Source: Candidatus Aenigmatarchaeota archaeon
GTDB lineage: Archaea > Aenigmatarchaeota > Aenigmatarchaeia > JACPZZ01
Length of the DNA stretch: 64,000 bases
Assembly: GCA_043801595.1 (NCBI GenBank)
Contig: JAZDLW010000021.1
Coordinates: 89,128 to 153,127 of the forward strand
Direction: 5' to 3'
In this document: in pieces, positions 1 through 64,000 of the stretch
Layout of the letters: each line of letters starts with the position of its first letter
Position numbering within the stretch: position 1 is the first letter of the stretch
Program-made: the position numbers and the translations under genes
The notes under the pieces: generated by a model
What the model saw: the letters and a program-made list of their open reading frames with translations, nothing else
The model's database searches: none
What the model was told of the DNA's origin: nothing

Positions 1-936
1 TGCCGTTATCGCCTCTTCCTGACTCATTTTTACAATAATGCTGTCGAGCGGTATTTTGTTGCGTACTGCGATGTTTTCTATCTGCGCCCTTTCAACGCCT
101 ATGCCGCCCATTGCAACGCCGACGCCTTCAGCAACGCTTCCGGTCTGTTCGCCTTCAAGTTTCGCAGCCGCGTCAATGGTAACGATCCTCTTGACCCTGT
201 ATTTGCCAAGGACTTTCTCAGTCGCACGACCGAGTTTTCCGAGGCGACCGCCAGGGCCGAGCGCTTTCATCACAAGCATGTTCCTGCCTTTGTATGCTGT
301 CAATGCAACAACGGTGTCCGGTTCCAACAAACTTATTTTTTTATCGTTGATCAGCTTTGCGGCAATGTACGGCCCGATAGAATCTCCAACAGGCTGGCCT
401 GTTGCCAGATAACCTGTTCCTTTGTACATCGCTTTTGCAATCCGTTCTATCATAGGCAGCTGCATCTGCAAAATCATTGCGAGCTGTATGTTTTTCGTTT
501 TCTTGATTGTCACAAGGAAATGCTTGACGATCTTTGCAATCTGGTTCACGGACATTGCGCCCGCAACTCCCATCATTATGTTCGCGCGCTTTTCCTCGTC
601 GGTTCTCGGCGTTATCTCGGCGATCGTGTACTTTAATTTTTCTTCCTCGGCGTTCACGATGTGCTCTATTTTCGGAATAACGCCGTACGGGTCGAGCGTA
701 ACAGGCTCTATTGCAAAAAACTCGACCATCCTGTCAACCGCATTTCTCACCCTTTCCGACGGTTTCTCGGCTATCTGGCTAAGGACGATCTTTTTGGATT
801 TCTGGGACATGTCCTCGAGGTTTTTTACGCTCTGCTCAAGGCGCCAGATTATTTGCATAAGCGCCATTCGCGGATAGAAGAAAATCATGACTATCCAAAA
901 CAGCAATACCAAACCTGAAAACGGATCTTCTGCCAT
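1..936 (-). CDS. Conserved archaeal protein (possibly DUF1512-like) with an N-terminal TM helix; the 3' part runs off the window edge
   Basis: Hand translation of the minus strand gives a continuous ORF from an ATG at 934-936 (alternative ATGs at 888 and 858) down to position 1. It has a hydrophobic N-terminus (GLVLLFWIVMIFFYP) and the motifs GPGGRLGKLGR and GVGVAMGGIGVERAQIEN. It is absent from the ORF track because it is truncated by the window edge. The family assignment is tentative. Confidence 0.5.
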   Translation of the reverse strand, partial: MAEDPFSGLVLLFWIVMIFFYPRMALMQIIWRLEQSVKNLEDMSQKSKKIVLSQIAEKPSERVRNAVDRMVEFFAIEPVTLDPYGVIPKIEHIVNAEEEKLKYTIAEITPRTDEEKRANIMMGVAGAMSVNQIAKIVKHFLVTIKKTKNIQLAMILQMQLPMIERIAKAMYKGTGYLATGQPVGDSIGPYIAAKLINDKKISLLEPDTVVALTAYKGRNMLVMKALGPGGRLGKLGRATEKVLGKYRVKRIVTIDAAAKLEGEQTGSVAEGVGVAMGGIGVERAQIENIAVRNKIPLDSIIVKMSQEEAITA

Positions 937-1009
937 TCTTACCCTGCCACACTGTGGAACAGTATGCCGGCGAAATCTATGCCGCGCTCTAAGTATACTT
1001 TTTATACTT

Positions 1010-1702
1010 TTAATTCTTTTTAAGCTTTTCAAGCATTTTTCGCAGCGCTCCGGCAAGCGTGTACAGCTCATTTCTTGACAATAAAGAACGTTCAACCATG
1101 TTACCGAACACCTTGACTGTTGTTTTTTTCCTTTTTTCGGAGCAACTGGAGCTTACCAGCAAACGCGAAAAGAATTTGTAAAGCACCTCTTTCTCCTTTT
1201 TTGACGGCTGCCGCCTTTGCAACGGACTGCGGTTAAACAATTCGTAGAGAACTATCGCAACGGCGTTTGCGATATTAAGAGCAGGATTTTCTTTGTCCGT
1301 AGGTATTGTGACGACAAGGTCGCACTGCAACAGCTCCTCGTTTTTAAGGCCGGAGCTTTCCCGTCCAAAGAGTATTGATACACTGCCATTAAAGTTTCCT
1401 ATGTTTTTTGCGAAATCCTTTGGCGATGCAGCTGCGCGCAGCAGATTTTTTTCCGTTGCTATCTTGCCTGTCGTGCCTACGACAAGATCAGAGCCTGCAA
1501 CCGCTTTTTTGATGCTTGAAAACGTCTTCATTTTTTTCAGTACCGTCGCGCCTCTCATCGAACGCTGCACGGAGATGTCCGTCACCTTTGCAACGGGATT
1601 GACTAAAACCAGGTCGTCAACGCAAAAATTGTTCATTGCGCGTGCTACGTAACCTATGTTCTCCTCGCCTTCCACTCCAACTAAAACCACGCGAACCCTC
1701 AT
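1010..1702 (-). CDS. SpoU/TrmH-family RNA 2'-O-methyltransferase
   Basis: The N-terminus LVGVEGEENIGYVARAMNNFCVDDLVLV and the C-terminal SPOUT-like motifs (ILFGRESSGL, VTIPT) are typical of TrmH/TrmJ-class methyltransferases. Confidence 0.75.
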   Translation of the reverse strand: MRVRVVLVGVEGEENIGYVARAMNNFCVDDLVLVNPVAKVTDISVQRSMRGATVLKKMKTFSSIKKAVAGSDLVVGTTGKIATEKNLLRAAASPKDFAKNIGNFNGSVSILFGRESSGLKNEELLQCDLVVTIPTDKENPALNIANAVAIVLYELFNRSPLQRRQPSKKEKEVLYKFFSRLLVSSSCSEKRKKTTVKVFGNMVERSLLSRNELYTLAGALRKMLEKLKKN

Positions 1703-1771
1703 TTGACTCCTATTTTTATTCGCATATCAAGCTTCTAAGTTTTATAATGTCGCACGCCATGAATAATCAAT

Positions 1772-2443
1772 ATGGCCGATGCAAAGGACATCGTAGCGAT
1801 CGTGATAAGCTTAATAATCCTTGCGTTTGCTGTCGAAAATATACCCACGTTGAAAAGTTCTGCGGGCAGCCTATTTACATTGTTCTCGATAACGCTGCCG
1901 GAAATAAGCCCGCACACGTCGACATTCCCCATTTCAATGGACGCGGGCGTTGCATCGCAGCCGATTAGCATAAACGCGGATTCGATACAAATTCTGGAAG
2001 TGAACTCGAAAAACGTATCGCTCGTTTTCGATGATCGGCAGATAATCGTCAATCCTTCCGTGCTCGAAGACATAGTCATCTCATCATACTCTGGAAAGAT
2101 TTCATCTTTCACAATAAACGGTTCGCTACGCCTTGACGGAAACGCAAAAGGCATAGCTTCGAACCTCGTGACAATAACATCGCAAAGAAGCGTTACTGTT
2201 ACCGGTAACATATCGTTCGGAACAGTCAAGCTTTCCGGCGTGTCTGGCGGTACCATTTCAGTGAGCAACGCTGTTGGAAGCGCAGTTTACAACAAAACGA
2301 ACACTGTTTCGCTACTCGGAGACAATGTGAAAATAGACAAGTTCAACGGGGATATTTCAATCGGGTCGTACGGCGTGATTCTTGACGGCACTGCATCTTA
2401 CTTTGAAATAAAGAGTGCTGGCAAAACTGTGCAGATCGGATAA
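1772..2443 (+). CDS. Hypothetical membrane-anchored protein (N-terminal TM helix, beta-rich ectodomain)
   Basis: At 223 aa it is longer and less compositionally odd than the overlapping antisense ORF at 1735..2268. It has an N-terminal TM segment (IVAIVISLIILAFAV). Confidence 0.45.
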   Translation: MADAKDIVAIVISLIILAFAVENIPTLKSSAGSLFTLFSITLPEISPHTSTFPISMDAGVASQPISINADSIQILEVNSKNVSLVFDDRQIIVNPSVLEDIVISSYSGKISSFTINGSLRLDGNAKGIASNLVTITSQRSVTVTGNISFGTVKLSGVSGGTISVSNAVGSAVYNKTNTVSLLGDNVKIDKFNGDISIGSYGVILDGTASYFEIKSAGKTVQIG

Positions 2444-2445
2444 AA

Positions 2446-2808
2446 TTATTGTTCCGGTATTTCCACTTCATCACTGTTTTTCTTCGGTTTTCTGTGCTGC
2501 TTTCTTTGCTTTTCCTTTTTCTCTTGGTGCAAAAGCCCGGCTGCTGCCCAAATCATGTCAACGGCCTTTTTTACAAACATGTAGATTATGTAAAAGACAG
2601 ATCCCAGTATTCCGAAGATAAGTATGCTGTCGAAGTTCAGGTTGTTGTAAAATCCGAAATAATTCAAAACGACCGGAAATGCCATTGATATCAGCGCGAT
2701 AACTGCGACCTTCAATAAAACGCGGATCACGGCATAAGTTGCTATAATGAAGAATGCGAATATCAACAGAAGCGCTATAGTCGATTCGTTGAAACCTGGC
2801 AATGGCAT
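2446..2808 (-). CDS. Small multi-TM membrane protein with a Lys-rich C-terminal tail
   Basis: Three hydrophobic helices followed by QEKKEKQRKQHRKPKK. Confidence 0.45.
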   Translation of the reverse strand: MPLPGFNESTIALLLIFAFFIIATYAVIRVLLKVAVIALISMAFPVVLNYFGFYNNLNFDSILIFGILGSVFYIIYMFVKKAVDMIWAAAGLLHQEKKEKQRKQHRKPKKNSDEVEIPEQ

Positions 2809-3001
2809 AAAACAAGTTGGTGTGGATGCAATATTAATATTACGCTTTTTGGGACAGCTAAATCATACGCTTATAGGCTAGCGGAATGGATTTGTCAAAT
2901 AGGGCAGGCAGTTCTCTCGCTCCTTCGGCTGTACCCAACTAAACCAGGATAACCCGCGCCAGTCGCGCTTTTAACTCCTAAAAATTTACTCATATTAAGG
3001 C

Positions 3002-3661
3002 ATGATAGACTTCAACAAGATGGTAACCAACCATATTGAACGAGAGCATCGTCCGAAACAGATCGGACGGTATTATCCGTCAGAAGTCGGCGGCTGCTTG
3101 AGAAAAACGTGGTATTCTTACAAGTATCCCAAGCAAGTTGATCCAGAATTAATGAAAATATTCGAACTCGGCAACATAATGCACGGTTTCGTCGTAGAGG
3201 TTTTAAAAAGCGAGAAGAATCAAGAGGTTGAACTGCTAAAATCCGAATTCCCGCTTAAAATCGAGGAAAAAGACTTCACGATCTCTGGGCGAGTAGACGA
3301 TCTGATACTCGTCAAAGCCAGCGGAAAGAACGTTTTAGTCGAGGTAAAATCGACAAAAGACATCAAATTCGTCAAAAAAGCGCAGCCGAGCCATGAGATG
3401 CAACTGGTTTTCTACATGCACGCGTCGGGCGTACATAACGGTGTTATTCTCTATGTAGACAAATCGAACCTTCAAAGCAAGACGTTTGAAGTCCCGTACA
3501 CAAAGGAGAAGGCGGATGAAATTTTAGATAGATTCAAGCTGTTGAACGATTCTTTAGTTAACAATAACATGCCCGAGGCAGAAGCGACCAAAACCAAGGA
3601 AACAACGTGGATGTGCAAGTACTGCGAATACGCGGATAAATGCAAGAAAGGGGAAGGATAA
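3002..3661 (+). CDS. Cas4-like / DUF83 PD-(D/E)XK nuclease with a 4Fe-4S cysteine set (standalone, no CRISPR array)
   Basis: N-terminal CLRKTWY (compare Cas4 CPRKxWY). RecB motifs RVDDL...VEVKSTK and QLVFYMH. C-terminal C-x2-C-x5-C (CKYCEYADKC). Confidence 0.75.
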   Translation: MIDFNKMVTNHIEREHRPKQIGRYYPSEVGGCLRKTWYSYKYPKQVDPELMKIFELGNIMHGFVVEVLKSEKNQEVELLKSEFPLKIEEKDFTISGRVDDLILVKASGKNVLVEVKSTKDIKFVKKAQPSHEMQLVFYMHASGVHNGVILYVDKSNLQSKTFEVPYTKEKADEILDRFKLLNDSLVNNNMPEAEATKTKETTWMCKYCEYADKCKKGEG

Positions 3662-3748
3662 AGAAGGCGGGGATGTTTAGGGATTTGTATATAAACTAAA
3701 ATTGGTTGATGCGTACAAGTTTTTATACGATTTAAATTAACAATAATT

Positions 3749-6700
3749 ATGGATTTGTTTGTAAAAGATGTAATTGATAGGTTTAGTCAAGGTTTAACAT
3801 TAGACGGTGAGAAGCGTATTTTTGAAGATGGGAAGGAATTATCTTCCGATTTTCTAAAAGAACGTGCTAAACCAGAATCCTATACAATAGAACTAATTAT
3901 ACGAAAAATATTCGATAAATTAGAAGTAGATATATTACCAGAAAAACAAATAGAAGTTTTGGATTTGGAACTAAATGAAAAATTACGAAATGTTGATTTC
4001 AGAATAAAGTCTAAAAATCTAAAAATTTTAGTAGAAGCAAAGCCTGTAAATTCCGATCTAAAAACCGATTCTTCTTCAGGCGCTGTAAATCAAATAAAAG
4101 GGTTATTCAAAATGACAGAAGTTAGCAATAATTACGATTTTGGAATAGCGACAGATGGATTGAAATGGATATTCATAGATAATTCTGGAAAGAAAACGGA
4201 AGAGATTGATATACGAGATAGTTTCGATAGACTAAAAGAGTTAATTTTAGGAAAAGAAAAAGTTATTTCAAGAGAAACCGAAGAAGAAATTTCTAAAAAA
4301 TTTTATGATTGGTACAATGCGTTGTTACATGGAGGTAAATACAAGAATCATCTAAACATAACAAAAAATATCTCAAAAAAATATTGTTTGGTAGAGAATA
4401 TTTTATCTGCGCCAATTGTGGAGGAAAGAGAACAAATTGCGCAGACAATAATGGATCGTTTGATTTTCATAAAATTTTTACAGTCGAAGGGTATAATAAA
4501 CTTTGATGTGTTAAACTATTTGTCGAACTTAGAAGAAAAGAGTCTTAATGATACGTTAAGACAATTGTTTTTCAACGTCCTTAACACCGAAAAAGGAAAA
4601 CGTGAAGAAATAGATCATAAATTGAATAATATACCATATCTTAATGGAAGTTTATTTGTAAGAACCGAAGAAGAGCTTAAAAATCCTGATTATAGGATAA
4701 GGGCTTATATATTAAAAGAAATTATAACGTTTTTAGATTCATTCAAGTTTATACACGTTGAACGATTATCAAACCAGAAAACTTTGGATCCCGAGATTCT
4801 AGGTTACATATTCGAGCAAGCGATGACAGCTTCCGATCGGCACGGAACGGGAGCTTATTATACTTCAAAAGAAATAACCAATTACATATCACAAAATACA
4901 ATTTATCCGATAATAGTTAAACGTGCAAATGAATATTTAAGAAAAATAGGGTACAAAGAAGGAGAGTTAATAAAAACTATAGATGACTTGTTCGATAAAA
5001 TTAATCCTCCGTCAATAAAGAACATAATGACTGAGGTCGTATATAATTTAAAAGTATGCGATAATTCTTGTGGTTCTGGTGCATTTTTACTTGCTGTTGG
5101 AGAAATTCTGTTTAATTTGTGGAAACGGGCTAAGGAAATAGTAAATCTTCCGATGCCTGATTATTGGTTCAAGAAAGAAATTATTAAAAATTGTATTTAT
5201 GGTGTTGATAAAAACCCAAATGCGATAGAAATAGCAAAATTGAGGTTGTGGTTGTGGATAGTTGATTCGTATAGTCCGGAAAAATTTGAGCCGTTACCGA
5301 ATATAGAATATAACGTGCGTTGTGGAAACAGCCTGATTGGTTATATTAGCATAGAAAAATTTGAGCAGAATAAGACAGATCTTAACGATTATGGAGATAC
5401 TTTAACTGAAAGATCTTTGTATAAAACATTGGCGCGAAGAGCGGATTTAATAAGAAGATATAAGTCGTTATCAGGCGATGGTGCAAAGTTATTGAAAAGC
5501 GAGTTAAATCGTATAGATGATGGTATTAAACGACTTCTAGATAATAAACTATTTCTAGAAATTCAAAAGGAAATCAAAAATGTGAAGTTCGAAGACATTA
5601 GAAGACTCAGAGCATTTCACTGGGGATTTGAATTTGGAAATGTTTTTAAAGATAACAACTCTGAGAGAGGTTTCGATGCAATGGTAGGTAATCCACCATA
5701 CCTAGAATCCAGAAGTCCTCAATTTACAGATGAAATGAAGGATATGATACAATACAGTGTTAAAAAAGAATTTCCTGAGGAAAACAATCTGATTGGAAGA
5801 GGTTGTGATTTGCTTGTATATTTTTATATTAGAGGATTAAGCATAATTAAAAGCGATGGATTTATATCGTTCATCACACAAAATTCATGGCTAGATACTG
5901 ATTATGGAAAGATGTTTCAACGCTTCATTTCTAATAACACCAATGTTAAGGCTATTGTTGATAGCGATTTCAAATATTTCAGTAATGCCAATATCAATAC
6001 AGTAGTAACATTTTTTGTAGGTAATAAAAAGTGTGTGGACAGTAAAAATAAAACTTTATTTTTAAATTACCACATTCGATTTGGAGAAATTAATTATATG
6101 CTACCTGTTATTTCTGACGATATGGAACAACCAAAAAAAATATCCATAAAAATCTTTGATCAATCTGAATTGAAAAATACCGAATTTAAGTGGGGACTTT
6201 TGCTTTTTTCAGATAATAGATTTTTAGAGATTTTGAGTATAATGAATAAGAAAGGTAAGAAATTGGATGATTTAGGATATGGTTGTGGTCAGGGACTTAA
6301 CATAACTAAGGATCACTTAATTGATATGAATAAAATGAAAGAATTGGGTATAAATTCGAAATCAATGGTTCCAATAATGTCATCAGAAGATGGTGCACCT
6401 TACAATCTTTCCAAGACACAATTTTATTTAATAAATAAAGATAAGTTAAGTTCTGATAAACTGCAACAAATTAAAAATCAAAGTATAAAAATTTTAGATA
6501 AAATTTATTCAACAAGATTGCGACCAAACCTCATACTTCCAAGAGGAATAGGCAGGCATTTCTGTTGTATGAACGAAGTAAATGCATTTACTACGAGTAT
6601 GGTAGAAATATATGTTAAGTCAAACGATTATGATAAATCTGTAAGATTATGGACTTTTTTAAATTCTTCTTTATTATGGTTGCTGAGGGAGATCTCTGGA

Positions 6701-6988
6701 AGAAAGAATCTTGGTGGAGGAATGTTGAAGGCAGAAGCTACGGATTTAAAGAATTTTGAGTTGTATTTTGATTTAGATGTTAAGAAATGCAAAGAAATTT
6801 ATAGTATGACGATGGGGAAAGAAGCCGAGCCAGCATTATTGGAGATTGGCACAACGGCACACAAGATGATCGATAAAATGGTTTTTGATTATTTAGGTTT
6901 AAATAACAATCAGCGAAGTTATGTAATTGAAAAATTAAAAGATGTCGTAACTAGAAGAGAAAGAAGATCCTCGAAGGTAAGTGTTTAG
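3749..6988 (+). CDS. Type IIG restriction-modification fusion enzyme (N-terminal PD-(D/E)XK endonuclease plus gamma-class N6-adenine methyltransferase plus C-terminal TRD)
   Basis: The N-terminus carries D..x13..E-A-K (VDFRI...ILVEAKP). Methyltransferase motif I is VCDNSCGSGAFLLAVG and motif IV is NPPY (MVGNPPYLE). The 1,079-aa size and architecture resemble MmeI/Eco57I-type enzymes. The coding sequence is very AT-rich. Confidence 0.7.
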   Translation: MDLFVKDVIDRFSQGLTLDGEKRIFEDGKELSSDFLKERAKPESYTIELIIRKIFDKLEVDILPEKQIEVLDLELNEKLRNVDFRIKSKNLKILVEAKPVNSDLKTDSSSGAVNQIKGLFKMTEVSNNYDFGIATDGLKWIFIDNSGKKTEEIDIRDSFDRLKELILGKEKVISRETEEEISKKFYDWYNALLHGGKYKNHLNITKNISKKYCLVENILSAPIVEEREQIAQTIMDRLIFIKFLQSKGIINFDVLNYLSNLEEKSLNDTLRQLFFNVLNTEKGKREEIDHKLNNIPYLNGSLFVRTEEELKNPDYRIRAYILKEIITFLDSFKFIHVERLSNQKTLDPEILGYIFEQAMTASDRHGTGAYYTSKEITNYISQNTIYPIIVKRANEYLRKIGYKEGELIKTIDDLFDKINPPSIKNIMTEVVYNLKVCDNSCGSGAFLLAVGEILFNLWKRAKEIVNLPMPDYWFKKEIIKNCIYGVDKNPNAIEIAKLRLWLWIVDSYSPEKFEPLPNIEYNVRCGNSLIGYISIEKFEQNKTDLNDYGDTLTERSLYKTLARRADLIRRYKSLSGDGAKLLKSELNRIDDGIKRLLDNKLFLEIQKEIKNVKFEDIRRLRAFHWGFEFGNVFKDNNSERGFDAMVGNPPYLESRSPQFTDEMKDMIQYSVKKEFPEENNLIGRGCDLLVYFYIRGLSIIKSDGFISFITQNSWLDTDYGKMFQRFISNNTNVKAIVDSDFKYFSNANINTVVTFFVGNKKCVDSKNKTLFLNYHIRFGEINYMLPVISDDMEQPKKISIKIFDQSELKNTEFKWGLLLFSDNRFLEILSIMNKKGKKLDDLGYGCGQGLNITKDHLIDMNKMKELGINSKSMVPIMSSEDGAPYNLSKTQFYLINKDKLSSDKLQQIKNQSIKILDKIYSTRLRPNLILPRGIGRHFCCMNEVNAFTTSMVEIYVKSNDYDKSVRLWTFLNSSLLWLLREISGRKNLGGGMLKAEATDLKNFELYFDLDVKKCKEIYSMTMGKEAEPALLEIGTTAHKMIDKMVFDYLGLNNNQRSYVIEKLKDVVTRRERRSSKVSV

Positions 6989-7031
6989 ATATAATCTTCT
7001 CAATAATTTATCAATTTAAAATTTAATTTAG

Positions 7032-7337
7032 GTGAATTTGATGGATACTATAAGGGTCTCATGCCCCTTTTGCAATAAAGAAATATCAGTTTACTATAAA
7101 CCATCAATCTTTCAGGCTGATAAATCACATAGTGCCGCCGCCGGAACCAAAACCTCCTTTTTCAAAACCAAAGAAAAATACGAAGTCCTTGAAGATTGCC
7201 CTAATTGTCATAAATCTAAGAAAGAAATCCAGAAAGCTCTTGAACAAGGCGTTTCTAAACCCAAATCCAAGGAAGAACTGAAAAGGCAACTTGAGGAGTT
7301 GGGATTGATGAAAAAATTTGGCGGAGAAACTGAATAA
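7032..7337 (+). CDS. Small Zn-ribbon protein; looks like a truncated paralog of the 7964 gene
   Basis: Has CPFC...CPNC. The N-terminus (SCPFCNKEISVYYKP) matches the 7964 protein (VCPECHSV...YYKP). The C-terminal tail (KRQLEELGLMKKF) matches out-of-frame sequence 3' of the 7964 stop. Confidence 0.5.
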   Translation: MNLMDTIRVSCPFCNKEISVYYKPSIFQADKSHSAAAGTKTSFFKTKEKYEVLEDCPNCHKSKKEIQKALEQGVSKPKSKEELKRQLEELGLMKKFGGETE

Positions 7338-7472
7338 TATAAAAAACTAAGGATATAGTCAAATTAAAAATATTTTAAATTTACCTAGCAAGCTATCACA
7401 CTGTTCCTAAACAGTGCCCGTTAAAGCCGTAATAAAACAGACTATTTATGTGAGCATAGCCACATTTTTGAT

Positions 7473-7967
7473 ATGACCGTTCAAAAAGACGCGCTTTTGC
7501 TTCTTGCAGCCCTTAAGAAAGACCATAAAATATGGGCAATTTCACCATGCGGTCACGAATACCGCCTTTCTGACAGTGAACTATTTTATGGGTCAGAACT
7601 TACTCCAAAAGCAAAAGAGTTTTTAGACTTGCAAAATGAAGGAATCAAGCAATTGAAAAAAGAAGCCAAAGATTTCAAATACAAACTAACAGAAGGTTTT
7701 ACAAAAAAGAGCGTTGAAGTCAAGATAGGGAAGACAATAGAAAAGATTGTTCCTGTTCTGCCAGGATTTCCATACAATCCTTTGGATTGCAGGTCGCTTT
7801 TTGACCCCATCGACTATACAGTGTTTGTTGGTGCATCCAAAGATTCTGTATCTCACATAGATTTTGTTGATATCAAAACAGGTAATGCCAGATTGAGTCC
7901 TGTCCAAAAAACTATACGTGATGTAGTTTTGGATGGCAAAGTCAATATTAGAGTAGTGAACAGATGA
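7473..7967 (+). CDS. Uncharacterised protein, paralog of the 7964 gene (N-terminal Cys/His motif, coiled coil, C-terminal PD-(D/E)XK-like core)
   Basis: Shares SPCGHEYRLSD / CPECHSVNRLSD, RxxFDP(I/V)(D/E)(Y/F)xVF and (D/E)xK (DIK / ENK) with the next ORF. Its stop overlaps the next start by 4 nt. Confidence 0.55.
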   Translation: MTVQKDALLLLAALKKDHKIWAISPCGHEYRLSDSELFYGSELTPKAKEFLDLQNEGIKQLKKEAKDFKYKLTEGFTKKSVEVKIGKTIEKIVPVLPGFPYNPLDCRSLFDPIDYTVFVGASKDSVSHIDFVDIKTGNARLSPVQKTIRDVVLDGKVNIRVVNR

Positions 7968-8479
7968 ATGACTTTCTCCTCTTTTTGCATGAAAACAGAC
8001 ATATTTTTAGTGTATGCCCCGAATGTCACTCTGTTAACCGTTTAAGTGATTTGCAACTTTCCGAAAAAGGATATTACAAGCCAGATTGGCTTGATGGATT
8101 GCAAGTAGAACAACAACGACTAGGAGACAAAATCGCCAAACTTGATGAAAAGAAGAAAGATCTTCAAAGAGTTGCAAAAGAGAAGGCAGAACGAATCGAA
8201 TTGCCAAAGGTACTCAATCGTCTAGCTCCGTTTTTTACAAAACATAAAATTGATCCAAGAGATGTTAGAACCATATTTGACCCAGTAGAGTTCCTAGTCT
8301 TCCAAGGGATGAATTCTCCAGAAGGCGTTGATAGTGTCACACTCCTGCATCTTGGCGAGAATAAACACCTAATCAAATCGATTGAAGACACAATTGCCAA
8401 AAAAGATTTTGGATGGAACACCATTCAAGTTAAAGATGATGGAAGCGTCAGTGAAGACCCACTTAAAATCAAGATTTGA
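7964..8479 (+). CDS. Uncharacterised protein, paralog of the 7473 gene; its C-terminal tail appears frameshifted
   Basis: See 7473. Sequence 8467-8520 in the +2 frame encodes LKKQLEELGLTERFESK, homologous to the C-terminus of the 7032 protein. Confidence 0.55.
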   Translation: MNDFLLFLHENRHIFSVCPECHSVNRLSDLQLSEKGYYKPDWLDGLQVEQQRLGDKIAKLDEKKKDLQRVAKEKAERIELPKVLNRLAPFFTKHKIDPRDVRTIFDPVEFLVFQGMNSPEGVDSVTLLHLGENKHLIKSIEDTIAKKDFGWNTIQVKDDGSVSEDPLKIKI

Positions 8480-8586
8480 AGAAGCAGTTGGAAGAACTGG
8501 GGTTGACGGAACGGTTTGAAAGTAAGTAGAAAGTATAATTTATGATTTATTATATTTATTATAAAATGCACAAATATGATTCGCGA

Positions 8587-9054
8587 TTAATTGAATAAAT
8601 TAGATCTTATAATTTTGTCCCTAGTAGCTACTATTTGCTGCTCATCGTACCAAGGTTTCAAAGATTTTACAATGCCGATTAAACTGTCGTCAGAAAGAGG
8701 GATCGACCTATCTGTGTGCAAAAACAGTATAGAGCCAAACAGTTCTACTTTACTAGGATCTGAAACCTCACTGGAAAAATAATCTTTAATCTTATCGATT
8801 TTTTCTTTATCTTGATCTGAAAAATTATATTCTTGAGGCTGCTTATTACCTTGATAAAATCCGAAAGCATCCTTCGCCAATGAGGATGAATAAGGACCTC
8901 TTAAATGCCAATCAAAATCGTATCCTAGCTTTATACCAGCACTCTGCAAAATACAGGTCAATTTTTGTATAGTTAACCTGTCATCATAATTGTTTATATT
9001 GAATGACCTACTAGCTATATCCTCCAACGCATGGAAAAGATCCATTGAGATCAT
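8587..9054 (-). CDS. Panacea-domain (DUF4065, SocA/PanA-like) protein; candidate antitoxin or defence-associated partner
   Basis: LTIQKLTCILQSAGIKLGYDFDWHLRGPYSSSLAKDAF fits the DUF4065 signature (QKL...W..GP...L). It is likely co-transcribed with the 9110..9835 gene. Confidence 0.5.
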   Translation of the reverse strand: MISMDLFHALEDIASRSFNINNYDDRLTIQKLTCILQSAGIKLGYDFDWHLRGPYSSSLAKDAFGFYQGNKQPQEYNFSDQDKEKIDKIKDYFSSEVSDPSKVELFGSILFLHTDRSIPLSDDSLIGIVKSLKPWYDEQQIVATRDKIIRSNLFN

Positions 9055-9109
9055 TCTACCTATTTAATAATTATCTGCGCCATATATAAGGGTTTCTAGT
9101 CCACCCTTC

Positions 9110-9835
9110 CTATTCAGTTTTTTGGTACTGGGAGTTCTTTACTATACTATCAATCAGAGCCTCTATCACATCTAGATTTTTATCAATATCTTTTCCTGCA
9201 TTTTTCAAATGGTTAGTTTCTTGACAAAAATCGTAAAGGGCTCTAAGACTTGTCAATAGATCACCGTCATTAAGTACTATGGGCTCTTTTAGAAAATGTT
9301 CTATGGTAAATAACTGGAAATCGGAATTTCTTTCTTTACTCCTCAGAAATCCCACATGCTCAGAAATCGAATTTATCTCATATCTTAGACCAGTAAACAT
9401 ACTTTCCGTTTTTACCTTTTGTTTCCTTTCTTCCAGCTTTTTAGTTTCATCGGCTAATTTTTTAAAAGCCCGTCCTGCACCACGCAAAGCCCAAACCATT
9501 TCACTTAAATCATCTTCTCTAACGAGATCGAGATCAGTGTTATCGAAAATGCGATCGTCTGGAAGTTTAACATCTTTTATAAAATATAATTTGTCATCTT
9601 CATTCGCTTTATCGACCAAAATTTTAATCCCTTTGTACAAAGAATCTGCCTTATCAGATTCGCAGATAACTTTTACTTCGGACTTATCTTTGACATTTTC
9701 TATTCGTGCATTGATACCCAATGATGTTGCGACTTTCTTTATATCCTCTCTTAAATCAGTTCCTTGAACGTCACTTTCTGATTCGCCAACGACTATAATT
9801 TTCTTGTACTCGATCATAGACAAAGATAATTCCAA
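9110..9835 (-). CDS. Uncharacterised 241-aa protein (N-terminal alpha/beta region IIVVGESESD, C-terminal helical region); candidate toxin/effector partner of the Panacea-like gene
   Basis: Unambiguous ORF in the AT-rich island, immediately upstream and same-strand of the DUF4065-like gene. I recognise no family. Confidence 0.5.
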   Translation of the reverse strand: MELSLSMIEYKKIIVVGESESDVQGTDLREDIKKVATSLGINARIENVKDKSEVKVICESDKADSLYKGIKILVDKANEDDKLYFIKDVKLPDDRIFDNTDLDLVREDDLSEMVWALRGAGRAFKKLADETKKLEERKQKVKTESMFTGLRYEINSISEHVGFLRSKERNSDFQLFTIEHFLKEPIVLNDGDLLTSLRALYDFCQETNHLKNAGKDIDKNLDVIEALIDSIVKNSQYQKTE

Positions 9836-9885
9836 TCAAACCCTTAAATAACCTATTTATATCAAAATCCTCTAAACACTACACC

Positions 9886-11160
9886 TCATCCGATCTCCTT
9901 GAATCCCGTATATTTTATTAGGGGCCTCGGAACTTTTATATATCCGTCAGCCGACTGGAAGTTCTCCATTATCGCGACCAATACGCGGTCCGTGACCGCT
10001 GTCGAGTTAAGCGTATGCACGAATGACGATGGCGCAGCGCCTTCCTTCTCGCGCAACTTGATATTCAACCGTCGGGCCTGGTAATCCGTACAATTTGAGC
10101 ATGAAACGATTTCCCGATACTTCTGCTGCACTGGCATCCACGCTTCCACATCGTATTTCTTCGCAGCCACTGTTCCGATATCGCCGGTGCATATGTTTAC
10201 GACGCGGTACGGAATCTTCAGCGACTTTGTGATAGCCTCCGCATTATCAATAAGCTTCTCGTGCCACGCCCATGAATCAACGGGGTCGCAGATAACGATC
10301 TGCTCAACCTTTCCGAATTGATGCACACGAAAGATTCCTTTCGTGTCCTTGCCGTGCGAACCGGCCTCTTTGCGGAAGTTCACGCTGAAACCGGCGTATG
10401 TCAGCGGAAGATTTTCCTTAATTATCGTTTCATCCATGTGCATCGCTGTTAATGGGTGTTCTGAAGTGGCGATCATATGCAGATCCTCGCCTTCAACCTT
10501 GTACAGAACGTCGTTGAAGTCAGCGAGATCGACGACGCCCCTGTACGCATCGGTCTTCATCATGTACGGCGGCAATACGAGAGTGAATTTCTTTTTTGCC
10601 AGAAAGTCTATTGCGTATCTCATCAACGACATTTCCAATAACGCAAGTTTCCCTTTTATGAAATAAAATCTTGCGCCGGATATTTTGGCCGCGCGCTCAA
10701 TGTCTATCATACCGAGTTTTATTCCGAGGTCGATATGATCCTTCGCTTCAAATTTTTGTTGCTTGATGTTTCCCCATTTGCGGACAACGACGTTATCAGC
10801 GTCGCTTGCGCCGACCGGCACGGATTCATGCAGTATGTTTGGAATCCGCATCAGCGCGCCTTGCACTTCTGCCCTGAGTTCGCCGGCCTGCTGATCCAAT
10901 AACCTTATAGATTCTGAGACGCCGACCATTTCCCTGATCTTCGTTTTCGCGTCTGCACCCTTCCTTTTTATTTCCGCTATCTCCGTTGTAACAGTGTTCC
11001 TCTTGTTCTTCAGCGAATCGGCCTGCTGCATTAACTCGCGCAACTTCTGGTCGTTGCGTATTATCTGTTCCAGCAGTTTAAGCTTGTCAGTATCATTGCG
11101 CTTCTTAAGATCATTTCTTATCAAATCAGGATTTTCACGAATCAATCTTATGTCAAGCAT
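9886..11160 (-). CDS. serS: Seryl-tRNA synthetase
   Basis: N-terminal coiled coil (MLDIRLIRENPDLIRNDLKKRN...). Class II motifs FRKEAGSHGKDTKGIFRVHQF and C-terminal GYIKVP. Confidence 0.9.
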   Translation of the reverse strand: MLDIRLIRENPDLIRNDLKKRNDTDKLKLLEQIIRNDQKLRELMQQADSLKNKRNTVTTEIAEIKRKGADAKTKIREMVGVSESIRLLDQQAGELRAEVQGALMRIPNILHESVPVGASDADNVVVRKWGNIKQQKFEAKDHIDLGIKLGMIDIERAAKISGARFYFIKGKLALLEMSLMRYAIDFLAKKKFTLVLPPYMMKTDAYRGVVDLADFNDVLYKVEGEDLHMIATSEHPLTAMHMDETIIKENLPLTYAGFSVNFRKEAGSHGKDTKGIFRVHQFGKVEQIVICDPVDSWAWHEKLIDNAEAITKSLKIPYRVVNICTGDIGTVAAKKYDVEAWMPVQQKYREIVSCSNCTDYQARRLNIKLREKEGAAPSSFVHTLNSTAVTDRVLVAIMENFQSADGYIKVPRPLIKYTGFKEIG

Positions 11161-11164
11161 AGCG

Positions 11165-12265
11165 TCATCTCGTTATATCAGACTCCGAAAACATTTCAAG
11201 TAATTTTTTGTTCGCCGGCTTCTCGAAATGCCTCCTGACCGGCTCGAGTATTGTTGCCAACGACTCGGAAACCGCGTTTTTCAAGTCAACGGGATGGAGT
11301 TTTCCATCCGCATAATGTGCCTCCAAGTCAGCATAGCTACTGAAGGAAACGTCCCCGCCGAATTTTTCGGGGCGACTTATATCCAAATTTTTTGACTTGT
11401 TGAATATTATGTATTTGCAGATTTCCATAATCGGGTTTCCGCCTACGGTTTTTTCCGGACAAAAGGAGGCGGCTATCTTTTCTTTGATAACATCGGGCGA
11501 ATCGTGAACGAATATGCTGGCTTTCGGTATTGATTTTGACATTTTGCTGGCGATTTCGCCATCATCCGAACCCATTTTCTTTGGGCCCTGCAAACCCATG
11601 AGCAGATGATGATGGATAGCAACTGGTTTGTACCATTTTAATTTCTCGCCCGCCTCCCTGCTGAGCAGCGTAACCTTGCGCTGGTCGAACCCGAGCTGGC
11701 AGATGTCAGCACCCATATGGAACGGATCCGCAGCCTGCATTGCCGGATACAATAATTGCGCGGCGTACTGCATATCTTTCTGCTGCCGCCCCATTATCGC
11801 GCTGCACCTTACCATCCTGTCTATTGTCGTGATCTTCGATATGGCAACAACTTTTTTCCAGTATTCCGGGTCCTTTACGTGATCCGAAGCCCAAACTATT
11901 TCGGTTTTTTTATCATCGATGCCGCAGGCCTTCCACACCTCGATAAGGTAATCGCCGGCTTTCTGTATTTTTTCGAGGTCTCCGCCGAGCTTGTTGTTTA
12001 TCAGCGCGAACCAGTCCGCAACGTAAAGTTTGAAACGGATTCCCGCGTCCATCAGAATTTGCAGCTGTATGGCGCGCATTAAACCCGAACCCAAATGCGC
12101 ATAACCTGACGGTTCAAAGCCGTCGTATGCGACCGGATGAGTTTTAGTTTCGAAAAGCGCCCTGAGTTCGCTTTCGGTCACGATTTCCTCGCCGACTTTT
12201 TTAACCAGTTCGATACGCGTTTCCAAGTCCACTTTAACCCTCTCGTATATCCATAATCTTCGCAT
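11165..12265 (-). CDS. tyrS: Tyrosyl-tRNA synthetase (archaeal type)
   Basis: Has GFEPSG...HLG, KMSKS (ASKMSKS) and a close match to M. jannaschii TyrRS (RPEKFGGD, LHPVDLKNAV, ILEPVRRHF). Confidence 0.9.
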   Translation of the reverse strand: MRRLWIYERVKVDLETRIELVKKVGEEIVTESELRALFETKTHPVAYDGFEPSGYAHLGSGLMRAIQLQILMDAGIRFKLYVADWFALINNKLGGDLEKIQKAGDYLIEVWKACGIDDKKTEIVWASDHVKDPEYWKKVVAISKITTIDRMVRCSAIMGRQQKDMQYAAQLLYPAMQAADPFHMGADICQLGFDQRKVTLLSREAGEKLKWYKPVAIHHHLLMGLQGPKKMGSDDGEIASKMSKSIPKASIFVHDSPDVIKEKIAASFCPEKTVGGNPIMEICKYIIFNKSKNLDISRPEKFGGDVSFSSYADLEAHYADGKLHPVDLKNAVSESLATILEPVRRHFEKPANKKLLEMFSESDITR

Positions 12266-12713
12266 TCAGAAACTTTAATATATCGTCGACTCTCATCTCG
12301 ATGCCGTACGAAACGTCGCCGGAACCGAAATTGATTTTCTGGAAGTTTTTTATTGATGAATCGCAAACCAAAGGCAAATTTATCGATAGCGGGCAGACCT
12401 CGCCCGGTTGTAATTTCAACCTCTCTTTCAATTCTTTGGCCTTTGCCATTCTTAGTTTGCTTATGCCGAGAGACTTTTCCAATTTACTTACATCAAGGCG
12501 ATCGCGTCCGCAAAGGAAGGCTGCGAAGAAATCTTTTTCATCCGTTACTACGAGTGTTTTCCAGATTTCCTTCGGGTCGCCTTTAAAGACTTTCTCAACA
12601 TCCCTGCTGGATATTGCGCTCGTGTTCAGATCAAGAATATTAAAACCGATTCTCTTTTCTTTCAGCATTGCTGACAAAATCATAAGCCTGTGATTCATGG
12701 AATTTCCTTGCAA
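12234..12713 (-). CDS. YbaK/ProX-type aminoacyl-tRNA deacylase
   Basis: About 159 aa with YbaK-like motifs (KTLVVTD, LQPGEVCPL, INFGSGD). Confidence 0.6.
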   Translation of the reverse strand: MQGNSMNHRLMILSAMLKEKRIGFNILDLNTSAISSRDVEKVFKGDPKEIWKTLVVTDEKDFFAAFLCGRDRLDVSKLEKSLGISKLRMAKAKELKERLKLQPGEVCPLSINLPLVCDSSIKNFQKINFGSGDVSYGIEMRVDDILKFLNAKIMDIREG

Positions 12714-12716
12714 ACG

Positions 12717-13466
12717 TCAACGATCGCTTTTAGATTTGAAAAAAACGTAAGACGACGCTATTGACGCTAATCCAAGCACGATTAACACAACTCCTATGGT
12801 CATCTCCGCGTCCATGAACGGTTTTATGCCCGCTCCGATGGCATTGGCGACCATCTGCATAGTGGCCGCGTCTATACCGCTCACCTGTTGGTTGAGCAGC
12901 GAAGGAAGAATCGCATTTGTACCGAAAACGAGCAAAGCCATTGACAATCCGACCCAGAAAATATTAACTCCCAGCAGTTTCAGTATTCCTTTTGGATCAG
13001 CAACGAGCATCAGCATCAATATGACAGCAACCATTGTCAGTGCGAACGAAGCTACGAAAACGTTGCTTATTGCAGCATCAAGCTCGCTGACTTTCATGTT
13101 GATGCTGGGAATGGTGTAATTGTAAACGAGCGGCAGCGTGCTCGGCAATAAAATGTTCTGCACAAAATAATCCTTGCCTTTCGAACCGACATTGACGCAA
13201 CTATCAGCGTCTGCGTACTGCGTGCAGGCACTGCCCAATACCAGTTTTTCGCAATCGCCATACGCCATGGCGGTTTGTTTTCCGCAGGCGTCCTGCAGCG
13301 CCTTGTCAAACGCCCCGCTCGCAATGCTGCCGACCATGCCGCCCACTACGTTTTTCGCACCGATGTTTTGAAGGATAAACGCGTTTACCGCAATCGGAGC
13401 AGAGACGAGAAAAAGTATTGACAGAATCGTTATGATGATTTTTTTAGGAAGCTCTTTTGACGCCAA
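12717..13466 (-). CDS. Hypothetical membrane protein with a Cys-rich extracytoplasmic segment
   Basis: N-terminal TM helix, central Cys-rich region and C-terminal multi-TM region. Confidence 0.55.
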   Translation of the reverse strand: MASKELPKKIIITILSILFLVSAPIAVNAFILQNIGAKNVVGGMVGSIASGAFDKALQDACGKQTAMAYGDCEKLVLGSACTQYADADSCVNVGSKGKDYFVQNILLPSTLPLVYNYTIPSINMKVSELDAAISNVFVASFALTMVAVILMLMLVADPKGILKLLGVNIFWVGLSMALLVFGTNAILPSLLNQQVSGIDAATMQMVANAIGAGIKPFMDAEMTIGVVLIVLGLASIASSYVFFKSKSDR

Positions 13467-13568
13467 ACTACAGACCTCTTCTTTATGATTTGAAAAGATT
13501 GGTATTAAAATACAGATTTTGCTTAAGCCCTTGAAAAAGGCTTATCCGATTAAATTTTTTAGAAAACA

Positions 13569-13668
13569 ACGGAAACCAATTGGTTTCAACGAAAAACCGA
13601 AGTTTTTCGTGCATGGGAAAACTCGGTTTCCCCATGCCGTGCATAGGAAATTCTAATGATTTCCTATG
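13569..13668. repeat. Intergenic tandem-hairpin repeat, locus A (four consecutive stem-loops)
   Basis: GAAACCAATTGGTTTC palindrome; CGAAAAAC-cgaa-GTTTTTCG; GCATGGGAAAAC-tcg-GTTTCCCCATGC; CATAGGAAA-n9-TTTCCTATG. It abuts the 3' end of the minus-strand tRNA. Confidence 0.7.
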
Positions 13669-13676
13669 AAGTTTAA

Positions 13677-13771
13677 ATGCGGCGGCCGGGATTTGAACCC
13701 GGGTTGTGAGCTTGGAAGGCTCGCGTTTCCTGGACTTAAAAAAGTCTCTTACCAGGCTGGACCACCGCCGC
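13677..13771 (-). tRNA. tRNA, probably Gly (UCC), carrying a roughly 19-22 nt insertion at a non-canonical position between the D-arm and the anticodon stem
   Basis: Acceptor stem GCGGCGG/CCGCCGC. T-arm CCGGG-UUCAAAU-CCCGG. Anticodon hairpin GAGC-CUUCCAA-GCUC. Total length about 95 nt. The 6-nt GUCCAG is directly repeated around the insertion. Confidence 0.55.
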
Positions 13772-13882
13772 AATTTCTGGTTGAAACAGACATTGTCTGT
13801 TTCTATCTGCTTATGCGCCAGCCAGCAACTGCATCCATTTCGATCTATTTACTATCCTTTTCTTTTTAAGAATTGATTGTTT

Positions 13883-14311
13883 TTATCCTCGATAACCCGC
13901 TTTCTCAGCGAGTTTTTTCCTAACTTCTTCCATTTCCTCTTCACCGGCCTGTTTTTTCGGCCAGCCGAACATTATGCCGTCATCCTTGAATCGCGGAATA
14001 AGATGAAAATGCAGATGCGGAATGACCTGCCCGGCAACAGAGCCGTTTGCCTGAAATACGTTCAACCCATCGGCGTTCATGGTTTCGCGCATTACGGAGG
14101 ATAATTTTCTTATAACCTTTGAAAGGTTGAAAAGGTCGTCTTCGGGTATGCTTATTATTGTCGGGTAATGGTTTTTCGGAATTATCAACGCATGCCCGAC
14201 ATTGGCCGGATTGATGTCCAGGAACGCGAGAACGGATTCATCCTCGTAAACCTTTTTCGAGGGTATTTCGCCTGCAATGATCTTGCAGAAAATGCAGTTC
14301 GGGTCCCTCAT
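13883..14311 (-). CDS. HIT-family (histidine triad) nucleotide hydrolase
   Basis: CIFCKI...HLHFHLIP, an HxHxHxx motif. Confidence 0.9.
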   Translation of the reverse strand: MRDPNCIFCKIIAGEIPSKKVYEDESVLAFLDINPANVGHALIIPKNHYPTIISIPEDDLFNLSKVIRKLSSVMRETMNADGLNVFQANGSVAGQVIPHLHFHLIPRFKDDGIMFGWPKKQAGEEEMEEVRKKLAEKAGYRG

Positions 14312-14360
14312 TTCAAAGCCTCTTACTCAGTTTTTTGGCCGGATATGCTAAAATAATAAA

Positions 14361-14523
14361 TGGGATTGCAGGGATTTGAACCCTGATTGGCTGGTATCTT
14401 CAAAATCATCGGCTTGCGCCTCGTATCTCCAACAATAGACCGAAACAGATGCAATTTTGTATGGCATCTGTTTCTGTTTGCCGCTCTGGAGCCAGCTGTC
14501 TTACCTGATTAGACCACAATCCC
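14361..14523 (-). tRNA. tRNA-Trp (CCA) with a roughly 90-nt intron at the canonical 37/38 position
   Basis: 5' exon GGGAUUG-UG-GUC..GAC-A-GCUGG-CUCCAG, 3' exon A-CCAGC-CAAU-CAGGG-UUCAAAU-CCCUG-CAAUCCC-A. The intron contains an 8-bp hairpin (ACAGAUGC/GCAUCUGU) and a GAUGA element. Confidence 0.75.
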
Positions 14524-14569
14524 TTAGAATAAAATTAATGACCGCTCTGCTTTTAATAAGATGCTATGT

Positions 14570-15004
14570 TCAGCGGACAACGATGTCCACGCTGAAAGAT
14601 TGCAACGTGGCGTTTTCCCACGGCCTGTGGTAAACCAAGGTCAGTGTTGTCTTGCCTGCACTGATTCCCCGGAAGTGAAATGTTTGCGTTCCGGGAGCAC
14701 CGACCAGTTCCGGGTTTTGTTCCGGCTGGCTGAATCCCGCTTTTCCAGTCTGCGACAGGATCAGGGGCGAATATCCGGTTATATCCCAAGTATAACCCGT
14801 GGAAGGGTTCGATTCCAATCCCAACAGAAAAGACTGGCCACTTGAAATTTCGATGCTTTTGTTGTTATCGGCGCCTGTCAAAACGATTTCATTAGGAATG
14901 AAAAAACTCGCAGCTATTGCAACAACCGCAATTATGGCAGCAGTTTTTACGCCGGTCGACGTTTTTGTCATAACAACAATTTTGCGAACTGCGTTAAAAA
15001 ACAT
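14570..15004 (-). CDS. Chagasin-family (I42) cysteine-protease inhibitor-like protein with signal peptide/anchor
   Basis: The NPSTGYTWDI motif (compare chagasin NPTTGY.W) and the beta-rich C-terminus. The start is set at an internal Met because the ORF-track start at 15046 overlaps tRNA-Thr. Confidence 0.6.
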   Translation of the reverse strand: MFFNAVRKIVVMTKTSTGVKTAAIIAVVAIAASFFIPNEIVLTGADNNKSIEISSGQSFLLGLESNPSTGYTWDITGYSPLILSQTGKAGFSQPEQNPELVGAPGTQTFHFRGISAGKTTLTLVYHRPWENATLQSFSVDIVVR

Positions 15005-15020
15005 GCTATTTTGTTTGGAA

Positions 15021-15092
15021 AAGCCCCAAGTGAGGATTGAACTCACGACCTACAGTTTACGAAACTGTCGCTCTACCACTGAGCTATTGAGG
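15021..15092 (-). tRNA. tRNA-Thr (CGU)
   Basis: GCCUCAA-UA-GCUCAGUGGUAGAGCG-A-CAGUU-UUCGUAA-ACUGU-AGGUC-GUGAG-UUCAAUC-CUCAC-UUGGGGC-U. Confidence 0.85.
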
Positions 15093-15209
15093 CAATTGTT
15101 GGTTTGCATACATCACGGATGTATGTCGATTTACCACTCATTTCTTATTACGATATTCTTTCCTTTTAATTCCTGTCATCTTTAAATTGTTCCTAAGATA
15201 ACCAAAATC

Positions 15210-15656
15210 ATGAAAATCGAGGAGAAGGACGTTAAACCCAAGTTAAGCAATGGTTGGCTAAAAGCCTGGGTAATGATCGAGTCGCTGGCAGTAAAACAAG
15301 AAATATCAAAGCAATCGCTGGAAGAGCTCTCAAAAATCATTGACAAGGAACAGGAACTCGGCATTATAAAAAAGGAGTTCAAGGAGAGCACGAAGGTCGA
15401 AAATCCGTTACCCAATATTCCGGAAGCTTATTCGACAATACTGGAGCTCGAAATTTTAGCGAAAAACTACGGTTCACTTGTCAGGTTTGTCATGAACTAC
15501 GGTCCGTCGGCAATAGAGATACTGGAACCGAAAAGCATTGACATAGAGCTCGGAGAAGCCCAAAATGTGCTGTCGGAGATAGCAAACATGATACACAGGT
15601 TTGCGCAGGCGGGAGTAGGCGGTATTATACTTTCAAAGGGCGGAAATCAGGGCTAA
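15210..15656 (+). CDS. Hypothetical protein
   Basis: Clean 148-aa ORF. I recognise no family. Confidence 0.45.
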   Translation: MKIEEKDVKPKLSNGWLKAWVMIESLAVKQEISKQSLEELSKIIDKEQELGIIKKEFKESTKVENPLPNIPEAYSTILELEILAKNYGSLVRFVMNYGPSAIEILEPKSIDIELGEAQNVLSEIANMIHRFAQAGVGGIILSKGGNQG

Positions 15657-15718
15657 ATTATCCAATTGTTCCCGTACCAACCAGCAGTGAAACGTTTCAG
15701 ATAAGCTTTCTTCAAACA

Positions 15719-15767
15719 ACGGAAACCAATATGGTTTCCGTGCACAGGAAACGTCGCGTTTCCTGTG
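15719..15767. repeat. Intergenic tandem-hairpin repeat, locus B
   Basis: ACGGAAACC-aatat-GGTTTCCGT followed by CACAGGAAACG-tcg-CGTTTCCTGTG, then gaaagcttaagcaaa. Confidence 0.7.
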
Positions 15768-15831
15768 AGAAAGCTTAAGCAAAGAATTTCTTTAAAAAGC
15801 AGCTTTAAATTTCCTGTTTAGCATCAAGAGT

Positions 15832-16851
15832 ATGATGAGACTGCGCCCAGTCATTGCTCTACTGGCTATATGTCTGCTCGTAATTCCTTACAGCGGATTA
15901 GCCGCGGGAATACAGTTTTACGAGATAACTACTGACATACTTGAGAACGGGCTTGCAAAGAACGAAGTGAAAATCGCTTTTGATGTGCAGCAACCCGGAA
16001 AGATAGATTACCCGATCATAGGCGACGTAACGGATTTTTCATGGGCGGCAAACTTTAACGCAACGTGCGATCTTGCAAAACAAGGGGCGACTTCGATAAT
16101 AAGCTGCGATCTGGCCGGTGTAAATAAAACGCACAGGAGCCTGTCGCTTAATTACACAGCATCCGGATTTGTGAGGCAACTTGAAAAAGACAGATGGATT
16201 TACAGGTATGATTTTCAGAGCTCTGTCCCTGTTACAACGCTCTCTATCGTGGTCAGGCTGCCCGAAGGAAAAGGTCTTATTACCAGCGAAGACGGCATAA
16301 TTTCGGGGGGCTTGCTGCCTTACGCGCCTTCTTATGGGGATACGAGAACGGACGGAAGAAGAATACTCATTGATTGGGCCAGAAACAACTTTACCGCAGG
16401 CGATTCGTTGAGTGTGTCTGCTGTGTACGAAAATATCCAAATAAACGCGTTAACAACGTTTTTACCACTGTTTCTGACTATAGTTATCATACTAATATCC
16501 ACTACTGTTTACTTTTACCTAAAGAAGACCAAAGTGATAGTCAGAACTGAGGAAACGCTGGATTCCGTACTTCTTATACTTAAACCTGACGAAAGAAAGG
16601 TTATTGACTGCTTATTGAGCGAAAACGGGGAGAAAATGCAAAGAAAGATTGTGCACGAAACAAATTTCTCAAAAGCAAAGGTTTCGAGACTTATTTCGGA
16701 TTTAAAGCGCAGAGGTATCATATATGTAGAGGAAAGAGGGCGAACCAATCGAATATTCTTGAAAATAAAGCCAAAGGAACCTTTTGGAACAATTAAACCC
16801 TCTACGGAGGCTAATAACGAGGCAAATAGGAATGATACTCCCAAGAGCTAG
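15832..16851 (+). CDS. Membrane-anchored protein: signal peptide, ectodomain, single TM helix, cytoplasmic winged-helix (MarR/TrmB-like) DNA-binding domain
   Basis: N-terminal signal peptide, TM helix LFLTIVIILISTTVYFYL, and C-terminal ...RKVIDCLLSENGEKMQRKIVHETNFSKAKVSRLISDLKRRGIIYVEERGR (HTH/wHTH-like). Confidence 0.5.
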   Translation: MMRLRPVIALLAICLLVIPYSGLAAGIQFYEITTDILENGLAKNEVKIAFDVQQPGKIDYPIIGDVTDFSWAANFNATCDLAKQGATSIISCDLAGVNKTHRSLSLNYTASGFVRQLEKDRWIYRYDFQSSVPVTTLSIVVRLPEGKGLITSEDGIISGGLLPYAPSYGDTRTDGRRILIDWARNNFTAGDSLSVSAVYENIQINALTTFLPLFLTIVIILISTTVYFYLKKTKVIVRTEETLDSVLLILKPDERKVIDCLLSENGEKMQRKIVHETNFSKAKVSRLISDLKRRGIIYVEERGRTNRIFLKIKPKEPFGTIKPSTEANNEANRNDTPKS

Positions 16852-17119
16852 AATTGTTCCACGATTGTTTCATGGAGTTTATTTATAACATCCCCGTTAA
16901 TCTATTGTTAGAAGCTGAATCTGGCCTGCCGTATACACGGGCTGGAGCGTGTTTGCGGGCAACCGCAACCGCGTCAGTAAACTATAGCATCGGAAAACAA
17001 AGGGGGAGGTTAGGCTTGGTTAATACCTATTTCTCAACCCTGACCCGTCTTTTGTTGATCTATGCCTGTAATTTACGTTTGGCGTGTAAGCCGAAATAAA
17101 CACGGCGTACAGATAAAAA

Positions 17120-17125
17120 GGAGGG
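17120..17125 (+). promoter_or_regulatory. Shine-Dalgarno-like GGAGGG, 7 nt upstream of the S-layer-like gene ATG, at the end of a long 5' leader
   Basis: aaaaaGGAGGGaaaataaATG. Confidence 0.45.
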
Positions 17126-17132
17126 AAAATAA

Positions 17133-19511
17133 ATGCAAATGAAAAAGGCAATTGCAATCGGTATGGGAACACTCCTAGCAGGAGCTTCTCTGGCCTTTGC
17201 AGGCGCAGCAGTAACTGACCTAACTAAGGTCTTTCCTTCTACCGGTACTAGCGACTTGGTAGCGTCGAATACGCTTATTGTCGTTGGCGCTGGTGTAGAT
17301 TCCACAGACACAGTAGCTGGTGTGGATGTAGCAGGAAGATTGGGAAGTACATCGACTACGACCCAGACTTTGACTACAACAGGCAGCAACGTGGACGGAA
17401 TCGAAAAGGACGGTGTGAATATTTGTATAAGCACCACAGCAGCAAGCTGTATCTTGAGTACCGCGGCCGGCACAGGCAGCGCGTTCCCAAGCGGTGTAGT
17501 TATGACAAATACGCATTACTCCGGACTGAAGAAAGGGACCATATCGTGGGACAGTAATGACTACGACTACAAGGAGCAAGCAGACCTTAGCGGAGTGACA
17601 ATGAGTCACGACGTGACAACAGACAAAGTGAACGGAACCGAGACAATGGTAGTTGAAAGCGGAGACCTAATATATAACTACGTTTTTGACAAGGCATTGA
17701 ATATCTCGAGTAAGAGCACAAAGGGCACAATTGCGAACCCGGAGTACACGTACCCGGTTAACGTAAAGCTCTTGGGCAAGACGTTCACCATTGTGGGTGT
17801 TGGTGCATCTTCAATCAAAGCCCTTGCGGGTGAGAGCGGAGAGATCAGCGCTACGACAGGTCTGACATCTGGCGCATACACAATATACGCCACACAAGGT
17901 GTAAGTGATTCGTGGGCAAAGATCGTTGTAAAAGACGCATCTGGTACTGAAGTTGCATCGAAATCGATCAGCTCGGCCAGCAGCTACGACTTTTCGGCAC
18001 AAGGCATAACAGTCAAAGTGACCGGAGTCAGAGCTATAGGCACGACCGGTGAGATCTCTGGTGTTGACGTAGTACTCGGCCCAACAGGCTCTGTTGAGAA
18101 AGAATACGACTCGACAGCTGATGTCACAAGCACTGGAACTGCAAGCGACTTATTCCCAGGTTCAACGGATTGGGGAATACAGACAACAGGTTTGAGTACC
18201 GGAACATATCCGGGCATTCCTAAGAGTGCAAAAATCCAGGTAGTTTACAAACCAAGCTCGACGCAATACCTGAAAGCGGGAGACAAGGTTACGTTCCCGA
18301 ACAGCTATGCTGAACTCGGATTTGAAGGGTTCAACACAGAAAAGTTCTCGACCATAACTGTCAAACCTTTCGGTGGAACTTCGACCTATGATGCCAACTC
18401 GACAGCTGATATTGTGGGAAGCGACCAATATGGTTTGGAAATAGCCTCGGATGTCTCGGGCTCAATAGTGAGCTTGGCAGGCAACAGCTATGATAAGGCA
18501 TATGTCTTGTTCAACAGGACTATGACTACGGCCACAGCTGGATATGGTACGCCATTCTGGATTGGTTTCTATGATAAGACCAGTAGCAAGATATTGGTCA
18601 ATAGAACCAGTGTAGACCTTGGTAACCTAGGCTTGATGGAAACGGCAAAAACGAACGTAACAACCGCAGAGTACGGACACGGCATATTGACCGCGTCGAA
18701 CTCGACATACACCTATCCGTTTAAGATAACTTACGGCGGATCCGGTGATGCGGATTGGTACCTGAACGTTACGTTGAACTTCACCAACGGAATTCAATCC
18801 GTTAAGGTGGGAAGTGTTCCAACAACGTTCTTTGACGTAACAGCCGATTTCCGAAACAAGACTGCAGGCCTTACCACAGCTGCACCTCAATTTAGATTGG
18901 GTGCGACCGCGGCAAGCGCAGAGGACAGCGAAATTTTGGCAACAACCAACGGACAGACAAACCAGCCTGTAGGCAAGAAGACACAGGACATCGTATCGGA
19001 CAGTGAGACTATCTTAGTCAACACTAACACGAACGGTGGATCGGACAGCTTTGTCTTCAAAGTACCTTCGAAGAGATTAGCTGCGAAGGTCTACTTTGGT
19101 AAGATAGGCGCGACGAGCGGTACGAGCACGTACCAGGCAGCTGTGCCAGTAACAACGCCTTTGGGCAAGTTGACGTCTGACTACACTGACGCAACCATAA
19201 AGACAACCGGCAAGAATTTGATCTTGGTCGGTGGTCCTTGTGCAAACAAGTTTGTCGGAACATTGATGAATGTAACCGGCAGCGACTGCTTGGACAAGTG
19301 GTTTGCGGAAGTTGGAGTGACGACTCTGGCAGGTGCAAAAGACAAGGCATTGATCAAGGTAGTCAATGACGCCTTTGAAACAGGCAAGGCAGCGATAATA
19401 GTTGCCGGAACTGACGCAAAGGACACCAGAAATGCAGCAGCGAAATTAATCGCTGACGGCCTGACTGGATCGAAGCTTGTGTACAGCACTGCCACAGCTG
19501 GCAGCCAATAA
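17133..19511 (+). CDS. S-layer/surface glycoprotein-like secreted protein (792 aa, many N-x-S/T sequons)
   Basis: Signal peptide (MQMKKAIAIGMGTLLAGASLAFAGAA), a Thr/Ser/Gly-rich beta-rich body, strong ribosome-binding site and a compound hairpin terminator downstream. Confidence 0.6.
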   Translation: MQMKKAIAIGMGTLLAGASLAFAGAAVTDLTKVFPSTGTSDLVASNTLIVVGAGVDSTDTVAGVDVAGRLGSTSTTTQTLTTTGSNVDGIEKDGVNICISTTAASCILSTAAGTGSAFPSGVVMTNTHYSGLKKGTISWDSNDYDYKEQADLSGVTMSHDVTTDKVNGTETMVVESGDLIYNYVFDKALNISSKSTKGTIANPEYTYPVNVKLLGKTFTIVGVGASSIKALAGESGEISATTGLTSGAYTIYATQGVSDSWAKIVVKDASGTEVASKSISSASSYDFSAQGITVKVTGVRAIGTTGEISGVDVVLGPTGSVEKEYDSTADVTSTGTASDLFPGSTDWGIQTTGLSTGTYPGIPKSAKIQVVYKPSSTQYLKAGDKVTFPNSYAELGFEGFNTEKFSTITVKPFGGTSTYDANSTADIVGSDQYGLEIASDVSGSIVSLAGNSYDKAYVLFNRTMTTATAGYGTPFWIGFYDKTSSKILVNRTSVDLGNLGLMETAKTNVTTAEYGHGILTASNSTYTYPFKITYGGSGDADWYLNVTLNFTNGIQSVKVGSVPTTFFDVTADFRNKTAGLTTAAPQFRLGATAASAEDSEILATTNGQTNQPVGKKTQDIVSDSETILVNTNTNGGSDSFVFKVPSKRLAAKVYFGKIGATSGTSTYQAAVPVTTPLGKLTSDYTDATIKTTGKNLILVGGPCANKFVGTLMNVTGSDCLDKWFAEVGVTTLAGAKDKALIKVVNDAFETGKAAIIVAGTDAKDTRNAAAKLIADGLTGSKLVYSTATAGSQ

Positions 19512-19534
19512 AATCGACAACATTTAGTTTAAAC

Positions 19535-19596
19535 GGAGTCGGGTTGAGTCGAAAGACGCATACCAATGGTATGCGTCAATCTGCTCGCCCGACTCC
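19535..19596. terminator. Compound hairpin 3' of the S-layer-like gene, containing an ACGCATACC-WWT-GGTATGCGT palindrome
   Basis: Outer stem GGAGTCGGG/CCCGACTCC. Inner perfect palindrome GACGCATACCAATGGTATGCGTC at 19555..19577. Followed by an AT-rich stretch. Confidence 0.5.
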
Positions 19597-19912
19597 AATT
19601 TCTAATTTTTTTGCTGCTTAGTTGAAAAACTCTGCTAAACTCTTTTAACAAAATAGATTTTACAACTCGGTATTTCGCAAAACTCTAATCTACGTCATCT
19701 TACCGGGATTAACTCGATATAAAATAGAATATCAGCTATTTCTTGAAATACCAGGCGAACAGGAGCAAAATAACCGCCAAAAGAATAAGCCACGAATATA
19801 TGTTCCAATCGATCATTGCTGAAAAAAGCAATATCATAATAGATATAGATGTTAATGCGCCGCTTTTGGAAAGCTTCTTCACGATTGACGTTGAATTTAC
19901 GGCTTAATAATG

Positions 19913-20335
19913 CTATAACTTTCCAATGTCCTCTTTCCAGATTTTAGGATTCTTTTTTATGAAATCCGCCATCAATCGCTTGCACTCATCCAAATCCATA
20001 TCAGCGACTTTAACGCCGCGCGATTCCATGAATTTCCGTGCAGCCGTGAGGTTTTTAGATTCTCCGACAACAACTTTTTTTATCCCGAACTGGACTACTG
20101 CGCCGGCGCAGAGGTAACACGGCATTAATGTCGAATACAGCGTCGTGTTCCTGTACGTCCCGATACGGCCTGCGTTGCGCAGACAGTCTATTTCAGCATG
20201 TATTACGGGATCGTTCTCCTGTATGCGTTTGTTGCGCCCGCTGCCGATTATTTTTCCTTTTCTGACCAGAACCGAACCGATGGGTATCCCGCCTTCGCGC
20301 AGCCCTTTGCGCGCCTCCGCGATTGCTGCTGTCAT
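19913..20335 (-). CDS. Cytosine deaminase (Fcy1-like CDA-fold zinc deaminase)
   Basis: HAEIDCL...PCYLCAGA zinc motifs. The C-terminus ECKRLMADFIKKNPKIWKEDIGKL closely matches yeast Fcy1 (CKKIMKQFIDERPQDWFEDIGE). The start is set at the internal MTAAIAEARKG to avoid overlapping the upstream paralog. Confidence 0.75.
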   Translation of the reverse strand: MTAAIAEARKGLREGGIPIGSVLVRKGKIIGSGRNKRIQENDPVIHAEIDCLRNAGRIGTYRNTTLYSTLMPCYLCAGAVVQFGIKKVVVGESKNLTAARKFMESRGVKVADMDLDECKRLMADFIKKNPKIWKEDIGKL

Positions 20336-20346
20336 GAATTTATCTT

Positions 20347-20799
20347 TCAATACAGCACCCTTCCTTTCATCCTTCTCCATTTTGCAAACTCGACCAGGCA
20401 TTCGTTCCTATGCATTTGCTCTGACGGAATACCGGAACCGCGCACAATGGAATATATTTTTTTATCCCGAAACCCGATTTTCGCAGCGTCGGCTGCGGTA
20501 CAACCGTGATAAAATTTATTTATGTTTGCCCAACATATCGCCGCCAAGCACATCGGACACGGTTCGCATGTCGTGTATATCACACAACCAGACAGGTCGA
20601 ATGTTTTTAATTTTTTCGCGGCGTTTCTTATCGCATTGATTTCGGCGTGCGCAGTCGGATCGTTTGTTTTGACAACTTCGTTATGAGCCGTTGAAATTAT
20701 TTTTCCATTATGCACAATTACTGCGCCGAACGGACCGCCGTGATTCAACTTAACGCCTTTGCGCGCCTCGGTTATGGCCGCGAATATGAATTTATTCAT
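20347..20799 (-). CDS. Guanine deaminase (GuaD-type CDA-fold)
   Basis: GGPFGAVIV..G.II...N.V....DPTAHAE..AIR and CEPCPMCL.AI.WA...DAA..GF.D..IY align closely with B. subtilis GuaD. Confidence 0.75.
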   Translation of the reverse strand: MNKFIFAAITEARKGVKLNHGGPFGAVIVHNGKIISTAHNEVVKTNDPTAHAEINAIRNAAKKLKTFDLSGCVIYTTCEPCPMCLAAICWANINKFYHGCTAADAAKIGFRDKKIYSIVRGSGIPSEQMHRNECLVEFAKWRRMKGRVLY

Positions 20800-22195
20800 G
20801 CTGTTTCTCCACTCTGAATATCAGGCATTTCTGGTTCTGTGTGATATTAACTAACAATGTCGTACAATCTTTTGTCTGGTTCAGGAATGCGGATTCCAAT
20901 GGCTGATACCAGCCCGACGAATAATAGATTGTGTAATTTGCCCCGCTATCAATCATGTTTTTACAAGAGAAATCTTCCGAATTCCATGGCAACTGGATAA
21001 AATTGCGTTTCAGGAAATACGAAAAGTACGGCGACATGGTAGTTGACATTGTCTGGTTCGGCAGTTTTTTTATCTCGTCAGCGCATTTGTACATCATATC
21101 CTCGTATTGACGCGGGATCGCTGCGACAACCACAAATGAAATGACAAATAATACCGCAATTATAACTGCAGCGGCTTTTCCGGGGTAGTCGTTTTTCCAC
21201 AACCGTTTTCCGGCGAAAATTTTTCCGAATATCTCGGACAACTTCAACAACCCGACAGCCTCGAGGATTATCGCGGAGTAGGACAATATTCCGAGAAACC
21301 TGTCTTCCTTGTGTGCAACAATATGCAACACTGTTAATGCGATGATTATCGCAACAAAATTGAATTTCAGGAATTCATAGTGCTTTGATTTCCTTATTCC
21401 GATAAACGCAAACGGTATCAGCAATCCCTGGACACCAAGGAACAAAGGAAGCACGGATGCGTAAAACAACAAACTGGTCGGAGGTGATAAACCTATGTTC
21501 GAGAACTGCGGCCATAATGGATTTCCAAACTGGATGTAATTCACAGCGAGCCATGGCGACATTACTGTTAATCCCGCCAATGCGACGATATACAGTTTCC
21601 GGTCGTATAAAACTTTTGTTCCGCGCTTGATTGCAAGGAATGCTAACACGACAATCCCGAGATAAGCCATGAAATGCTTTGACATCATTGCGAGTGCGAT
21701 GGAAACTCCGGACAGTGCCAACCATCTTGTTGAATCATTCTTGTACCCTATGTAAAACGACGCGACGCTTATTGCACCGAAAAGAATTGCAAGATCTTCG
21801 GTGAGCACGCGAGACGAATACAGTATTGAAAATATGTCCGTTGCTATAAGCGCGCTAGTGGCGAACGCAACTTTATTGTCCGTCGCCTTTTTTGTAAGAG
21901 CATAAACGACCGGTATTACAGATATGCTTACCAGCAAAACGAATATACGCGACGATAAAAACGAAAATCCGAACAACGACTCCCACAAAAACAGCGAAAA
22001 TGGCAGCAGCGGCGGACGGAAAGCCTCGAAAAAATAATTGTTGCCTGCGTAGGCGTCGGCCATTGCCATGTAAACAGTCTCGTCCCACCATACGGACGAC
22101 TGCTTTGAAAAGTAGAATATTCTTAGGGATGCGCCAAGGATAATTACCGCAACCAGTATTGCAATCGTCCTGTTATTCATTTGTACCCCTTGCAA
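20792..22195 (-). CDS. GT-C fold glycosyltransferase, ArnT/PMT-like (polyprenol-phosphate-sugar dependent)
   Basis: About 11 TM helices. The first extracytoplasmic loop carries the DE motif (WWDETVY) typical of the GT39/GT83 families. Confidence 0.65.
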   Translation of the reverse strand: MQGVQMNNRTIAILVAVIILGASLRIFYFSKQSSVWWDETVYMAMADAYAGNNYFFEAFRPPLLPFSLFLWESLFGFSFLSSRIFVLLVSISVIPVVYALTKKATDNKVAFATSALIATDIFSILYSSRVLTEDLAILFGAISVASFYIGYKNDSTRWLALSGVSIALAMMSKHFMAYLGIVVLAFLAIKRGTKVLYDRKLYIVALAGLTVMSPWLAVNYIQFGNPLWPQFSNIGLSPPTSLLFYASVLPLFLGVQGLLIPFAFIGIRKSKHYEFLKFNFVAIIIALTVLHIVAHKEDRFLGILSYSAIILEAVGLLKLSEIFGKIFAGKRLWKNDYPGKAAAVIIAVLFVISFVVVAAIPRQYEDMMYKCADEIKKLPNQTMSTTMSPYFSYFLKRNFIQLPWNSEDFSCKNMIDSGANYTIYYSSGWYQPLESAFLNQTKDCTTLLVNITQNQKCLIFRVEKQHE

Positions 22196-22884
22196 ACGCT
22201 GAACGTCTCGTTATAATTCGGGCAAACCGCAGATAATATCTCATTCATTGTCATGAATTTTCCGTAGGTTATTCCGTCGATTACAAGCGACGGGAAATCG
22301 TATATCTTGTACTGCGCGCGCAGTATGTCTATCATCGACTCTTCCAGTTGGGAATCAATTGAGAAGACAAGAAGGCTGTCGCCCAGATTCTGCTTTAGCT
22401 GTTCCAGAATGTATCCTTCATCATTGCATTTGCTGCAGTCCTTGTTGTTGAAGTAAAGCACGCTAACCGAGTCGGAACCGCACATCTCCTTGCTTTTTTC
22501 CGCTAGCAGCCAGTAGCGCAGGTTTGCGATCGTATACTTCCTCTTCAATACTATGTAATCCGGATTCGACGTATCGCCGGAAGATTCGTAACCTTCGATC
22601 TTCTTGAGCGTCGGTCCGAGGGTCTTGAGGTTGCTTTCCAGTGTTCGGGATATCACAATACAGCTTTCGTTTTTAGGCACGCTTTCGAGGTAAGAAAACT
22701 GGAATTGCAGGCTGCTAAAATCAGCTTCCTGCTGTCGGCTTAACTGCTCGAGTTCGAGTATCTTCCTCTCGCTCATCATTGTTCCGAGAACGAAACCAAG
22801 CACGAATATTGCCGCGGTTATGAATGCCGCCGCTAAATATTTGTCCTTTTTTATGCCGCGGTTGATAACTGCCATCCTTAACAA
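22177..22884 (-). CDS. Hypothetical membrane-anchored protein (single N-terminal TM helix)
   Basis: Clean ORF in the glycosylation block with a hydrophobic N-terminal segment (AAAFITAAIFVLGFVLGTMM). Confidence 0.45.
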   Translation of the reverse strand: MLRMAVINRGIKKDKYLAAAFITAAIFVLGFVLGTMMSERKILELEQLSRQQEADFSSLQFQFSYLESVPKNESCIVISRTLESNLKTLGPTLKKIEGYESSGDTSNPDYIVLKRKYTIANLRYWLLAEKSKEMCGSDSVSVLYFNNKDCSKCNDEGYILEQLKQNLGDSLLVFSIDSQLEESMIDILRAQYKIYDFPSLVIDGITYGKFMTMNEILSAVCPNYNETFSVCKGYK

Positions 22885-22907
22885 TTCCGTAAATAACCGA
22901 TATATAG

Positions 22908-24158
22908 TTACCAGTCGTGCTTGTCCTTCAGGACCAAATCGATTGTCGAGATTATGTATATGAAGCTAAGAAAAATGTAGTAAACGAAAATAAATACAGC
23001 CATCGGGATCGCTTCCGTGAAACTCATCCGTTCGCTTGTGGTCTTATGAGACCTCACGAGAATGAAGAGCGTTATTGCCGCGAACGCCCATATCACAAAC
23101 AGCTTGTAGAAATCCGTGAAAAACACGAAGTTGCTGACAAATTCGGAAACGTTGAAAAACGAACCGATGTTAAAATAGAAGCCCGCAATATAGATGTGCC
23201 TCAATACCTGCAATGCGGGCAGGAATACGTAAATGCCAAAAAATATTGTCATAAAAAAACAAGACAACAACCCGAACAGCACGTTTGGCATCAGAAAATA
23301 ACCGAAATCGCCGTAACGGCGATCAAGCATGATAGACCTGTATTTGTTGAATGTTAACCACGAACCTTTGCACCACCTTTTTCTCTGGTAATAAAGGTCA
23401 CGGAGGCTTTTCGGAGCAACCGTGTACACGTCACCCCTGTCGCTTTGCACTATCCGGTAATTGTATTTTTGCATCCTGTAAGCTATTTCCTGGTCTTCGA
23501 CAATGGAGCTTTCGTCGAATTTTCCGATCTTTCGCAGTACGTCGGTCCTGTATACGCTGAACGGGCCGGGCGTCACGTTTATCGCGTTTATGTGGCTTAA
23601 AATTCTTTTAACGTAAACCGCGAGCAGGTATTCGACCTTCTGGACTTTTTGGAGAGTCGTTCTCGGTTTGTCGACTTTCATTATCGGCGTGACCGCGGAT
23701 ATGTTTTTTTCAGAAAAATTTACAAGCATCTCCTTGAGCGAGTTTCTCGAAACGTAGGAATCCGCGTCCAAACACGCGACAAACTCGCCTTTCGCGCGGT
23801 CAAGGGCAAAATTAAGGGCCGCACCCTTGCCTTTCCGATTTTGTTTCAGGATTTTTATCCTTTTGTCCCGTATTTTCCTGACAACGCTTTCCGTATTGTC
23901 CGTTGAACCGTCATTGACGACTATGACCTCAAGCTTGTTTTTCGGATAATCCATATTTAGTGCCGACCGCACAACCTTGCTGATTGTGTGCGCCTCGTTA
24001 AACGCGGGGACTATGACGGAAACCATTGGCCAGACCGCGAATTTGCGCGGATAAAAATGGAACCTGGTTTCCCCGCTTTCGAACAATGTCAACATCAAAA
24101 ATACTGTCAGGTACAGAAGCGAGAAATAAAATACCGCAAATAATATATCCATTATCAA
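22908..24158 (-). CDS. Membrane GT2 processive glycosyltransferase (NodC/IcaA/chitin-synthase-like)
   Basis: VIVPAFNEA, DADS, QRKRW motif, and flanking TM helices. Confidence 0.75.
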   Translation of the reverse strand: MIMDILFAVFYFSLLYLTVFLMLTLFESGETRFHFYPRKFAVWPMVSVIVPAFNEAHTISKVVRSALNMDYPKNKLEVIVVNDGSTDNTESVVRKIRDKRIKILKQNRKGKGAALNFALDRAKGEFVACLDADSYVSRNSLKEMLVNFSEKNISAVTPIMKVDKPRTTLQKVQKVEYLLAVYVKRILSHINAINVTPGPFSVYRTDVLRKIGKFDESSIVEDQEIAYRMQKYNYRIVQSDRGDVYTVAPKSLRDLYYQRKRWCKGSWLTFNKYRSIMLDRRYGDFGYFLMPNVLFGLLSCFFMTIFFGIYVFLPALQVLRHIYIAGFYFNIGSFFNVSEFVSNFVFFTDFYKLFVIWAFAAITLFILVRSHKTTSERMSFTEAIPMAVFIFVYYIFLSFIYIISTIDLVLKDKHDW

Positions 24159-24178
24159 CCGATCACCGCTAAACCATA

Positions 24179-24889
24179 CTAGGCGCCTGTCTTATTTAAT
24201 TTTATAAATTTGTAGAGCAACAGGCTGAAAACGTGCCTGAGATAATTCGTATATTCCCTTGCGTTAAGTTTTGTTTTTCCGGCTTTCCTGTTCATGAAGA
24301 CGTACGGGACTTCTACGATCTTCTTGTACCTGCCTTTTACTATGATTTCGAGCCCGATCTTGTAGCCTATCGGGTCCAACGAAACGCCTTTGATAACTCC
24401 GCGCCTCAAAACAAAAAAACCGGACATTGGATCGCGCACGCTGGTAAGAGGGAGCGCCATTGTTGTTGCTCCGAGCGACGTTATTCTCCGGATTATTGGC
24501 CAGCCTTCTATGCCGCCCCCGCGAACATAACGGCTTCCGATAACAACGTCCGCTCCTTTCTTGATTTCCGCAACCATGCGTGGAAGCGTCTGGACAGGAT
24601 GGCTGAAATCGGCGTCCATTACGCCAAGCACATCGCCCTTGGCCGCTCCGAAACCGGCGATAACCGCGGAAGACAGACCAAGCTTTCCACTGCGCTCTAT
24701 GACAACGAGATTTTTCTGCTTTTTTGCAAGCCCTTTGCAAAGTTTTCCCGTATTATCGGGTGAATTGTCGTCAACGATTATTATCTCGGCCTTAATGGAA
24801 TTTTTCCTGAAAACGTGGTTAAGATCCTTTATTAGCAACCCTATGTTTTCCCTTTCATTGTACGTCGGGATAACCAAACTAAACAGCAT
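24179..24889 (-). CDS. Dolichol/polyprenol-phosphate mannosyl (hexosyl) transferase, DPM1-like GT2
   Basis: LVIPTYNERENI, VDDNSPDNT, MDADFSH; about 236 aa. Confidence 0.75.
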   Translation of the reverse strand: MLFSLVIPTYNERENIGLLIKDLNHVFRKNSIKAEIIIVDDNSPDNTGKLCKGLAKKQKNLVVIERSGKLGLSSAVIAGFGAAKGDVLGVMDADFSHPVQTLPRMVAEIKKGADVVIGSRYVRGGGIEGWPIIRRITSLGATTMALPLTSVRDPMSGFFVLRRGVIKGVSLDPIGYKIGLEIIVKGRYKKIVEVPYVFMNRKAGKTKLNAREYTNYLRHVFSLLLYKFIKLNKTGA

Positions 24890-24898
24890 AAAACCGCC

Positions 24899-25576
24899 TT
24901 AGACAAACCCAAGCGCTTCGTCAGCCCGCACTATTTCGTGTATTGTCGTTTCGGTTCCGGTAACCATTCCGCTGGAATTGCATATTCCAACAGCGCCTAC
25001 CCACGGCGATCCCAAACCAAGAGTTCCGGGCATTGATTTGACCTTGAGAACGCTTTCTATCAGCGATTTTTCGTTTTCCCTTATTCCGGGGTGCAACAGC
25101 ACACCGCGTTTGTTTGCAAGACACGCGGATCCTGTTAACGGTGTTGCGGACGCAGAGACGGATATAGCTTCAACGCCAAGACATTCTCTTATGGCGTTTT
25201 TTTGCTTGATCGTGAAGATAGGCGATATTGCAGCACCATTGTCGTTTGCGACAATAAGATTTCCAAGCGCGTTGTATCTGGAATTCAGCGCGCATACGTT
25301 AATTCCGAGTTCTTTCTCAAGAAAACGCTTCTCTTCGTCCTCTATTAATCCGGATACGACAATGCCGTTGCTGTTTCCTGCAATAAAGATCCCGACAAAA
25401 TTCGTGTAGCCTACTGATGCCCTATGCACGTCCACGCCCAGCACACTGGCAATATCAGCGTGCTGTTTTTCAGTGACTATGTTCGGAACTAGGCAAAACT
25501 TCTCGGTTGCGACGCAGAACAAACCTATGTTACCGTCGCCCCTGATTTTCAACCGCAATGTGTGTCCGTCTTTCAT
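24899..25576 (-). CDS. eif6: Translation initiation factor 6 (aIF6)
   Basis: Fivefold pseudo-repeat pattern. C-terminus GSPWVGAVGICNSSGMVTGTETTIHEIVRADEALGF matches aIF6. Confidence 0.8.
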   Translation of the reverse strand: MKDGHTLRLKIRGDGNIGLFCVATEKFCLVPNIVTEKQHADIASVLGVDVHRASVGYTNFVGIFIAGNSNGIVVSGLIEDEEKRFLEKELGINVCALNSRYNALGNLIVANDNGAAISPIFTIKQKNAIRECLGVEAISVSASATPLTGSACLANKRGVLLHPGIRENEKSLIESVLKVKSMPGTLGLGSPWVGAVGICNSSGMVTGTETTIHEIVRADEALGFV

Positions 25577-25671
25577 TTTAAAACAAGTAATGTATGAAAT
25601 TTAAGAGTATTAAATAAGCTTTTCAGAAAAGCTTAAGCAAAAGATGATTGAAAAATTTAATCAAGAAACGA

Positions 25672-26082
25672 TCAGGCCTTGCTTTCGGCAACGGCTTTCT
25701 TCTCTGCAATATTCTTTTGCGCCTCCGGTTTCGCCTCGGTTTTCTTTGCAGCGGTTTCTTTTGGCGCTTCAACTTTTGCAGCCGCCTTTTCAACCTTAGT
25801 TCTAGCTGCCTTCTTTTCGGCATATTTGGAAGTGTCCACGAGATCGGCAAAAACTCTATCGCCCTCTTTCCTGACTTTTATCCTTATCTTCGCAGGCGGA
25901 TGCGAAACGCCACGTGACCATACGAACTCGTTTATTTCCGGGCTTATCACAACATCGTCCGCTCTGAGCATTTTAGAAACGAATGTCCTTATGCTCTTGA
26001 CAGCAGCCGGCGATTTCCTGCGCCTGCTGGTTTTCGAAAAAACCCTGCGAAGGGGAATATTGTAAACTTTTTCATCTGTCAT
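25672..26082 (-). CDS. rpl31e: Ribosomal protein eL31 with a Lys/Ala-rich C-terminal extension
   Basis: YNIPLRR...AVKSIRTFV...EFVWSRGV..PPAKIRIKV. The start is chosen at MTDEK, which forms an ATGA overlap with the eL39 stop. Confidence 0.8.
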   Translation of the reverse strand: MTDEKVYNIPLRRVFSKTSRRRKSPAAVKSIRTFVSKMLRADDVVISPEINEFVWSRGVSHPPAKIRIKVRKEGDRVFADLVDTSKYAEKKAARTKVEKAAAKVEAPKETAAKKTEAKPEAQKNIAEKKAVAESKA

Positions 26083-26233
26083 AGCTTGATGTGGCTCCTT
26101 CTCCATTTCTTTATCTTGTCAACTTTTATTCTTCTTGATCGCGCACGCTTTAATCCGAATTTGCGTATGTCTGCCCATCTGGGAGCTGTGGATATTCGGC
26201 CGATTCGCGCCAATTTCCTTTTTTTGCTTATTC
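26079..26233 (-). CDS. rpl39e: Ribosomal protein eL39 (GTG start; missing from the ORF track)
   Basis: Hand translation gives (M)VNRISKKRKLARIGRISTAPRWADIRKFGLKRARSRRIKVDKIKKWRRSHIKL. It has the eL39 pattern KK.RLA...P.W....G.R...RR.WRR.KL and the conserved position between PDCD5-like and eL31. Confidence 0.65.
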
Positions 26234-26247
26234 TGTTAACCACAACA

Positions 26248-26496
26248 TCATGCCCGTCTGATCTTGAATTCCTTTTTCTGCGTTACCCTGTCAAGTATCT
26301 GCTTTAACTGCTCGTCGTTTATTTCCGTTTTTATCTGTCCGGCCTGAAACAGCTGGACCATATACGCTTCCAGCTGAGTTGCGAGCTCCGGTTTTACTGC
26401 CCGCACCCTTGCAAAGCGCTCATACGCTTCCTTTGTCAGTATGCGCGAAAGTATCGCCTTTCTCGAGGCCGCTTCGGAGTCGTTGTTTTCGGCCAT
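26248..26496 (-). CDS. PDCD5/TFAR19-like dsDNA-binding protein
   Basis: EAASRKAILSRILTKEAYERFARVRAVKPELATQLEAYMVQLFQAGQI; conserved neighbour of eS19/eL39. Confidence 0.65.
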   Translation of the reverse strand: MAENNDSEAASRKAILSRILTKEAYERFARVRAVKPELATQLEAYMVQLFQAGQIKTEINDEQLKQILDRVTQKKEFKIRRA

Positions 26497-26505
26497 TACT
26501 ATCGC

Positions 26506-26919
26506 CTAAACCGTTTTTGCAACGCTTTCAATGAACTTCTGTCCTTTAGGCGTTATGGTCCGGCCCTTTTTCGGCTTCTCGGTTTTCTTGACCATTCCGC
26601 TTTTTTCGAGCTGTTGCAATATTTTCCTGATTATCGAACCCGATCCCCTGTATGTCCTTTCACGCGCTGTGCCGCGCTTTTTGCGCGACCCGTAGACTGT
26701 TCTTAATCGCGATGTGCCGCCTGGTCCGTCTATGTATATTCTTCGCAGTATTGACGCTGTGCGAACGAACCACCAGTTTTGGTCATCTGGATTTCGCACT
26801 TTCGCAGCGCCTGTTTTGACGAATTTGCTCCATTGCGGAGGTTCAAATTCCTTTGACTCGCTAAGCTTTACAGATACGGCATTTACCAGTTTTTGAGGAT
26901 CTTTGCTTCTCGCGTCCAT
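26506..26919 (-). CDS. rps19e: Ribosomal protein eS19
   Basis: WWFVRTASILRRIYIDGPGG..RLRTVYGSRKKRG...SGSIIRKILQQLEKSGMVKK. Confidence 0.85.
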   Translation of the reverse strand: MDARSKDPQKLVNAVSVKLSESKEFEPPQWSKFVKTGAAKVRNPDDQNWWFVRTASILRRIYIDGPGGTSRLRTVYGSRKKRGTARERTYRGSGSIIRKILQQLEKSGMVKKTEKPKKGRTITPKGQKFIESVAKTV

Positions 26920-27007
26920 TGTGGCACCACTCCATTATTCTATGGTTAATAATATATATGGTTTCCCTTGTAATTCGCGGATTGAACTTAAAAATGCATA
27001 TGGGCGG

Positions 27008-27322
27008 TCATTTTTTCCTATACGGAGTGCGGATAATGTTGCTGCATTTGCGACATTTCATAACAACCGCTTTTTTTGACGCACGCGTGCGCACTGTCGC
27101 ATTGTCGCCGGCAACCATAAACGAACCGCATTTTTTGCAGTACATTCTTTTTAGCGGTTTCGGAATCCCAACTTTGTAATGCATGGCGATTTTTCTGGCG
27201 ATTTCTACGTAGCGGTCTTCCATGCCAGTTCCTTTTTTTCTCGCTTCTGCGGCAAGCTCGAATAAACGTTCAATGCGCTCAGTAGCAATGTCTTTCTGCC
27301 ACGCAGGTTTTGTCCGCCGCAT
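27008..27322 (-). CDS. rnp4: RNase P protein subunit Rpp21 (Rpr2)
   Basis: IATERIERLFELA...RYVEIARKIAMHYKVGIPKPLKRMYCKKCGSFMVAGDNATVR...KCRKC. Confidence 0.85.
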   Translation of the reverse strand: MRRTKPAWQKDIATERIERLFELAAEARKKGTGMEDRYVEIARKIAMHYKVGIPKPLKRMYCKKCGSFMVAGDNATVRTRASKKAVVMKCRKCSNIIRTPYRKK

Positions 27323-27364
27323 AAGAATTATTCGGCAGTCCGATTAAATAATACGACCAACAGC

Positions 27365-27928
27365 TTACTCTGTTGAAAGCTCGAGCGTCAGCTTGCTGTT
27401 TTCAAAAAAAGAATCCGACAACGAATAACCTTCAGGCACGGTTATTATTTTGAAATACGTCGCGCCCTTGGCGGACGCTTTTATTTCCAGCGATTCCTCA
27501 AGCTCCTCGACGCTTATATCCTTTTCCTTTATGCCCGGAAGCTCGACCTCAACGATTATCTTGCTGCCAAGATTTTTAATTATTGTTCGCGGTTCGGCCA
27601 ATCTGGCCGAAGAAACCTTCATGACTGCTGGCTTTTGCGCTGCCACATACTTTGCGGGCTTTTTCTCCGCGCTGTCACCGAAAGTACGCACTTCCACATC
27701 CGGCTCGCCGGAAGGGTTCCCGATAATGTTTATGCTGAAGCCGTGTACATTCTCCGGTTCGGCGCCGGACTCCCTATCATCAAATCCGTGTTTCATCATT
27801 TGTTTTGTTATGTTGTTCAATATCTTCCCGAAATTCATAAACACGTCTTCGTTGCCGGTTTCGGCGCCGCATTCGGGGCAGAACTTCCAGTTCTTTTTCA
27901 GCTCGCTTCCGCAATTTCGGCAGATCAT
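27365..27928 (-). CDS. Zn-ribbon fused to an Hsp20/alpha-crystallin-like domain
   Basis: N-terminal CRNC...CPEC. C-terminal IIVEVELPGIKEKDISVEELEESLEIKASAKGATYFKIITVPEG resembles the ACD beta6-beta9 region. Confidence 0.5.
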   Translation of the reverse strand: MICRNCGSELKKNWKFCPECGAETGNEDVFMNFGKILNNITKQMMKHGFDDRESGAEPENVHGFSINIIGNPSGEPDVEVRTFGDSAEKKPAKYVAAQKPAVMKVSSARLAEPRTIIKNLGSKIIVEVELPGIKEKDISVEELEESLEIKASAKGATYFKIITVPEGYSLSDSFFENSKLTLELSTE

Positions 27929-27978
27929 AAATATCAACAACTAAGACACGTAATATCTGAAATAAATATCCGTAGGAT

Positions 27979-28410
27979 CTAAAACTCTATTGTTATGCTT
28001 ATCTTCTGGCGCGGGCTTTTCAACATGCGAACGAGCTCGCGGTCAAGATCGTTCGCGGATTTGTTCGCATGAACAGCCAATGTCCTGTCGTCGATGAAAC
28101 CTGACCTTCTTACCACAATGTCCTTTGTGTTTTTGAGCGTCAGATCAGGGTGGCCGTAAGCTATGATCGTGTCCGAAACTTCGCCGGACTTTATCCTTAT
28201 TATTAATTTTCTCCCTTCCTTGGCCGCTTTTTTCAGGCCATCGGAAAGGTCCGAACACGCCTTGTCCGACTTCACCCCGACAATGCAATGTCCTTCCCAA
28301 TCCATGTCCTTGTCTTTTGTGAACTCGAAGGTTGTATCGTGCTTTGAAGTGATGCAGTTGTGCCCGTATGCGCTTATGCGTTCAATCATACGATAAATAC
28401 GCTCAGGCAC
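27979..28410 (-). CDS. Conserved archaeal hypothetical protein (DUF371-like)
   Basis: The 143-aa ORF has a pattern (AYGHNCITSKHDTTFEFTKD, CIVGVKSDKACSDL) reminiscent of DUF371. The family call is tentative. Confidence 0.45.
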   Translation of the reverse strand: MPERIYRMIERISAYGHNCITSKHDTTFEFTKDKDMDWEGHCIVGVKSDKACSDLSDGLKKAAKEGRKLIIRIKSGEVSDTIIAYGHPDLTLKNTKDIVVRRSGFIDDRTLAVHANKSANDLDRELVRMLKSPRQKISITIEF

Positions 28411-28425
28411 GCTATTAAAATATCG

Positions 28426-29208
28426 CTAGCATGCTTTTCGCGCAAAAGTTATGTATCCGGTGTGCGCGAGCATTGTCGTGTTCGGACGCGAAAAATCGCG
28501 GGTTATCTTATAGTCGCGCACCATGCATTCGATTGTCCTTATCCGCATGAAATCTTCCTTTTCAATCGCCTCGGTTGCAGCCTTGACCTGCTCTATGTAC
28601 GGGCTATAGACAACGAGCCAACCGCCGCTCTTCAGTGATTTGTACGCATTAGGGACAACCTTCTCGGAACCGAGCATGTCCAAAATTACGACATCGATGT
28701 CCTTTTCCTTCACACCTTTCATTATATCCTTATTCTTCATCTCCACCCATTTCGACAGGCCAGAGTCGTTGATGTTCTTTTTAGCCGATTCAAAAAAATC
28801 CTTTCTCAATTCGTAAGTGAAGATCTTGCCGTCGGGCTTTACCAAATTCGCCATGAATGTTGTAAGAAACGCAGAGCCTGTGCCCGCCTCGAGCAAACGA
28901 TAACCCGAAGATATGCCCGTGTGGCCTGCTATTATCGAACAGTCCTTTAGCGATATTATCTGCGGCAGCCTTGCCAGCCGCTTCTCGAGAAAATCGTTTA
29001 TGTTCGGACGAAGTGCAATAAACGCCTCGCCCTTTGAAGATTTGATCTTTGCGCCGAACTTTTTCCCGACAAGTTTTGAAAGGTTTATCGTTCCATGGTT
29101 TGTGTGGAACATTCCCAAACTGACGTTTACGAGAAACTCATTCTTGCCGCACAGCAGCACCCTATCCGAAGCACCTATTACGCTCGTAACATCACCCGTT
29201 AAAAACAA
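28426..29208 (-). CDS. trmI: tRNA (adenine57/58-N1)-methyltransferase TrmI (Gcd14 family)
   Basis: LEAGTGSAFLT...VKPDGKIFTYELRKDF, VVILD, and the N-terminal beta-barrel region typical of TrmI. Confidence 0.8.
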   Translation of the reverse strand: MFLTGDVTSVIGASDRVLLCGKNEFLVNVSLGMFHTNHGTINLSKLVGKKFGAKIKSSKGEAFIALRPNINDFLEKRLARLPQIISLKDCSIIAGHTGISSGYRLLEAGTGSAFLTTFMANLVKPDGKIFTYELRKDFFESAKKNINDSGLSKWVEMKNKDIMKGVKEKDIDVVILDMLGSEKVVPNAYKSLKSGGWLVVYSPYIEQVKAATEAIEKEDFMRIRTIECMVRDYKITRDFSRPNTTMLAHTGYITFARKAC

Positions 29209-29223
29209 AGACGATTGTCTTAT

Positions 29224-29991
29224 TCATGCGCCGAACCTGCGCTGGCGCATATTAAAATCTTTTATCGCCGCAACCAGGTCGTTTTTCGAGAATTCCGGCC
29301 ACGATTTTTTGATAAAACATAATTCGGAATACGCGGATTGGAACAGCAAAAAGTTGCTGAGTCGTTTTTCACCGCCGGTTCTTATTATCAGTTCCGGGTC
29401 GCTTGCCTGAGGATTATAAAAATTCTCTCGCAACGTGCTTTCGCTTATTTCCGACGGCTCTATTGCGCCGGCCTTGACCTGCGCTGCTATATTTTTCACT
29501 GCGTCGACAATTTCCGTCCTGCTGCCGTACGCTATTGCAAAATTTGCCTCGAAACCGTTGTAATCCTTGGTAAGCTCCTCGACTTTTGCCAGAAGCATCC
29601 TCAATTTTTTCGGGAGTGTTTCCGTTTTGCCTATGATTTTTACCCGGACTTTTCTCGCGTGCACATTGTGATGTTTATTACTGATAACGTCGCAGGCGAC
29701 CTTTTCCATGAGCTTGTACAAATACTCCAGCTCTATCCTGGGCCGGCCTGCTATGTTTTCCAGGGAAAGCGTGTACAATGTCACGGTTTTTATGCCGAGA
29801 TCGGCACACCATCCCAAGACTTCGTCAACTTTCTTCTGGCCCCACTCATGTCCTTTCCATGGTTCCAACATCAACCGCTTTGCAAAACGCCTGTTGCCGT
29901 CCATTATAATCCCGAGATGGCGTACAGACTGCTCTTTCAGAGCCGTATATTCCACATTTTCCGATTCGTTCAGTGTCCGCATTTCGTGCAC
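29224..29991 (-). CDS. uppS: cis-prenyltransferase (undecaprenyl/dolichyl diphosphate synthase)
   Basis: HLGIIMDGNRRFAK, YTLSLEN, and AIAYGSRTEIVDA motifs. Confidence 0.9.
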   Translation of the reverse strand: MHEMRTLNESENVEYTALKEQSVRHLGIIMDGNRRFAKRLMLEPWKGHEWGQKKVDEVLGWCADLGIKTVTLYTLSLENIAGRPRIELEYLYKLMEKVACDVISNKHHNVHARKVRVKIIGKTETLPKKLRMLLAKVEELTKDYNGFEANFAIAYGSRTEIVDAVKNIAAQVKAGAIEPSEISESTLRENFYNPQASDPELIIRTGGEKRLSNFLLFQSAYSELCFIKKSWPEFSKNDLVAAIKDFNMRQRRFGA

Positions 29992-30046
29992 GCTTGATTA
30001 TATTAAAATCCGGCTATTAAAATATTGTTACCCGGTTTTTAAGCGA

Positions 30047-32062
30047 TTATTTGCTTGTAAATATATACCTCAGAACGAGTATCGCGGCTATTGCAAGGAT
30101 TATTCCCACAACCACAATGCCCCTGTTGCCGCTGCCGGATGGCAATGTCGTGGTTGTCGCGATGGTTGTTGTGGTTGTCGTCGGTCCCACGATGCTTGCT
30201 GTGAAATCTATGCTGGCCGGTATCCCCTTTTCGGATATTGCTATCACGGTTGTGCTGTAGTTTCCCAATCTTGTGCCAAATGGCGGAGCGATGAACAGAT
30301 AAATCTTTCCGGTTTCATTCGGAGCCAACGTGATGTTGCCTACGCCCACGGATATCCATGACGGCCCTATAGCCTGAAGCATGTAATTCAGCGTTTTTAT
30401 GCCCGTGTTCCTTAACTGAATCTCCTGCAGGTTCCTGTCCAAAGGATTTATCGATTTTTCAACATCCTTTGGTGTGAATGAACTGCCGTAGCATGATTTA
30501 GGATCCGAAACGACCAGCGCAGCGGTTGATTTTAATTCCACGTTATCGGATTTCGCGGCTATTGCAATGCCGTATATGCCGCTCTCATTGCTGTAGTTGG
30601 CAACAAAGTCCACGCTCTTGTTGGCGTTGGGCTGCAGCAAAAGATTGTTCGCGATCATTTTGCCGGCTGCGAACAACGCAAATGTCTCGGTTTTTAATCC
30701 GGTGTTTTTAAGCACAAGCGTGAAGCTAGCCCTGTCCGGCGCGCAGACATTAAGCGATGGCGGTATGACCTGCATCTCGGCGCTGTGGCACACAGGGACA
30801 TTAAGCGTAAATTTCGCATCTTTTTTCAGGGAGCCTGCTGCGACGCTCACAGTTGCATCATAAGTCTTGTTTTCAGCGAACCCTGTCGTATTGATCGTGA
30901 GATGAATATCAACGGAATTTCCGGGCACCAGCGTAACCTTGCTCACATCCAGACCGCCCAGATTCGACGTGAGATTGTACGTATCGGTTATTGTGCCAAG
31001 GTTCCTGACATTTACCGGGAAAACAAACGTCTCGCCCTTGCATACCGAACCCGACGCCAATGCCGACGTAATGCCTATTGCACCGCACTCGGTCACGTTC
31101 GATTCGGCGGATATTTTCTTTACAAAATCGCTGCCCACCGATTTAACACCGATGCCAAGCTTGAATTTTTCAACAGTGTCATGCGTATATATGATTTTGA
31201 ATGTTTCATTTTCCGAAGCATTGATGGCCAGCTGCGTCTGCTCAGAGCCTGCGCTTATCAAATACACATCGGGTTTTGTGCCAGTGTTCTTTACAACAAG
31301 TTCGAATGACGACGGACTTCTAATGCATGCCGGAATAACAGGATTTACGAACGCGTCAAACGTAAAACACTCCTTTACGTTCACGTCCATCGATGCTTCT
31401 GCTGCTGCGAACGAATCAGGCGATGTTGCAAAGAACCTGATTTTATTTGCCGAGACATTGGCGTAATATGTTTCGAAATTGACAATGGCAGACTGTCCGG
31501 CTGCGAGTTTCAATGTGGGATTATCAAATTTTCCAGCAGCGTCCGAAGATAGATTAAACGTTTCGGTCACACGACCGATGTTTTTAACTACGATTGTTGT
31601 GGAGAATTTGTCGCGCGCGCATGTTTTTGCGGAGCCCTGGGCAGCCAGCGAAACGGCATTGCAGGCTAGTACATCCACGTTGATCTTGGCCGCCAAATTA
31701 TCCGCCGAAGACAATGAGTTTGCTTTTATCGTAACACCGTACTTTTGGACAATTGTATCGTTGAAGGGATTGAAAAAAACAGAACACAGCGCCGACTCGC
31801 CAGATGCGAGAACAACCTCGTCGTTGCTTATGCTTCCTTTGTTGCATCCTGCGAACGTTGTTAAATCAGCGTCGGAAGTAAGCTTGTATGTGTCTGTCAC
31901 AGGTCCGACGTTCGTTATCCTAACGAGCTGGTTCGTGAAAGATAATTTACAAACGCCCATATCACTGATCGTGGGCTCTACGCTGACGCGGCTTGCCTGG
32001 GCTTGCACGGAAAATACTACAAAAAACAGGAAAGAAGCTGCGAATAAAAACTCTCTCCTCAT
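30047..32062 (-). CDS. Secreted cell-surface protein with repeated beta-sandwich domains, a C-terminal poly-Thr stalk and a TM anchor
   Basis: Signal peptide, repeated about 100-aa modules (NTG/NIG..T.TY.L motifs), C-terminal PTTTTTTIATTTTLPSGSG followed by a hydrophobic helix and a basic tail. Confidence 0.6.
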   Translation of the reverse strand: MRREFLFAASFLFFVVFSVQAQASRVSVEPTISDMGVCKLSFTNQLVRITNVGPVTDTYKLTSDADLTTFAGCNKGSISNDEVVLASGESALCSVFFNPFNDTIVQKYGVTIKANSLSSADNLAAKINVDVLACNAVSLAAQGSAKTCARDKFSTTIVVKNIGRVTETFNLSSDAAGKFDNPTLKLAAGQSAIVNFETYYANVSANKIRFFATSPDSFAAAEASMDVNVKECFTFDAFVNPVIPACIRSPSSFELVVKNTGTKPDVYLISAGSEQTQLAINASENETFKIIYTHDTVEKFKLGIGVKSVGSDFVKKISAESNVTECGAIGITSALASGSVCKGETFVFPVNVRNLGTITDTYNLTSNLGGLDVSKVTLVPGNSVDIHLTINTTGFAENKTYDATVSVAAGSLKKDAKFTLNVPVCHSAEMQVIPPSLNVCAPDRASFTLVLKNTGLKTETFALFAAGKMIANNLLLQPNANKSVDFVANYSNESGIYGIAIAAKSDNVELKSTAALVVSDPKSCYGSSFTPKDVEKSINPLDRNLQEIQLRNTGIKTLNYMLQAIGPSWISVGVGNITLAPNETGKIYLFIAPPFGTRLGNYSTTVIAISEKGIPASIDFTASIVGPTTTTTTIATTTTLPSGSGNRGIVVVGIILAIAAILVLRYIFTSK

Positions 32063-32141
32063 TCAAGCACCTACCATTAGGAATTGCCTAAAGCTTAAAT
32101 AGCTATTCGCCTGAAACGACAGGAAAAGCCTTTGATTGGTT

Positions 32142-33368
32142 TCAGAATTTGTTTTTAGACGTTTCTATCTCTTTCTTGACGCTTTCGAGGTAGCTTTTGC
32201 CTCCGACACCGGCTTCAAGTTTTATTTCTTTGGAAAAAAGCAGTAGCAGCAGGAATACGATTGCAGCGAATGCAACGCCCGCATTAGCCTCTTTCGCGGA
32301 AGCCTGTCCGGCTTGCGATATCGCGCCGAGCGTCACGTTCTTTTCGGACTTTACGCCGTCTTCTGTGCGCACAATCAATGTATAGAATCCCGCGGAAGCG
32401 GGCGAAACGTACACGAATTTTATTCCGTTTGTCATTACAAAACTTGACGGCTCTAGCCAGCTGTCGGGAACACCGCTGATAGAAATCTTTGTTTCATCAT
32501 CGCCCTGATAATAGACTGCGAGCAATGCGCTCTCTCCGATCCGCACGTCTATATTTTTCGGGTAGATTTCAAGATTAGATTTTTTAACCGGCTTAACCAA
32601 CTGAAAAATCTGAACTTCGGATGACGTTTGCCTATTACAGCTTTCTGAGCGTGCAACAAGCTGATACGTTCCAGCGTTTGGCGCATCAAGAGAAGCGCGC
32701 CAATAACCAAATTCATTCGAATACGCTTTTACTGACGATCCTCCCAAAGAAACTATTATCGGAGATACGATGCCCTCGGCATTCATTTGCTTGAGATATC
32801 CCTCGACCAAAACCTTTTCGTTGCTGTACACGGCATTCGGTGCTGCCATGTTCATTGTTATCTGGTCGCAGAAAGATTGCGGGCATTTCGCGATTGTACG
32901 CGATACGAACGCTCCCTGAATTCCGGGTGTTGTATATTCTATGACTATATTGCGGCCTGCGCAGATGCTGCTCGACACAGCGCACGCGATGTTTTTTGAG
33001 GAATGCGCTGCAAGTTCAAACGATGGCGCAGAATCGCATGAGAACTGCACGCAGTCCTTTGTGCCTATTGCGCAATAAAGAACGTTTATTCCCAATGTTG
33101 CGGCGCTGTCTCCTATATTCGATGCGGCGATCGTAAGATTATGCTTCACCTTTCCGCCTTCTGCGTACGAGCCGGCGAAAACCGACGATACCAGGCTGTT
33201 GAACGGGTAGTCCGTATAAGAATAATTCTGCGATCCTACCGCTGTCTGCGCAACCGTGCTTGAAGGAAAGATCGGAGATACGGAAGAACTGTAATCCTGC
33301 GCATAGACTGTTATCGGCAGTACGATAAACGCCAATAACGACAACAAGCACGCTTTGTACAATGACAT
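32142..33368 (-). CDS. Secreted cell-surface protein with a C-terminal TM anchor
   Basis: Signal peptide (LLSLLAFIVLPITVYA), Cys-containing ectodomain, and C-terminal AFAAIVFLLLLLF anchor. Confidence 0.55.
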   Translation of the reverse strand: MSLYKACLLSLLAFIVLPITVYAQDYSSSVSPIFPSSTVAQTAVGSQNYSYTDYPFNSLVSSVFAGSYAEGGKVKHNLTIAASNIGDSAATLGINVLYCAIGTKDCVQFSCDSAPSFELAAHSSKNIACAVSSSICAGRNIVIEYTTPGIQGAFVSRTIAKCPQSFCDQITMNMAAPNAVYSNEKVLVEGYLKQMNAEGIVSPIIVSLGGSSVKAYSNEFGYWRASLDAPNAGTYQLVARSESCNRQTSSEVQIFQLVKPVKKSNLEIYPKNIDVRIGESALLAVYYQGDDETKISISGVPDSWLEPSSFVMTNGIKFVYVSPASAGFYTLIVRTEDGVKSEKNVTLGAISQAGQASAKEANAGVAFAAIVFLLLLLFSKEIKLEAGVGGKSYLESVKKEIETSKNKF

Positions 33369-33463
33369 GACAACAAAGAGTAAATCATCGGTTAGTTATT
33401 TAAGCCGCGAATTAGGTCCCGCTTTTTAAAGGCTGGCGGCGATTTGCTGAAATACTGTGCTTG

Positions 33464-33859
33464 TTAAAAAGTCGGGTATTTTTCCGACTTCTGCTTGTAT
33501 TCCGCGAATAACTTTTCAACCGAGCGCCGGTCTATGCGCTTCCCGAAACACTTATGTGGCACAAGCCCGCCGGAAAAGCCTTTGGGAATGTGCATTAACT
33601 CGTGAATCAGTGTCTTCTCCTTTTCTTCGGATCCGAGCGAGTCGAAATGTTCGGATATCACTTCTATCACATAATGCGCCTTTATCCCCAGCGCCTTTTG
33701 CCATATGCGCGGCATTGACCAGATGCGCGCGATCGAACGGCCTTTTGACCCGTGACTTCGCATGCAGAACAACCGTGCGGTGTCTATTGCGTCTATCCCA
33801 AGTGTGCGCACTATTTTATCAACAGAATTCTTGATGTCTGGGGCTTCCTCGAATTTCAT
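33464..33859 (-). CDS. Putative zinc metallopeptidase (HExxH; SprT/DUF45-like)
   Basis: HELMH motif in a roughly 130-aa protein. Confidence 0.5.
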   Translation of the reverse strand: MKFEEAPDIKNSVDKIVRTLGIDAIDTARLFCMRSHGSKGRSIARIWSMPRIWQKALGIKAHYVIEVISEHFDSLGSEEKEKTLIHELMHIPKGFSGGLVPHKCFGKRIDRRSVEKLFAEYKQKSEKYPTF

Positions 33860-33882
33860 GCTACGTTACTTCTGTTTGAAAA

Positions 33883-35946
33883 ATGCTTAAATACAACGCC
33901 GGCTTAATGTTCTTAGTCGTGATTACGTTTGATGACAAGATTCCCAAAAGAGTGAACAGTTCTTTGTTAGACAAATCTGTAAAAGGCGCTGTCATCACTT
34001 CTGCATTGCCTTATGCGAACGGCGAAATACACCTGGGCCACATAACGTCAACATACCTTCCGGCAGACATACTCGCGCGCTACTTTCGGGCAAAAGGGCG
34101 GAAAGTGCTGTTCCTCTGTGCGTCGGACGATTATGGAACTCCAATCCTGATAAGGGCCGAACAGGAGCGGAAAAAACCGGAAGACTACGTGAAATTCTGG
34201 AACGAAAAAGACAAAAAGGATTTCGAAAAATTGGGAATCTCATTCGATCTGTTTTACCGGACAAGCTCGCCGGAAAACATCAAGCTTGCGCAGCATTTTT
34301 TCGACCTGCTGAATAAAAAAGGTTTCATATTCAAACAGGTTGTATCGCAACCGTACTGCGAGTACGACAAAAAATTCCTGCCGGATCGCTACGTAAAAGG
34401 AACATGTCCGTTCTGCGGGGTCGAAGAACAATATTCCGACGGCTGCGAAAAATGCGGGCGCGTTTTCGAGGCGGGCGAGATAAAGAACGAGCACTGCGCG
34501 CTATGCGGGCGGAAACCAATCTACAAAAAAAGCGAGCATTATTTCCTCAGACTGTCGTCCTTCTCAAAAGAACTTAAAAACTGGCTGGTTAATAACAAAA
34601 ATTTGCAGGAGGAGGTTAAAAATTACGTCCTGAACTGGGTTGAGAACGGGCTGAAAGAATGGGACATAACGCGCGACATAAGCTGGGGCGTGCCCATCCC
34701 CGGCGAGGATAAGGTTTTCTACGGCTGGTTCGACAATGCAATCGGATACGCGTCGACGGCGATAAAATTCTTCGGCGACGAGCGCAAAGCGCGCGAATTC
34801 TGGAACTCCTCGGACATCTACCACTTCATCGGAAAAGACATAATATATCACCATTACCTTTTCATGACTGCGATACGCCTCATAACGAACGAGTTCAAGG
34901 CGCCGGACTTTATACCGACGCGCGGACACCTGTTGCTGGTCGGCAAGAAGTTTTCAAAAAGCAGGGAATGGTACATATCGCTTAGCGATTTTCTGGGCGA
35001 GTTTCCGCCGGATTATCTGCGATATTATCTCTCATCCATAACAACGTACTCGCAGCAGGACACCAGCTTTGACTGGAGGGAATTCCAGGCGAAAATAAAC
35101 AACGAACTCGTAGGCAACGTGGGAAATTTCGCAAACAGGACGCTGACGTTCATTGATTCCAGATTCGGCGGGAAAATACCCGAACCTGAAAAGAAATTAA
35201 GCGCGGAATCGGAAAAAAGAAAACAGGATATCACTGAAAAAATAAAAACCGTCCACAAGCTCGTCGGGGAGGAAATTTCATCAAACCACTTCGACCGCGC
35301 GTTAAAGAAAATATTCGAATTCTCGAGCTGTTGCAATACGTATTTCCAGAGCGAAGAGCCGTGGAAAAGCAAGGACAACAAAACCTGCATTTACGTGTGC
35401 GCGAACGCATGCCGGACGATTGCGATTCTAATCGAGCCTTTCCTGCCTTTTTCTTCGGAAAAAATATACGGTATGCTTGGCGTAAAAGGCGGCCAAAGCT
35501 GGGATTCGGCCGCGAAACTGGAAATAAAACCCGGCCACAAAATTGGAAATGTTGAAATACTGTTCAAGAAAGTTGAGGACGACGCAATAAAATCGAGAAT
35601 AGAAAAACTGGGAGGTGCAAAAGAGATGGTCGATATCGAAGAATTCGAAAAAATCGAGATAAAAACCGGCAGGGTAATTTCGGCGGAAAAAATTGAGAAA
35701 TCCGAGAAACTGCTTAAGCTGATGATCGATCTTGGAACTGAAAAAAAACAATGTGTATCCGGCATTGCGAAATTCTACAATTTGAATGGGCTAATCGGAA
35801 AGAACGTTGTGGTTGTTACGAACTTAAAACCGGTAAAGATGATGGGCGTAGAATCGCAGTGCATGCTCCTGATCGCGGAGAAGAACGGGAAACTGTCGCT
35901 GTTAACAACAGAGACGGATGTGGAAACCGGCGCAGATGTTGGCTGA
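33883..35946 (+). CDS. metG: Methionyl-tRNA synthetase with a C-terminal EMAP/Trbp111-like tRNA-binding domain
   Basis: HIGH reads HLGH. The Zn knuckle has CPFCG..CEKCG. KMSKS reads KFSKS. The C-terminal KIEIKTGRVISAEKI domain matches EMAP/Trbp111. The true start may lie downstream of the annotated ATG. Confidence 0.9.
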   Translation: MLKYNAGLMFLVVITFDDKIPKRVNSSLLDKSVKGAVITSALPYANGEIHLGHITSTYLPADILARYFRAKGRKVLFLCASDDYGTPILIRAEQERKKPEDYVKFWNEKDKKDFEKLGISFDLFYRTSSPENIKLAQHFFDLLNKKGFIFKQVVSQPYCEYDKKFLPDRYVKGTCPFCGVEEQYSDGCEKCGRVFEAGEIKNEHCALCGRKPIYKKSEHYFLRLSSFSKELKNWLVNNKNLQEEVKNYVLNWVENGLKEWDITRDISWGVPIPGEDKVFYGWFDNAIGYASTAIKFFGDERKAREFWNSSDIYHFIGKDIIYHHYLFMTAIRLITNEFKAPDFIPTRGHLLLVGKKFSKSREWYISLSDFLGEFPPDYLRYYLSSITTYSQQDTSFDWREFQAKINNELVGNVGNFANRTLTFIDSRFGGKIPEPEKKLSAESEKRKQDITEKIKTVHKLVGEEISSNHFDRALKKIFEFSSCCNTYFQSEEPWKSKDNKTCIYVCANACRTIAILIEPFLPFSSEKIYGMLGVKGGQSWDSAAKLEIKPGHKIGNVEILFKKVEDDAIKSRIEKLGGAKEMVDIEEFEKIEIKTGRVISAEKIEKSEKLLKLMIDLGTEKKQCVSGIAKFYNLNGLIGKNVVVVTNLKPVKMMGVESQCMLLIAEKNGKLSLLTTETDVETGADVG

Positions 35947-35955
35947 CCGCAATAT

Positions 35956-36366
35956 TTACTTTTTCACGTAATTCGTGCCTGTGTGGCCGCATTTTGCGCA
36001 TGTATACAATGTGTTGCCTGTTACAGGGCTTGCCATAGACTTCATGCTGGAACCGCATTTCGGGCAGCCGAACTCCGACGACGAGATGATGCCACCGGAC
36101 AGGACTGATAACATACTCTCTGTTCTCTTTGCGGGCTGTTCAACCTCTTTCGGCGCTTCATCAAGCTCTTCGATGACAACCTCGTCATCGCGGTTTTGCA
36201 AAGGTTTGGAAGGTACTTTATCCATATCAAGACCGGTCTTAAGATCGCCTACGACCTTGAATGATGCGTCAAAAAACGTGCCGCAGCCCTTGCACAACAA
36301 TATAACAACGGGCGTTGACTGAACCAACTCAACTTTCGTAGAACAATTCGGGCATTGTTGTGTCAT
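35956..36366 (-). CDS. Double Zn-ribbon protein
   Basis: CPNC...CKGC at the N-terminus and CPKC...CAKC at the C-terminus, separated by an acidic linker. Confidence 0.5.
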   Translation of the reverse strand: MTQQCPNCSTKVELVQSTPVVILLCKGCGTFFDASFKVVGDLKTGLDMDKVPSKPLQNRDDEVVIEELDEAPKEVEQPAKRTESMLSVLSGGIISSSEFGCPKCGSSMKSMASPVTGNTLYTCAKCGHTGTNYVKK

Positions 36367-36460
36367 TCCATCACTAAATCTATGTTCCTAATTTCCTTAT
36401 ATTTATGCGGCACTCGCCGATACTACAAAATTAAAAGGAACGGAAACTAGTTTAGTTGAG

Positions 36461-37030
36461 GTGCTGGCAATGATAAAAACCAGAAAAAAACTGGCTGAAT
36501 ACTGGGACGGGCTCATTTCGAAGAGGATACCACCGTTCGCAACGTTCGGGAAGATTGAAGATGAAATAAAGGAACACTTGGGTTTCCTGAACTGGACAGC
36601 GAAGCGAATCGTATTGCCGCTGGCTGTTTTTTACCTGCTGATGAGTTTCGTGCTTCAGACCAGAATTCTCGGATCGCTGTTCCTGTCGTTGCTGGTGTTC
36701 TTATACAGCAATTTTTTGCCGGATGTGGGTTATCTGGTAAAAAAAACCAAGAAAAAGAGAGATGATTGGGGATGGCAGGAAAAGTATTCCCTGTTGTTTT
36801 TCGCACCCGTTGTTTTATATTATGTAATCGCAGGCAGGGCAAAGCCACTCTACTCCGTTGAAGACAAGCCATTCCATAATGCCAAAACTGTGCTGGTATA
36901 CGGCTTATTTCTCTTAGCACTGGGGTATGTTCTTTGGGGCGAATTGATTAAGGCTGCGATGCTGGCGACATTCGGCATGCTCGGATTCTGCGTACACTTG
37001 CTTGTTGACAGGAAGTTCAGGATAAGCTAA
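36461..37030 (+). CDS. Hypothetical polytopic membrane protein
   Basis: Four or five hydrophobic helices. Confidence 0.45.
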   Translation: MLAMIKTRKKLAEYWDGLISKRIPPFATFGKIEDEIKEHLGFLNWTAKRIVLPLAVFYLLMSFVLQTRILGSLFLSLLVFLYSNFLPDVGYLVKKTKKKRDDWGWQEKYSLLFFAPVVLYYVIAGRAKPLYSVEDKPFHNAKTVLVYGLFLLALGYVLWGELIKAAMLATFGMLGFCVHLLVDRKFRIS

Positions 37031-37069
37031 ATGAATTTTTGGCGTGTTTACAAACCTATTTTCTTTTGC

Positions 37070-37144
37070 ATGGGCACGCTCGGATTTGAACCGAGGACCT
37101 TTCGATTATCAGTCGAACGCTCTTACCAAGCTGAGCTACGCGCC
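37070..37144 (-). tRNA. tRNA-Ile (GAU)
   Basis: GGGCGCG-UA-GCUCAGCUUGGUAAGAGCG-U-UCGAC-UGAUAAU-CGAAA-GGUC-CUCGG-UUCAAAU-CCGAG-CGUGCCC-A. Confidence 0.85.
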
Positions 37145-37154
37145 CGTTTCAACT

Positions 37155-37177
37155 AGACACGCATCCGGGATGCGTGT
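37155..37177. repeat. Palindromic hairpin of the ACGCAT family, in the tRNA-Ala/tRNA-Ile spacer
   Basis: GACACGCATCC-ggg-ATGCGTGTC. Confidence 0.55.
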
Positions 37178-37287
37178 CAGTCTACCTCTCCCTTACAGGT
37201 CTATCCTTCCTTAATACACGTTTTGTATATACAAAACCAAAATCATTTTGGGGTTTCAAAAGACCTTTTTATAAAAGGGCTTTTGTG

Positions 37288-37407
37288 TGGACCGGTCGGG
37301 ATTCGAACCCGAAGCCTCGACGTCTCTCGAATTTCTTTTGATTAACCTTTTCCTTTTGAAAGAAAAGGTTATGCGAACGTCGCGATCTACCGTTGATCTA
37401 CCGGCCC
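37288..37407 (-). tRNA. tRNA-Ala (CGC) with a roughly 47-nt canonical-position intron
   Basis: Carries the G3:U70 identity pair. 5' exon ...G-CGACG-UUCGCA; 3' exon A-CGUCG-AGGCU-UCGGG-UUCGAAU-CCCGA-CCGGUCC-A. The intron holds a 9-bp hairpin AACCUUUUC/GAAAAGGUU. Confidence 0.75.
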
Positions 37408-37418
37408 AAACGCTGACT

Positions 37419-37501
37419 GACGCATACCATTGGTATGCGTCTAGTTACCACGCACACCATGTATGAATCTAGCTGTCACAACGCATACCCGAGGTACGCG
37501 T
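37419..37501. repeat. Two ACGCATACC-family palindromes upstream of the minus-strand tRNA-Ala
   Basis: GACGCATACCATTGGTATGCGTC at 37419..37441, and ACGCATACC-cgag-GTACGCGT at 37481..37501. Confidence 0.55.
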
Positions 37502-37538
37502 CAATCGATTACTTCCTTTTTGTTCTTCTTATTAATTT

Positions 37539-38366
37539 ATGAATTATATCGTTTATGTGAATGATATGGCAAAACTCACCTTCTTGGGAACCGGTGGCGG
37601 AAGGTTTTGCATGGCCACCCAAACGCGCGCAACCGGCGGATTCCGGTTGGAAATGGACGGAACAAACTTTCACATTGATCCCGGGCCTGGTGCGCTTGTA
37701 AGGGCAAAACAATACAATGTGGATGTCAAGAACACTGACGTTATCATGCTATCGCACGTGCATATCGACCATTCAAACGATTGTAATGCCATCATAGACG
37801 CAATGACAGAAGGCACGAAAGGCCAAAAAGGCATGCTCGTCGGCAATATTTCTTCGATCAAAGGCTACGACAACAACAGCCCGGCAGTGCTGAAAATCTA
37901 CCTGAAAACACTGGAAAGCGTCAACGTGCTGAAGGCGGACGAAACGATAAACCTAAAAAACATAATTGTCAGGGCAACACCCACCAAGCACTCAGACCCT
38001 ACGGCAATCGGGTTCAGGATAGAAGGCTCAAAGGTGATATCGTACACTTCGGATACGGAATACTTTCCGGAACTGAAAAAATATCATAAAAACGCCGACG
38101 TACTGGTAATAAACACGCTGCGACCAGATAATGACGAGTGGCCGCTTCACATGAACACGGATGACGCAATAAAACTTATAGTAGATGCGGAGCCGAAACT
38201 TTGCATCTTTCAACACTTCGGAATGAAGATGATAAGTGCTGGTCCTGAAAAACAGGCCAGAAAGGCGAGCAAGGAAACCGGCGTAAAGGTAATCGCCGCA
38301 GAAGACGGAATGAAAATAGACCTTGACAGGATTGACGCATCGTTGAGCAAGTACATACGCAAATAA
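37539..38366 (+). CDS. Metallo-beta-lactamase-fold hydrolase (RNase Z/ElaC-related superfamily)
   Basis: LTFLGTGGG...HIDPGPG...SHVHIDHSND (HxHxDH). The start is likely at the internal MAKLTF. Confidence 0.55.
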   Translation: MNYIVYVNDMAKLTFLGTGGGRFCMATQTRATGGFRLEMDGTNFHIDPGPGALVRAKQYNVDVKNTDVIMLSHVHIDHSNDCNAIIDAMTEGTKGQKGMLVGNISSIKGYDNNSPAVLKIYLKTLESVNVLKADETINLKNIIVRATPTKHSDPTAIGFRIEGSKVISYTSDTEYFPELKKYHKNADVLVINTLRPDNDEWPLHMNTDDAIKLIVDAEPKLCIFQHFGMKMISAGPEKQARKASKETGVKVIAAEDGMKIDLDRIDASLSKYIRK

Positions 38367-38371
38367 TTTCA

Positions 38372-38439
38372 ACGAAAAACCGAAGTTTTCAACGAAAAGC
38401 TTCGGCTTTTCGTGCATAGGAAAATGTAATTTTCCTATG
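38372..38439. repeat. Intergenic tandem-hairpin repeat, locus C
   Basis: CGAAAAAC-cgaa-GTTTTC (imperfect); ACGAAAAGC-ttcg-GCTTTTCGT; CATAGGAAAA-tgtaa-TTTTCCTATG. Confidence 0.7.
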
Positions 38440-38497
38440 TCGTAAGCGCTGTTTCAAATATTTAACAAGAGGATAAGTTACAAAGAAAGGCGATTCG

Positions 38498-40918
38498 ATG
38501 GACATTCCCAAAAGATACGACCCAAACGTCTCAGGAAAAAAGTGGCAGGACTACTGGAAAGAGAAAGGCGTTTACAGCTTTGACAAGAACAATACCGAAA
38601 AAACTTTTGTAATAGACACGCCGCCGCCTTTCACGTCTGGCGTGCCGCATATGGGGCACGTATTGTGGTGGACTTGGAACGACATAATCGCAAGATTCAA
38701 ACGAATGAATGGCTTCAACGTCCTTCTCCCGCAGGGCTGGGACTGCCACGGCTTGCCGACAGAGTTGAAAGTCGAGAAGGACTACAAGATCAAAAAAGCC
38801 GACAAAGTAAAGTTTATCGAAGCGTGCAAAGAATGGACAAGGACTTGCATCGACAGTATGAAAAAATACATGACCGATATAGGATATTCGGCAGACTGGA
38901 ATTACGAATATACCACCGATTCTCCGGAATATGTCAGTTTTGTCCAAAAAACGCTTGTCAACCTTTTCAATAAAAATCTGATCGAACGCGTCGAGCATCC
39001 GATAATGTGGTGCACCAAATGCGCAACGACCCTCGCCAAAGCTGAGGTTGGCTATGTCGAGCGTGACGGTGTATTATATTATATAAAACTCGGCACAGAG
39101 AACGGAGGGAAAATAACCATAGCGACGACAAGACCAGAGATGATGGCAGCCTGTATTGCGATTTTCGTGAATCCTGGCGATGAAGCGTACAAAGATTTTA
39201 TAGGAAAAAGCGCAAAGATCCCAATCTTCGGGCAGGAGGTCAAGATTATGGCCAATCCGGATGTTGATATGGAGTTTGGAACAGGAGCCGTATACCTTTG
39301 CACATACGGGGATGAAATGGATATAAAATGGCAGAAAAAATACAACCTGCCCGCAATAAACCTGATAAACCAATACGGAAAACTCAACAGCAACGCAAAA
39401 CAGTTCGAAGGCATGAAAATTACTGATGCGAGAATAAAGATTATCGAAGAACTGGGAATGCTCGGCCTTGTGGAAAAGGAGGAGAAATTCAAACATAACG
39501 TGCTCTCGCACACGGAAAGGACAGCGTGCCTTAACCCGATAGAATTCATACCAATGAAACAATGGTCGATAAAGGTAAAAGAAAGTTCGGACGCAATATT
39601 GAAACTATCCGACGAGATTGACTGGCACCCCGATCATATGAAAATAAGGCTCGAAAACTGGGTAAAATCAATGGATTGGGACTGGATATTCTCGCGGCAA
39701 CGGGTCTATGGAACGCCGATACCTTTTTGGTATTGCACAAAATGCGACAAAATATATCCCACTGAAACGTTTCCAGTAGATACGTCGCTGGAAAAATACA
39801 AGACAGACAAATGCGAGTGCGGCGGGGACATTTCAGGCGAAAAAGACGTGTGCGATGGCTGGGTTGATTCCTCGATAACGCCTCTGATAGTATCCGGTTA
39901 CTGGAAAAACGATAAAATCTACGAAAAACTTTATCCGTGCGACCTGAGACAACAGGGACACGACATAATCAGGACATGGGCTTACTACACAACGCTGAGA
40001 TGTTTTTTTGAAACGGGCAAAAAACCGTGGAATAGCATACTGATAAACAGCCTTATACTGGGGCCGGATGGCCGGGAGATGCACAAATCACTTGGCAACG
40101 TTGTTCTACCGGATGACGTATTGTTAAAGCACGGCGCTGACACTCTGCGAACAGGACTTGTGATGCTCGGCCTGTATTCAGGAGATGCTGCGTTTAACTG
40201 GCAGAACATGGAGTTTGCGTACAAATTCTCGACAAAATTCTGGAACGTGTTCCGTTTTTTCGTGTCGAACGCGGAAGGCTTCGAAAAATCGGAGATAACA
40301 TCGCAGATGGACAAATGGATACTCTCGAAAATGAACAGGAGTATAAAAGAGATAACCGAGAATATGGAAAATTTCCAGTTTGCGTACGCATTCGAACTTT
40401 TGCACGATTTCATATGGCACGAGATTGCGGACAACTATCTGGAATTCGTAAAGTACAGGCTTTACAACAACATCGAAAAATCGTCGGCGCAGACAACGCT
40501 TTGCCTTATAATGTTAAACATGATAAAGATGCTCGCGCCATTCATGCCGCATATAACGGAAGAAATGTACCAGCTGTACTTCAGGAATTTTGAAGGCGCG
40601 GAAAGCGTGCACAAGCTGGCATGGCCAATCGTCGACGAAAAAGTAATAGACGAAAATGTGGAAAAGTCGGGTGAGATGGCAAAATCCATCATATCGGCAA
40701 TAAGAAAATTCAAGACTTCGAACTCGATGCCGCTGAACGCCGAAATAAAGCAGCTAATAATCGAGTGCGAAGAATCAGATCTGGTTCACGTCGCAAAGAT
40801 GCTAAAAGACATAAAAGGTGTCATGAACATAAAGGACGTGAGACTCGGAACAATACTCGAAGGCGAAAAAATAATAAATGTGGAAGAAATAAAATCCAGG
40901 CTACTTGTTATTGTTTAA
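38498..40918 (+). CDS. valS: Class I aminoacyl-tRNA synthetase of the Val/Ile/Leu family, most likely valyl-tRNA synthetase
   Basis: PPPFTSGVPHMGHVL (HIGH reads HMGH), GWDCHGLP, the editing domain, and MHKSLGN (KMSKS-like). Confidence 0.7.
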   Translation: MDIPKRYDPNVSGKKWQDYWKEKGVYSFDKNNTEKTFVIDTPPPFTSGVPHMGHVLWWTWNDIIARFKRMNGFNVLLPQGWDCHGLPTELKVEKDYKIKKADKVKFIEACKEWTRTCIDSMKKYMTDIGYSADWNYEYTTDSPEYVSFVQKTLVNLFNKNLIERVEHPIMWCTKCATTLAKAEVGYVERDGVLYYIKLGTENGGKITIATTRPEMMAACIAIFVNPGDEAYKDFIGKSAKIPIFGQEVKIMANPDVDMEFGTGAVYLCTYGDEMDIKWQKKYNLPAINLINQYGKLNSNAKQFEGMKITDARIKIIEELGMLGLVEKEEKFKHNVLSHTERTACLNPIEFIPMKQWSIKVKESSDAILKLSDEIDWHPDHMKIRLENWVKSMDWDWIFSRQRVYGTPIPFWYCTKCDKIYPTETFPVDTSLEKYKTDKCECGGDISGEKDVCDGWVDSSITPLIVSGYWKNDKIYEKLYPCDLRQQGHDIIRTWAYYTTLRCFFETGKKPWNSILINSLILGPDGREMHKSLGNVVLPDDVLLKHGADTLRTGLVMLGLYSGDAAFNWQNMEFAYKFSTKFWNVFRFFVSNAEGFEKSEITSQMDKWILSKMNRSIKEITENMENFQFAYAFELLHDFIWHEIADNYLEFVKYRLYNNIEKSSAQTTLCLIMLNMIKMLAPFMPHITEEMYQLYFRNFEGAESVHKLAWPIVDEKVIDENVEKSGEMAKSIISAIRKFKTSNSMPLNAEIKQLIIECEESDLVHVAKMLKDIKGVMNIKDVRLGTILEGEKIINVEEIKSRLLVIV

Positions 40919-41347
40919 ATCCCGTATCCTTGTTGAAGACAGCTTCTTGTTGTCATCGCCGTAGACGGTTTCGACTTTCAGAATATCCATTTTCTGCATT
41001 CCCAACGCAGAACGCCTTTCGTTGATCTCCATGGCGCGCACAAGAGTTTCCTCGCTCACGACGATCGCCTCGAAATCCCTCCTGAGTAATGCTTTACCGT
41101 AATAATCGGATATCGGGACTATTTCGTACCTGTTTTCGAAACCGGAAGAATTGAGATAATCAGCCAGTTGTTTGCGCCTCTCCTCGTATTGATGGACTTT
41201 TCCGTGTTTAAGATTTGCCAGCGAGTCTGTCGTAAGACCTATATGCACAAACTCCGCTGATGCAAAAGCCATTGACAAAACGGCCTTGTGTCCCTGATGC
41301 ATCGGAACGTCAAAGGTTCCGCCAAGGCATGCGATCCTGTACTTCAC
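40901..41347 (-). CDS. Archaeal phosphopantetheine adenylyltransferase (cytidylyltransferase-like)
   Basis: CLGGTFDVPMHQGHKAVL is the GGTFD..H.GH nucleotidyltransferase motif; about 148 aa. Confidence 0.75.
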   Translation of the reverse strand: MKYRIACLGGTFDVPMHQGHKAVLSMAFASAEFVHIGLTTDSLANLKHGKVHQYEERRKQLADYLNSSGFENRYEIVPISDYYGKALLRRDFEAIVVSEETLVRAMEINERRSALGMQKMDILKVETVYGDDNKKLSSTRIRDLNNNK

Positions 41348-41404
41348 ATTCTTCTATTCAGAATACTTATTTATTAAACAAGCTTTTCAAAAAGAGAATG
41401 GAAA

Positions 41405-42619
41405 ATGGTCGATGAAACAAAAGTTATAGAACTGAAGAAACTGATACGTTTCCTTAAAAAGATCAGAGGAAGACATACAGAACTCGTTACAGTTTACGTC
41501 CCGACAGGATACAGCCTCCTCGAGATAATAAACCAGCTCAAAGCTGAGGGTTCGACAACGCAGAACATAAAATCAAAATCGACCAGAAACAACGTACTGT
41601 CCGCATTAGACAAGATTATCCAACATTTGAGGATTTACAGGGAGACCCCAGAACACGGTTTGGCAATATTCGCCGGGAATGTTTCCGAGAGCGAGGGTGC
41701 GCCGAAAATAGACATATGGGCGATCGAGCCGCCGGGGAAGGTCTACAATAAACTTTACTGGTGTGACCAGCAATTCGTTGTCGAACCGCTGGAAGAGATG
41801 ATAAAAGACAAGGAAATTTACGGATTAATCACGGTTGACAAATCCGAGGCTACGGTTGGGTATTTAATCGGCAAAAAAATAGTCGTGTTCAAACACACAG
41901 ATTCCATAGTTCCGAGCAAAACCGCAGCCGGAGGATGGTCGCAAGCGCGCTATTCGCGCATACGCGCCGGATTGTTAAACGACTTTCTCAAGGAGGTCTC
42001 CGATATCGCGACGCAGGCTTTCCTCGGCAAAAAAGAATTGATCGGTGTAATACTGGGCGGGCCAGGGCCTGTTAAAGACGATTTCTACAAGGACGGGTAT
42101 CTTCATTACGAGCTTCAGAAAAAAGTAATGGGAGTTGTCGACATATCTTACACAAACGAGCCGGGATTGTACGAACTCGTCAACAGGGCAGATAAAATCC
42201 TTTCGCAGGCGGCTGTCACAAAAGAAATAGAACTGCTCAAAGGTTTCCTGACCGAACTGCAGAAAGACTCGGGTCTCGCGGTCTATGGCTGGACGAAGAC
42301 CAATGCCGCGCTACAAGCTGGCATGCTGCAAAAATTGATAATATCCGAAGATTTTGACTGGATAAGAACGAAATTAAAGTGCGGCAGCTGCGGAAGCGAG
42401 GACACGCGCGATTTCAAGCCGACGGAAAAACAGTTTTGCCCAAACTGCAAAATGGAAATGAGGACCGTTAACACGGAAGATCTTATAGACGTTGCTGTGG
42501 ATATCGCAGAACAATTCGGAACCGCGTTCTACATTGTCTCGTCGAGTACAAGAGAAGGCGCACAATTCAAGGAGCTTGGGGGAATAGGCGGAATACTCAG
42601 GTACAAAATGACTTTCTAA
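41405..42619 (+). CDS. prf1: Peptide chain release factor aRF1 orthologue with a GGW motif in place of GGQ and a CxxC...CxxC mini-domain
   Basis: NIKS (TTQNIKSKSTRN) and YxCxxxF (YWCDQQF) are intact. Domain 2 aligns with eRF1 without gaps, but GGQSALRFARLR is GGWSQARYSRIR here (codon TGG at 41936-41938). The C-terminus GGIGGILRY matches eRF1. Confidence 0.8.
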   Translation: MVDETKVIELKKLIRFLKKIRGRHTELVTVYVPTGYSLLEIINQLKAEGSTTQNIKSKSTRNNVLSALDKIIQHLRIYRETPEHGLAIFAGNVSESEGAPKIDIWAIEPPGKVYNKLYWCDQQFVVEPLEEMIKDKEIYGLITVDKSEATVGYLIGKKIVVFKHTDSIVPSKTAAGGWSQARYSRIRAGLLNDFLKEVSDIATQAFLGKKELIGVILGGPGPVKDDFYKDGYLHYELQKKVMGVVDISYTNEPGLYELVNRADKILSQAAVTKEIELLKGFLTELQKDSGLAVYGWTKTNAALQAGMLQKLIISEDFDWIRTKLKCGSCGSEDTRDFKPTEKQFCPNCKMEMRTVNTEDLIDVAVDIAEQFGTAFYIVSSSTREGAQFKELGGIGGILRYKMTF

Positions 42620-42627
42620 AAACCGAT

Positions 42628-43212
42628 TCATCGCTTGTACGACAAGCGCTCATCAAAGAATCTGACAGAAACAAGCGTTTCAATATTATACGATTTGTTG
42701 TCAAGCTCTGTCAATAAGGCCGAGTAATACGCAGGAAGTCCGTCGCGTTTGCCTGAAAATTTCACGCCGTTCCTTTCGCGGCCCTCGGAAAATCTCCTCA
42801 AAAGCTGTTCTTTAGTCCCATAGCCGAGATTTTGGAGCGTCTCCAAGGATTTTCCGTTATCTACAGCCGCGCATTCGAACACTGTTCTGCGATCCTTTAC
42901 CAAGAACCAAAATCCCCTGATGTCGCCGTAATTGGGCGTCGAACCATTATCGAAAGGTGTGTTTGACTCATGAATAAGTTCGGGACGGGTTGAGTCGATT
43001 GCAAATAAACCGGAAGTTACGCAGCCCAAAACATTGTTGGAATTGTTTTCTATGTACGCTCCCAGTTCAGCGGTTGCGTCGGAAACGCCGTGCATGGAGA
43101 TGTGCTGGTGGTAAGATCTCATTGCACGGATTACGCGCGAATATCTTGTCAGATAATCAGATACCATATTCCTGGCATCCATAATGCACGTAACGCCAGT
43201 TTCATGAAACAT
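42628..43212 (-). CDS. Hypothetical protein (His-rich N-terminal region)
   Basis: Clean 194-aa ORF with a His-rich stretch (HQHISMH). I recognise no family. Confidence 0.45.
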   Translation of the reverse strand: MFHETGVTCIMDARNMVSDYLTRYSRVIRAMRSYHQHISMHGVSDATAELGAYIENNSNNVLGCVTSGLFAIDSTRPELIHESNTPFDNGSTPNYGDIRGFWFLVKDRRTVFECAAVDNGKSLETLQNLGYGTKEQLLRRFSEGRERNGVKFSGKRDGLPAYYSALLTELDNKSYNIETLVSVRFFDERLSYKR

Positions 43213-43248
43213 AACAACTTATTAAGTGGGTAAAAGATTAAAATGCGT

Positions 43249-43710
43249 TTATTGCTTTTTCGTCAAGTCTTCTACATTATCGGCGGCGTTGCGGAGCGCG
43301 ATTGAAAATCCCGGCTCCGAACCCATAACTACTGTCTGCTTGCCACGTTTTTTCGCTTTCTGGATTATCGGAAGAAAGTCCGTGTCCCTTGTAACAATGA
43401 TTATCACGTCTATGTCCTTGTTGTACACAGCCTCCATCGCATCGGCGGCCATGTACACGTCTATATCCTGGTCCTTCTCAACGCCCAAAGCAATGAGCGG
43501 CTCGAAACCCTGACTCGACACTGCTTCGATCAGCTTCTGCGACGCGAACTGGTTAAGAAACACCTTGCCCGAGATTAAGCGACCGTACTTCTTTGCACGC
43601 TCACGAACCTCTTTTAGGTCGATGTTAAACTCCTTTCGTATCATGTTCGGGCCGTCTATGAAAACGGCCACGTTTTTCCTTGAACCGCCAAATATTTTCG
43701 GAAACGCCAA
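43249..43710 (-). CDS. NYN/LabA-like domain protein (putative RNase)
   Basis: VAVFIDGPNM, DVYMAADAMEA, IIVTRDTDFLPI. Confidence 0.7.
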   Translation of the reverse strand: MAFPKIFGGSRKNVAVFIDGPNMIRKEFNIDLKEVRERAKKYGRLISGKVFLNQFASQKLIEAVSSQGFEPLIALGVEKDQDIDVYMAADAMEAVYNKDIDVIIIVTRDTDFLPIIQKAKKRGKQTVVMGSEPGFSIALRNAADNVEDLTKKQ

Positions 43711-43765
43711 AATCCCGCCCGAATTATAATGTGTATAATCGGTTAAATACCGATGCCGGCAGCTT

Positions 43766-44539
43766 TTATACCGTTTTCGGCCTGATGGGCAGATTAAACG
43801 CCTTTATCGCGTTTTCAGTGGTAATACGGTCGACTTCGTCGAATTCTACGCCCCGCGCAGATGCGATCGACTCAATGACATATTTCACGTTCTGAGGAAT
43901 GTTAGTCTCGCCATGCGACGGACTAAGGAACGGCGAATCCGTTTCCGTTAGGATCAGTTCTATAGGAACCTCTTTAGCGAGGCGAACGTGCTTTTTAGAC
44001 CTCACAATCAGCGTTGGTATTGAAACGAACCACTTGTTGACTACAACCGTGTCTACCAACTGCGGCGACCCGAAACAGTGCAATATGACATCCTTTGCGC
44101 CCTGCTCCTCCAGAATCTTTGCAGCCTCGCCGTTGTCTTCTCGGGCGTGTATCACCAGTGGTTTCCTTATTTCCTTCGCAAGCTCTATAAAAACGGCGAA
44201 CACGTCTCTGCACTTTTTTCTATCAGCGTCCATTTTAACGTGAAAATTGTCTATGCCGACCTCTCCTACTGCAACGATATTGTCCCTGTTCGACCGTACA
44301 AAGTTCGCGTAATCGTCGATCTGTTTTTCGTCCAGATTTATGATATCTTCCGGATGCAGGCCTAAGCACGAAAAAACAAATCCGGGATACTTTCTTGCAA
44401 GCGCCAACGATTTTTCCGAGTTTTCTATGGACGGCGCGCTGTCTATGATCGCGGTCATCGTCTTTTTCGATTCTTCGACGATCCTGTCGCGTTTGTTGTC
44501 AAAGTCTGGAAAAGACAGATGGCAATGAGCGTCGATCAT
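43766..44539 (-). CDS. tatD: TatD-family metal-dependent hydrolase/DNase
   Basis: IDAHCHL...GLHP...GEVGID...HAR...HCFG...ETDSPFL. Confidence 0.9.
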   Translation of the reverse strand: MIDAHCHLSFPDFDNKRDRIVEESKKTMTAIIDSAPSIENSEKSLALARKYPGFVFSCLGLHPEDIINLDEKQIDDYANFVRSNRDNIVAVGEVGIDNFHVKMDADRKKCRDVFAVFIELAKEIRKPLVIHAREDNGEAAKILEEQGAKDVILHCFGSPQLVDTVVVNKWFVSIPTLIVRSKKHVRLAKEVPIELILTETDSPFLSPSHGETNIPQNVKYVIESIASARGVEFDEVDRITTENAIKAFNLPIRPKTV

Positions 44540-44543
44540 ATTT

Positions 44544-45146
44544 TCAATCCTGATCCATTTTTACGGATAACATTACCCTGTAACCGCTGTGCCTGTTTAT
44601 ATCGGTTTCATTGCCGAATTTTTCTCTCATTCGTTTTGCTATTGATTTTGCACCCTGGTTTGTCCTTGCAACCAAAAACAGCTTTCCGCCTTTTGCGAGA
44701 TGCGATTTTGCGCCTTCGATTATCTTAATCGTGATATTTTTTCCAGCCCTTATTGGCGGATTGCATACGACTTTGTCGAATCCAGCGCCTTTTACATTTT
44801 CGTAAAGGTCGCTTTCGATAACCGAGATGTTGTCCAGGTTGTTGAGTTTCACGTTTGTTTTCGAAAATTCAACAGCCCGCTCGTTGACATCGGTCATAAT
44901 CACGCTGTCGGCCTGTTTTGCAAACACTATGCCGATGACACCGTAACCGCAGCCGATGTCTAGAATTTTGTCGCCTTTGTTAATACGGACCGATTCTACC
45001 AAAAGCATCGTGCCTTTATCCACACGATCCTTTGAAAAGATGCCACTGGTTGTCGCGAATTTGTATGTTGCGCCGTTGATCAGCGCAGTGATAATCTTAA
45101 CAGGGCCTTTCGAGCATGGCGATTTTGTAAAGTAGTGCTCAGGCAT
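44544..45146 (-). CDS. Small-domain class I SAM methyltransferase (MJ0882/RsmC-like)
   Basis: ILDIGCGYGVIG (motif I) and VVCNPPI (motif IV). Confidence 0.7.
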   Translation of the reverse strand: MPEHYFTKSPCSKGPVKIITALINGATYKFATTSGIFSKDRVDKGTMLLVESVRINKGDKILDIGCGYGVIGIVFAKQADSVIMTDVNERAVEFSKTNVKLNNLDNISVIESDLYENVKGAGFDKVVCNPPIRAGKNITIKIIEGAKSHLAKGGKLFLVARTNQGAKSIAKRMREKFGNETDINRHSGYRVMLSVKMDQD

Positions 45147-45184
45147 AACGAATATTTATCACTCCCGCGATTAATTAGTTACTT

Positions 45185-48100
45185 ATGAAAAACACGGCTG
45201 TAATTGCCGGACTGCTGTCGCTTCTTCTCATTGCAACCGCTGCGTACGCAAATGTGAACGAAAATAAAGCACTGCAAAAAATGGAGCGCGGGCTTGTTGC
45301 GAAACTTGCAGAACCGGGCGAGGAAAACGAAAAGGTCATAGTGTGGATCGAACCGGGAAAGATGAACGCGGCAATTGCGGCGAGTTTCGGGAATGTAAAA
45401 CAGGAGTTTTCGATAATACCCGCGATTGCGATGGATGTTCCTAAATCGAAATTAAAAAGTCTCGCTTCGCTCGGATTTGTCAAGAAAATATCAATAGACC
45501 ACAAGATTTTCGCATTAAGGAACAACGCGATACCGATCACAGCATCAGATGTTGCAATGAATACGTACGGGTATAACGGGACGAACATCAAAATCGCGAT
45601 AATAGACACGGGAATTTACAATCATTCGGAATTCCAGACCCCGAACAGGATAGTGCTACAGAAATGCTTTACGTTGGGGGCGTGCCCGCCGAATAATGCG
45701 AACACGAGCAACAACGCAACCGATGATTACGGGCACGGAACGCACGTTGCAGGCATAGCTGCGGGCGAAGGATCCGCATCGTACGGACGAGGTTCTGCCC
45801 CGAATGCCACGATAATAGCTATAAAGGTGCTCGATTCGTCCGGAAGCGGATGGGACAGTGATGTCATATCCGGAATGCAATTCGCAGTCGACAACGGCGC
45901 GAACATAATTTCGATGAGTCTGGGTGCCTATATCACAGGCGATTGCTACGATGATTCAGGCACGTCTTTGGCTGTGGACAATGCCACAAACATGGGTGTT
46001 GTTGTAGTAATTGCGGCTGGCAACAATGGAACTTTTTCATCCTCGATAGCAGCACCGGGTTGCGCGAAAACAGCCATAACCGTCGGCGCGACTGCTAAAA
46101 CTGATGCGATAGCGTCGTACAGCTCGATCGGGCCGACAAACGATAACCGCACAAAACCGGACATAGTGGTAACCGGAGGTTCGGGTGCGACATGTCCGGG
46201 AACGATGATAATATCAACTTATCCGACAAACCTCGCATCAAGCGGTTATGTCTGCGAATCCGGAACCTCGATGGCAACGCCGCTCGTGTCCGGAATCGCG
46301 GCAATGCTGATGGAAAAATACAACGCAACGCACGGATACATGCCAGTGCCGGGGCTTGTAAAGGCGATTCTGCTCAATTCTGTTAACACATCAGGAATGT
46401 CAACGGACGGCTATACGCAGCGCAATAACGTATACGGCGCGGGCAGATTAGATGCTTATGGTGTCCTGAACAATTCCGACAATGCAAATAATTATTCGAT
46501 AACCCAAAATGCGCAAAACGTTCATAGGATACACGTTTCTTCGTCCTCGTTAAAGGTAACGCTCGTATGGATGGAAAATTCCACGACAAGAAACAACCTT
46601 GACCTGATTGTCGGTAATGGTACGAACAATTTCACAAATCCGACCGATGCAAACGATACTGTTGAACAGGTTTTTCTGCAAAACATAAACAACGGAACGT
46701 GGAACGTATACGTGAAAGGAACTTCGGTAGCGGGAACGCAGGAATATTTCATTGCGTATCCGTCAACCGCAATATTTCCCAGTTTTTCCAGCAACAATAC
46801 GGGAAAAAATTCTGGAATGCAATACGCGCCAAATGAAAATTACAGTTTCGGAATAAATGTCAACGGATCATTATCTGTTGACGAGGTTTCAGCTGTGATT
46901 TTTCAATTGAACAGTACAAACTACACGAAAAATTCCGCAGATCCTGTGTATAACAACAGCGCCGGAAATTTCTGGATAAACCTGACCGATCTATCCGCAG
47001 GCGCATACTCGTACCAGTGGTTTGCCAACAGCACGCAAAACAACTGGAACGCGACAAGCCCGCTGATATTCGTGATAGCAAAGAATTATTCAGCAAACCT
47101 GATCAATCTGACAATAAACAACACCAACAACGACGTTTCATCGCCCTACGATTATATGCTAAATATAACCGCATGGAAAAATTTCACCGAGGGAAACCTT
47201 ACATTGTACAGGAATGGTTCGATAGTAGGAACATCGGGAATAAACCAACCGAATGAAACAGTGTCGCTGGGCGGCGGCGTTTACAATTACACTGTTGTTC
47301 TCGAAGAAACACAAAACTACTCGTTCGTAAATATAACCAGAATGTTGACGGTTACGCAAACTCCGACAGGCATAACGCTTCTCCTTAACGGAAGCGCGGG
47401 AAATTACACGTATGATATCCGCACAACAGCCAACTTCACTGCGATTGTAAATATTTCGGGAAAGAACGTCACGCTGACATCGAATATGAGCGGATGGGTT
47501 GACCAGAACAATGTAAATATCACAGAAAACTTGACCATTTTAAACCAGATCGGAATATTCAACATAACCGCGTATTTCGCGGGTGACCAGAACTACTCCT
47601 ACTCATCACAAACGCTCTTCGCAACAGTTGTTGATGCGAACGCCCCAACGATACATGCGAATTATACCTCGCTCGACAGCGGAATAGAATATTATCCCGG
47701 ACGATTTTATACATTCAATGTAAGCGTGCAGGACAACAACGTTGTATCCGCCGTGATATTGCAATTAAATTCCACAAACCGCACAGCATACCTCTATGAA
47801 GGCTCCATGTCCGAAGGAAACTGGTCGGCAAATGTAACGGATATTGCCGCGAGTGAAACAGGTTATCCAATCGTCTGGTACGCAAACGACACTTCAAATA
47901 ACTGGAACAGGACGGATGTATGGTATTACGTCATAAACAAAAATTCTTCCGCGTATACAGTTATAGCAGCGAACAATACAACAATAGAAATTCCGCGGTC
48001 ATGGTCTGTTAATTCGACATCACCTATCAGCGCGAAAATAGAGACGAGATTGTATTCCAACGAATCTGGAAGTATGCTTCTTTTAAACAGCTCTACCGGA

Positions 48101-49387
48101 ACGAACAGATATTCGGGCAGCGCATTTCCGCCGAACATTGTGAACATATCGTCCAATTCGTCGTCGAATGAAAATTATACAGCCAACTCGACGCTAGAAA
48201 GCACGGTCATCAGGTTCGTTGACACGGCGAACCCCGCATTGGCAGAAGGATTGGTGCTGCCGCGAACGGTTGAAACACAGAATAACATAACAATGCTGAT
48301 CGTCGCTGACGATTACAGTGCAATTTTGGCAGTTGCGAACATATACAACTCGACCAATTCGAGCATCGCAAGATTCGGTCTTTATTACGTGACGAATACC
48401 ACGGCAAACGTTTCTTACCTAAACCGTACCACATGGTTATATTCGTTCAACGTAACATCGATGCCGACAGGCAACTTTTTCGCAAACGTTTCTCTAACCG
48501 ATGTCTGGGGCAACGCAGCAAACTATTCACTGGGAAACTTCACAGTAACAAACGGGTCTGCGGGAACAATGTACAGCAATTCCTCAATTCAAATCAGGAA
48601 TAACATAGAAGTGGATCTTTTGTCAGCGATGAACGTGTCGCTCAATATAAGTTCGACTTCAAACTCAGGCCAAGATGCGATCGCGCTGGCTACATATTTC
48701 ACGAACCCGTCGAACCAGAACAACAACGCTGTTACGATAAACAAGTTTACGGAAATTTCAGTCGGAGGTTTGTTGAATTACACACTAAACTGGGTCGTTA
48801 TACGAATAAATTATAATTCTTCGGATATTCAGTCGGGATACGGCGAAAACAACCTGAGAATATATTACAACCACCCAAATGGAACATGGATCGTGTACGA
48901 CGGCACGCTGCTCGGCGGCGTCAACACGACCGAAAAATATGTGTGGGCAAACTCCACACATTTCAGCCTTTACGGCGTGTTCGTAATGCCTACATGTTCG
49001 GACAGTATACAGAACCAAGGAGAAACGGGTGTAGATTGCGGCGGACCCTGTTCGGCGTGCGCCTCCACTCCGCCCGCAAATACGCCAGGCAGTATCGGAG
49101 GTTCAACCGCAACGACAACTACGACTACAACGACGACAACTATTGCAACGACTACCACAACTTCGACCACAACGACTACCACGACAATGACTGCGACTAC
49201 GATCACAACACAAAATAAAACCGCCGACACGATCGAAAGCGAACCAGCGAAAAAACAGGACAACGACTTTGTGATTGTTGTGTTGTTGTCTCTGATAGCG
49301 ATAATTACCGCTGCCGTGATTTACAAAAACAGGAAAAGATTAGGCTACATCCTGTACAATATCAAAAAGAATTCAAGCCTGGAATAA
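45185..49387 (+). CDS. Giant subtilisin-like (S8) serine protease: signal peptide, I9 propeptide, catalytic domain, long N-glycosylation-rich repeat region, poly-Thr stalk and TM anchor
   Basis: Catalytic triad contexts AIIDTGI (Asp), HGTHVAGIAAG (His), GTSMATP (Ser). The C-terminus TTTTTTTTTIATTTTTSTTTTTT is followed by a hydrophobic helix and KNRKR. Confidence 0.9.
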   Translation: MKNTAVIAGLLSLLLIATAAYANVNENKALQKMERGLVAKLAEPGEENEKVIVWIEPGKMNAAIAASFGNVKQEFSIIPAIAMDVPKSKLKSLASLGFVKKISIDHKIFALRNNAIPITASDVAMNTYGYNGTNIKIAIIDTGIYNHSEFQTPNRIVLQKCFTLGACPPNNANTSNNATDDYGHGTHVAGIAAGEGSASYGRGSAPNATIIAIKVLDSSGSGWDSDVISGMQFAVDNGANIISMSLGAYITGDCYDDSGTSLAVDNATNMGVVVVIAAGNNGTFSSSIAAPGCAKTAITVGATAKTDAIASYSSIGPTNDNRTKPDIVVTGGSGATCPGTMIISTYPTNLASSGYVCESGTSMATPLVSGIAAMLMEKYNATHGYMPVPGLVKAILLNSVNTSGMSTDGYTQRNNVYGAGRLDAYGVLNNSDNANNYSITQNAQNVHRIHVSSSSLKVTLVWMENSTTRNNLDLIVGNGTNNFTNPTDANDTVEQVFLQNINNGTWNVYVKGTSVAGTQEYFIAYPSTAIFPSFSSNNTGKNSGMQYAPNENYSFGINVNGSLSVDEVSAVIFQLNSTNYTKNSADPVYNNSAGNFWINLTDLSAGAYSYQWFANSTQNNWNATSPLIFVIAKNYSANLINLTINNTNNDVSSPYDYMLNITAWKNFTEGNLTLYRNGSIVGTSGINQPNETVSLGGGVYNYTVVLEETQNYSFVNITRMLTVTQTPTGITLLLNGSAGNYTYDIRTTANFTAIVNISGKNVTLTSNMSGWVDQNNVNITENLTILNQIGIFNITAYFAGDQNYSYSSQTLFATVVDANAPTIHANYTSLDSGIEYYPGRFYTFNVSVQDNNVVSAVILQLNSTNRTAYLYEGSMSEGNWSANVTDIAASETGYPIVWYANDTSNNWNRTDVWYYVINKNSSAYTVIAANNTTIEIPRSWSVNSTSPISAKIETRLYSNESGSMLLLNSSTGTNRYSGSAFPPNIVNISSNSSSNENYTANSTLESTVIRFVDTANPALAEGLVLPRTVETQNNITMLIVADDYSAILAVANIYNSTNSSIARFGLYYVTNTTANVSYLNRTTWLYSFNVTSMPTGNFFANVSLTDVWGNAANYSLGNFTVTNGSAGTMYSNSSIQIRNNIEVDLLSAMNVSLNISSTSNSGQDAIALATYFTNPSNQNNNAVTINKFTEISVGGLLNYTLNWVVIRINYNSSDIQSGYGENNLRIYYNHPNGTWIVYDGTLLGGVNTTEKYVWANSTHFSLYGVFVMPTCSDSIQNQGETGVDCGGPCSACASTPPANTPGSIGGSTATTTTTTTTTTIATTTTTSTTTTTTTMTATTITTQNKTADTIESEPAKKQDNDFVIVVLLSLIAIITAAVIYKNRKRLGYILYNIKKNSSLE

Positions 49388-49404
49388 ATCAATACATCGC
49401 TACA

Positions 49405-50841
49405 CTAAGGTCCAATCGGCTCCAGATATTTTTTCATTGTTTTCGCAACAGCAGGAATGCTTTCCACGATCATTCCTCTCAGCGCGTATTGTTGCGAAAG
49501 GTTTTCGAAAAGTGCGGATATTTCCGTCTGATTGAAATCCAACTTCCCGATTCTCCTCGTTTCCTGCTCGTACTTCTTCATGAAATCTCCGAGACTGTTC
49601 GCCTGCTCTTCAAAGAGCGCGGAATACTCGCATGGATAAATGGAATTCACGCTGTCAACGATTTTTTGCGGCAGTGATTTGAACCTTTTACGCAGGCCGT
49701 TCAACCTTCCGATATATTCGCGCCTCAATTCCATCGACATCGAATCATATTTTCCGCACTCCGCGGCTTTTGCGATGTCGCCGAAACTTTGCGAGAGTTC
49801 CCTGTCATCCGACGTCGGTTTGAAATCTTCAAAAAGAACGCTCAGCGCAGTCCTTCCAGTCAAGTCACTTTCTATCCCGCTTATCGCGTCCCTCTTTGCC
49901 GGATAGTGGAGATTCGCGAATTCCGCGCAGTTTCCCCATATGGCAATCCCGTCCTTGTCCTTTGCGACATACGGTAGGATTCCCCAAAAAAGCAATTGGT
50001 CGTCGATGTAACGTATCCTTCCCGGCATCGGACCCTTGAACGTCATATCCGGCAGAAGTTCGCCGGCGAATGCGTAATTGCCGCCGCCGTAATAGGTTTT
50101 CATTGTCTTGAACATCGGGGATTTGCCGGTTTCCGTGAGAAGAACTTTTCCGGTTTTCGAATCGTCATAGTATGTCGCCTTCGGATCCAGCGAATACCCT
50201 TTCAGCATTTCCACCCTCTTTGAAATCGAAGAAGGCGATACACCCGGGGTTTGTACGGTTCTCTCTATCTCGGGCAGCATTGTTTCAAGGAATCCAAGAT
50301 GCTCGAGCCAGAGATAATACCCGACCACGGATTTCACCGGCTTTGTCGCATCGCCGGAAATGAAAACTTCCCTGTTCGCAAGAATTTCTTCTCTTATTTC
50401 CGGCATTGTCTTTCCGACCGCATTGCTGACATTTCCCACATAACCGACCGGGAGCACGTGGTCATCGTCGATTGTAAAAACAACGTCCGGTACTTTCATT
50501 CCAAGCGCCCCGCGCGCCATCAGCGCCCAGTAGCCGACCTGCCTTCCCAAGCCGTAGCCTTTATTCATCAAAACCCCACGCAAAGCGGGTTCTCCGGTCA
50601 CTTTGAGTGTTTCGTTGGAAATATCCTCCCAGTCGCTTTCCGAAAGATAGACACACTCACGGTTGTGGCTGCGCAATATTTCCTTTTCCTTGGCAGCGTT
50701 TTCGATGTTGCTCGCACTCGAAACCACGATCAGCGAATCTTCGGGTATGTCGCTTTCATGCAGAAGCCTTTGTATATTCTCAGGTCTGTTGAATGTCGGA
50801 ATCACTATTGCTGTTCTTTTCGCTGGCATGGTTACCACCAA
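49405..50841 (-). CDS. Putative GT-A-type glycosyltransferase-like protein
   Basis: N-terminus AIVIPTFNRPENI and a DDD motif (VVFTIDDDHV). The family is uncertain. Confidence 0.45.
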   Translation of the reverse strand: MVVTMPAKRTAIVIPTFNRPENIQRLLHESDIPEDSLIVVSSASNIENAAKEKEILRSHNRECVYLSESDWEDISNETLKVTGEPALRGVLMNKGYGLGRQVGYWALMARGALGMKVPDVVFTIDDDHVLPVGYVGNVSNAVGKTMPEIREEILANREVFISGDATKPVKSVVGYYLWLEHLGFLETMLPEIERTVQTPGVSPSSISKRVEMLKGYSLDPKATYYDDSKTGKVLLTETGKSPMFKTMKTYYGGGNYAFAGELLPDMTFKGPMPGRIRYIDDQLLFWGILPYVAKDKDGIAIWGNCAEFANLHYPAKRDAISGIESDLTGRTALSVLFEDFKPTSDDRELSQSFGDIAKAAECGKYDSMSMELRREYIGRLNGLRKRFKSLPQKIVDSVNSIYPCEYSALFEEQANSLGDFMKKYEQETRRIGKLDFNQTEISALFENLSQQYALRGMIVESIPAVAKTMKKYLEPIGP

Positions 50842-50999
50842 CAGATATCATCGACAGACTTAAATACCTGTCTTGAAAGAGTAAACGATTCTTTTCCCGA
50901 TAAATTTGCGTTCGCCGTAAATACAAAAAGAAATGTCCTTTCCAGTGATACTCCAGATTTCTGTGTCCACCGCCATAGCTATTAGAAGTGACAATAAAA

Positions 51000-51383
51000 T
51001 TATTGCTTGACGAGGACCGCATTAACCATGCCGCTCTTGGTCGGACGCGACGTAACTTTCGCCTTTCCGAGCTCCGTGTTTATGGTTGCACCCTTGGTTA
51101 TCACGTTTCTTCGTACAAAGTGCGGATTTGCGGGATTTTCCACAACCGTTAAAATCTTCACTTTCTTCGTCTTTCCTGTAGCAGGGTCTGTAACGTTTGC
51201 CTGATTATCCGATAACAGTATGATGTTCAAAAATCCGCCCAATGACCTGTACACTTTTTTCGCAGGTTCGCCAAGCTTTGTCAATAAAGGCTCGCGTCTT
51301 CTGTTGCGCTTGACCTTTTTACCAAGCCTGTTTAACTTCCCACCAGTTGGTTTTCTGTTCGATCTAAGATTCCATTTTGCCAT
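51000..51383 (-). CDS. rps8e: Ribosomal protein eS8
   Basis: KPTGGK...RRREP...ILTVVENPANPHFVRRNVITKGATINTELGKAKVTSRPTKSGMVNAVLV. The start is set at the internal MAKWN. Confidence 0.8.
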   Translation of the reverse strand: MAKWNLRSNRKPTGGKLNRLGKKVKRNRRREPLLTKLGEPAKKVYRSLGGFLNIILLSDNQANVTDPATGKTKKVKILTVVENPANPHFVRRNVITKGATINTELGKAKVTSRPTKSGMVNAVLVKQ

Positions 51384-51477
51384 AATCAGTCTCAACCATA
51401 ATTTGGACATCGAATATTAATATAACTTAAAGGCGTTATTTGCAAACAGATTTATAAGTATCGCTACTTTATATTAC

Positions 51478-51726
51478 ATGGGGATTTTGAACATGGGAGA
51501 GAATGACACAAGCAGACCTTTCACAGAACTTGACCAGGCAAAAGGCAAACGGGTAATACTCAAATTAAAGGGCGGCGAAGAGATCAACGGTATTTTGAAG
51601 TCTTTCGACCAGCATCTGAACATATGGCTCGAGGATGCTGATGAGAACTCGGCGCAAACAAACAGAAAACTGGGCGATGTTTTGGTGAGGGGAGACAACA
51701 TAATTCTGATATCGCCTTCCAAGTAA
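51478..51726 (+). CDS. Sm-like archaeal protein (SmAP/LSm)
   Basis: VILKLKGGEEINGILKSFDQHLNIWLEDA...VLVRGDNIILI. Confidence 0.9.
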   Translation: MGILNMGENDTSRPFTELDQAKGKRVILKLKGGEEINGILKSFDQHLNIWLEDADENSAQTNRKLGDVLVRGDNIILISPSK

Positions 51727-51747
51727 TTCTACGGCGAGTTGTAACAA

Positions 51748-51933
51748 ATGACAAAGGGAACATCATCTTTCGGAAAACACAATAAGAAAACGCACATGGT
51801 ATGCCGCCGCTGCGGAAGATACGCATACCACCTCCAAAAGAGTAAATGCGCGGCATGCGGTTTCGGGCGTTCTCCGAAAATACGCGATTACGCATGGAGA
51901 AGAAAAACCGTTAACAGGAAGAGAAAGCTCTAG
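51748..51933 (+). CDS. rpl37e: Ribosomal protein eL37
   Basis: [38 protein letters not shown]. Confidence 0.9.
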
Positions 51934-52006
51934 TTTTTTGATCCAGCGTCAATACGAATTTTGATAACAGCGTTCCGATAGATTTTTAACCTACGGCTCT
52001 ATAGAT

Positions 52007-52112
52007 GGTAGATAGGGCCCATAGCTCAATCTGGTAGAGCACCTGACTCTTAAACGAATCAAATGATTCGCTGGGATATCAGGGTGTTGCGAGTTCAAAT
52101 CTCGCTGGGCCC
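52007..52112 (+). tRNA. tRNA-Lys (CUU) with a roughly 25-nt canonical-position intron
   Basis: GGGCCCA-UA-GCUC..GAGC-A-CCUGA-CUCUUA|intron|A-UCAGG-GUGUU-GCGAG-UUCAAAU-CUCGC-UGGGCCC-A. The intron hairpin is CGAAUC/GAUUCG. Confidence 0.8.
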
Positions 52113-52157
52113 ACTCTGCTTTCCTGCCGAAGGCTATTAATAACTAACTGTCAAATT

Positions 52158-52487
52158 GTGTTTTACGATAACATGTTCAATTACAACGTAGCCGGTGTGA
52201 GATGGGGATTCACGTTCCTCAGAGGCGCGTCTTATTTGTCGGAAGCAGACAAATTTGGTCTGATGACGCATGCAACGGAAATGTACCTGAGACAGGAAGA
52301 CGAGAGACCCGTGAAATCCAACCATTATACCGGAAGGATAACAACACAAAGAAAATACGAGATTCTGGGAACATTCGGCGGGATACATTTCGACGCAGAA
52401 CTGGAAACGGAACGCGGAAAAGACAGGATGTCGTTCCTTGTAAGCGAGCAGACCAAAGGAAGAAGATTCGATTTTTCGGCAAACTAA
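52158..52487 (+). CDS. Hypothetical protein
   Basis: Preferred over the R/C/S-rich antisense ORF at 52137..52718. Confidence 0.4.
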   Translation: MFYDNMFNYNVAGVRWGFTFLRGASYLSEADKFGLMTHATEMYLRQEDERPVKSNHYTGRITTQRKYEILGTFGGIHFDAELETERGKDRMSFLVSEQTKGRRFDFSAN

Positions 52488-52945
52488 ACGAACACGACCT
52501 TTTTCTTCTTGATAAGAAGCGCGACTACTATCGCGACAGCTATCACAACGTAAGCTATCTGCGCCTCGTAGCAAGTCAGCGTTGCTATAAACTTTCCGAC
52601 GGGATTCTGCGATAATATGCAAGTAGCGCCAAGCTGGCAGCTTCCGAATACGATCAGGTTGTAAATTGACAATGCCGAATATGCCATGCTTCCGAAGAAT
52701 GCCACTGTGAATATCCACGAGAGTGTTTTAAAGTGTTTGTAAACAAATCTCGCCAACGACCCGGATCGTCCCATCAGTCTTGCGACAATTTTCGATTTTA
52801 TTTTTTCGTCCAGCTTTGTAACGCAAGGGCGCAGAGTAATCATGCGAAAAACGCATTCGAACGCCTCCTTGGCAAGGCGCCTGTAAGGTACGGACCATAT
52901 GCCGAGTATGCTGAAAACGACCAAAGCGACTATGCACAAAACCAT
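52484..52945 (-). CDS. Hypothetical membrane protein
   Basis: Four hydrophobic helices. Contiguous with the cysteine desulfurase gene. Confidence 0.45.
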   Translation of the reverse strand: MVLCIVALVVFSILGIWSVPYRRLAKEAFECVFRMITLRPCVTKLDEKIKSKIVARLMGRSGSLARFVYKHFKTLSWIFTVAFFGSMAYSALSIYNLIVFGSCQLGATCILSQNPVGKFIATLTCYEAQIAYVVIAVAIVVALLIKKKKVVFV

Positions 52946-54160
52946 TTACTTCGCCAACCTGCTTATTTTTTCCAGATTCTCAACTAAAACTCTTGCATCG
53001 TCTTTTGTGTTATAAAGGTACAACGATGAACGAACGCAGCCTTTGATTTTGTGCGCGTTGAACCATGAATGAACGCAGTGCTGGCCGGAGCGAACCATTA
53101 TATTTGCGGATTCGTTGAGCATAACCGCAATATCATGAAAATCCATTCCGCTGATATTAAACGACGTTATTCCACCGCGTAATTCGGAATCGGAAGGCCC
53201 GATAATACTCGAACCGTTTATCCCCTTTATCCCCTCGTATATGATTTCGTTAATTTCCAGTTCGTGACTCGAAATGTTTTTCATGCCGACCTTGCGCAGA
53301 TATTCCGCAGCCGCAGCAAAGCCGATCGCACCCGCATAATTTTGCAGGCCAGCCTCGAATTTTTCCGGCGGGTCAAGAAGCGTAAACGAATCGTAAGTAG
53401 AGTTTTTTACAGTGTCGCCGCCTATCATGAAAGGGTCCATCTTTTCCAAAAGATCATATTTGCCGTAAAGAACGCCCATACCCGAAGGACCGAGCATCTT
53501 GTGCCCGGAGAACGCGATAAAATCAACATCCATTTTTTTGACGTCTATCGATTTGTGAGGAACGGATTGGGCGCAGTCAAGCATAACCAATGCGCCATGG
53601 TCGTGAGCGAGTTTTATGATTTTTTCAGCGGGTATTGTATAACCGTCAAGGTTGGATGTGTGGACCATTGAAACCAGTTTCACATTATCGTCCATTGTAT
53701 TTTCGAAATTCTCCATGTTAAAAGTCATATCAGTGTTGGAGAACACGATCTCGTGGCGGATTCCGCGCCTTTTTGATAAGAGTTGCCACGGCAAAAGATT
53801 TGAATTGTGCTCCTTGTCCGTTGTAAGAACGATATCGCCTTTGGCCAGGTTGAGCGAGTTTGCAACAAGATTTATGCCCTCGGTCGTGTTTCTTGTGAAA
53901 ATTATTTCCCCGCTCCTTTTTGCATTTATGAATTTTGCAATTGTATCACGCGCGTTGTTGTATTTTTCCGTAACTTCTGCACCGAAAGCGTGTACGCTCC
54001 TGCCAGCGCACGCAGGATATTTTTCATAATACTCGTCCATGGTATCGATGACTTGTTTTGGGCGGAGAGTCGTACATGCACTGTCAAGATATATCACAGG
54101 CTTTCCGCGAATCTTCTGGTTGAGAGAAGGAAAATCCGCGATTATGTTTTTCGTGTTCAT
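52946..54160 (-). CDS. Cysteine desulfurase (SufS/NifS class V aminotransferase)
   Basis: PLP lysine context SGHKMLGPSGMGVLYG, the N-terminal YLD.A.T.LRP region, and a C-terminal active-site Cys region. Confidence 0.85.
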   Translation of the reverse strand: MNTKNIIADFPSLNQKIRGKPVIYLDSACTTLRPKQVIDTMDEYYEKYPACAGRSVHAFGAEVTEKYNNARDTIAKFINAKRSGEIIFTRNTTEGINLVANSLNLAKGDIVLTTDKEHNSNLLPWQLLSKRRGIRHEIVFSNTDMTFNMENFENTMDDNVKLVSMVHTSNLDGYTIPAEKIIKLAHDHGALVMLDCAQSVPHKSIDVKKMDVDFIAFSGHKMLGPSGMGVLYGKYDLLEKMDPFMIGGDTVKNSTYDSFTLLDPPEKFEAGLQNYAGAIGFAAAAEYLRKVGMKNISSHELEINEIIYEGIKGINGSSIIGPSDSELRGGITSFNISGMDFHDIAVMLNESANIMVRSGQHCVHSWFNAHKIKGCVRSSLYLYNTKDDARVLVENLEKISRLAK

Positions 54161-54306
54161 GCTGTTCTGTAATAGTTTGGATTTTAAATATAAAACGTTA
54201 GACAGGTTGACCGCATTGAAGATGATAGGCTAATCCCGAAGGCGACAATGTCCGCTGTTTAACATATTTAAGACCGGCCGATCAAATCTTTGAATAGGGG
54301 TTCTGA

Positions 54307-56934
54307 ATGAATAACTCCACGAAACCGCGGACGTTTTTACTCGTTGTTCTGTTTGTGTTTATTTTAGCGTCTTCTTTTACCTTTGCGCAGAACCAAACCA
54401 CGACAACCTCAACAACGACAACCAGTACTACTACAGAGCCGACAACAACGACGACTACCACACCCACTACAACAACTACGACGCCGACGACAACGACAAC
54501 CAGCACGACTACAATTGCACCAACAACTACGACGACAACGACTACTACTACGACCACGTTAGACAAAACCTCTCCGATTATAGGAAAAGTATCGCCCGTG
54601 GCTGTGACCCATAAAAAACAGGCGACATTTATTACCATCGCATCCGATAATGTCGGGGTTTCTTCGTGCACTTTTGAAATCGAGACCAGAGCCACAGCTG
54701 TCAAACTCTCTTTCGCAGCCGCATACTCTAACGGTGCAGCCAGCTATGTGCATCCTGGCTTGCAGGCGGGTACATATTCCGCGTACTTCACTTGCAAAGA
54801 CACTGCCGGAAACAATGCATCTGGGGAGACAACCGCAATAACCAGTGAAAAATCACAGCTGAAAGCCGCGCTTACACTAGAAAAAGAAAACTTCTACCCA
54901 AAGGACAGCGTGGAATCCAGAATAAAAGTTACCGATGTGGACGGCAAGATAATCACCGATGCAACGATAGAGGCGTCCATGGCTGGGCCCACGAACAAAG
55001 GCCGCCAGTATTTCTATTATTCTACGCTCTGTGACTGCTACAAGGCTTGGACGTGGTTCAGCGAAAGCGACTCGTTGGGAGATTACGAACTGAAAATTAC
55101 CGTGAAACACAGCGATTATGACAATGCCACCCTGTCCAAGACTGTGAAACTGCTAAAGCCTGTTTTAAATCTTGTGATGAAAAGTGACAAGACCGAGTAC
55201 AACCCCAGCGATTCCATACAACTGGAGATTGCAGCTACTGACAAAGAAGGCAATTCTGTAACCGATGCCTATCTGACAGGTGATATAAGGGACGCATCCA
55301 CAGGGGCTTTGGTTTCCACGATCTACCCATGGAAAAAGGAGTCCAAATATGTCTATTCATACTGGGTGAGCGCTGACAGTCTTGGCAAGAGTTTAATCAT
55401 AACCGTTCAGGCCAGCTGGAAAGAGCAAAAATCCAATTCAACTTTAACGATTTCTATTACAAAAAGAGGCCTTAATGCGGACGTTGTTTTGGAAAAGGAT
55501 GTTTTGATACCGGGTGACAATCTGAACGGCAAGGTCAAGGTGTTTGACAAGGACGGCAACACAATATCTGATGCGATTGTGAGCGCCGAGCTGTACGATG
55601 AAAACGGGAATTACCAGAGATACATAAGCGCCAAGTATGAAGACGGTTTCTATTATCTGGATCCGTACAAAATCCAGGAATGGGCCCAAATGGGAGAATA
55701 CAAGCTCAAGATGAAGATATCGAAAGGCACCGAATCCATAACAGTGGAAAAGAAGATTACAATACAAAAGGAAAAGCTGAACGTAGAGATAAATTTCGAC
55801 GAGCCCAGTTACAGGCCGGGTGACAGGATGTACCTGCAGATCTTGGTTACGAAACCGGACGGTTCCGTTGTCCAAGACGCGTTTGTAAGCGGAAACATAT
55901 TTCCATTGAACCAAGAAACTAGAAAAATAGAAGGATACGAGGGTACACCTCAGGTCTGCAGATTATATGTGTCGCCAAAAGGGCCTATCTACTACAAAGG
56001 TGACTTTGTGCAGAAATATTATGTTGAAGACGTGTACATATCCGACTGGTGTCCGACAGGCAAATATGTTTTGGAATTAAGCGTTGGCAAAGGCGGCTAT
56101 GCTGATGCCAAGATAACAAAGGAGTTTGATGTCAACCTCGGAAGCATAAGCTTGGAATCCGGCTTCAAGATATCCACGCAAGGCGGCAAGTCCAACCTTG
56201 ACATTTATGCGGAAGCGAAAGACAGCAAAGGGAAGATTGTGCAAAACGCCGAGATAAAAGGCTTCCTGCACCCCCTGAATGGGACAGGCTGTTTGAAAGA
56301 GTTGCAATTCTGGTTTGACACATCGTTGAGCAGGCACAGGAGCAGTACGTTCTTATCCAAGTCCGAATGCCCGGAAGGGGATTACACGCTTGAGTTGAAG
56401 GCTTCTTCCAGATCGTTTGAAACTGCCAATATCACCAAAGTGGTCGAAATAAAATACGAAAAGGGTTATGAACACGATGTGTTTGTGCCTGCCGCTTCCG
56501 GGACTCCTGCAGGAGCGTGCAAGGAAGTTTCCTGCGGGCCTAACTGCGTCCAAACCGTTTGCGGAACTCCTACACCAACAATCAGCGAACCAAAAGTCGT
56601 TGATAAAGCGTGCCTGCAGAAATGCGAAAACACTGTTAATGACCTAGAGAAGGAAAGCCTCGGCCAGTCTTCGACATCATTAGAGAACTGCATCCAGTCA
56701 TGCTATGTGACAAAGCAAACTGAGGCAACAATAAAACCGTCTGACATCGAGGCAATGAAATCCAAGCTGGAACAAATTCAAATAGACGTGTCCGAGACAA
56801 AAGAGAAAGTCGGCGCCATAGAAAATTTGCTAAAAGCAATACTCGCTTTCGTAAGGTCGTTCTTAGGCAGCACTTTCCTTACGGCAGCGCCCAGCTCAGG
56901 CATAACAGTGAATACGACCGCTGCGATCGGGTAA
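54307..56934 (+). CDS. Secreted cell-surface protein: signal peptide, 80-aa poly-Thr/Pro linker, repeated Ig-like domains, Cys-rich region, coiled coil and a hydrophobic C-terminus
   Basis: TTTSTTTTSTTTEPTTTTTTTPTTTTTTPTTTTTS... near the N-terminus. Repeated KVxDxDGKxIxDAxI modules. Confidence 0.65.
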   Translation: MNNSTKPRTFLLVVLFVFILASSFTFAQNQTTTTSTTTTSTTTEPTTTTTTTPTTTTTTPTTTTTSTTTIAPTTTTTTTTTTTTLDKTSPIIGKVSPVAVTHKKQATFITIASDNVGVSSCTFEIETRATAVKLSFAAAYSNGAASYVHPGLQAGTYSAYFTCKDTAGNNASGETTAITSEKSQLKAALTLEKENFYPKDSVESRIKVTDVDGKIITDATIEASMAGPTNKGRQYFYYSTLCDCYKAWTWFSESDSLGDYELKITVKHSDYDNATLSKTVKLLKPVLNLVMKSDKTEYNPSDSIQLEIAATDKEGNSVTDAYLTGDIRDASTGALVSTIYPWKKESKYVYSYWVSADSLGKSLIITVQASWKEQKSNSTLTISITKRGLNADVVLEKDVLIPGDNLNGKVKVFDKDGNTISDAIVSAELYDENGNYQRYISAKYEDGFYYLDPYKIQEWAQMGEYKLKMKISKGTESITVEKKITIQKEKLNVEINFDEPSYRPGDRMYLQILVTKPDGSVVQDAFVSGNIFPLNQETRKIEGYEGTPQVCRLYVSPKGPIYYKGDFVQKYYVEDVYISDWCPTGKYVLELSVGKGGYADAKITKEFDVNLGSISLESGFKISTQGGKSNLDIYAEAKDSKGKIVQNAEIKGFLHPLNGTGCLKELQFWFDTSLSRHRSSTFLSKSECPEGDYTLELKASSRSFETANITKVVEIKYEKGYEHDVFVPAASGTPAGACKEVSCGPNCVQTVCGTPTPTISEPKVVDKACLQKCENTVNDLEKESLGQSSTSLENCIQSCYVTKQTEATIKPSDIEAMKSKLEQIQIDVSETKEKVGAIENLLKAILAFVRSFLGSTFLTAAPSSGITVNTTAAIG

Positions 56935-56947
56935 AAGGTCGGCAAAA

Positions 56948-58348
56948 TCAGAGTTTCTTCGTCATATACGCGCCTTCTAATTCGTATCCTAGTTTCCTGT
57001 AATACTCACGCGCACCGACGCCTGAAATCACTGCGATTTTTTTCATGCCGTGCTCTTTTGATATTTTCTCTGCCTCCTGTAAAAGTTTTTTTCCGTATCC
57101 GCGGTGCTGGAACTGGTCCGACGACGACACAGAACCGATGCCGGCTTCTTTTCCGAAAACGTGCATCTCCCTTACGAGCGACGTGTTTTGCGTTATTTCG
57201 GGCCGGAAAGGTTTTGACGGAATCCGCAATCTCAACAAACCGAGCAGGATATCGTTTTTATCCTCAAAACTGAGGAATATTTCGTTTCCTCCGGACGCGT
57301 CGTAATCCAACCTTTCCATTTTTACAGATGCTTCGTCCACCTTTTTTCCATTGAGCAGGTTATAACCGACTTCCCTGCACCTGATGCAAACGCATTTCGT
57401 TCCGTTTTTATTCATCGCTGCCTTTATCGCATCCCGAAGATGCGAATACTTTGTCCCGCCGACTACATATTCTGCAGGTATGTCGCGCATTATACGCGAA
57501 ATTCGCGCATAACGCGGGATGTTCAATTTTATTTTAGTGATCAGCCCGACCAGTTCGTCATTAGTGTAAGCGTAATGCTCGCCCTTATCATACCATTTCT
57601 TTAACTCCGTATTGTCGAGCACAAGACACGGATATATTTTAACACCATCCGGGCGGAACCTGCTGTCCGAAAAGAGTTTCTTGAACATCTCAAGATCTTT
57701 TTCAAGATCCGATCCGGGCAGGTTGCACATGTAATGATAATACACCTTGAAACCCGAATCTTTCAACAATTTTGTGGACCTGACAACGTCCTCAACAGTG
57801 TGGCCGCGCTTTGTCAACATATAGCTTTCGTCGTCCGGAAGCTGTACGCCGATCTCAACCCTGGTCGCTCCGAAATCGAGCATCTGGTTTATCTGGCGCT
57901 CGTAAGCCCAGTCGGGCCTTGTCTCAAGGCAGAGTGCGACACAGCGGTTAGCTGCGGTTTCATTGGCTTTTTTCGCATCCTCGAGCGTTTTCGAAACAAA
58001 ACCGTTAATGCCGTCGTAACAACCTTTGACAAAATCATATCTGTATTGCACGGGCGCTGCCATGAATGTACCGCCCATTATTATGAGTTCTATTTTATCC
58101 GCGATGTGTTTCATTGCAACAAGCGCCTTCAGGCGCGACCGAACCTGCACGTACGGATCGTAATTTAATTTTGCCGCACGCATCACAACCGGTGATTTAG
58201 GAAGATAACTCTTCGGCGTCGGTATTTCTTTGTCAACGCCGCCCGGGCAGTAAACGCAGCGGCCGGGACATTGCAGAGGCTTTGTCATCACTGCGACTAC
58301 CGTGACTCCGGATATTGTACGAACGCGTTTCTTTACAACCGACTCCAT
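56948..58348 (-). CDS. elp3: Elp3 homologue (radical-SAM plus GNAT; tRNA U34 modification)
   Basis: Radical-SAM CxxxCxxC (CPGRCVYCPGG). C-terminal GNAT region RGYGKKLLQEAEKISKEHGMKKIAVISGVGAREYYRKLGYELEGAYM. The start is set at MESVVKK (ATG at 58348). Confidence 0.85.
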   Translation of the reverse strand: MESVVKKRVRTISGVTVVAVMTKPLQCPGRCVYCPGGVDKEIPTPKSYLPKSPVVMRAAKLNYDPYVQVRSRLKALVAMKHIADKIELIIMGGTFMAAPVQYRYDFVKGCYDGINGFVSKTLEDAKKANETAANRCVALCLETRPDWAYERQINQMLDFGATRVEIGVQLPDDESYMLTKRGHTVEDVVRSTKLLKDSGFKVYYHYMCNLPGSDLEKDLEMFKKLFSDSRFRPDGVKIYPCLVLDNTELKKWYDKGEHYAYTNDELVGLITKIKLNIPRYARISRIMRDIPAEYVVGGTKYSHLRDAIKAAMNKNGTKCVCIRCREVGYNLLNGKKVDEASVKMERLDYDASGGNEIFLSFEDKNDILLGLLRLRIPSKPFRPEITQNTSLVREMHVFGKEAGIGSVSSSDQFQHRGYGKKLLQEAEKISKEHGMKKIAVISGVGAREYYRKLGYELEGAYMTKKL

Positions 58349-58381
58349 GGGATTAAATAAGCATCCAAAATAAGATAAAGT

Positions 58382-59050
58382 ATGCAGCCAACAGACGCGA
58401 ATGTCGAACATGTATATGATGAAATAGCCGAAGGCTATTACCACGCCCACCAAAACCCGCGAATCATAGACGTTGAAAAATACGCCAAATTGTGGGGACA
58501 CGGAAAGCTGCTTGACATAGGCTGCGGCGCAGGCGCAAACACGATCGCTTTCGCAAAGCAAGGTTTTGACTGTGTCGGGATTGACTTCAGCAGCAAACAG
58601 CTTTTCTGGGCTTCAAAGAACATGAAAAAAAACAATGTTAATTTTCCGATAATCAAAGCGAACTGTCTTAGCCTACCATTCCGCGATAACACATTCGATT
58701 TTGTAGTCTCCACCGCCGTGTTTCACCACTTCGATTCGGAGGAAAAGAGGACAAAAGCGCTGAAAGAGGCTTACCGTGTTTTAAGGCCGAACGGTGTTGC
58801 GCTGATAACCGCGTGGAATAAAAAACAGAGAAGGTTTATTCTGGGCCCTAGGGACATTTACGTGCCGTGGAAGATCGGGGATAAAATACATCAACGGTAC
58901 TATCACCTGTTCACATACGGTGAAATGAAGAAACTCGCTGAAAAGGCGGGGTTTAAATCAATAACGCTGTTCCCGGAATACCAGTTCAAACTTCCGATTT
59001 TCAAGACGTTTTCAAGAAACGTCTGCATGACCGCCATAAAAGAGATTTAA
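58382..59050 (+). CDS. Class I SAM-dependent methyltransferase (substrate unknown)
   Basis: LLDIGCGAGANT (motif I) and an acidic residue after beta2 (GIDFS). Confidence 0.75.
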   Translation: MQPTDANVEHVYDEIAEGYYHAHQNPRIIDVEKYAKLWGHGKLLDIGCGAGANTIAFAKQGFDCVGIDFSSKQLFWASKNMKKNNVNFPIIKANCLSLPFRDNTFDFVVSTAVFHHFDSEEKRTKALKEAYRVLRPNGVALITAWNKKQRRFILGPRDIYVPWKIGDKIHQRYYHLFTYGEMKKLAEKAGFKSITLFPEYQFKLPIFKTFSRNVCMTAIKEI

Positions 59051-59068
59051 ATAAACTTTCTTAGAACA

Positions 59069-59194
59069 ACGTAAAGCGAAGCTTTACGTGCAAAGGAAAC
59101 GCATCGTTTCCTTTGAGAAAGTTTAATCAAATAAGCTTTTAGTACAACGGAAAGCAAAGCTTTCCGTGCATAGGAAATTCGAAAATTTCCTATG
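59069..59194. repeat. Intergenic tandem-hairpin repeat, locus D (two complete units)
   Basis: ACGTAAAGC-gaa-GCTTTACGT; CAAAGGAAACG-cat-CGTTTCCTTTG; ACGGAAAGC-aaa-GCTTTCCGT; CATAGGAAATT-cgaaa-AATTTCCTATG, then gaaagcttaagcaaaacg directly abutting tRNA-Met. Confidence 0.7.
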
Positions 59195-59202
59195 AAAGCT
59201 TA

Positions 59203-59325
59203 AGCAAAACGTGCCTTGGTGGCTCATCGGTAGAGCGTCCGACTCATAAGTTCATTATGAGTGACGAGCCTTAACGGCTGTGAAGTGGTATCGGAAGGTA
59301 GCGAGTTCAATTCTCGCCCAAGGCA
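59203..59325 (+). tRNA. tRNA with a CAU anticodon (elongator Met or Ile2) and a roughly 41-nt canonical-position intron
   Basis: GCCUUGG-UG-GCUC..GAGC-G-UCCGA-CUCAUA|intron|A-UCGGA-AGGUA-GCGAG-UUCAAUU-CUCGC-CCAAGGC-A. It is not an initiator tRNA: it lacks the three G-C pairs in the anticodon stem. Confidence 0.75.
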
Positions 59326-59367
59326 ATAATAGTTAAGTTAAAAAACAGATTATCAGTAGGTGTTTTA

Positions 59368-60498
59368 TTGTTCGAGTGTCTTTTCAGGGATTTTCCGCCT
59401 TATCCGATAGAGATAGCCAGCGCGAAAGACGGCTGCCTTATTGACAAGAACGGCAAAAAATACCTGGACTTTATGATGGGCTGGTGTGTTGGAAATTCCG
59501 GCTGGAATAAAAAAGAAATTCTGCGGGCTACGAAGTCCTTTAAAGGTCCTGTTTATGTCAGTCCAACATACAAGTACCAACGATGGGAGGATCTCGCAAA
59601 AAGACTGGTGTCGCTTTTGCCCAAAAAACAAGGTACATGTTTCCGTGCAACAGGCGGGACTGAGGCTGTCGAGATAGCGTTAAAAATATCAAAGTCTTAT
59701 AACCGAAGAAAAAAATTCATGGCTTTTAACGACGCATATCACGGTCAATCGTTCGCGTGCATGGCACTGGTAGGCCTGCATGAAAATAAATTCGGGCCTT
59801 ATCCCGACTTCTATATCAGGTTAAACACAGCAGACTGGGAAAAAACAACCGACGTCGCTGTAAAAAGCATAAAGAAAGGCGACATTTGCGCGTTCATAGC
59901 AGAACCGATAATCTGCAATCTTGGTGTCATTGTTCCGCCGAAATCGTTTTTCCGGTCTGTAAGAGAGGCTTGCGATGAGACGGACACAGTGCTAATAATG
60001 GACGAAGTCGCTACAGGTTTCGGAAGGACGGGGAAATGGTTTGGTTTCGAGCATTACGACATCCAGCCGGATATAATAACAATGGCCAAGGGCCTTAGTT
60101 CCGGTTATGCGGCAATCGGCGCGACTGTTGCGGTTCCGAAAGTCGCAGAGTCAATGCGCTTCGGCTTCAGCAACTACTCGACATTCGGCTGGCATCCTCT
60201 CAGTGTCGAAGTGTCAATAGCAAATATAGATTATATGCAAAAGAACAGGCTTGTTGAAAAATCGGATAATAGCGGCCGATATTTGATGAAAAGATTATCT
60301 GAATTTTGTTCACCGGATGGTAAAGGTTTGTGCGTGGGTTTTGATACGGGAAACAATAAAATTAAAAGAGACTGCAGGAACGATGGATTGTTAATCGACG
60401 ATTTTGACAGCCGCGTTGTTTTGTTTCCCGCACTCGACGTAAGCAAAGAACAGATCGACCGCGCGGTTGGGATAATAAAAAAACATTACGGAAGTTAG
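59368..60498 (+). CDS. Class III pyridoxal-phosphate aminotransferase (ArgD/GabT-like)
   Basis: DEVATGFGRTG, TMAKGLSSG (PLP-Lys), and a Gly-rich loop. The apparent start is TTG; no in-frame ATG or GTG lies upstream. Confidence 0.7.
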   Translation: MFECLFRDFPPYPIEIASAKDGCLIDKNGKKYLDFMMGWCVGNSGWNKKEILRATKSFKGPVYVSPTYKYQRWEDLAKRLVSLLPKKQGTCFRATGGTEAVEIALKISKSYNRRKKFMAFNDAYHGQSFACMALVGLHENKFGPYPDFYIRLNTADWEKTTDVAVKSIKKGDICAFIAEPIICNLGVIVPPKSFFRSVREACDETDTVLIMDEVATGFGRTGKWFGFEHYDIQPDIITMAKGLSSGYAAIGATVAVPKVAESMRFGFSNYSTFGWHPLSVEVSIANIDYMQKNRLVEKSDNSGRYLMKRLSEFCSPDGKGLCVGFDTGNNKIKRDCRNDGLLIDDFDSRVVLFPALDVSKEQIDRAVGIIKKHYGS

Positions 60499-60950
60499 AT
60501 TTTTATTTTTCCAGAATTAAAAAGTTCGAAAGCCTTGACGGCTATATGTTTAACATCCGTGGATATGTGTTTCTGATCCAACTCTTCGGAAGATACCCAC
60601 ATAAAATCTTTTAGTTCTGATTTATTTACTTCCAACTGTTCCTGATTTATTGGCCTGCACAGATAAAATAAACAGCAGTGGTCGTGATCGCCAACGCTGT
60701 GCACATTGACATAAAACGGAACTGCCAGCTGTTTCTTGATATTGCCCTCGGAGGCAACTGCGACCTTGTTCAAGATCTCTATTTTCAAATTCAATTCCTC
60801 TGCAAATTCCCTTTCCAGCGCTTCGTCCGGCGTTTCGTTTTCATTGATGTGCCCTCCGGGCGGCAGCCACTTGTCCAATTTCCTGTGGTGAATAAGAAGT
60901 ATCTTGTTGTTGTGAATCAGAAACCCGCCAACTACCAATTCGGTCTTCAT
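60495..60950 (-). CDS. NUDIX hydrolase
   Basis: The Nudix box is GGHINENETPDEALEREFAEELNL. Confidence 0.9.
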   Translation of the reverse strand: MKTELVVGGFLIHNNKILLIHHRKLDKWLPPGGHINENETPDEALEREFAEELNLKIEILNKVAVASEGNIKKQLAVPFYVNVHSVGDHDHCCLFYLCRPINQEQLEVNKSELKDFMWVSSEELDQKHISTDVKHIAVKAFELFNSGKIKI

Positions 60951-61054
60951 AATAAACGAGACGGATTCTATGTTTATAAAAACCGTGTAAAAATAGAATA
61001 CATAAAGAAGGTGATCGAATATTTTAATAAGGGAGTTTTATTTAGCGGGGATGG

Positions 61055-61606
61055 ATGACGATGAAAACTATAATCTGCCTCGTAGGAATGCCGGGTGCTG
61101 GAAAGGGCGAAGTTGGAAAAATACTGCAGACCAAAGGCATATCGGTAACAACGATGAGTTCTGTTCCCAAAGCCGAGGTTCGAAAACGCGGGCTTGAGAT
61201 GAACAGCAAAAATCTTGATGCTGTCGCGTTTTCGCTTAGAAAAGAATTCGGCAAAGACATAGTAGCGAAACGTGTGGCAGGGATGCTGGCGGGCGTGAAA
61301 CCTGATGTCGTGTGCGTTGACGGCGTACGGAACATAGAAGAAATCGATGTTTTGAAAAAGGCGGGGAATGTGAAGATAGTAGCGATAAGCGCGCCCGTTG
61401 ATATGCGGTTCCGCAGGCAGATAGAAAGAAAAGACGACCGGGATCCGAAAAACATGGAAGAATTCGAGCTGAGAGATGTCAGGTCGCGTGAATTCGGCAT
61501 GGAAAAGGTGATAATTATCGCCGACTACAAAATAACCAATAACGGAACGATAAAAGACCTGAAAACAAAGGTCGAGAAGATCCTAACAGACATTGGTCAT
61601 GTTTGA
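61055..61606 (+). CDS. P-loop nucleotide kinase of the archaeal UPF0200 / dephospho-CoA-kinase-like family
   Basis: Walker A LVGMPGAGKG; overall collinear with UPF0200 proteins. Confidence 0.65.
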   Translation: MTMKTIICLVGMPGAGKGEVGKILQTKGISVTTMSSVPKAEVRKRGLEMNSKNLDAVAFSLRKEFGKDIVAKRVAGMLAGVKPDVVCVDGVRNIEEIDVLKKAGNVKIVAISAPVDMRFRRQIERKDDRDPKNMEEFELRDVRSREFGMEKVIIIADYKITNNGTIKDLKTKVEKILTDIGHV

Positions 61607-62089
61607 AGCCAAGCTGTTGCTTATTGCAAACTTGTTTCTGTAACGCAATGTGAACGCAGCCATGTCGCTGGGCCTCGAATCGGCCTCGTAATACAGCGTA
61701 TTGTCGGAAAACAGCAGCTTTGCAGTGTATATCCCGTCTTTGATCGCGTCTATTTTCGCATAAACCAGCTTGATGTTGAAAGCGCTAAAGGTCTCAAATA
61801 CAAGATCGTGCGTCAAAGGACGCGAAAACATGTCGTTTGCCAGAACCTCTCTGATAGAAAACGCCTGATCGCTCGTTATGCCCATGCGTATTCCCTGGCA
61901 ACCATTTGAAAGGTATAATACAGGACCTGGTTCGTATCTCAGGTTTATGTTGTCCATTTCGGTTGTATCCTGCGTAAAATCGAAAATGGTTTTTGCCGAG
62001 GCGTAACCCCTTACGAGCAGGACAGCTGCTATGACAACCAGCGCCACGAACAAAACAAACGCATTGCTGTTCCGTTTCTTGCCAAGCAT
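61583..62089 (-). CDS. Bifunctional nuclease (BFN/DUF151) family protein with an N-terminal TM anchor
   Basis: GIRMGITSDQAFSIRE...RPLTHDL...DSRPSDMAAFTLR matches DUF151. Confidence 0.65.
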   Translation of the reverse strand: MLGKKRNSNAFVLFVALVVIAAVLLVRGYASAKTIFDFTQDTTEMDNINLRYEPGPVLYLSNGCQGIRMGITSDQAFSIREVLANDMFSRPLTHDLVFETFSAFNIKLVYAKIDAIKDGIYTAKLLFSDNTLYYEADSRPSDMAAFTLRYRNKFAISNSLASNMTNVC

Positions 62090-62162
62090 AACAATAAATT
62101 AAGACTGCGAAGAGATATTTATGCTTAACAGGCTTTTTTACAAAAGCTTGGTCGAAAAAAAC

Positions 62163-62236
62163 GCCTCCGTAGCTCAATTCGGCAGAGCGAGTGCTTTGTA
62201 AGCACTAGGTTGCGGGTTCAAATCCCACCGGAGGCT
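62163..62236 (+). tRNA. tRNA-Thr (UGU)
   Basis: GCCUCCG-UA-GCUCAAUUCGGCAGAGCG-AGUGC-UUUGUAA-GCACU-AGGUU-GCGGG-UUCAAAU-CCCAC-CGGAGGC-U. Confidence 0.85.
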
Positions 62237-62283
62237 TCGGTTTATAACGTTTAAAAAAATAAATTATATCCGAGTGATAAGAA

Positions 62284-62580
62284 ATGGACGCTTTGTACTT
62301 TATACTAAGGCCGGAATTCCGAGAAATCGAAACCGCGTTTCTAAAAGACGACATTATATCGAGGCAGTCGCTCACATTCCGCACTGCAGCGAATTACGGC
62401 ATAAAGGACGACGGCATGCTGATACGCGTTTCCGGATCCGAGGACGGCCTAGAGAAAGCGAAGGAAACTGTCGGCAACAAGGGAAAACTGATTGAAGGCG
62501 CCGAAAAGGAAAGGATATTGAAGCAGATTTCCGAAGAGGAAGACGCGGTATCGCAGGGATTCGGCGCGATTTTTGAGTGA
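62284..62580 (+). CDS. Hypothetical protein (98 aa)
   Basis: Compact ORF whose stop overlaps the next ATG (ATGA). I recognise no family. Confidence 0.4.
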   Translation: MDALYFILRPEFREIETAFLKDDIISRQSLTFRTAANYGIKDDGMLIRVSGSEDGLEKAKETVGNKGKLIEGAEKERILKQISEEEDAVSQGFGAIFE

Positions 62581-63581
62581 TGTTGGTGAAACGGCTCGCA
62601 AAACTGTGGAAAATCATTGAAAAAAACAACGCGGACATAGACTCCATATTTCTTCCGAATTCTCCTGATGAGAACTTCGGTTATATGACCGGACTTGAAG
62701 GCGGGTTCGAGGGTTGCTTTGCAATACTGCGAAAGCGCAAAATTGATGTTTTTGTCAACGAACTGGAGTACGAAGGCGCGAAAAAATATGTTGCCAACCC
62801 GAAGATCGTGCATAAAAGATCTGAAAGGCTGGAAATAATCAAGAACGCGGCAACAGGTTCGAAAATCGGCGTTGTTGCCGATAAACTTTCTTACGCCTCT
62901 GCAAAGAGACTGGAATATCTTGGAATAAAACTCGTTGACGTTTCGAAATTCTTCGACGAATGCAGGATGATAAAGGACAACGACGAGATAAAAAAAATCG
63001 ACAGGGCTGTCGAAATTACGAAGAACGCGCTCGAAACAATAGAAACGCTTCCGAGCAATGAAAGTGAACTTGCGGCAAAGATAGAATACGAATTCCGGAA
63101 AAGCGGCTGCACGACCGCTTTTCCTACGATATGCGCCGCTGATAAAAATTCCGCTGTTCCGCACTATTCGACAGGCTTTGACAGGATAAACGGCATGGTG
63201 TTGGTGGATTTCGGCGCACGCTTCCAAGGCTATTGCGCCGACATAACGCGCTGCATATTCAAAAAAAGGACGGCATGGTTCGGTGAAACGGAAAAAAAGG
63301 TGTTAAAAGCGCACGATAAATGCGTTGACATTGCACGAAACAGCGGGACTGGTTTCGAAATGCAGAAATCCGCGCAAGCAATACTCGGAAAGAGATTCAT
63401 GCATTCCATAGGGCATTTTTTGGGGCGCGACGTGCATGAAAATTCTTTAAGCAATTTCAAAAAACCGTTCGAGCCGGGAATGGTTTTCACAATAGAACCG
63501 GGCCTTTATGACATAAGACACGGCGGCATAAGGATCGAAAACGATTTTCTAGTTACGAAAAACGGCGTGAAAGAATTTTAA
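62577..63581 (+). CDS. M24-family Xaa-Pro aminopeptidase/prolidase
   Basis: HSIGHFLGRDVHE, GMVFTIEPG, and GIRIENDFLVT (pita-bread fold metal ligands). Confidence 0.85.
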   Translation: MMLVKRLAKLWKIIEKNNADIDSIFLPNSPDENFGYMTGLEGGFEGCFAILRKRKIDVFVNELEYEGAKKYVANPKIVHKRSERLEIIKNAATGSKIGVVADKLSYASAKRLEYLGIKLVDVSKFFDECRMIKDNDEIKKIDRAVEITKNALETIETLPSNESELAAKIEYEFRKSGCTTAFPTICAADKNSAVPHYSTGFDRINGMVLVDFGARFQGYCADITRCIFKKRTAWFGETEKKVLKAHDKCVDIARNSGTGFEMQKSAQAILGKRFMHSIGHFLGRDVHENSLSNFKKPFEPGMVFTIEPGLYDIRHGGIRIENDFLVTKNGVKEF

Positions 63582-64000
63582 TCTTTCGGCAGTTTTTTCA
63601 GCCCGTGCCACCACGACGTAGAATCCATTGATTCAAGTTTTTCCGCAAGAATTTTCGCGCTTTTTGTTTTCAGTATCACTCTCGTGTTTTCCATCCAGTT
63701 GGACAATGACGAATGACCCAATTCGATATACTCCTTGGCTTGTGCAAAAACCTCCAGCAAATCGGCGTCCCTGGCTACGACAGCTTCTGTTGTTTTTCTC
63801 TGGTTATACTCCCTGATTATCTCCAGAAATTCGTTGTCAATGCTTAAGATGTCCTCAAACGCCTTTTCTTCGCCGCTTCCCTTTTCTATGTACCTGTCGT
63901 TTACGCGGTTCATGTCGCCGATCCTTGTTTCGGCGAGGTCGTGCATTATGCACATTTTCAGTACCTTGTTTTCATCAACATCCTCCATTTTTGCAAGGAA
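63578..64000 (-). CDS. HD-domain phosphohydrolase (YfbR-like); the N-terminus probably lies beyond the window edge
   Basis: HDLAETRIGD and DADLLE motifs. The first His of the HD motif is expected upstream of 64000. Confidence 0.7.
   Translation of the reverse strand, partial: FLAKMEDVDENKVLKMCIMHDLAETRIGDMNRVNDRYIEKGSGEEKAFEDILSIDNEFLEIIREYNQRKTTEAVVARDADLLEVFAQAKEYIELGHSSLSNWMENTRVILKTKSAKILAEKLESMDSTSWWHGLKKLPKD

Follow-up and report, generated by a model that had tools for sequence, protein, structure and literature searches.

A probable mosaic defence island within a housekeeping gene string of an Aenigmatarchaeota archaeon

Gene content of the block

In the 64-kb stretch of DNA analysed here (the window), a block of seven genes at 2809-9885 interrupts a tight string of housekeeping genes. 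On its left is a minus-strand gene for a membrane protein of 120 amino acids (2446-2808), whose homologue directly follows serS in relatives. On its right are serS (9886-11160, minus strand; TIGR00414, 4.3e-153) and, upstream of serS, tyrS (11165-12265, minus strand; NF006330, 1.9e-114). The left junction is an intergenic region of 193 bp (2809-3001) between the divergent membrane-protein and Cas4-like genes, and has no match in Rfam. AT-rich stretches at 2969-2989 and 2830-2845, seen by eye only, are possibly TATA-like elements. The right junction is an AT-rich spacer of 50 bp (9836-9885) between the serS stop codon and the gene for a 241-aa protein. Gene positions are as given in a preliminary description of this DNA, which had put the boundary immediately upstream of serS; as serS is on the minus strand, the island in fact lies beyond its 3' end.

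The leftmost gene (3002-3661, plus strand) encodes a solo Cas4-family PD-(D/E)xK nuclease of 219 aa (PF12705, 7.7e-11; PF01930, 3.6e-7; PADLOC Cas4, 9.4e-15), so that the earlier call of a Cas4-like nuclease is confirmed by both PADLOC and Pfam. Like Cas4, it carries RecB-type motifs and four cysteines arranged as in that family (C32, C205, C208 and C214; VDD at 98-100, EVK at 114-116, QLVFY at 134-138), and it resembles the solved chain 4ic1 (PDB, 2e-10). Unlike Cas4 of CRISPR adaptation, it scores under the TIGR00372 cutoff (48.5 bits, cutoff 65), and neither a CRISPR array nor any core cas gene was found across the 64-kb window. Among profiles it matches a viral family best (phrog_1706, 8e-34); full-length matches of approximately 26% identity occur in phages, with more matches in Sulfolobus virus records. 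The protein would be a solo Fe-S exonuclease.

The second gene (3749-6988, plus strand) encodes a Type IIG restriction-modification enzyme as a single polypeptide of 1079 aa. The assignment, already made in the preliminary description, is upheld by Pfam (PF07669 Eco57I, 1.9e-30; also MmeI_Mtase and MmeI_hel) and by PADLOC (REase_MTase_IIG, 4.7e-49). As in MmeI/Eco57I-type enzymes, one chain of about 1080 aa combines an N-terminal D...ExK nuclease motif (D84...E96-A-K98) with an MmeI-type spacer, a methyltransferase domain containing motif I (DNSCGSGAFL, 438-447) and motif IV (NPPY, 648-651), and a C-terminal specificity region. The enzyme is intact. The plasmid-borne homologues found, N-6 DNA methylase genes from Thermococcus and Methanocaldococcus, reach about 30% identity at most. 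The BREX PglX and DISARM DrmMI models also match this protein; the partner genes of BREX and DISARM are absent. By analogy with MmeI/Eco57I-type enzymes, it would modify host DNA by adenine methylation within its recognition site and cleave incoming DNA that lacks the modification, at a fixed distance. It is followed by a gene (7032-7337, plus strand) for an orphan zinc-ribbon protein of 101 aa, with CPFC at 11-14, CPNC at 56-59, a basic helical tail, and zinc-ribbon matches that are all sub-threshold.

A tandem pair of PF10107 genes

Two plus-strand genes that overlap by 4 bp encode PF10107/COG4741 proteins, here termed subunit A (7473-7967, 164 aa; PF10107, 3.3e-21) and subunit B (7964-8479, 171 aa; PF10107, 2.1e-10). 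Both pass the Pfam cutoff for this family, annotated as [quoted passage not shown], and they are 23% identical to each other (E = 2e-10). The catalytic motif of subunit A is intact (DPIDY at 111-115, D-I-K-T-G at 133-137). For COG4741 a minimal PD-(D/E)xK core has been described (PMC1189080), and subunit A retains both its acidic residues and its (D/E)xK lysine. Subunit A has 383 homologues found by search, and the motif is kept across the orthologues of the first gene. Subunit B has CPEC at 18-21 and lacks the (D/E)xK lysine (LLHLG at 127-131), and the DIKTG motif is missing from all six orthologues of the second gene. COG4741 proteins have been described with an N-terminal transmembrane helix, whereas the island pair has a cysteine-containing N-terminus and a helical region in its place.

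The tandem arrangement recurs in all five other contexts examined (L170, L171/L172, L173, L174 and L175), where the two genes overlap or abut. The genes next to them are of restriction-modification or other nuclease and defence types, and include DpnI_C, Dam and Dcm methylases and Vsr; a Dnd-associated protein with SMC/AAA_15 proteins; GmrSD, HNH and BglII; and Type I HsdR/HsdM. Subunit B gave no match among 50,697 phage and 72,556 plasmid records, and no experimentally characterised PF10107/COG4741 member appears in the papers found. The tandem, which looks obligate, joins one paralogue with an intact active site to a degenerate one. We infer that the two translationally coupled proteins would assemble into a heteromeric nuclease, in which only one of the subunits is catalytic.

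Three paralogous zinc-finger/nuclease-like genes had been proposed in the preliminary description, and only these two are paralogues. The 101-aa CxxC...CxxC protein was considered as the third and rejected: it has no significant similarity to the PF10107 pair (BLASTP E = 0.001 and 0.08, short segments), is absent from the cassette elsewhere, and no homologue of it accompanies the PF10107 pairs of L170-L173.

The 241-aa/155-aa gene pair

The two remaining genes are on the minus strand. One (8587-9054) encodes an all-helical protein of 155 aa with the signatures QKL (30-32), GPYS (53-56), ELxxS (104-108) and KPW (133-135). Both profile and fold indicate that its family is homologous to the C-terminal, toxin-binding domain of DarG, present here as a stand-alone protein without macrodomain or DarT partner. 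A published analysis relates this DarG domain to DUF4065/Panacea (PMC13621843), which places the 155-aa protein in the Panacea superfamily, even though Pfam PF13274 detects neither it nor any of 129 relatives, and GPV of Panacea (DUF4065, PanA) is GPY here. The earlier label of a Panacea-like pair is to be corrected accordingly.

The other gene (9110-9835; annotated by NCBI as 235 aa, from ATG at 9817) encodes the 241-aa protein. Its N-terminus is an acylphosphatase-like ferredoxin-fold domain with conserved VQG..LR and N, and its C-terminus is a four-helix bundle with the invariant motif DDLxEMVWAL.GAG. It contains no recognisable toxic domain and has no PADLOC match. The structure models of both proteins were built from only 3-4 sequences, with a mean pLDDT of 76.

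Both partners, at 32-50% identity, are found together in three other contigs, one of them from a Thermococci archaeon. In metagenomic loci, a 241-family gene lies upstream of the 155-family gene in 16 of 79 cases. Other partners of the 155 family are HD plus HD_assoc_2 proteins (30 of 79 loci), an approximately 415-aa family without assignment (10 loci) and thymidylate-synthase-like proteins (3 loci), and a weak PIN-like protein accompanies the family member in L081. Partner swapping of the same kind has been described for Panacea antitoxins (PMC8832971). Here the partner is an acylphosphatase-like protein. We suggest the 155-aa protein as a candidate antitoxin or neutraliser and the 241-aa protein as its candidate effector or toxin partner, which the former might bind and restrain.

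Base composition and codon usage

In 500-bp windows, GC content falls from 0.41-0.50 to 0.26-0.39 across approximately 3500-9900 and returns to 0.45-0.50 afterwards. In 2-kb windows across the 64 kb, it is at least 0.44 everywhere outside the island except at 2001-4000, which overlaps it. A visibly AT-rich region had been noted earlier, and this is borne out by a GC content of 0.328 for 3662-9885 (0.340 for 2809-9885), compared with 0.458 for the remaining window. When 500-bp windows are moved in steps of 100 bp, GC is below 0.37 in 54 of 67 island windows; outside the island this occurs in only two windows, both within one intergenic stretch at 19.5 kb. The shift at 9886 is abrupt, and changes in GC match gene boundaries.

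GC at third codon positions (GC3) was compared with that of 53 core ORFs (mean 0.540, sd 0.042). Six of the seven island genes have z-scores of -4.3 to -6.7, with GC3 values of 0.363 for the 101-aa zinc-ribbon gene, 0.321 and 0.320 for the two PF10107 genes, 0.321 for the 155-aa gene and 0.298 for the 241-aa gene. The Type IIG gene, rightly described before as AT-rich, is the most extreme (GC 0.307, GC3 0.260). The exception is the Cas4-like gene, which is host-like in GC3 (0.545, z = +0.1); overall its GC is a little low (0.430), owing to codon positions 1 and 2. The island deviates strongly from the rest of the window in both sliding-window GC and codon composition, the comparison suggested in the preliminary description.

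Gene order in related archaea

The closest serS sequences are all from Aenigmatarchaeota, and NCBI annotates the 155-aa, 235-aa and 164-aa proteins on a 170,092-bp contig of a Candidatus Aenigmatarchaeota MAG. Four related genomes (L001-L004) keep the order tyrS, serS, membrane protein, 223-aa gene and SpoU, and their membrane-protein homologues are 48-58% identical to the product of 2446-2808 (tblastn). The spacing between serS and the membrane-protein gene ranges from a 4-bp ATGA overlap, where in L001 the ATG overlaps the serS TGA, through gaps of 5-12 bp in L003 and L004, up to 58 bp; with 0-58 bp between the two genes, these genomes have no counterpart of the left junction 2809-3001. More distant relatives (L005-L007) carry housekeeping genes after serS, and across 80 archaeal loci no island gene lies closer to serS than 10 kb.

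Since serS abuts or overlaps the membrane-protein homologue in the four relatives, where the island genes are absent, the whole of 2809-9885 is an insertion or lineage-specific block. Its AT-rich extent agrees with the earlier account, but synteny moves the left edge to 2809, away from 2990 or 3700. The Cas4-like gene lies in the inserted block by synteny yet is native in codon composition, and the island is therefore a mosaic: the block was acquired piecemeal, or else the Cas4-like gene is much older than the others. The block carries no integrase or transposase, and neither a tRNA target nor flanking direct repeats were found.

Origin and role of the block

The 2809-9885 block is probably (at about 0.8) a 7.1-kb mosaic defence island inserted into the tight tyrS-serS-membrane-protein string of this Aenigmatarchaeota (DPANN) archaeon. 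Composition, GC3, synteny and the PADLOC and Pfam assignments all support the earlier proposal of a horizontally acquired defence or accessory island between housekeeping genes. It shares with other defence and genomic islands an atypical base composition, absence from the syntenic site in relatives, and the clustering of a restriction-modification enzyme, nucleases and a toxin-antitoxin-like pair in modules known from other contexts. It differs in having no integrase, tRNA target or flanking repeats, in its small size, in its position inside a tight gene string of a small DPANN genome, and in that one gene is already compositionally native.

Other histories of the block have to be considered. 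In the serS tree, L001-L004 form a clade whose sister is the window lineage, so that by event count alone a single loss in the common ancestor of that clade is as parsimonious as a single gain in the window lineage. An ancestral block would also fit the native GC3 of the Cas4-like gene. However, six of seven genes lie 4-7 sd under the core GC3, a deviation that old residents should have lost; the ATGA overlap in L001 and the short gaps in L003 and L004 resemble an undisturbed operon junction and not a deletion scar; more distant Aenigmatarchaeota have no island genes near serS; and the PF10107 and 241/155 pairs occur elsewhere in unrelated contexts. We regard ancestral presence followed by deletion as quite unlikely. 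That a low-GC fragment of another organism was stitched into the contig by assembly or binning is highly improbable. The genome is metagenome-assembled and GC shifts sharply at 9886, but syntenic core genes of a single lineage lie on either side, all within one 170-kb contig, composition changes at gene boundaries, and the left part with the Cas4-like gene is native in composition yet missing from the site in relatives. Two chimeric joins exactly at an intergenic point would hardly be expected.

The genes might also serve something other than host immunity. In a decayed integrated virus or plasmid, the nucleases would act for the element itself in replication, recombination or anti-defence, and the viral affinities of the Cas4-like protein, the small archaeal plasmids carrying Type IIG homologues, and an integrase-like gene adjoining the distant 155-family member in L081 are consistent with this. 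Such an origin is unlikely for a block that has no integrase, capsid, replication or partition gene, att-like repeats or tRNA, in which PHROG matches are absent or weak for five of seven genes and subunit B is unmatched among the phage and plasmid records. Doubt of another kind concerns the 241/155 pair, which is possibly, although less probably, a mobile two-component metabolic or regulatory unit (e.g., a phosphatase with a helical regulator). The lack of a recognised toxic domain or PADLOC match, the resemblance of the 241-aa N-terminus to acylphosphatases and ACT domains, its generic C-terminal bundle, and the nucleotide-metabolism enzymes (HD phosphohydrolases, ThyA-like proteins) among 155-family partners would all suit such a unit. 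Against this, the only relative of the 155-aa protein with a solved structure, the DarG domain, binds and inhibits the DarT toxin (PMC13621843), the 155-aa family swaps partners as Panacea antitoxins do, and the pair has a defence-type neighbourhood both here and in L085.

As a defence island, the block would comprise at least four independently mobile modules: the solo Cas4-family nuclease, the Type IIG enzyme with the small zinc-ribbon protein after it, the PF10107 pair, and the 241/155 pair. Of the seven proteins, PADLOC v2 gives strong matches for just two, the Cas4-like nuclease and the Type IIG enzyme; for the other five genes, genomic context suggests a defence role. The island itself is of an ordinary kind, whereas its two gene pairs, neither with a dedicated model in Pfam or PADLOC v2, are recurrent modules.

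Base composition and synteny

The gene map of the preliminary description is correct, and its claim of an AT-rich block between the membrane-protein gene (2446-2808) and serS (9886-11160, minus strand) is borne out by a GC trough and by GC3, the Cas4-like gene excepted. In 500-bp sliding windows, GC content starts at 0.41-0.50, drops to 0.26-0.39 between about 3.5 and 9.9 kb, and returns to 0.45-0.50 beyond 9.9 kb. Taken as a whole, 3662-9885 has a GC content of 0.328 versus 0.458 for the window sequence outside 2809-9885. Across the 64 kb, 2-kb windows fall below 0.44 nowhere outside the island except at 2001-4000, which overlaps it. When 500-bp windows are moved in steps of 100, GC is below 0.37 in 54 of the 67 island windows and in only two elsewhere, both of which represent one intergenic stretch at 19.5 kb, 3′ of a large putative surface-protein ORF.

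Six of the seven island genes also deviate in GC3 (z = -4.3 to -6.7) from a reference set of 53 core ORFs (mean 0.540, sd 0.042). The value is 0.260 for the Type IIG gene and 0.30-0.36 for the five genes after it, the Cas4-like gene (0.545) being the sole non-deviant. This shift supports the compositional contrast independently of amino-acid content. GC3 was adopted because a synonymous-codon log-likelihood score, by which island and core genes were not separated (z = -1.1 to +1.1), is a poor statistic.

The source genome is a MAG, and NCBI Candidatus Aenigmatarchaeota MAG proteins (locus tags V1836_02890, V1836_02895) are 100% identical to the 155-aa, 235-aa and 164-aa proteins of the island. 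In a serS scan with one genome per species, the closest relatives were Aenigmatarchaeota with 56-74% identity. The four closest loci (L001-L004) have the gene order of the window, i.e. a 249-aa gene, a 159-aa gene, tyrS, serS, a 120-aa membrane protein and a 223-aa gene, followed in L001 and L003 by a SpoU methylase. In all four, the membrane-protein gene comes directly after serS with no intervening block; the two genes share an ATGA overlap in L001 and are spaced by 12 bp in L003, 5 bp in L004 and 58 bp in L002. Because serS abuts the membrane-protein gene in these relatives, the 7,077 bp and seven genes of 2809-9885 are extra in the window, and the proposed island is missing from the syntenic position. 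The Cas4-like gene, native in composition, belongs to this extra block as well. None of 80 serS loci gave a tblastn match (E <= 1e-3) to any of the seven island proteins, and in more distant Aenigmatarchaeota serS is followed by topoisomerase I and other housekeeping genes.

The block might have been gained in the lineage of the window or lost from its relatives. Since the serS tree places the window lineage as sister to L001-L004, parsimony alone is unable to separate the two. Gain in the window lineage is favoured by how strongly GC3 deviates, by the intact, operon-like join of the two genes in the relatives, and by the fact that the modules also turn up in unrelated contexts.

No integrase or transposase domain was found in the block by Pfam and PHROG profile searches, no tRNA target adjoins it (the closest one lies at 13.7 kb), and its boundaries carry no repeats of at least 14 nt. 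Direct or inverted repeats on the two flanks were considered as att sites and rejected, only chance-level matches being present (<= 31 nt, 71-86% identity), none at the boundaries. Rfam gave no match at E <= 0.1 in the island or its junctions. PADLOC matches to REase_MTase_IIG (4.7e-49), Cas4 (9.4e-15) and a DarG-like model (6.9e-6) agree with the defence-gene content that had been claimed; the remaining four island genes have no PADLOC model. The block is a textbook small defence island, ordinary as a genomic island. Compared with typical defence islands, it is unusual only in the absent mobility signature and in its tight housekeeping-operon site in a DPANN genome.

Restriction-modification and Cas4-family genes

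The product of 3002-3661 is best called a predicted solo Cas4-family exonuclease. This PD-(D/E)xK protein matches PF12705, PF01930 and PDB 4ic1 (2e-10) in addition to the PADLOC model, and has all four cysteines (C32, C205, C208, C214) and the nuclease motifs VDD, EVK and QLVFY (QhxxY). It fails the TIGR00372 equivalog cutoff (48.5 bits vs 65). Its best profile match is the viral family phrog_1706 (8e-34), phage Cas4-domain exonucleases align with it over the full length at about 26% identity, and Sulfolobus virus records also match. The RecB motifs and Fe-S cysteines are common to this protein and CRISPR-associated Cas4, but the island gene has no adjacent cas1/cas2 or array within the window. 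The 64 kb contain no family of regularly spaced repeats and no core Cas gene among the other 52 ORFs, the window reaching only 3 kb to the left of the Cas4-like gene.

The gene at 3749-6988 encodes an intact predicted Type IIG restriction-modification enzyme with Eco57I and MmeI domains (PF07669, 106.7 bits vs a cutoff of 25.3; MmeI_Mtase and MmeI_hel also match). Its motifs include D84...E96-x-K98 (aa 84-98), motif I (aa 438-447) and NPPY (aa 648-651). A nuclease, a gamma-class N6-adenine methyltransferase and a specificity region are thus fused in one predicted chain, which is the domain layout of Type IIG enzymes. PglX and DrmMI models also match this protein, and no BREX or DISARM partner genes are found at the island. 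Neither the Type IIG enzyme nor the solo Cas4-family nuclease is out of the ordinary.

Tandem PF10107 genes

The two genes at 7473-7967 and 7964-8479 overlap by 4 bp and code for PF10107 proteins of 164 aa (subunit A; 3.3e-21, 76.2 bits) and 171 aa (subunit B; 2.1e-10, 41.1 bits), both above the cutoff of 23.8 bits. PF10107/COG4741 is a minimal PD-(D/E)xK family that is uncharacterised (PMC1189080). Three paralogous genes had been proposed here. Subunits A and B are true paralogues (23% identity, E = 2e-10), while the third candidate, the 101-aa product of 7032-7337, in which CPFC and CPNC motifs occur, is unrelated: this zinc-ribbon protein has no significant BLASTP similarity to the pair, its gene is not part of the PF10107 cassette found elsewhere, and it has no significant family match in Pfam, PADLOC, NCBIfam or PHROG profiles.

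The catalytic motif of subunit A is intact (DPIDY...DIKTG), and subunit B has LLHLG where the catalytic D/E-x-K is expected. DIKTG is kept in all first-gene proteins and is missing from all six second-gene proteins (subunit B and five orthologues). A search with subunit A retrieved 383 homologues at E <= 1e-3. In five of five other contexts (L170, L171/L172, L173, L174 and L175), where the first subunit is 42-58% identical to that of the window, a second PF10107 gene overlaps or abuts the first, and restriction-modification or other nuclease/defence-type genes adjoin the pair. These neighbours comprise, in turn, DpnI_C, Dam and Dcm methylases, Vsr and a helicase; a Dnd-associated protein with an SMC/AAA_15 ATPase and a helicase; GmrSD; HNH, BglII and ParB_N; and Type I HsdR/HsdM with a serine recombinase. 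Subunit B has no match in phage or plasmid collections, and a PDB sequence search with the PF10107 protein yielded nothing meaningful. The pair is proposed to be a heteromeric nuclease, in which one subunit would be catalytic and the other structural or regulatory.

The 241/155 gene pair

The last two genes of the island, encoding a 155-aa protein (8587-9054) and a 241-aa protein (9110-9835; 235 aa from ATG), lie on the minus strand downstream of serS. Neither product belongs to a Pfam family. Few relatives of either were retrieved by a word-based search; a full profile search shows the 155-aa family to be large, with 2360 representative clusters at E <= 1e-3, of which 1029 reach E <= 1e-10.

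The preliminary description regarded this pair as Panacea-like. As a statement about Pfam family PF13274 (DUF4065, Panacea), this does not hold at the profile level: the window 155-aa protein has no PF13274 match at E <= 0.1, proteins P0002 and P0003 have none at E <= 1, and among 129 family members scanned there is none at E <= 0.01, nor does any of the 129 match another relevant Pfam family. The signature of the Panacea domain is a GPV motif (PMC8832971); the 155-aa family has a nearly invariant G53-P54-Y55 preceded by QKL. In sequence and fold, however, the 155-aa protein resembles the helical domain with which the antitoxin DarG binds DarT. DUF4065 proteins have been described as homologous to the C-terminal domain of DarG in a 2026 paper (PMC13621843), so that “Panacea-like” is right at the superfamily level. 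The likeness to DarG is limited to its C-terminal part (PADLOC model positions 178-217 of 329; 7yk3 chains B/D). A DarTG system proper would have an antitoxin carrying a macrodomain (ADP-ribosyl glycohydrolase) and an adjacent DarT, but the 155-aa protein has neither, and no DarT or macrodomain match was obtained in the island with Pfam or PADLOC.

The 241-aa protein has an N-terminal beta-alpha-beta-beta-alpha-beta domain. In Foldseek searches with a model built, like that of the 155-aa protein, from a shallow alignment, this domain matches acylphosphatases (E ~1e-3, TM 0.58-0.64), and ACT domains score about equally. The window protein has no Pfam match at E <= 0.1 and a weak NCBIfam acylphosphatase match (9.4e-5, only 22 bits vs a cutoff of 109); its homologues show weak PF00708 matches. 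VQG..LR and a downstream Asn do not vary within the family, and we take them to correspond to the phosphate-binding VQGVxFR loop and the catalytic Asn that acylphosphatases have. The C-terminal half, modelled from the same shallow alignment as a four-helix bundle with an invariant DDLxEMVWAL.GAG, gave only generic structural matches. No known toxin domain was found in the 241-aa protein.

At three other loci (L084, L089 and L085) the two families are adjacent in the same order, and both partners are 32-50% identical to the window proteins. L085 is from a Thermococci archaeon. There (2529-8144), the pair follows a metallo-beta-lactamase/RMMBL protein and lies near a protein with HFX_2341_N, weak Cas_NE0113 and winged-helix domains, which suggests another defence-type neighbourhood.

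Partners of the 155-aa family were surveyed as the adjacent same-strand gene in 79 metagenomic loci, obtained in a scan with a 12-sequence alignment. A 241-family protein is found upstream in 16 of the 79. The commonest partner (30/79) is an HD + HD_assoc_2 phosphohydrolase of about 470 aa, encoded downstream and often overlapping, in a conserved two-gene arrangement, for example in L117 (3965-5846), L121 and L105; this pair may be a regulated nucleotide-hydrolase module. A family of about 415 aa without an assigned name accounts for 10 loci, and a thymidylate-synthase-like (ThyA-like) protein for 3. At L081, a distant family member has an integrase-like gene and a weak PIN-like ORF as neighbours. 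In the 155-aa family a small helical protein stays the same while its enzyme partners change, as has been described for Panacea antitoxins. As a candidate toxin-antitoxin mechanism, binding of the 241-aa protein by its 155-aa partner would restrain it; our confidence in this is about 50-60%.

Other features of the window and of related genomes

A second island at the 19.5-kb low-GC spot was considered and rejected, as the stretch is intergenic. This spot (19500-19900, GC 0.366), the only other one of low GC in the window, contains a 48-aa hydrophobic ORF and is preceded by a 792-aa Thr/Ser/Gly-rich ORF, possibly a surface protein. ACN-rich, codon-periodic repeats occur at 49105-49221 and 54396-54563 inside two very large ORFs (45185-49387 and 54307-56934), where they probably encode Thr-rich linkers of surface proteins.

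Two adjacent minus-strand ORFs (19913-20401 and 20347-20799) have, by eye, HAE...PC..C zinc-binding motifs of the cytidine/deoxycytidylate-deaminase type and share a 40-nt repeat (20304-20343 and 20756-20795). The PADLOC dCTPase model matches three ORFs outside the island, possibly including these two.

An intergenic element of about 75 nt is present in two copies that are 70% identical (13567-13640 and 38370-38443). Either strand of each copy can fold into two or three highly stable hairpins (z = -4.3 to -7.1 vs shuffles), and the element may be a small structured repeat or a remnant of a MITE-like kind. On the minus strand, ARAGORN predicts a 96-nt tRNA-Thr(agt) at 13677-13772 that Rfam does not report at E <= 0.1, and the 163-nt tRNA that Rfam places at 14361-14523 (50.7 bits), presumably with an intron, was missed by ARAGORN. 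In a related Aenigmatarchaeota genome, the CDC48-type AAA ATPase gene (L007:15734-19591) is interrupted by an intein that includes a LAGLIDADG homing-endonuclease domain.

Significance of the island modules

The locus offers a clean example, verified by synteny, of a small defence island in a DPANN genome, and its value is as a way into modules that are not modelled by the libraries searched. Pfam has no model for the DarG-CTD-like family, PADLOC v2 models neither that family with its changing partners nor either subunit of the tandem PF10107 pair, and a limited literature search found no paper describing either the tandem pair or the partner-swapping DarG-CTD-like family as a system. That the two gene pairs are yet undescribed defence or toxin-antitoxin modules, one with a DarG-CTD-like neutraliser and the other a heteromeric PF10107 nuclease, is a tentative proposal to which we give less than even odds by a clear distance. 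The tandem PF10107 pair and the DarG-CTD-like small protein are two concrete candidates for experiment.

The PF10107 pair, with a putatively active and a putatively dead subunit, travels with restriction-modification systems and may be an independent or auxiliary anti-virus nuclease of archaea and bacteria. The stand-alone DarG-CTD-like family, which lies beyond Pfam, may supply swappable neutralisers for different effectors. If so, the acylphosphatase-like/helical-bundle partner in this genome would represent a biochemically new kind of toxin, the partner elsewhere being an HD phosphohydrolase.

Follow-up and report, generated by a model that had tools for sequence, protein, structure and literature searches.

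An intact/degenerate pair of PF10107 genes and an RM-linked zinc-ribbon gene in a low-GC island of Candidatus Aenigmatarchaeota

Three small genes follow one another on the plus strand, next to an RM gene, in a 64,000-nucleotide stretch of archaeal DNA (the window): ORF1 (7032-7337), ORF2 (7473-7967) and ORF3 (7964-8479). Are they the decaying copies of a single triplicated gene, as a preliminary description proposed, or have things of different origin come to lie side by side? We favor the second answer, and put its probability at roughly 60%. On this reading a horizontally acquired, defence-type island in the genome of this Candidatus Aenigmatarchaeota holds three separate things: a two-gene operon made of ORF2 and ORF3 (here called A and B), a separate RM-linked gene (ORF1), and a short relic that would be the scar of a recombination.

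The low-GC island extends from 3749 to 9835 (unstranded), between a core-like solo-Cas4 gene (3002-3661) and serS (9886-11160). It contains a type IIG RM gene (3749-6988, matching PADLOC type IIG RM models at E 4.7e-49), then ORF1 with the A-B pair and the relic, and also two uncharacterized minus-strand genes, so the earlier remark that the ORFs lie beside an RM enzyme was correct. We computed a GC profile as well as GC3, and the latter is 0.26-0.36 within the island (0.32 for the A-B pair) as against 0.55-0.59 for Cas4 and serS. Around the A-B cassette and the island we looked for direct and inverted repeats and att-like cores and found only short repeats at chance level; neither an integrase nor an identical core sequence marking an insertion was found there. 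In locus L001, whose Cas4 protein is 93% identical to that of the window, the RM gene sitting between Cas4 and ORF1 is unrelated to the window's RM gene.

ORF2 and ORF3, for which no family had been recognized, both belong to PF10107 (Endonuc_Holl; COG4741). The Pfam gathering threshold of 23.8 bits is cleared by ORF2 with 76.2 bits (E 3.3e-21) and by ORF3 with 41.1 (E 2.1e-10), and identical proteins at NCBI carry the name 'Holliday junction resolvase-like protein'. The PD-(D/E)XK-like core that had been suspected in the two proteins is probable. They are indeed clear paralogs (BLASTP E 2e-10, 23% identity over 145 residues), and the RxxFDP(I/V)(D/E)xxVF block and long central helix that they were said to have in common are real. 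AlphaFold2 models reach a mean pLDDT of 82.6 for ORF2 and 76.8 for ORF3. The predicted layout of ORF2 is an N-terminal helix, a beta-hairpin knuckle (C26, H28), a helix of about 50 residues and a minimal beta-beta-beta-alpha core; in both models the N-terminus is a short amphipathic helix followed by a beta-hairpin. By inspection of the two sequences we found no N-terminal transmembrane helix, a hydrophobic run of at least 18 residues being absent from both. Searches of PADLOC-DB 2.0.0 with ORF2 and ORF3 returned chance-level matches only (E 0.0095 and 0.019); PADLOC, NCBIfam and PHROGs gave no meaningful match for any of the three ORFs, and a profile of the A family matched nothing among PDB sequences.

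The two paralogs differ at the active site. ORF2 carries the catalytic motif of PF10107, E ... (V/I)D ... (D/E)(V/I)K, with the set E90, D114 and D133-I-K135 intact; among 41 relatives E90, D114 and K135 are invariant and D133 is near-invariant. ORF3 departs from this motif: where ORF2 has E, D, D and K, its aligned residues are N, E, H and G. The preliminary description had matched an 'ENK' in ORF3 to the DIK of ORF2, but the ORF3 residues that align there are H-L-G; the position is not conserved among ORF3 relatives, and the ORF3 clade lacks a conserved (D/E)xK. ORF3 does possess an extra C-terminal hairpin (W.T..V.DDG.V). Judged from its sequence, ORF3 is a member of the family by homology and not a predicted enzyme. 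Its start codon overlaps the ORF2 stop in an ATGA at 7964-7967.

One might expect a degenerate copy of this kind to be on its way out, and decay was indeed claimed, but the distribution of the pair speaks against it. In about 42 archaeal and bacterial genomes an ORF2-type gene with an intact site lies directly upstream of an ORF3-type gene with a degenerate one. A scan of species-representative genomes with a narrow B-type alignment (L018-L061) found an A gene immediately upstream of every full B gene for which upstream sequence was available, and the same pairing appears in metagenome contigs (L004, L008, L009, L010). Archaeal hosts include Thermoplasmata, Bathyarchaeia, Aenigmatarchaeota, Nanoarchaeota, Nitrosopumilaceae, Pacearchaeota and Asgard archaea, and the other hosts include Chitinophagaceae, Ignavibacteriaceae, WOR-3, Nomurabacteria and Polyangia. 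Spacing from the A stop to the B start is tight: -4 nt in 16 of 44 loci, the window among them, -4, -1 or 0 nt in 26, and no more than 23 nt in 42. The catalytic E, D, D/E and K are kept by A-type genes in 38-39 of 39 loci, and solitary PF10107 genes have intact catalytic columns in 33 of 33. Across 45 loci the B-type gene keeps E90 only once and K135 nine times; D114 and D133 are retained by half of the B proteins, some of which may have residual metal binding or activity. The distance matrices of A and B correlate at r 0.94, a value reached by none of 2,000 permutations, and the mean divergences of the A- and B-type genes are equal (0.605 and 0.614). ORF3-type genes are thus conserved partners that change at the same rate as ORF2-type genes, and B is maintained, not decaying.

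We propose that ORF2 and ORF3 form an old and widespread two-gene operon. Its A product would be a minimal PD-(D/E)XK nuclease of the PF10107 type with a complete E-D-(D/E)xK site, and B a paralog in which the catalytic glutamate, and in most cases the lysine too, has been lost and a C-terminal hairpin gained, while the fold and long helix have probably been kept. Coupled translation would supply the two in equal amounts, and pairing would occur through the helices of about 50 residues. The resulting dimer would resemble Hjc but be asymmetric, having a single active site, and would nick or cut just one strand of a DNA structure, as opposed to the paired cuts of a homodimeric resolvase. We infer an active/inactive heterodimeric nuclease, and its single-strand cutting, from gene order, coupling, co-evolution and loss of the active site in B. 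The patchy spread of the pair, the lack of a fixed neighbor and the frequency of defence or mobile neighbors hint, more weakly, at an accessory, conflict-related role. Among 148 neighboring genes the commonest Pfam family occurs only 3 times; WYL, HNH, SIR2+HerA, transposases, RM genes and BrxL are found there alongside housekeeping genes. Going further, it is possible, although we would not count on it, that A-B pairs constitute an unrecognized and widespread asymmetric class of resolvase-like enzymes: an obligate active/dead PF10107 heterodimer joined by a coiled coil, perhaps with a metal site between the subunits (Cys/His from A, CxxC from B), that would act as a stand-alone module of defence or conflict and cut one strand of foreign DNA that is branched or replicating. 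A phage origin of the pair was considered and rejected, as only 2 loci turned up among 2.9 million viral contigs.

It is also conceivable that the A-B pair is a housekeeping nuclease of DNA repair or recombination, such as a junction or flap resolvase, and that its place in an island is incidental. PF10107 is related to the Hjc and YraN-type nucleases (PMC1189080), purifying selection acts steadily on both A and B, many of the neighbors are ordinary genes, and the pair is rare in viral contigs and has no PADLOC or PHROGs model, all of which would suit such a role. A housekeeping gene would fit less well with a distribution that is patchy across distant phyla, with archaeal and bacterial sequences interleaved by similarity, or with the absence of conserved synteny; in the window, moreover, the pair has a foreign composition and lies with an RM system on one side and further island genes on the other. 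We regard the housekeeping alternative as doubtful, and prefer an accessory A-B operon.

ORF1 belongs elsewhere. It is encoded on the plus strand (the NCBI annotation starts it at the ATG at 7041, giving 98 aa) and has a four-Cys zinc ribbon (CPFC...CPNC); its C-terminal tail, KPKSKEELK(K/R)QLEELGL, is conserved. Its 21 homologs, nearly all from Aenigmarchaeota, keep this tail; all its relatives are about 90-100 aa long, and none has a nuclease domain. The idea of a copy that shed its nuclease core thus finds no footing among them. The kinship of ORF1 with the other two ORFs does not hold up either: the BLASTP alignments (E 0.001 and 0.08) cover only short stretches of low complexity, rich in Lys and Glu, with an ORF1-family HMM the two come out at E about 20, and a Pfam search gave ORF1 no match to PF10107. 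A zinc finger had been assigned to all three ORFs, which stands for ORF1, whose family conserves C11-x2-C14 and C56-x2-C59 as the four ligands of a zinc ribbon, but not for the other two, since the N-terminal knuckle has one Cys and one His in ORF2 and one CxxC in ORF3.

What ORF1 does keep company with is RM genes, which adjoin the family in all 7 of the distinct contexts that we examined, a small sample. The partner is a type IIG RM gene in four of these (the window, L001, L003, L013), an MTase with MvaI/BcnI in two (L011, L098) and a pair of MTases in one (L015). A Pfam search of the ORF1 family found no family above threshold, the commonest sub-threshold match being Lar_restr_allev (5 of 21 members, best E 3.9e-4), and its profile had no match among PDB sequences. 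We speculate that ORF1 is a small zinc-ribbon protein that accompanies RM modules of several types in Aenigmarchaeota and would regulate or assist them; the family could be a new type of zinc-ribbon regulator common to several RM types in DPANN archaea. No ORF1 relative was found near other A-B pairs save for one marginal match (L058, E 0.02). Two further ideas about ORF1 were tried and set aside. It is not an anchor gene of the core genome, as its GC3 of 0.36 is island-like and the chromosomal surroundings of the MTase-REase-ORF1 block differ between two of its occurrences. Nor can L097, which holds a close ORF1 relative (81% nucleotide identity), serve as a pre-insertion reference, because on neither side is its flanking sequence related to the window.

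There remains the tail behind ORF3. Positions 8467-8529 of the plus strand encode, in the -1 frame relative to ORF3, the peptide NQDLKKQLEELGLTERFESK followed by a stop, and the earlier observation that an ORF1-like tail lies in another frame past the ORF3 stop is borne out above chance by both tblastn and an HMM. In tblastn the tail matches ORF1 at E 0.004 (window and three loci searched) and 5e-4. An ORF1-family HMM built without the window's own sequence and run against 2,897 six-frame window segments finds it as the only second match in the window (E 0.0087, 13.7 bits), the runner-up being 8 bits lower at E 2.5. Over 14 aligned codons tail and ORF1 agree at 11 of 14 residues and at 27 of 42 nucleotides (about 64%), and 8 of the 11 codons for identical residues differ in DNA, so the tail does not stem from a recent duplication of DNA. 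It ends in -ERFESK, similar to the ends of distant ORF1-family members (P0141, -DRFEKKL; P0136, -DKFEGKK). DNA similarity to the 3' end of ORF1 may extend back to about 8446, across a TAA at 8464-8466 that is in frame with the tail, and the last 8-10 codons of ORF3 probably run into the ORF1-type sequence. The tail is best read as what is left of the 3' end of a second ORF1-family gene, a more divergent one. The relic has only some 20 codons, and its E-value (0.004-0.009) is significant, not overwhelming. We suggest that this relic is a scar, left when recombination brought the A-B cassette, or the whole RM-ORF1-A-B block, to this site, and that ORF3 now ends within the scar. No second tail fragment was found at other ORF1 loci.

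The tail could instead belong to ORF3. On that account ORF3 would be a 188-aa protein with an ORF1-type tail, reached by programmed -1 frameshifting or transcriptional slippage or hidden by a one-base assembly error, and the tail would be a docking peptide for a partner common to ORF1 and ORF3, such as the RM enzyme. Retention of 11 of 14 residues in spite of 15 differing nucleotides in 42 is what protein-level selection would produce, although divergence of two ORF1-family genes before truncation explains the synonymous differences equally well. Only 10 nt (8467-8476) lie between the open part of the tail's frame and the ORF3 stop, and in this single assembly one A added to the run at 8465-8468 would make the frame continuous; yet the zero-frame codons here, CCA CTT AAA ATC AAG ATT TGA (8459-8479), contain no slippery X XXY YYZ heptamer, and the DNA similarity seems to go on upstream past the in-frame TAA. 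One would also expect relatives of ORF3 to have such a tail, but about 300 PF10107 proteins include none with an LEELGL-like end and the 10 closest ORF3 homologs have different C-terminal ends, which likewise removes the ground for a tail lost by frameshift. Near the other A-B pairs ORF1-family genes are absent, the marginal match in L058 aside. We consider such a fusion improbable.

A chance likeness between two helical peptides rich in Lys, Glu and Leu is, in our estimate, very improbable. The segment is indeed short (about 17-20 residues) and of low complexity, and the E-values are modest. But the tail is the best non-self match among the six-frame segments, with a wide gap to the next; it lies 1.1 kb from the intact ORF1 and on the same strand, its stop falls where the C-terminus of the ORF1 family predicts, and it fits even the variable last residues of that family (-RFE-K). 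Local triplication of one ancestral gene, with ORF1 shorn of its nuclease core and ORF3 of its tail by frameshift, is largely refuted and merits next to no credence, for while ORF2 and ORF3 are paralogs, ORF1 and ORF3 have a CPxC motif and a YYKP string in common, and the real tail is one added A away from fusion to ORF3, the tail aside ORF1 has no significant similarity to either neighbor and has a family of its own (about 90-100 aa, no nuclease domain, its own conserved C-terminal tail), the split between ORF2 and ORF3 is ancient and common to Bacteria and Archaea, and no PF10107 protein carries the tail.

For annotation, the locus contains neither a decaying triplet nor a frameshifted gene. 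More broadly, PF10107/COG4741 entered the lists of predicted nucleases in 2005, and we can now add that a large branch of it occurs, at every scanned locus with upstream sequence, as a pair with putatively coupled translation, one member intact and one degenerate, in Bacteria and Archaea alike. The A-B pair thereby becomes a testable model, and would add a prokaryotic case to the active/inactive-paralog design of XPF-ERCC1 and Mus81-Eme1. The short relic would illustrate how, in the defence islands of DPANN archaea, cassettes are swapped next to an anchor gene linked to RM. Nothing in this picture upsets current understanding.

How does the locus compare with known systems? PF10107/COG4741 proteins ('Endonuclease related to archaeal Holliday junction resolvase') have been described as single proteins that carry a transmembrane helix at the N-terminus and may be secreted or anchored in the membrane, with an E-(V/I)D-(D/E)(V/I)K motif on a minimal core of four strands and two helices (PMC1189080). 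ORF2 has that motif on a minimal core and passes the family threshold together with ORF3, but the two possess a helix and a Cys knuckle where a transmembrane helix was described, and they occur as an obligate A-B pair whose second member is catalytically degenerate. Our literature search found no experimentally characterized PF10107 member, only bioinformatic surveys from 2005-2012, and no report of conserved active/dead pairing. Nucleases of the Hjc/YraN type are small dimers that act on DNA structure; Hjc itself works as a homodimer, introduces a symmetric pair of nicks and lacks a long coiled-coil helix. A and B are of the same superfamily with the same type of catalytic motif, but their dimer would have a single active site and a long helix.

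For ORF1 the nearest comparison is the restriction-alleviation protein Lar (PF14354), in that ORF1 is a zinc-ribbon protein of about 100 aa beside RM genes; however, all matches of its family are below the Pfam threshold and cover the CxxC knuckle only, and its conserved KPKSKEELKKQLEELGL tail has no counterpart in Lar. Classical controller proteins (C-proteins) are helix-turn-helix proteins, not zinc ribbons, and their likeness to ORF1 would be a functional analogy. The arrangement of the relic recalls the 3'-end duplications of attL/attR type, with a complete gene, then inserted cargo, then a 3' fragment of the same kind on the same strand. Here, however, no integrase or identical core repeat is present, DNA identity is only about 64%, and the fragment lies inside the island and not at its edge. 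A parallel in design may be found in XPF-ERCC1, Mus81-Eme1 and the archaeal alpha/beta tRNA-splicing endonuclease, each of which joins an active subunit to an inactive paralog. The families differ, homology being claimed only at the level of the PD-(D/E)XK superfamily; by analogy the principle would be the same: a nuclease fold is duplicated, one copy carries out catalysis, and its counterpart is kept as a structural or substrate-positioning partner.

ORF2 (7473-7967, plus strand) and ORF3 (7964-8479, plus strand) both score above the Pfam threshold of 23.8 bits for PF10107 (Endonuc_Holl; COG4741), at 76.2 and 41.1 bits, and NCBI names the proteins identical to them 'Holliday junction resolvase-like protein'; the preliminary description had recognised no family. 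The observations in that description stand in part: all three ORFs lie where it placed them, BLASTP bears out the homology of ORF2 and ORF3 (E 2e-10, 145 aligned residues at 23% identity), and a tail resembling ORF1 does follow ORF3. Its interpretation, a trio of decaying paralogs, mostly does not. Two profile analyses, of 2005 and 2012, placed PF10107/COG4741 in the PD-(D/E)XK superfamily and described E-(V/I)D-E(V/I)K as the motif of its minimal core and an N-terminal transmembrane helix in the members known at those dates (PMC1189080, PMC3424549). A literature search for experimental work on PF10107/COG4741 found none, and the family is known but uncharacterised. Among 41 relatives of ORF2, residues E90, D114 and K135 (ORF2 numbering) are invariant and D133 nearly so; the ORF3 residues aligned to E90, D114, D133 and K135 are N, E, H and G. 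The ENK triad formerly assigned to ORF3 sits a few residues downstream of the aligned site and is unconserved in the ten closest ORF3 homologs.

What is new here is the conserved architecture of an operon that joins an active (ORF2-like, A) gene to a degenerate (ORF3-like, B) gene; the RM-linked zinc-ribbon family and the scar behind ORF3, discussed below, are secondary. Homologs of ORF2 and ORF3 co-occur on the same short contigs, adjacent and in the order of the window at four loci (L004, L008, L009 and L010). An exhaustive HMMER search with ORF3 returned 260 representatives at E <= 0.001, and a genome scan with one genome per species gave 80 loci, which were sorted by HMMs for the A and B types. 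Wherever a full B-type gene and its upstream sequence were at hand (L018-L061), an A-type gene lay directly upstream, while the more distant PF10107 genes (L062-L096) were solitary. The genomes with the pair include Archaea (Thermoplasmata, Bathyarchaeia, Aenigmatarchaeota, Nanoarchaeota, Nitrosopumilaceae, Pacearchaeota, Methanomassiliicoccales and one Asgard archaeon) and also Chitinophagaceae, Ignavibacteriaceae, WOR-3, Nomurabacteria and Polyangia. Of 44 loci, 16, the window among them (ATGA at 7964-7967), have a spacing of -4 nt between A stop and B start; another 10 have 0 or -1, and all but two stay within 23 nt. The catalytic columns are preserved in 38-39 of 39 A genes and all 33 solitary genes; the B genes keep the catalytic glutamate in 1 of 45 cases and the lysine in 9. 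Across 41 loci the pairwise distance matrices of A and B correlate with r 0.94, a value reached by none of 2,000 permutations, and mean divergence is equal for both members (0.605 and 0.614). B is thus maintained and co-inherited with A rather than a pseudogene, and the pair is an ancient operon rather than a product of local decay. In one Thermoplasmata locus (L050, 3932-4486) the B-type gene is broken into two frames (3932-4168 and 4172-4486), which may be genuine decay of the partner gene or else an assembly error.

ORF1 (7032-7337, plus strand), formerly taken for a paralog of ORF2 and ORF3, belongs elsewhere. Its best BLASTP matches to them (E 0.001 for ORF3, 0.08 for ORF2) are short Lys/Glu-rich stretches, and an ORF1-family HMM gives E ~20 against either, indicating no homology. 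The protein identical to ORF1 is named 'hypothetical protein' at NCBI, and its 21 homologs, almost all from Aenigmarchaeota, span ~90-100 aa; CPFC and CPNC knuckles are conserved among them, as is a C-terminal KPKSKEELKKQLEELGL. A Pfam search of the family gave nothing at threshold; the commonest sub-threshold match, Lar_restr_allev (5 of 21 members, best E 3.9e-4), covers the zinc knuckle only.

The frame after the ORF3 stop (8467-8529, plus strand) reads NQDLKKQLEELGLTERFESK followed by a stop, and resembles the ORF1 C-terminus LKRQLEELGLMKKF. We tested this likeness against chance in two ways. By tblastn of ORF1 against the window and three loci, the tail scores E 0.004; an ORF1-family HMM built without the window's own sequence, when searched across the full set of 2,897 six-frame segments, recovers ORF1 (E 3e-46), then the tail (E 0.0087, 13.7 bits), the next match being at E 2.5. 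Because of these results we regard the tail as real, ORF1 otherwise sharing nothing with ORF2 or ORF3. The tail is closer to the family consensus than to the window's own ORF1: its end, -ERFESK, resembles those of two distant members (-DRFEKKL in P0141, -DKFEGKK in P0136), whereas the end of the intact ORF1, -KFGG, is like that of its closest relative. Over 14 aligned codons, 11 residues are identical to ORF1, 8 of those 11 codons differ in DNA, and 27 of 42 bases agree (~64%; hand counts), so the two tails diverged as parts of functional genes. A DNA match of similar level appears to extend upstream to ~8446, across an in-frame TAA (8464-8466). On the simplest reading, the tail remains from a second ORF1-family gene, a more divergent one, which would have been truncated as the present arrangement arose, such that the last few ORF3 codons now run into it. 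No integrase, repeat or identical core was found at the junction, which points to illegitimate or partly homologous recombination and away from site-specific integration. That ORF3 was once fused to the tail, or is split from it by an assembly error, seems improbable to us, although the sequence comes from a single assembly and one more A within the run at 8465-8468 would link the two. The region has no slippery heptamer for frameshifting. Loss of the tail from ORF3 by frameshift, as had been proposed, is at odds with the absence of a LEELGL-like motif from ~300 PF10107 proteins and with the variable C-terminal ends, unrelated to the tail, of the closest ORF3 homologs. Recent duplication is rejected on the ~64% base identity and the differing codons.

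ORF1 adjoins restriction-modification (RM) genes in 7 of 7 distinct contexts examined: a type IIG RM gene in the window, L001, L003 and L013, a methyltransferase with an MvaI/BcnI endonuclease in L011 and L098, and two methyltransferases in L015. The methyltransferase-endonuclease-ORF1 block occupies two different chromosomal settings (L011 and L098). Between the window (3002-6988) and another Aenigmatarchaeota genome (L001, 2632-6008), solo-Cas4 and ORF1 proteins are 93% and 80% identical and the intervening type IIG RM genes are unrelated (34% over 62 aa); one RM cassette has replaced another inside conserved flanks. A closer relative (L097) has only the ORF1 gene in common with the window (81% nucleotide identity), both flanks differing. 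Because of the two settings, the swapped RM gene and the differing flanks, we conclude that ORF1 travels with RM modules and that cassettes are often exchanged at its site; from its position, it may regulate or assist RM. The MvaI/BcnI-type endonuclease upstream of the ORF1 homolog is intact in L011 (265 aa), one 111-aa piece in L098 (4641-4976) and two 111-aa pieces in L099 (1991-2786), and may have been inactivated in the latter two while methyltransferase and ORF1 persist. In two of the more distant contexts the RM cassette lies between ORF1 and an upstream beta-CASP/metallo-beta-lactamase (RMMBL) gene (L013, 683-2146; L015, 1-611), a hint that the variable RM slot lies within an older conserved frame. 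L011, from Aenigmarchaeota, also carries a release factor aRF1 gene with intein and LAGLIDADG homing-endonuclease domains (8007-10285, minus strand). No ORF1 relative was found near any other A-B pair, so the proximity in the window is circumstantial and the two are chance neighbours.

ORF1-ORF3, which match proteins on a 170-kb contig of a Candidatus Aenigmatarchaeota metagenome-assembled genome exactly, lie in a low-GC island (3749-9835; GC3 0.26-0.36) within a window of ~46% G+C, between a solo-Cas4-like gene (3002-3661; GC3 0.55) and serS (9886-11160; GC3 0.59). The type IIG RM gene (3749-6988; 1,079 aa, Eco57I/MmeI domains, PADLOC type IIG E 4.7e-49) is followed by ORF1, ORF2, ORF3 and two minus-strand genes without assigned function. 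The first (8587-9054) weakly matches DarG over that protein's central, antitoxin-side part (E 6.9e-6 in PADLOC, 1.4e-3 in NCBIfam) and nothing in Pfam, the second (9110-9835) has weak acylphosphatase-like matches only, and they may form a toxin-antitoxin-like pair. Farther along (13677-13772, minus strand), the tRNA-Thr(AGT) call of 96 nt exceeds standard tRNA length and suggests that this archaeal gene contains an intron.

Across the 148 genes that flank the pair at ~42 loci, each Pfam family appears three times at most; WYL, HNH, SIR2+HerA, transposases, RM genes and BrxL are mixed with housekeeping genes. PADLOC and PHROGs hold no model for the pair, and it is rare on viral contigs. We favour an accessory, conflict-related module, because of the patchy cross-domain spread, the absence of synteny and the foreign composition in the window; a repair function is a serious rival. 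Coupled translation would yield A and B in equal amounts, and their long helices would pair as a coiled coil. Each knuckle, with one Cys and one His in A and CxxC in B, amounts to half a metal site, and we speculate that the two might complete one together. A dimer so built would have one active site and would therefore cut a single strand of its substrate. Hjc is a symmetric homodimer, from which the proposed A-B dimer, with its one active site, would differ.

Follow-up and report, generated by a model that had tools for sequence, protein, structure and literature searches.

Elements of the IS200/IS605 type use a strict target of 4-5 nt and are expected to show a strong replication-linked orientation bias; in IS608, the feet of the hairpins lie 10-19 nt from the ends. 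Gene-less derivatives of IS200/IS605, the palindrome-associated transposable elements (PATEs), have been described in haloarchaea (PMC3119063). REP sequences are defined by a GTAG (or CGTC) tetranucleotide tag (PMC3733652), and MITEs have been reported at high density in some DPANN genomes (PMC11602168). In this report, we describe a family of two-hairpin units from Candidatus Aenigmatarchaeota, for which the closest known systems are bacterial REP/REPIN-RAYT on the one hand, and IS200/IS605 with its gene-less palindromic derivatives on the other; the family is a member of neither as defined.

The analysis started from a window of 64,000 nucleotides (contig JAZDLW010000021.1, positions 89,128 to 153,127), in which an earlier note had pointed out four loci with hairpins whose stems seemed to be maintained by compensatory changes. 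Our main finding is that this two-hairpin family is real, and that its strongest features, all absent from the earlier note, point to a mobile repeat: nesting at a single site, insertion into the arm of a host hairpin, and presence or absence between genomes.

The two-hairpin unit and its distribution

Read on the plus strand, as first written, the recurring unit is CAACG-hairpin 1-CGTGCA-hairpin 2-YRTG, with a length of 49-51 nt and individual hairpins of 21-27 nt. Hairpins of the kind announced are present at all four loci (4/4), which together hold six complete units and one solo hairpin 1, on the plus strand throughout (Table 1); this amounts to about one unit per 10 kb of window. The junction motif CGTGCANNGGAAA, where the end of hairpin 1 is joined to the start of hairpin 2, has six exact matches and one single-mismatch match in the window, all on the plus strand; allowing at most one mismatch, these 7 matches compare with 1.56 expected, and 7 was reached in 0 of 100 shuffles. 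Perfect hairpins with a stem of at least 8 bp number 49 in the window versus 7.4 in shuffles, and lie mostly in the four loci. Compared to shuffles, the folds of the units have z values of -6 to -8.7; that of locus B is a three-way junction, with z -7.1 on one strand and -8.7 on the other. Elsewhere in the family, other arrangements are encountered, namely an inverted doublet (L001; L numbers designate the loci retrieved outside the window), solo hairpins and partial units.

Table 1. Units and host hairpins in the window. The minus strand listed for units is the strand on which every wobble pair reads G·U.
Feature	Position	Strand	Length	Model match	Description
Locus A	13567..13668	-		60 bits, 13584-13638 (-)	Outer unit 13567-13586 + 13637-13668, split by inner unit
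Locus A, inner unit	13587-13636		50 nt		Flanked by GGTTT and CCGT (outer hairpin 1, 3' arm)
Locus B, core unit	15717..15767	-	51 nt	69.6 bits	Hairpin 1 ACGGAAACC/GGTTTCCGT; hairpin 2 CACAGGAAACG/CGTTTCCTGTG
Locus C	38370..38443	-			Solo hairpin 1 (38370-38389 + 38440-38443) split by a complete unit
Locus C, inner unit	38390-38439		50 nt	67.6 bits	Between GTTTT and TCGT
Locus D, unit D1	59067..59115	-	49 nt	69.1 bits	
Locus D, unit D2	59145..59194	-	50 nt	70.3 bits	
Host hairpin, locus B	15703..15790	.			5' arm AAGCTTTCT 15703-15711; 3' arm AGAAAGCTT 15768-15776; tail AAGCAAAGAATTTC 15777-15790
Host hairpin, D1					AAACTTTCT 59053-59061 / AGAAAGTTT 59116-59124
Host hairpin, D2					AAGCTTTT 59133-59140 / AAAGCTT 59195-59201
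Unoccupied host hairpin	25615..25645	+			TAAGCTTTT-CAG-AAAAGCTTA + tail AGCAAAAG
Unoccupied second-type host flank	37237..37285	+			CCAAAATCATTTTGG, then CAAAAGACCTTTTT-ATA-AAAAGGGCTTTTG

When 185,579 species, each represented by one genome, were scanned for the exact pattern, 25 genome loci were obtained, all from Aenigmatarchaeota assemblies (groundwater MAGs): 24 of the 25 are titled Candidatus Aenigmatarchaeota, and the last one (L019), titled 'uncultured archaeon', is identical to L020, which comes from such a MAG. With a looser pattern, 11 metagenome contigs or loci were obtained, at least three of them from the Hainich groundwater site, and the viral contigs searched in the same way gave 0 matches. 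Within the collections scanned, the family is confined to Candidatus Aenigmatarchaeota genomes and groundwater metagenomes. The genes of the window share 70-80% protein identity with syntenic genes in Aenigmatarchaeota MAGs. Its intron-containing tRNAs also mark the source of the DNA as archaeal.

A covariance model trained on 27 copies was run on the window and 35 loci (~320 kb). It detected 46 full copies at 57 bits or more, one weaker match at 42.3 bits, and many partial ones. Searched with Rfam at the gathering threshold, the window and 34 loci yielded tRNAs only, and a permissive search (E<=5) of locus D gave nothing relevant. At neither threshold did the unit match any family, and literature searches found no description, so that the family is apparently new, as the earlier note had supposed.

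Covariation and the constrained strand

Covariation was assessed on 47 model-aligned copies, 45 of them distinct, in an alignment that is fitted to the model; the pairs are obvious in the raw sequences too. Standard pairs occupy 99.6% of the 899 stem cells versus 89.2% in column shuffles, and pairing falls to 46-53% when partners are slid by one column. Double-sided changes are found at 12 of 20 pairs and in 97 cells, a result matched by 0 of 500 shuffles. These statistics show that the central observation of the earlier note, that both arms of a stem change together, is correct. Near-invariant positions are the stem bases ACG/CGT, CAYAGG/CCTRTG and GGAAA/TTTCC, and the junctions; upper stems and loops are variable, and loops are even inverted (TTCG versus CGAA) between close copies. 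One orthologous pair of loci, L003 and L015, is occupied in both genomes, and the two copies differ by one compensated pair. A caution of method applies here, as clean covariation within a repeat family does not on its own point to a host RNA gene.

Wobble cells are strictly asymmetric: on the reverse complement of the strand first written, there are 14 G·T and 0 A·C (binomial p = 1.2e-4). The strand of each model match had been set by hairpin order and junctions (a gap of ~40 bits), and not by wobble pairs. At locus A, hairpin 2 of the inner unit has one G·T on the minus strand. It follows from the 14 to 0 asymmetry that the molecule under constraint is single-stranded, whether RNA or DNA, and corresponds in sequence to the minus strand of the window; the strand as first written is probably the wrong one, all 14 wobble cells being G·T on its opposite.

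This asymmetry bears directly on the proposal, already in the earlier note, of a protein-binding cruciform, in which a double-stranded palindromic operator or cruciform would be bound by a dimeric protein such as a global regulator or a nucleoid protein. The near-perfect intergenic palindromes with conserved outer half-sites (ACG...CGT and CAYAGG...CCTRTG) speak in its favour. Half-site positions, however, covary instead of staying fixed, and mismatches that are exclusively G·T on one strand are meaningless for duplex recognition, which leaves the asymmetry unexplained. Moreover, the nesting reported below destroys the host palindrome, and some copies reside in tRNA introns. We judge a double-stranded binding site to be very improbable.

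Nesting, host hairpins and turnover

The units had been described as tandem hairpins. Two-hairpin units they are, but at loci A and C the arrangement is not a simple tandem one and consists of nested insertions. Locus A reads CAACGGAAACCAATTGGTTT^[CAACGAAAAAC...CCCCATG]^CCGTGCATAGG..., and excising the bracketed 50 nt restores a perfect unit. This nest was read by eye, and the others by scripted peeling of the innermost unit. L032 could be peeled three times and L026 twice, each removal of an innermost unit of 49-51 nt leaving a complete unit behind; L035, L008 and window locus C, which becomes ACGAAAAAC-CGAA-GTTTTTCGT, each gave one such result. The nesting site is constant (TTT^YCGT, in the 3' arm of hairpin 1), nests are up to three deep, and nested insertions are without target duplication. 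The inner copy has the orientation of the outer copy in 8/8 nests. Since inner and outer units differ in sequence, the nests are insertions of other family members and not local duplications, and it is this Russian-doll insertion that gives the appearance of tandem hairpins.

It is conceivable that DNA-level processes alone, that is, local duplication, template switching and arm-to-arm correction, gave rise to non-mobile palindromes with neither an enzyme nor a function. If one arm of an extruded hairpin were corrected by the other, 'compensatory' changes would appear with no selection involved, and the TTCG versus CGAA loops would find their place here, as loop inversions are typical of DNA palindromes. 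The genome is also rich in other hairpin families, and the transposase search (~320 kb, approximate queries) was negative. Such processes nevertheless do not account for nucleotide-precise ends, for the same integration point in at least eight nests whose inner copies differ from their hosts, or for the 50-nt unit being found at unrelated loci in at least five genomes; nor is a strict strand asymmetry of wobble pairs expected from symmetric correction. We consider this explanation improbable.

The surroundings of non-nested copies were analyzed by deleting the core, joining the flanks and folding them, with permuted flank pairs for comparison. Joined flanks form a hairpin much more often than permuted ones, with a mean of -8.7 kcal/mol versus -5.7 (p = 6e-8), and the junction falls within the same arm in 29 of 46 copies versus 21.5% of permuted pairs, mostly at a distance of 2-5 pairs from the loop. 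The three bases after the junction are A/T (at +1, T in 31/46 and A in 13/46) and the bases upstream of it vary, this A/T run being the sole shared adjoining sequence. Inserted into a hairpin arm, the unit is enclosed by an outer stem, which accounts for the three-way junctions in the folds of B, D1 and D2.

The host hairpin is itself repeated (ATAAGCTTTT-loop-AAAAGCTT-AAGCAAAG) and has compensated variants, AAACTT/AAGTTT, AAGCCT/AGGCTT and AACCTT/AAGGTT; the host stem of D1 is a compensated variant of that of locus B, and the host tail of D2, AAGCAAAACGT, reaches the tRNA starting at 59213. The earlier note had seen GAAAGCTTAAGCAAA after several copies. It is indeed there, but as the 3' arm and tail of the host hairpin, a separate repeat that also exists without a unit, as between rpl31e (25672-26106, minus strand) and the next minus-strand gene. 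A second type of host carries the unit in L003, L008, L011, L015, L017 and L021; its unoccupied flank in the window lies 2 nt from the 3' end of a tRNA-Cys gene (37288-37407, minus strand), and a further unoccupied copy of the first host repeat is found within the 51-nt intron of the same gene. This intron-containing tRNA-Cys (anticodon GCA) scores 52.7 bits when the region is searched alone, whereas neither ARAGORN nor the gathering-threshold Rfam search of the whole window detected it; nearly all of its intron is the host-hairpin repeat copy (CCTTTTCTTTCAAAAGG AAAAGGTTAATCAAAAGAAATTC).

Other hairpins are present in the window. A second hairpin repeat, GACGCATACC-loop-GGTATGCGTC, occurs at 19555-19577 and 37419-37441, with variants at 37156-37178 and 37481-37503, and the intergenic region 37146-37538 is packed with hairpins of this second type. 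They have the ACG...CGT foot in common with hairpin 1 and a different, compensated upper stem, and one copy starts with CAACG; they may be solo members of the same superfamily. A third type, GAAACAGA(C/TGC)-loop-...TCTGTTTC, has one copy (13783-13803) just upstream of the tRNA at 13677-13772 and another (14440-14475) in the long intron of the tRNA at 14361-14523 (minus strand). Finally, a palindrome resembling hairpin 1, ACACGAAAG-ATTC-CTTTCGTGT, resides at 10325-10346 inside an open reading frame (9886-11160, minus strand), with a weak model match of 10.8 bits; it could be due to chance or be an intragenic solo hairpin.

Copies are gained or lost between sister genomes. The orthologous intergenic site in L012 is without the locus B block (~105 nt including the host hairpin), and L009 and L025 are likewise empty where their orthologous sites would hold locus C. 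The TATA-like GCAGCTTTAAATTTCC beside locus B and the start codon are kept in the empty L012 orthologue. This element, within 15790-15831 of the window, is centred ~25 nt upstream of the ATG at 15832, a spacing consistent with a putative archaeal TATA box of a leaderless or near-leaderless mRNA. We also considered the unit as a promoter module and rejected it: in the host hairpin, the A/T-rich loop is only ~15-22 nt away from start codons or tRNA 5' ends, a distance too short for an archaeal TATA box, and the better TATA-like element GCAGCTTTAAATTTCC is outside the locus B insertion.

In L014 and L024, host hairpin and unit are inside tRNA introns, in the sense of the tRNA on the wobble-defined strand; in L001, the inverted doublet is directly 3' of a tRNA. 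The window A and L024 copies were examined as positional orthologues and rejected as such, the former being 3' of a tRNA and the latter in a tRNA intron. The two tRNAs themselves (window 13677-13772 and L024 7491-7653, both minus strand; anticodon region CCTTCCAA) are orthologous and have introns at different positions: in the window, a short hairpin intron (GACTTTTTTAAGTC...) in the D-arm region, and in L024, a ~100-nt intron at the canonical 37/38 site, which contains the two-hairpin unit. This suggests gain, loss or movement of an intron between close species.

The L008 units lie within the left-end region of a TnpB remnant, and a paralogue of this remnant, in L023, has no units. N-terminal remnants of TnpB (IS605 family; MRTYKFRIYPSKKQ...) were observed in L008 (6713-6889, minus strand), L023 (4282-4428, plus strand), L001 (1-174, minus strand) and L014 (707-835, plus strand), that of L023 continuing in frame into an unrelated open reading frame downstream of it; they are decayed IS copies in Aenigmatarchaeota MAGs. 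With such remnants near copies, we considered that the unit might represent the ends of a TnpB element, yet the L023 paralogue without a unit rules against this, and indicates that the unit was inserted into the left-end portion of the IS.

All copies had been reported to sit immediately 3' of a gene or tRNA end. This is true of the window, where units follow plus-strand genes at B, C and D (locus C starts 3 nt past the stop codon of a beta-lactamase-fold gene, 37539-38366) and a minus-strand tRNA at A (8 nt from its 3' end, at 13677-13772), but not of the family, whose copies are also found upstream of start codons and between divergent genes, in either orientation with respect to their neighbours. 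The check for a conserved flanking orientation, which the earlier note had recommended, gave a mixed result. All window copies are on one strand, and neighbouring copies across contigs are 12 same to 6 opposite. On the wobble-defined strand, three of the four window loci are antisense to both flanking genes; over the family, this strand points the same way as the downstream gene in ~24 of the 35 cases that could be scored.

In one subfamily, the copies stop 2-5 nt short of the start codons of genes for NDK, AMP phosphorylase, MetAP, KsgA and prefoldin, and the outer stem spans the purine-rich sequence ahead of the ATG. The genes next to copies are housekeeping genes with no relation to one another, and those downstream, which also include Rrp4, FtsZ and SAH hydrolase, have no common function. 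As they belong to no common pathway, a metabolite riboswitch is unlikely, and a riboswitch or shared leader was rejected on these grounds and on mixed orientation. In L008 (region 3809-6737), a likely form III RuBisCO large-subunit gene, called by eye from the translation, is followed by a unit and then by an AMP phosphorylase-like gene, which we take to form with it the archaeal AMP salvage pair. The spacer between the two genes measures 106 nt and is filled by the unit, which begins 33 nt past the stop codon and stops 17 nt short of the start codon.

The main rival to a mobile repeat is a host-functional structured RNA module whose dispersal would be secondary. Its two hairpins and outer stem would be transcribed either within the transcripts of neighbouring genes or independently, and would serve to end, terminate or stabilise a transcript, to mask the ribosome-binding region in a leader, or to give a processed small RNA. 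Several of the above observations would be well explained in this way: the strong covariation with G·U-only wobble on one strand, the stable three-way-junction folds, the prevailing co-orientation with downstream genes, the fixed spacing of the start-codon subfamily, the compensated change by which the L003/L015 orthologues keep their pairing, the copies abutting tRNA genes, and, on the wobble-defined strand, a UGUUUU frequently present after hairpin 1. A fixed placement at 3' ends or as a terminator, however, does not hold for the whole family, given the copies upstream of start codons, between divergent genes and in tRNA introns, in either orientation. A terminator or leader also gives no reason for nesting at a fixed nucleotide, and fits poorly with antisense placement at three of the four window loci, with copies missing at orthologous sites of sister genomes, with copies in introns that are spliced out, and with unconserved loops flipped between close copies. 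No recognisable promoter was seen by sequence inspection at a sensible distance. On these grounds, we regard a host RNA module as rather unlikely. As with bacterial REPs, it need not exclude a mobile repeat.

Movement and comparison with known systems

Precise ends (5'-CAACG ... YRTG-3' as first written), self-nesting, oriented insertion into hairpin arms, and gain or loss between sister genomes argue for a mobile repeat and against a gene-end signal. The lack of terminal inverted repeats and target duplication in the core unit, with hosts restored exactly when nests are peeled, the tolerance for introns and IS remnants, and the narrow lineage argue in the same direction, and the two copies in tRNA introns (L014 and L024), as safe-harbour sites, count in favour of it. 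On balance, we think that the unit is probably a non-autonomous miniature insertion element of a REP/IS200-IS605-like kind, moved via a single-stranded intermediate.

On this reading, the unit integrates, always the same way round, into an arm of a hairpin that was already there, the target being either hairpin 1 of another copy (TTT^YCGT, hence the nests) or an A/T-run hairpin of the second repeat family. The intermediate would be single-stranded with the minus-strand sequence, its hairpins folding and being recognised by their structure and conserved feet; both the strand-specific wobble and the upper stems, conserved in structure only, imply that recognition acts on a single strand in folded form. 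The enzyme would be provided in trans, and most plausibly would be an HUH/Y1 transposase of the IS200/IS605-RAYT type, as with bacterial REP/REPIN and the palindromic elements derived from IS200/IS605. Stems would stay paired since only folded copies propagate, possibly with the help of hairpin-templated repair, and effects on neighbouring genes, on transcript ends or leaders, would be secondary.

As no GTAG/CGTC tag, no fixed target word and no cognate transposase was found, we only infer the HUH mechanism. A tblastn search for Y1/RAYT with approximate queries (an IS608 TnpA and a generic RAYT-like sequence), a weak test, gave no match in the ~320 kb covered, less than 10% of each genome, and no tnpA-bearing full-length relative with the ends of the unit was seen among the fetched loci. 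Three further observations could count against movement of this kind: nearly all copies, L003/L015 included, have intact stems, which could equally reflect selection on a host RNA; the fixed 2-5 nt spacing to start codons could mean a cis-acting role; and the 12 to 6 ratio of neighbouring copies gives no clear sign of the strong replication-linked bias of IS200/IS605-type movement.

A bolder and more tentative version, possible though doubtful in our view, is that of a structure-homing miniature element of a kind not known before, in DPANN archaea, in which a 50-nt two-hairpin strand would be inserted into any suitable hairpin arm, the target being chosen by shape. This single strand would consist of DNA, or of RNA cut out of transcripts or introns, and no target would suit the element better than its own hairpin. 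If true, this would be the first REP/RAYT-like, or a wholly new, hairpin-dependent mobilisation system described in Archaea.

Should the unit be mobile, its density in the window (~1 per 10 kb) would extrapolate to the order of 100 copies in each of these very small DPANN genomes. It would be a minimal element, whose information content comes down to two hairpins and a few foot nucleotides, and which targets DNA or RNA by shape. It would offer a compact natural substrate for finding its enzyme, hairpin-specific HUH enzymes and their relatives being of interest as ssDNA tools, and would extend REP-type biology from bacteria to archaea. For annotation, the family accounts for a share of what lies between genes and within tRNA introns in Aenigmatarchaeota MAGs.

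Several known classes were compared to the unit and rejected. It shares with integron attC sites a structure-based recognition, one recombinogenic strand and imperfect hairpins; by inspection, RYYYAAC/GTTRRRY boxes are absent, and there is no cassette array or integrase context, the copies being scattered among housekeeping genes. The defining boxes or contexts of CRISPR repeats, replication-origin ORB boxes and C/D or H/ACA sRNAs are also absent on inspection. The archaeal bulge-helix-bulge motif has two 3-nt bulges with a 4-bp helix between them, and inspection shows that the ends of the unit cannot pair with its flanks in the geometry of such an intron or splicing-endonuclease substrate; the copies of L024 and L014 are carried as passengers inside a larger, canonical tRNA intron.

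Like classical MITEs, the unit is small, non-coding, intergenic, multicopy and lineage-specific, and the composite of host hairpin and unit has 'inverted repeat' ends, a superficial likeness: these flanking repeats differ and covary between copies, and hence form a stem and not transposase-binding ends. Unlike classical, DDE-dependent MITEs, the unit core has no terminal inverted repeats and no target-site duplication. This absence is shared with IS200/IS605 and PATEs, as are a hairpin at each end, an orientation-specific insertion, an implied strand-specific single-strand structure, and precise boundaries compatible with seamless excision. The target of the unit differs, however, in that it looks structural (a hairpin arm by an A/T run) instead of being a fixed tetra- or pentanucleotide, and its hairpin feet lie 0-2 nt from the ends, in contrast to those of IS608, in a unit of only ~50 nt.

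The comparison with REP/REPIN/BIME-RAYT has two sides. The feet of the unit are CAACG, CGTGCA and TG, with no GTAG or CGTC; the unit is archaeal (DPANN), and is a head-to-tail pair of two different hairpins and not an inverted doublet; it integrates precisely into a hairpin arm with deep nesting, and no RAYT was found. As an imperfect intergenic palindrome of 20-40 nt in many copies, it nevertheless corresponds to REPs in form. Both are short intergenic palindromes (20-30 nt) with many copies and a lineage-specific distribution, and both have compensatory stem changes and conserved nucleotides at the hairpin foot. Both, finally, occur as singletons, clusters and inverted doublets, and in both, recognition is presumed to take place on folded single strands.
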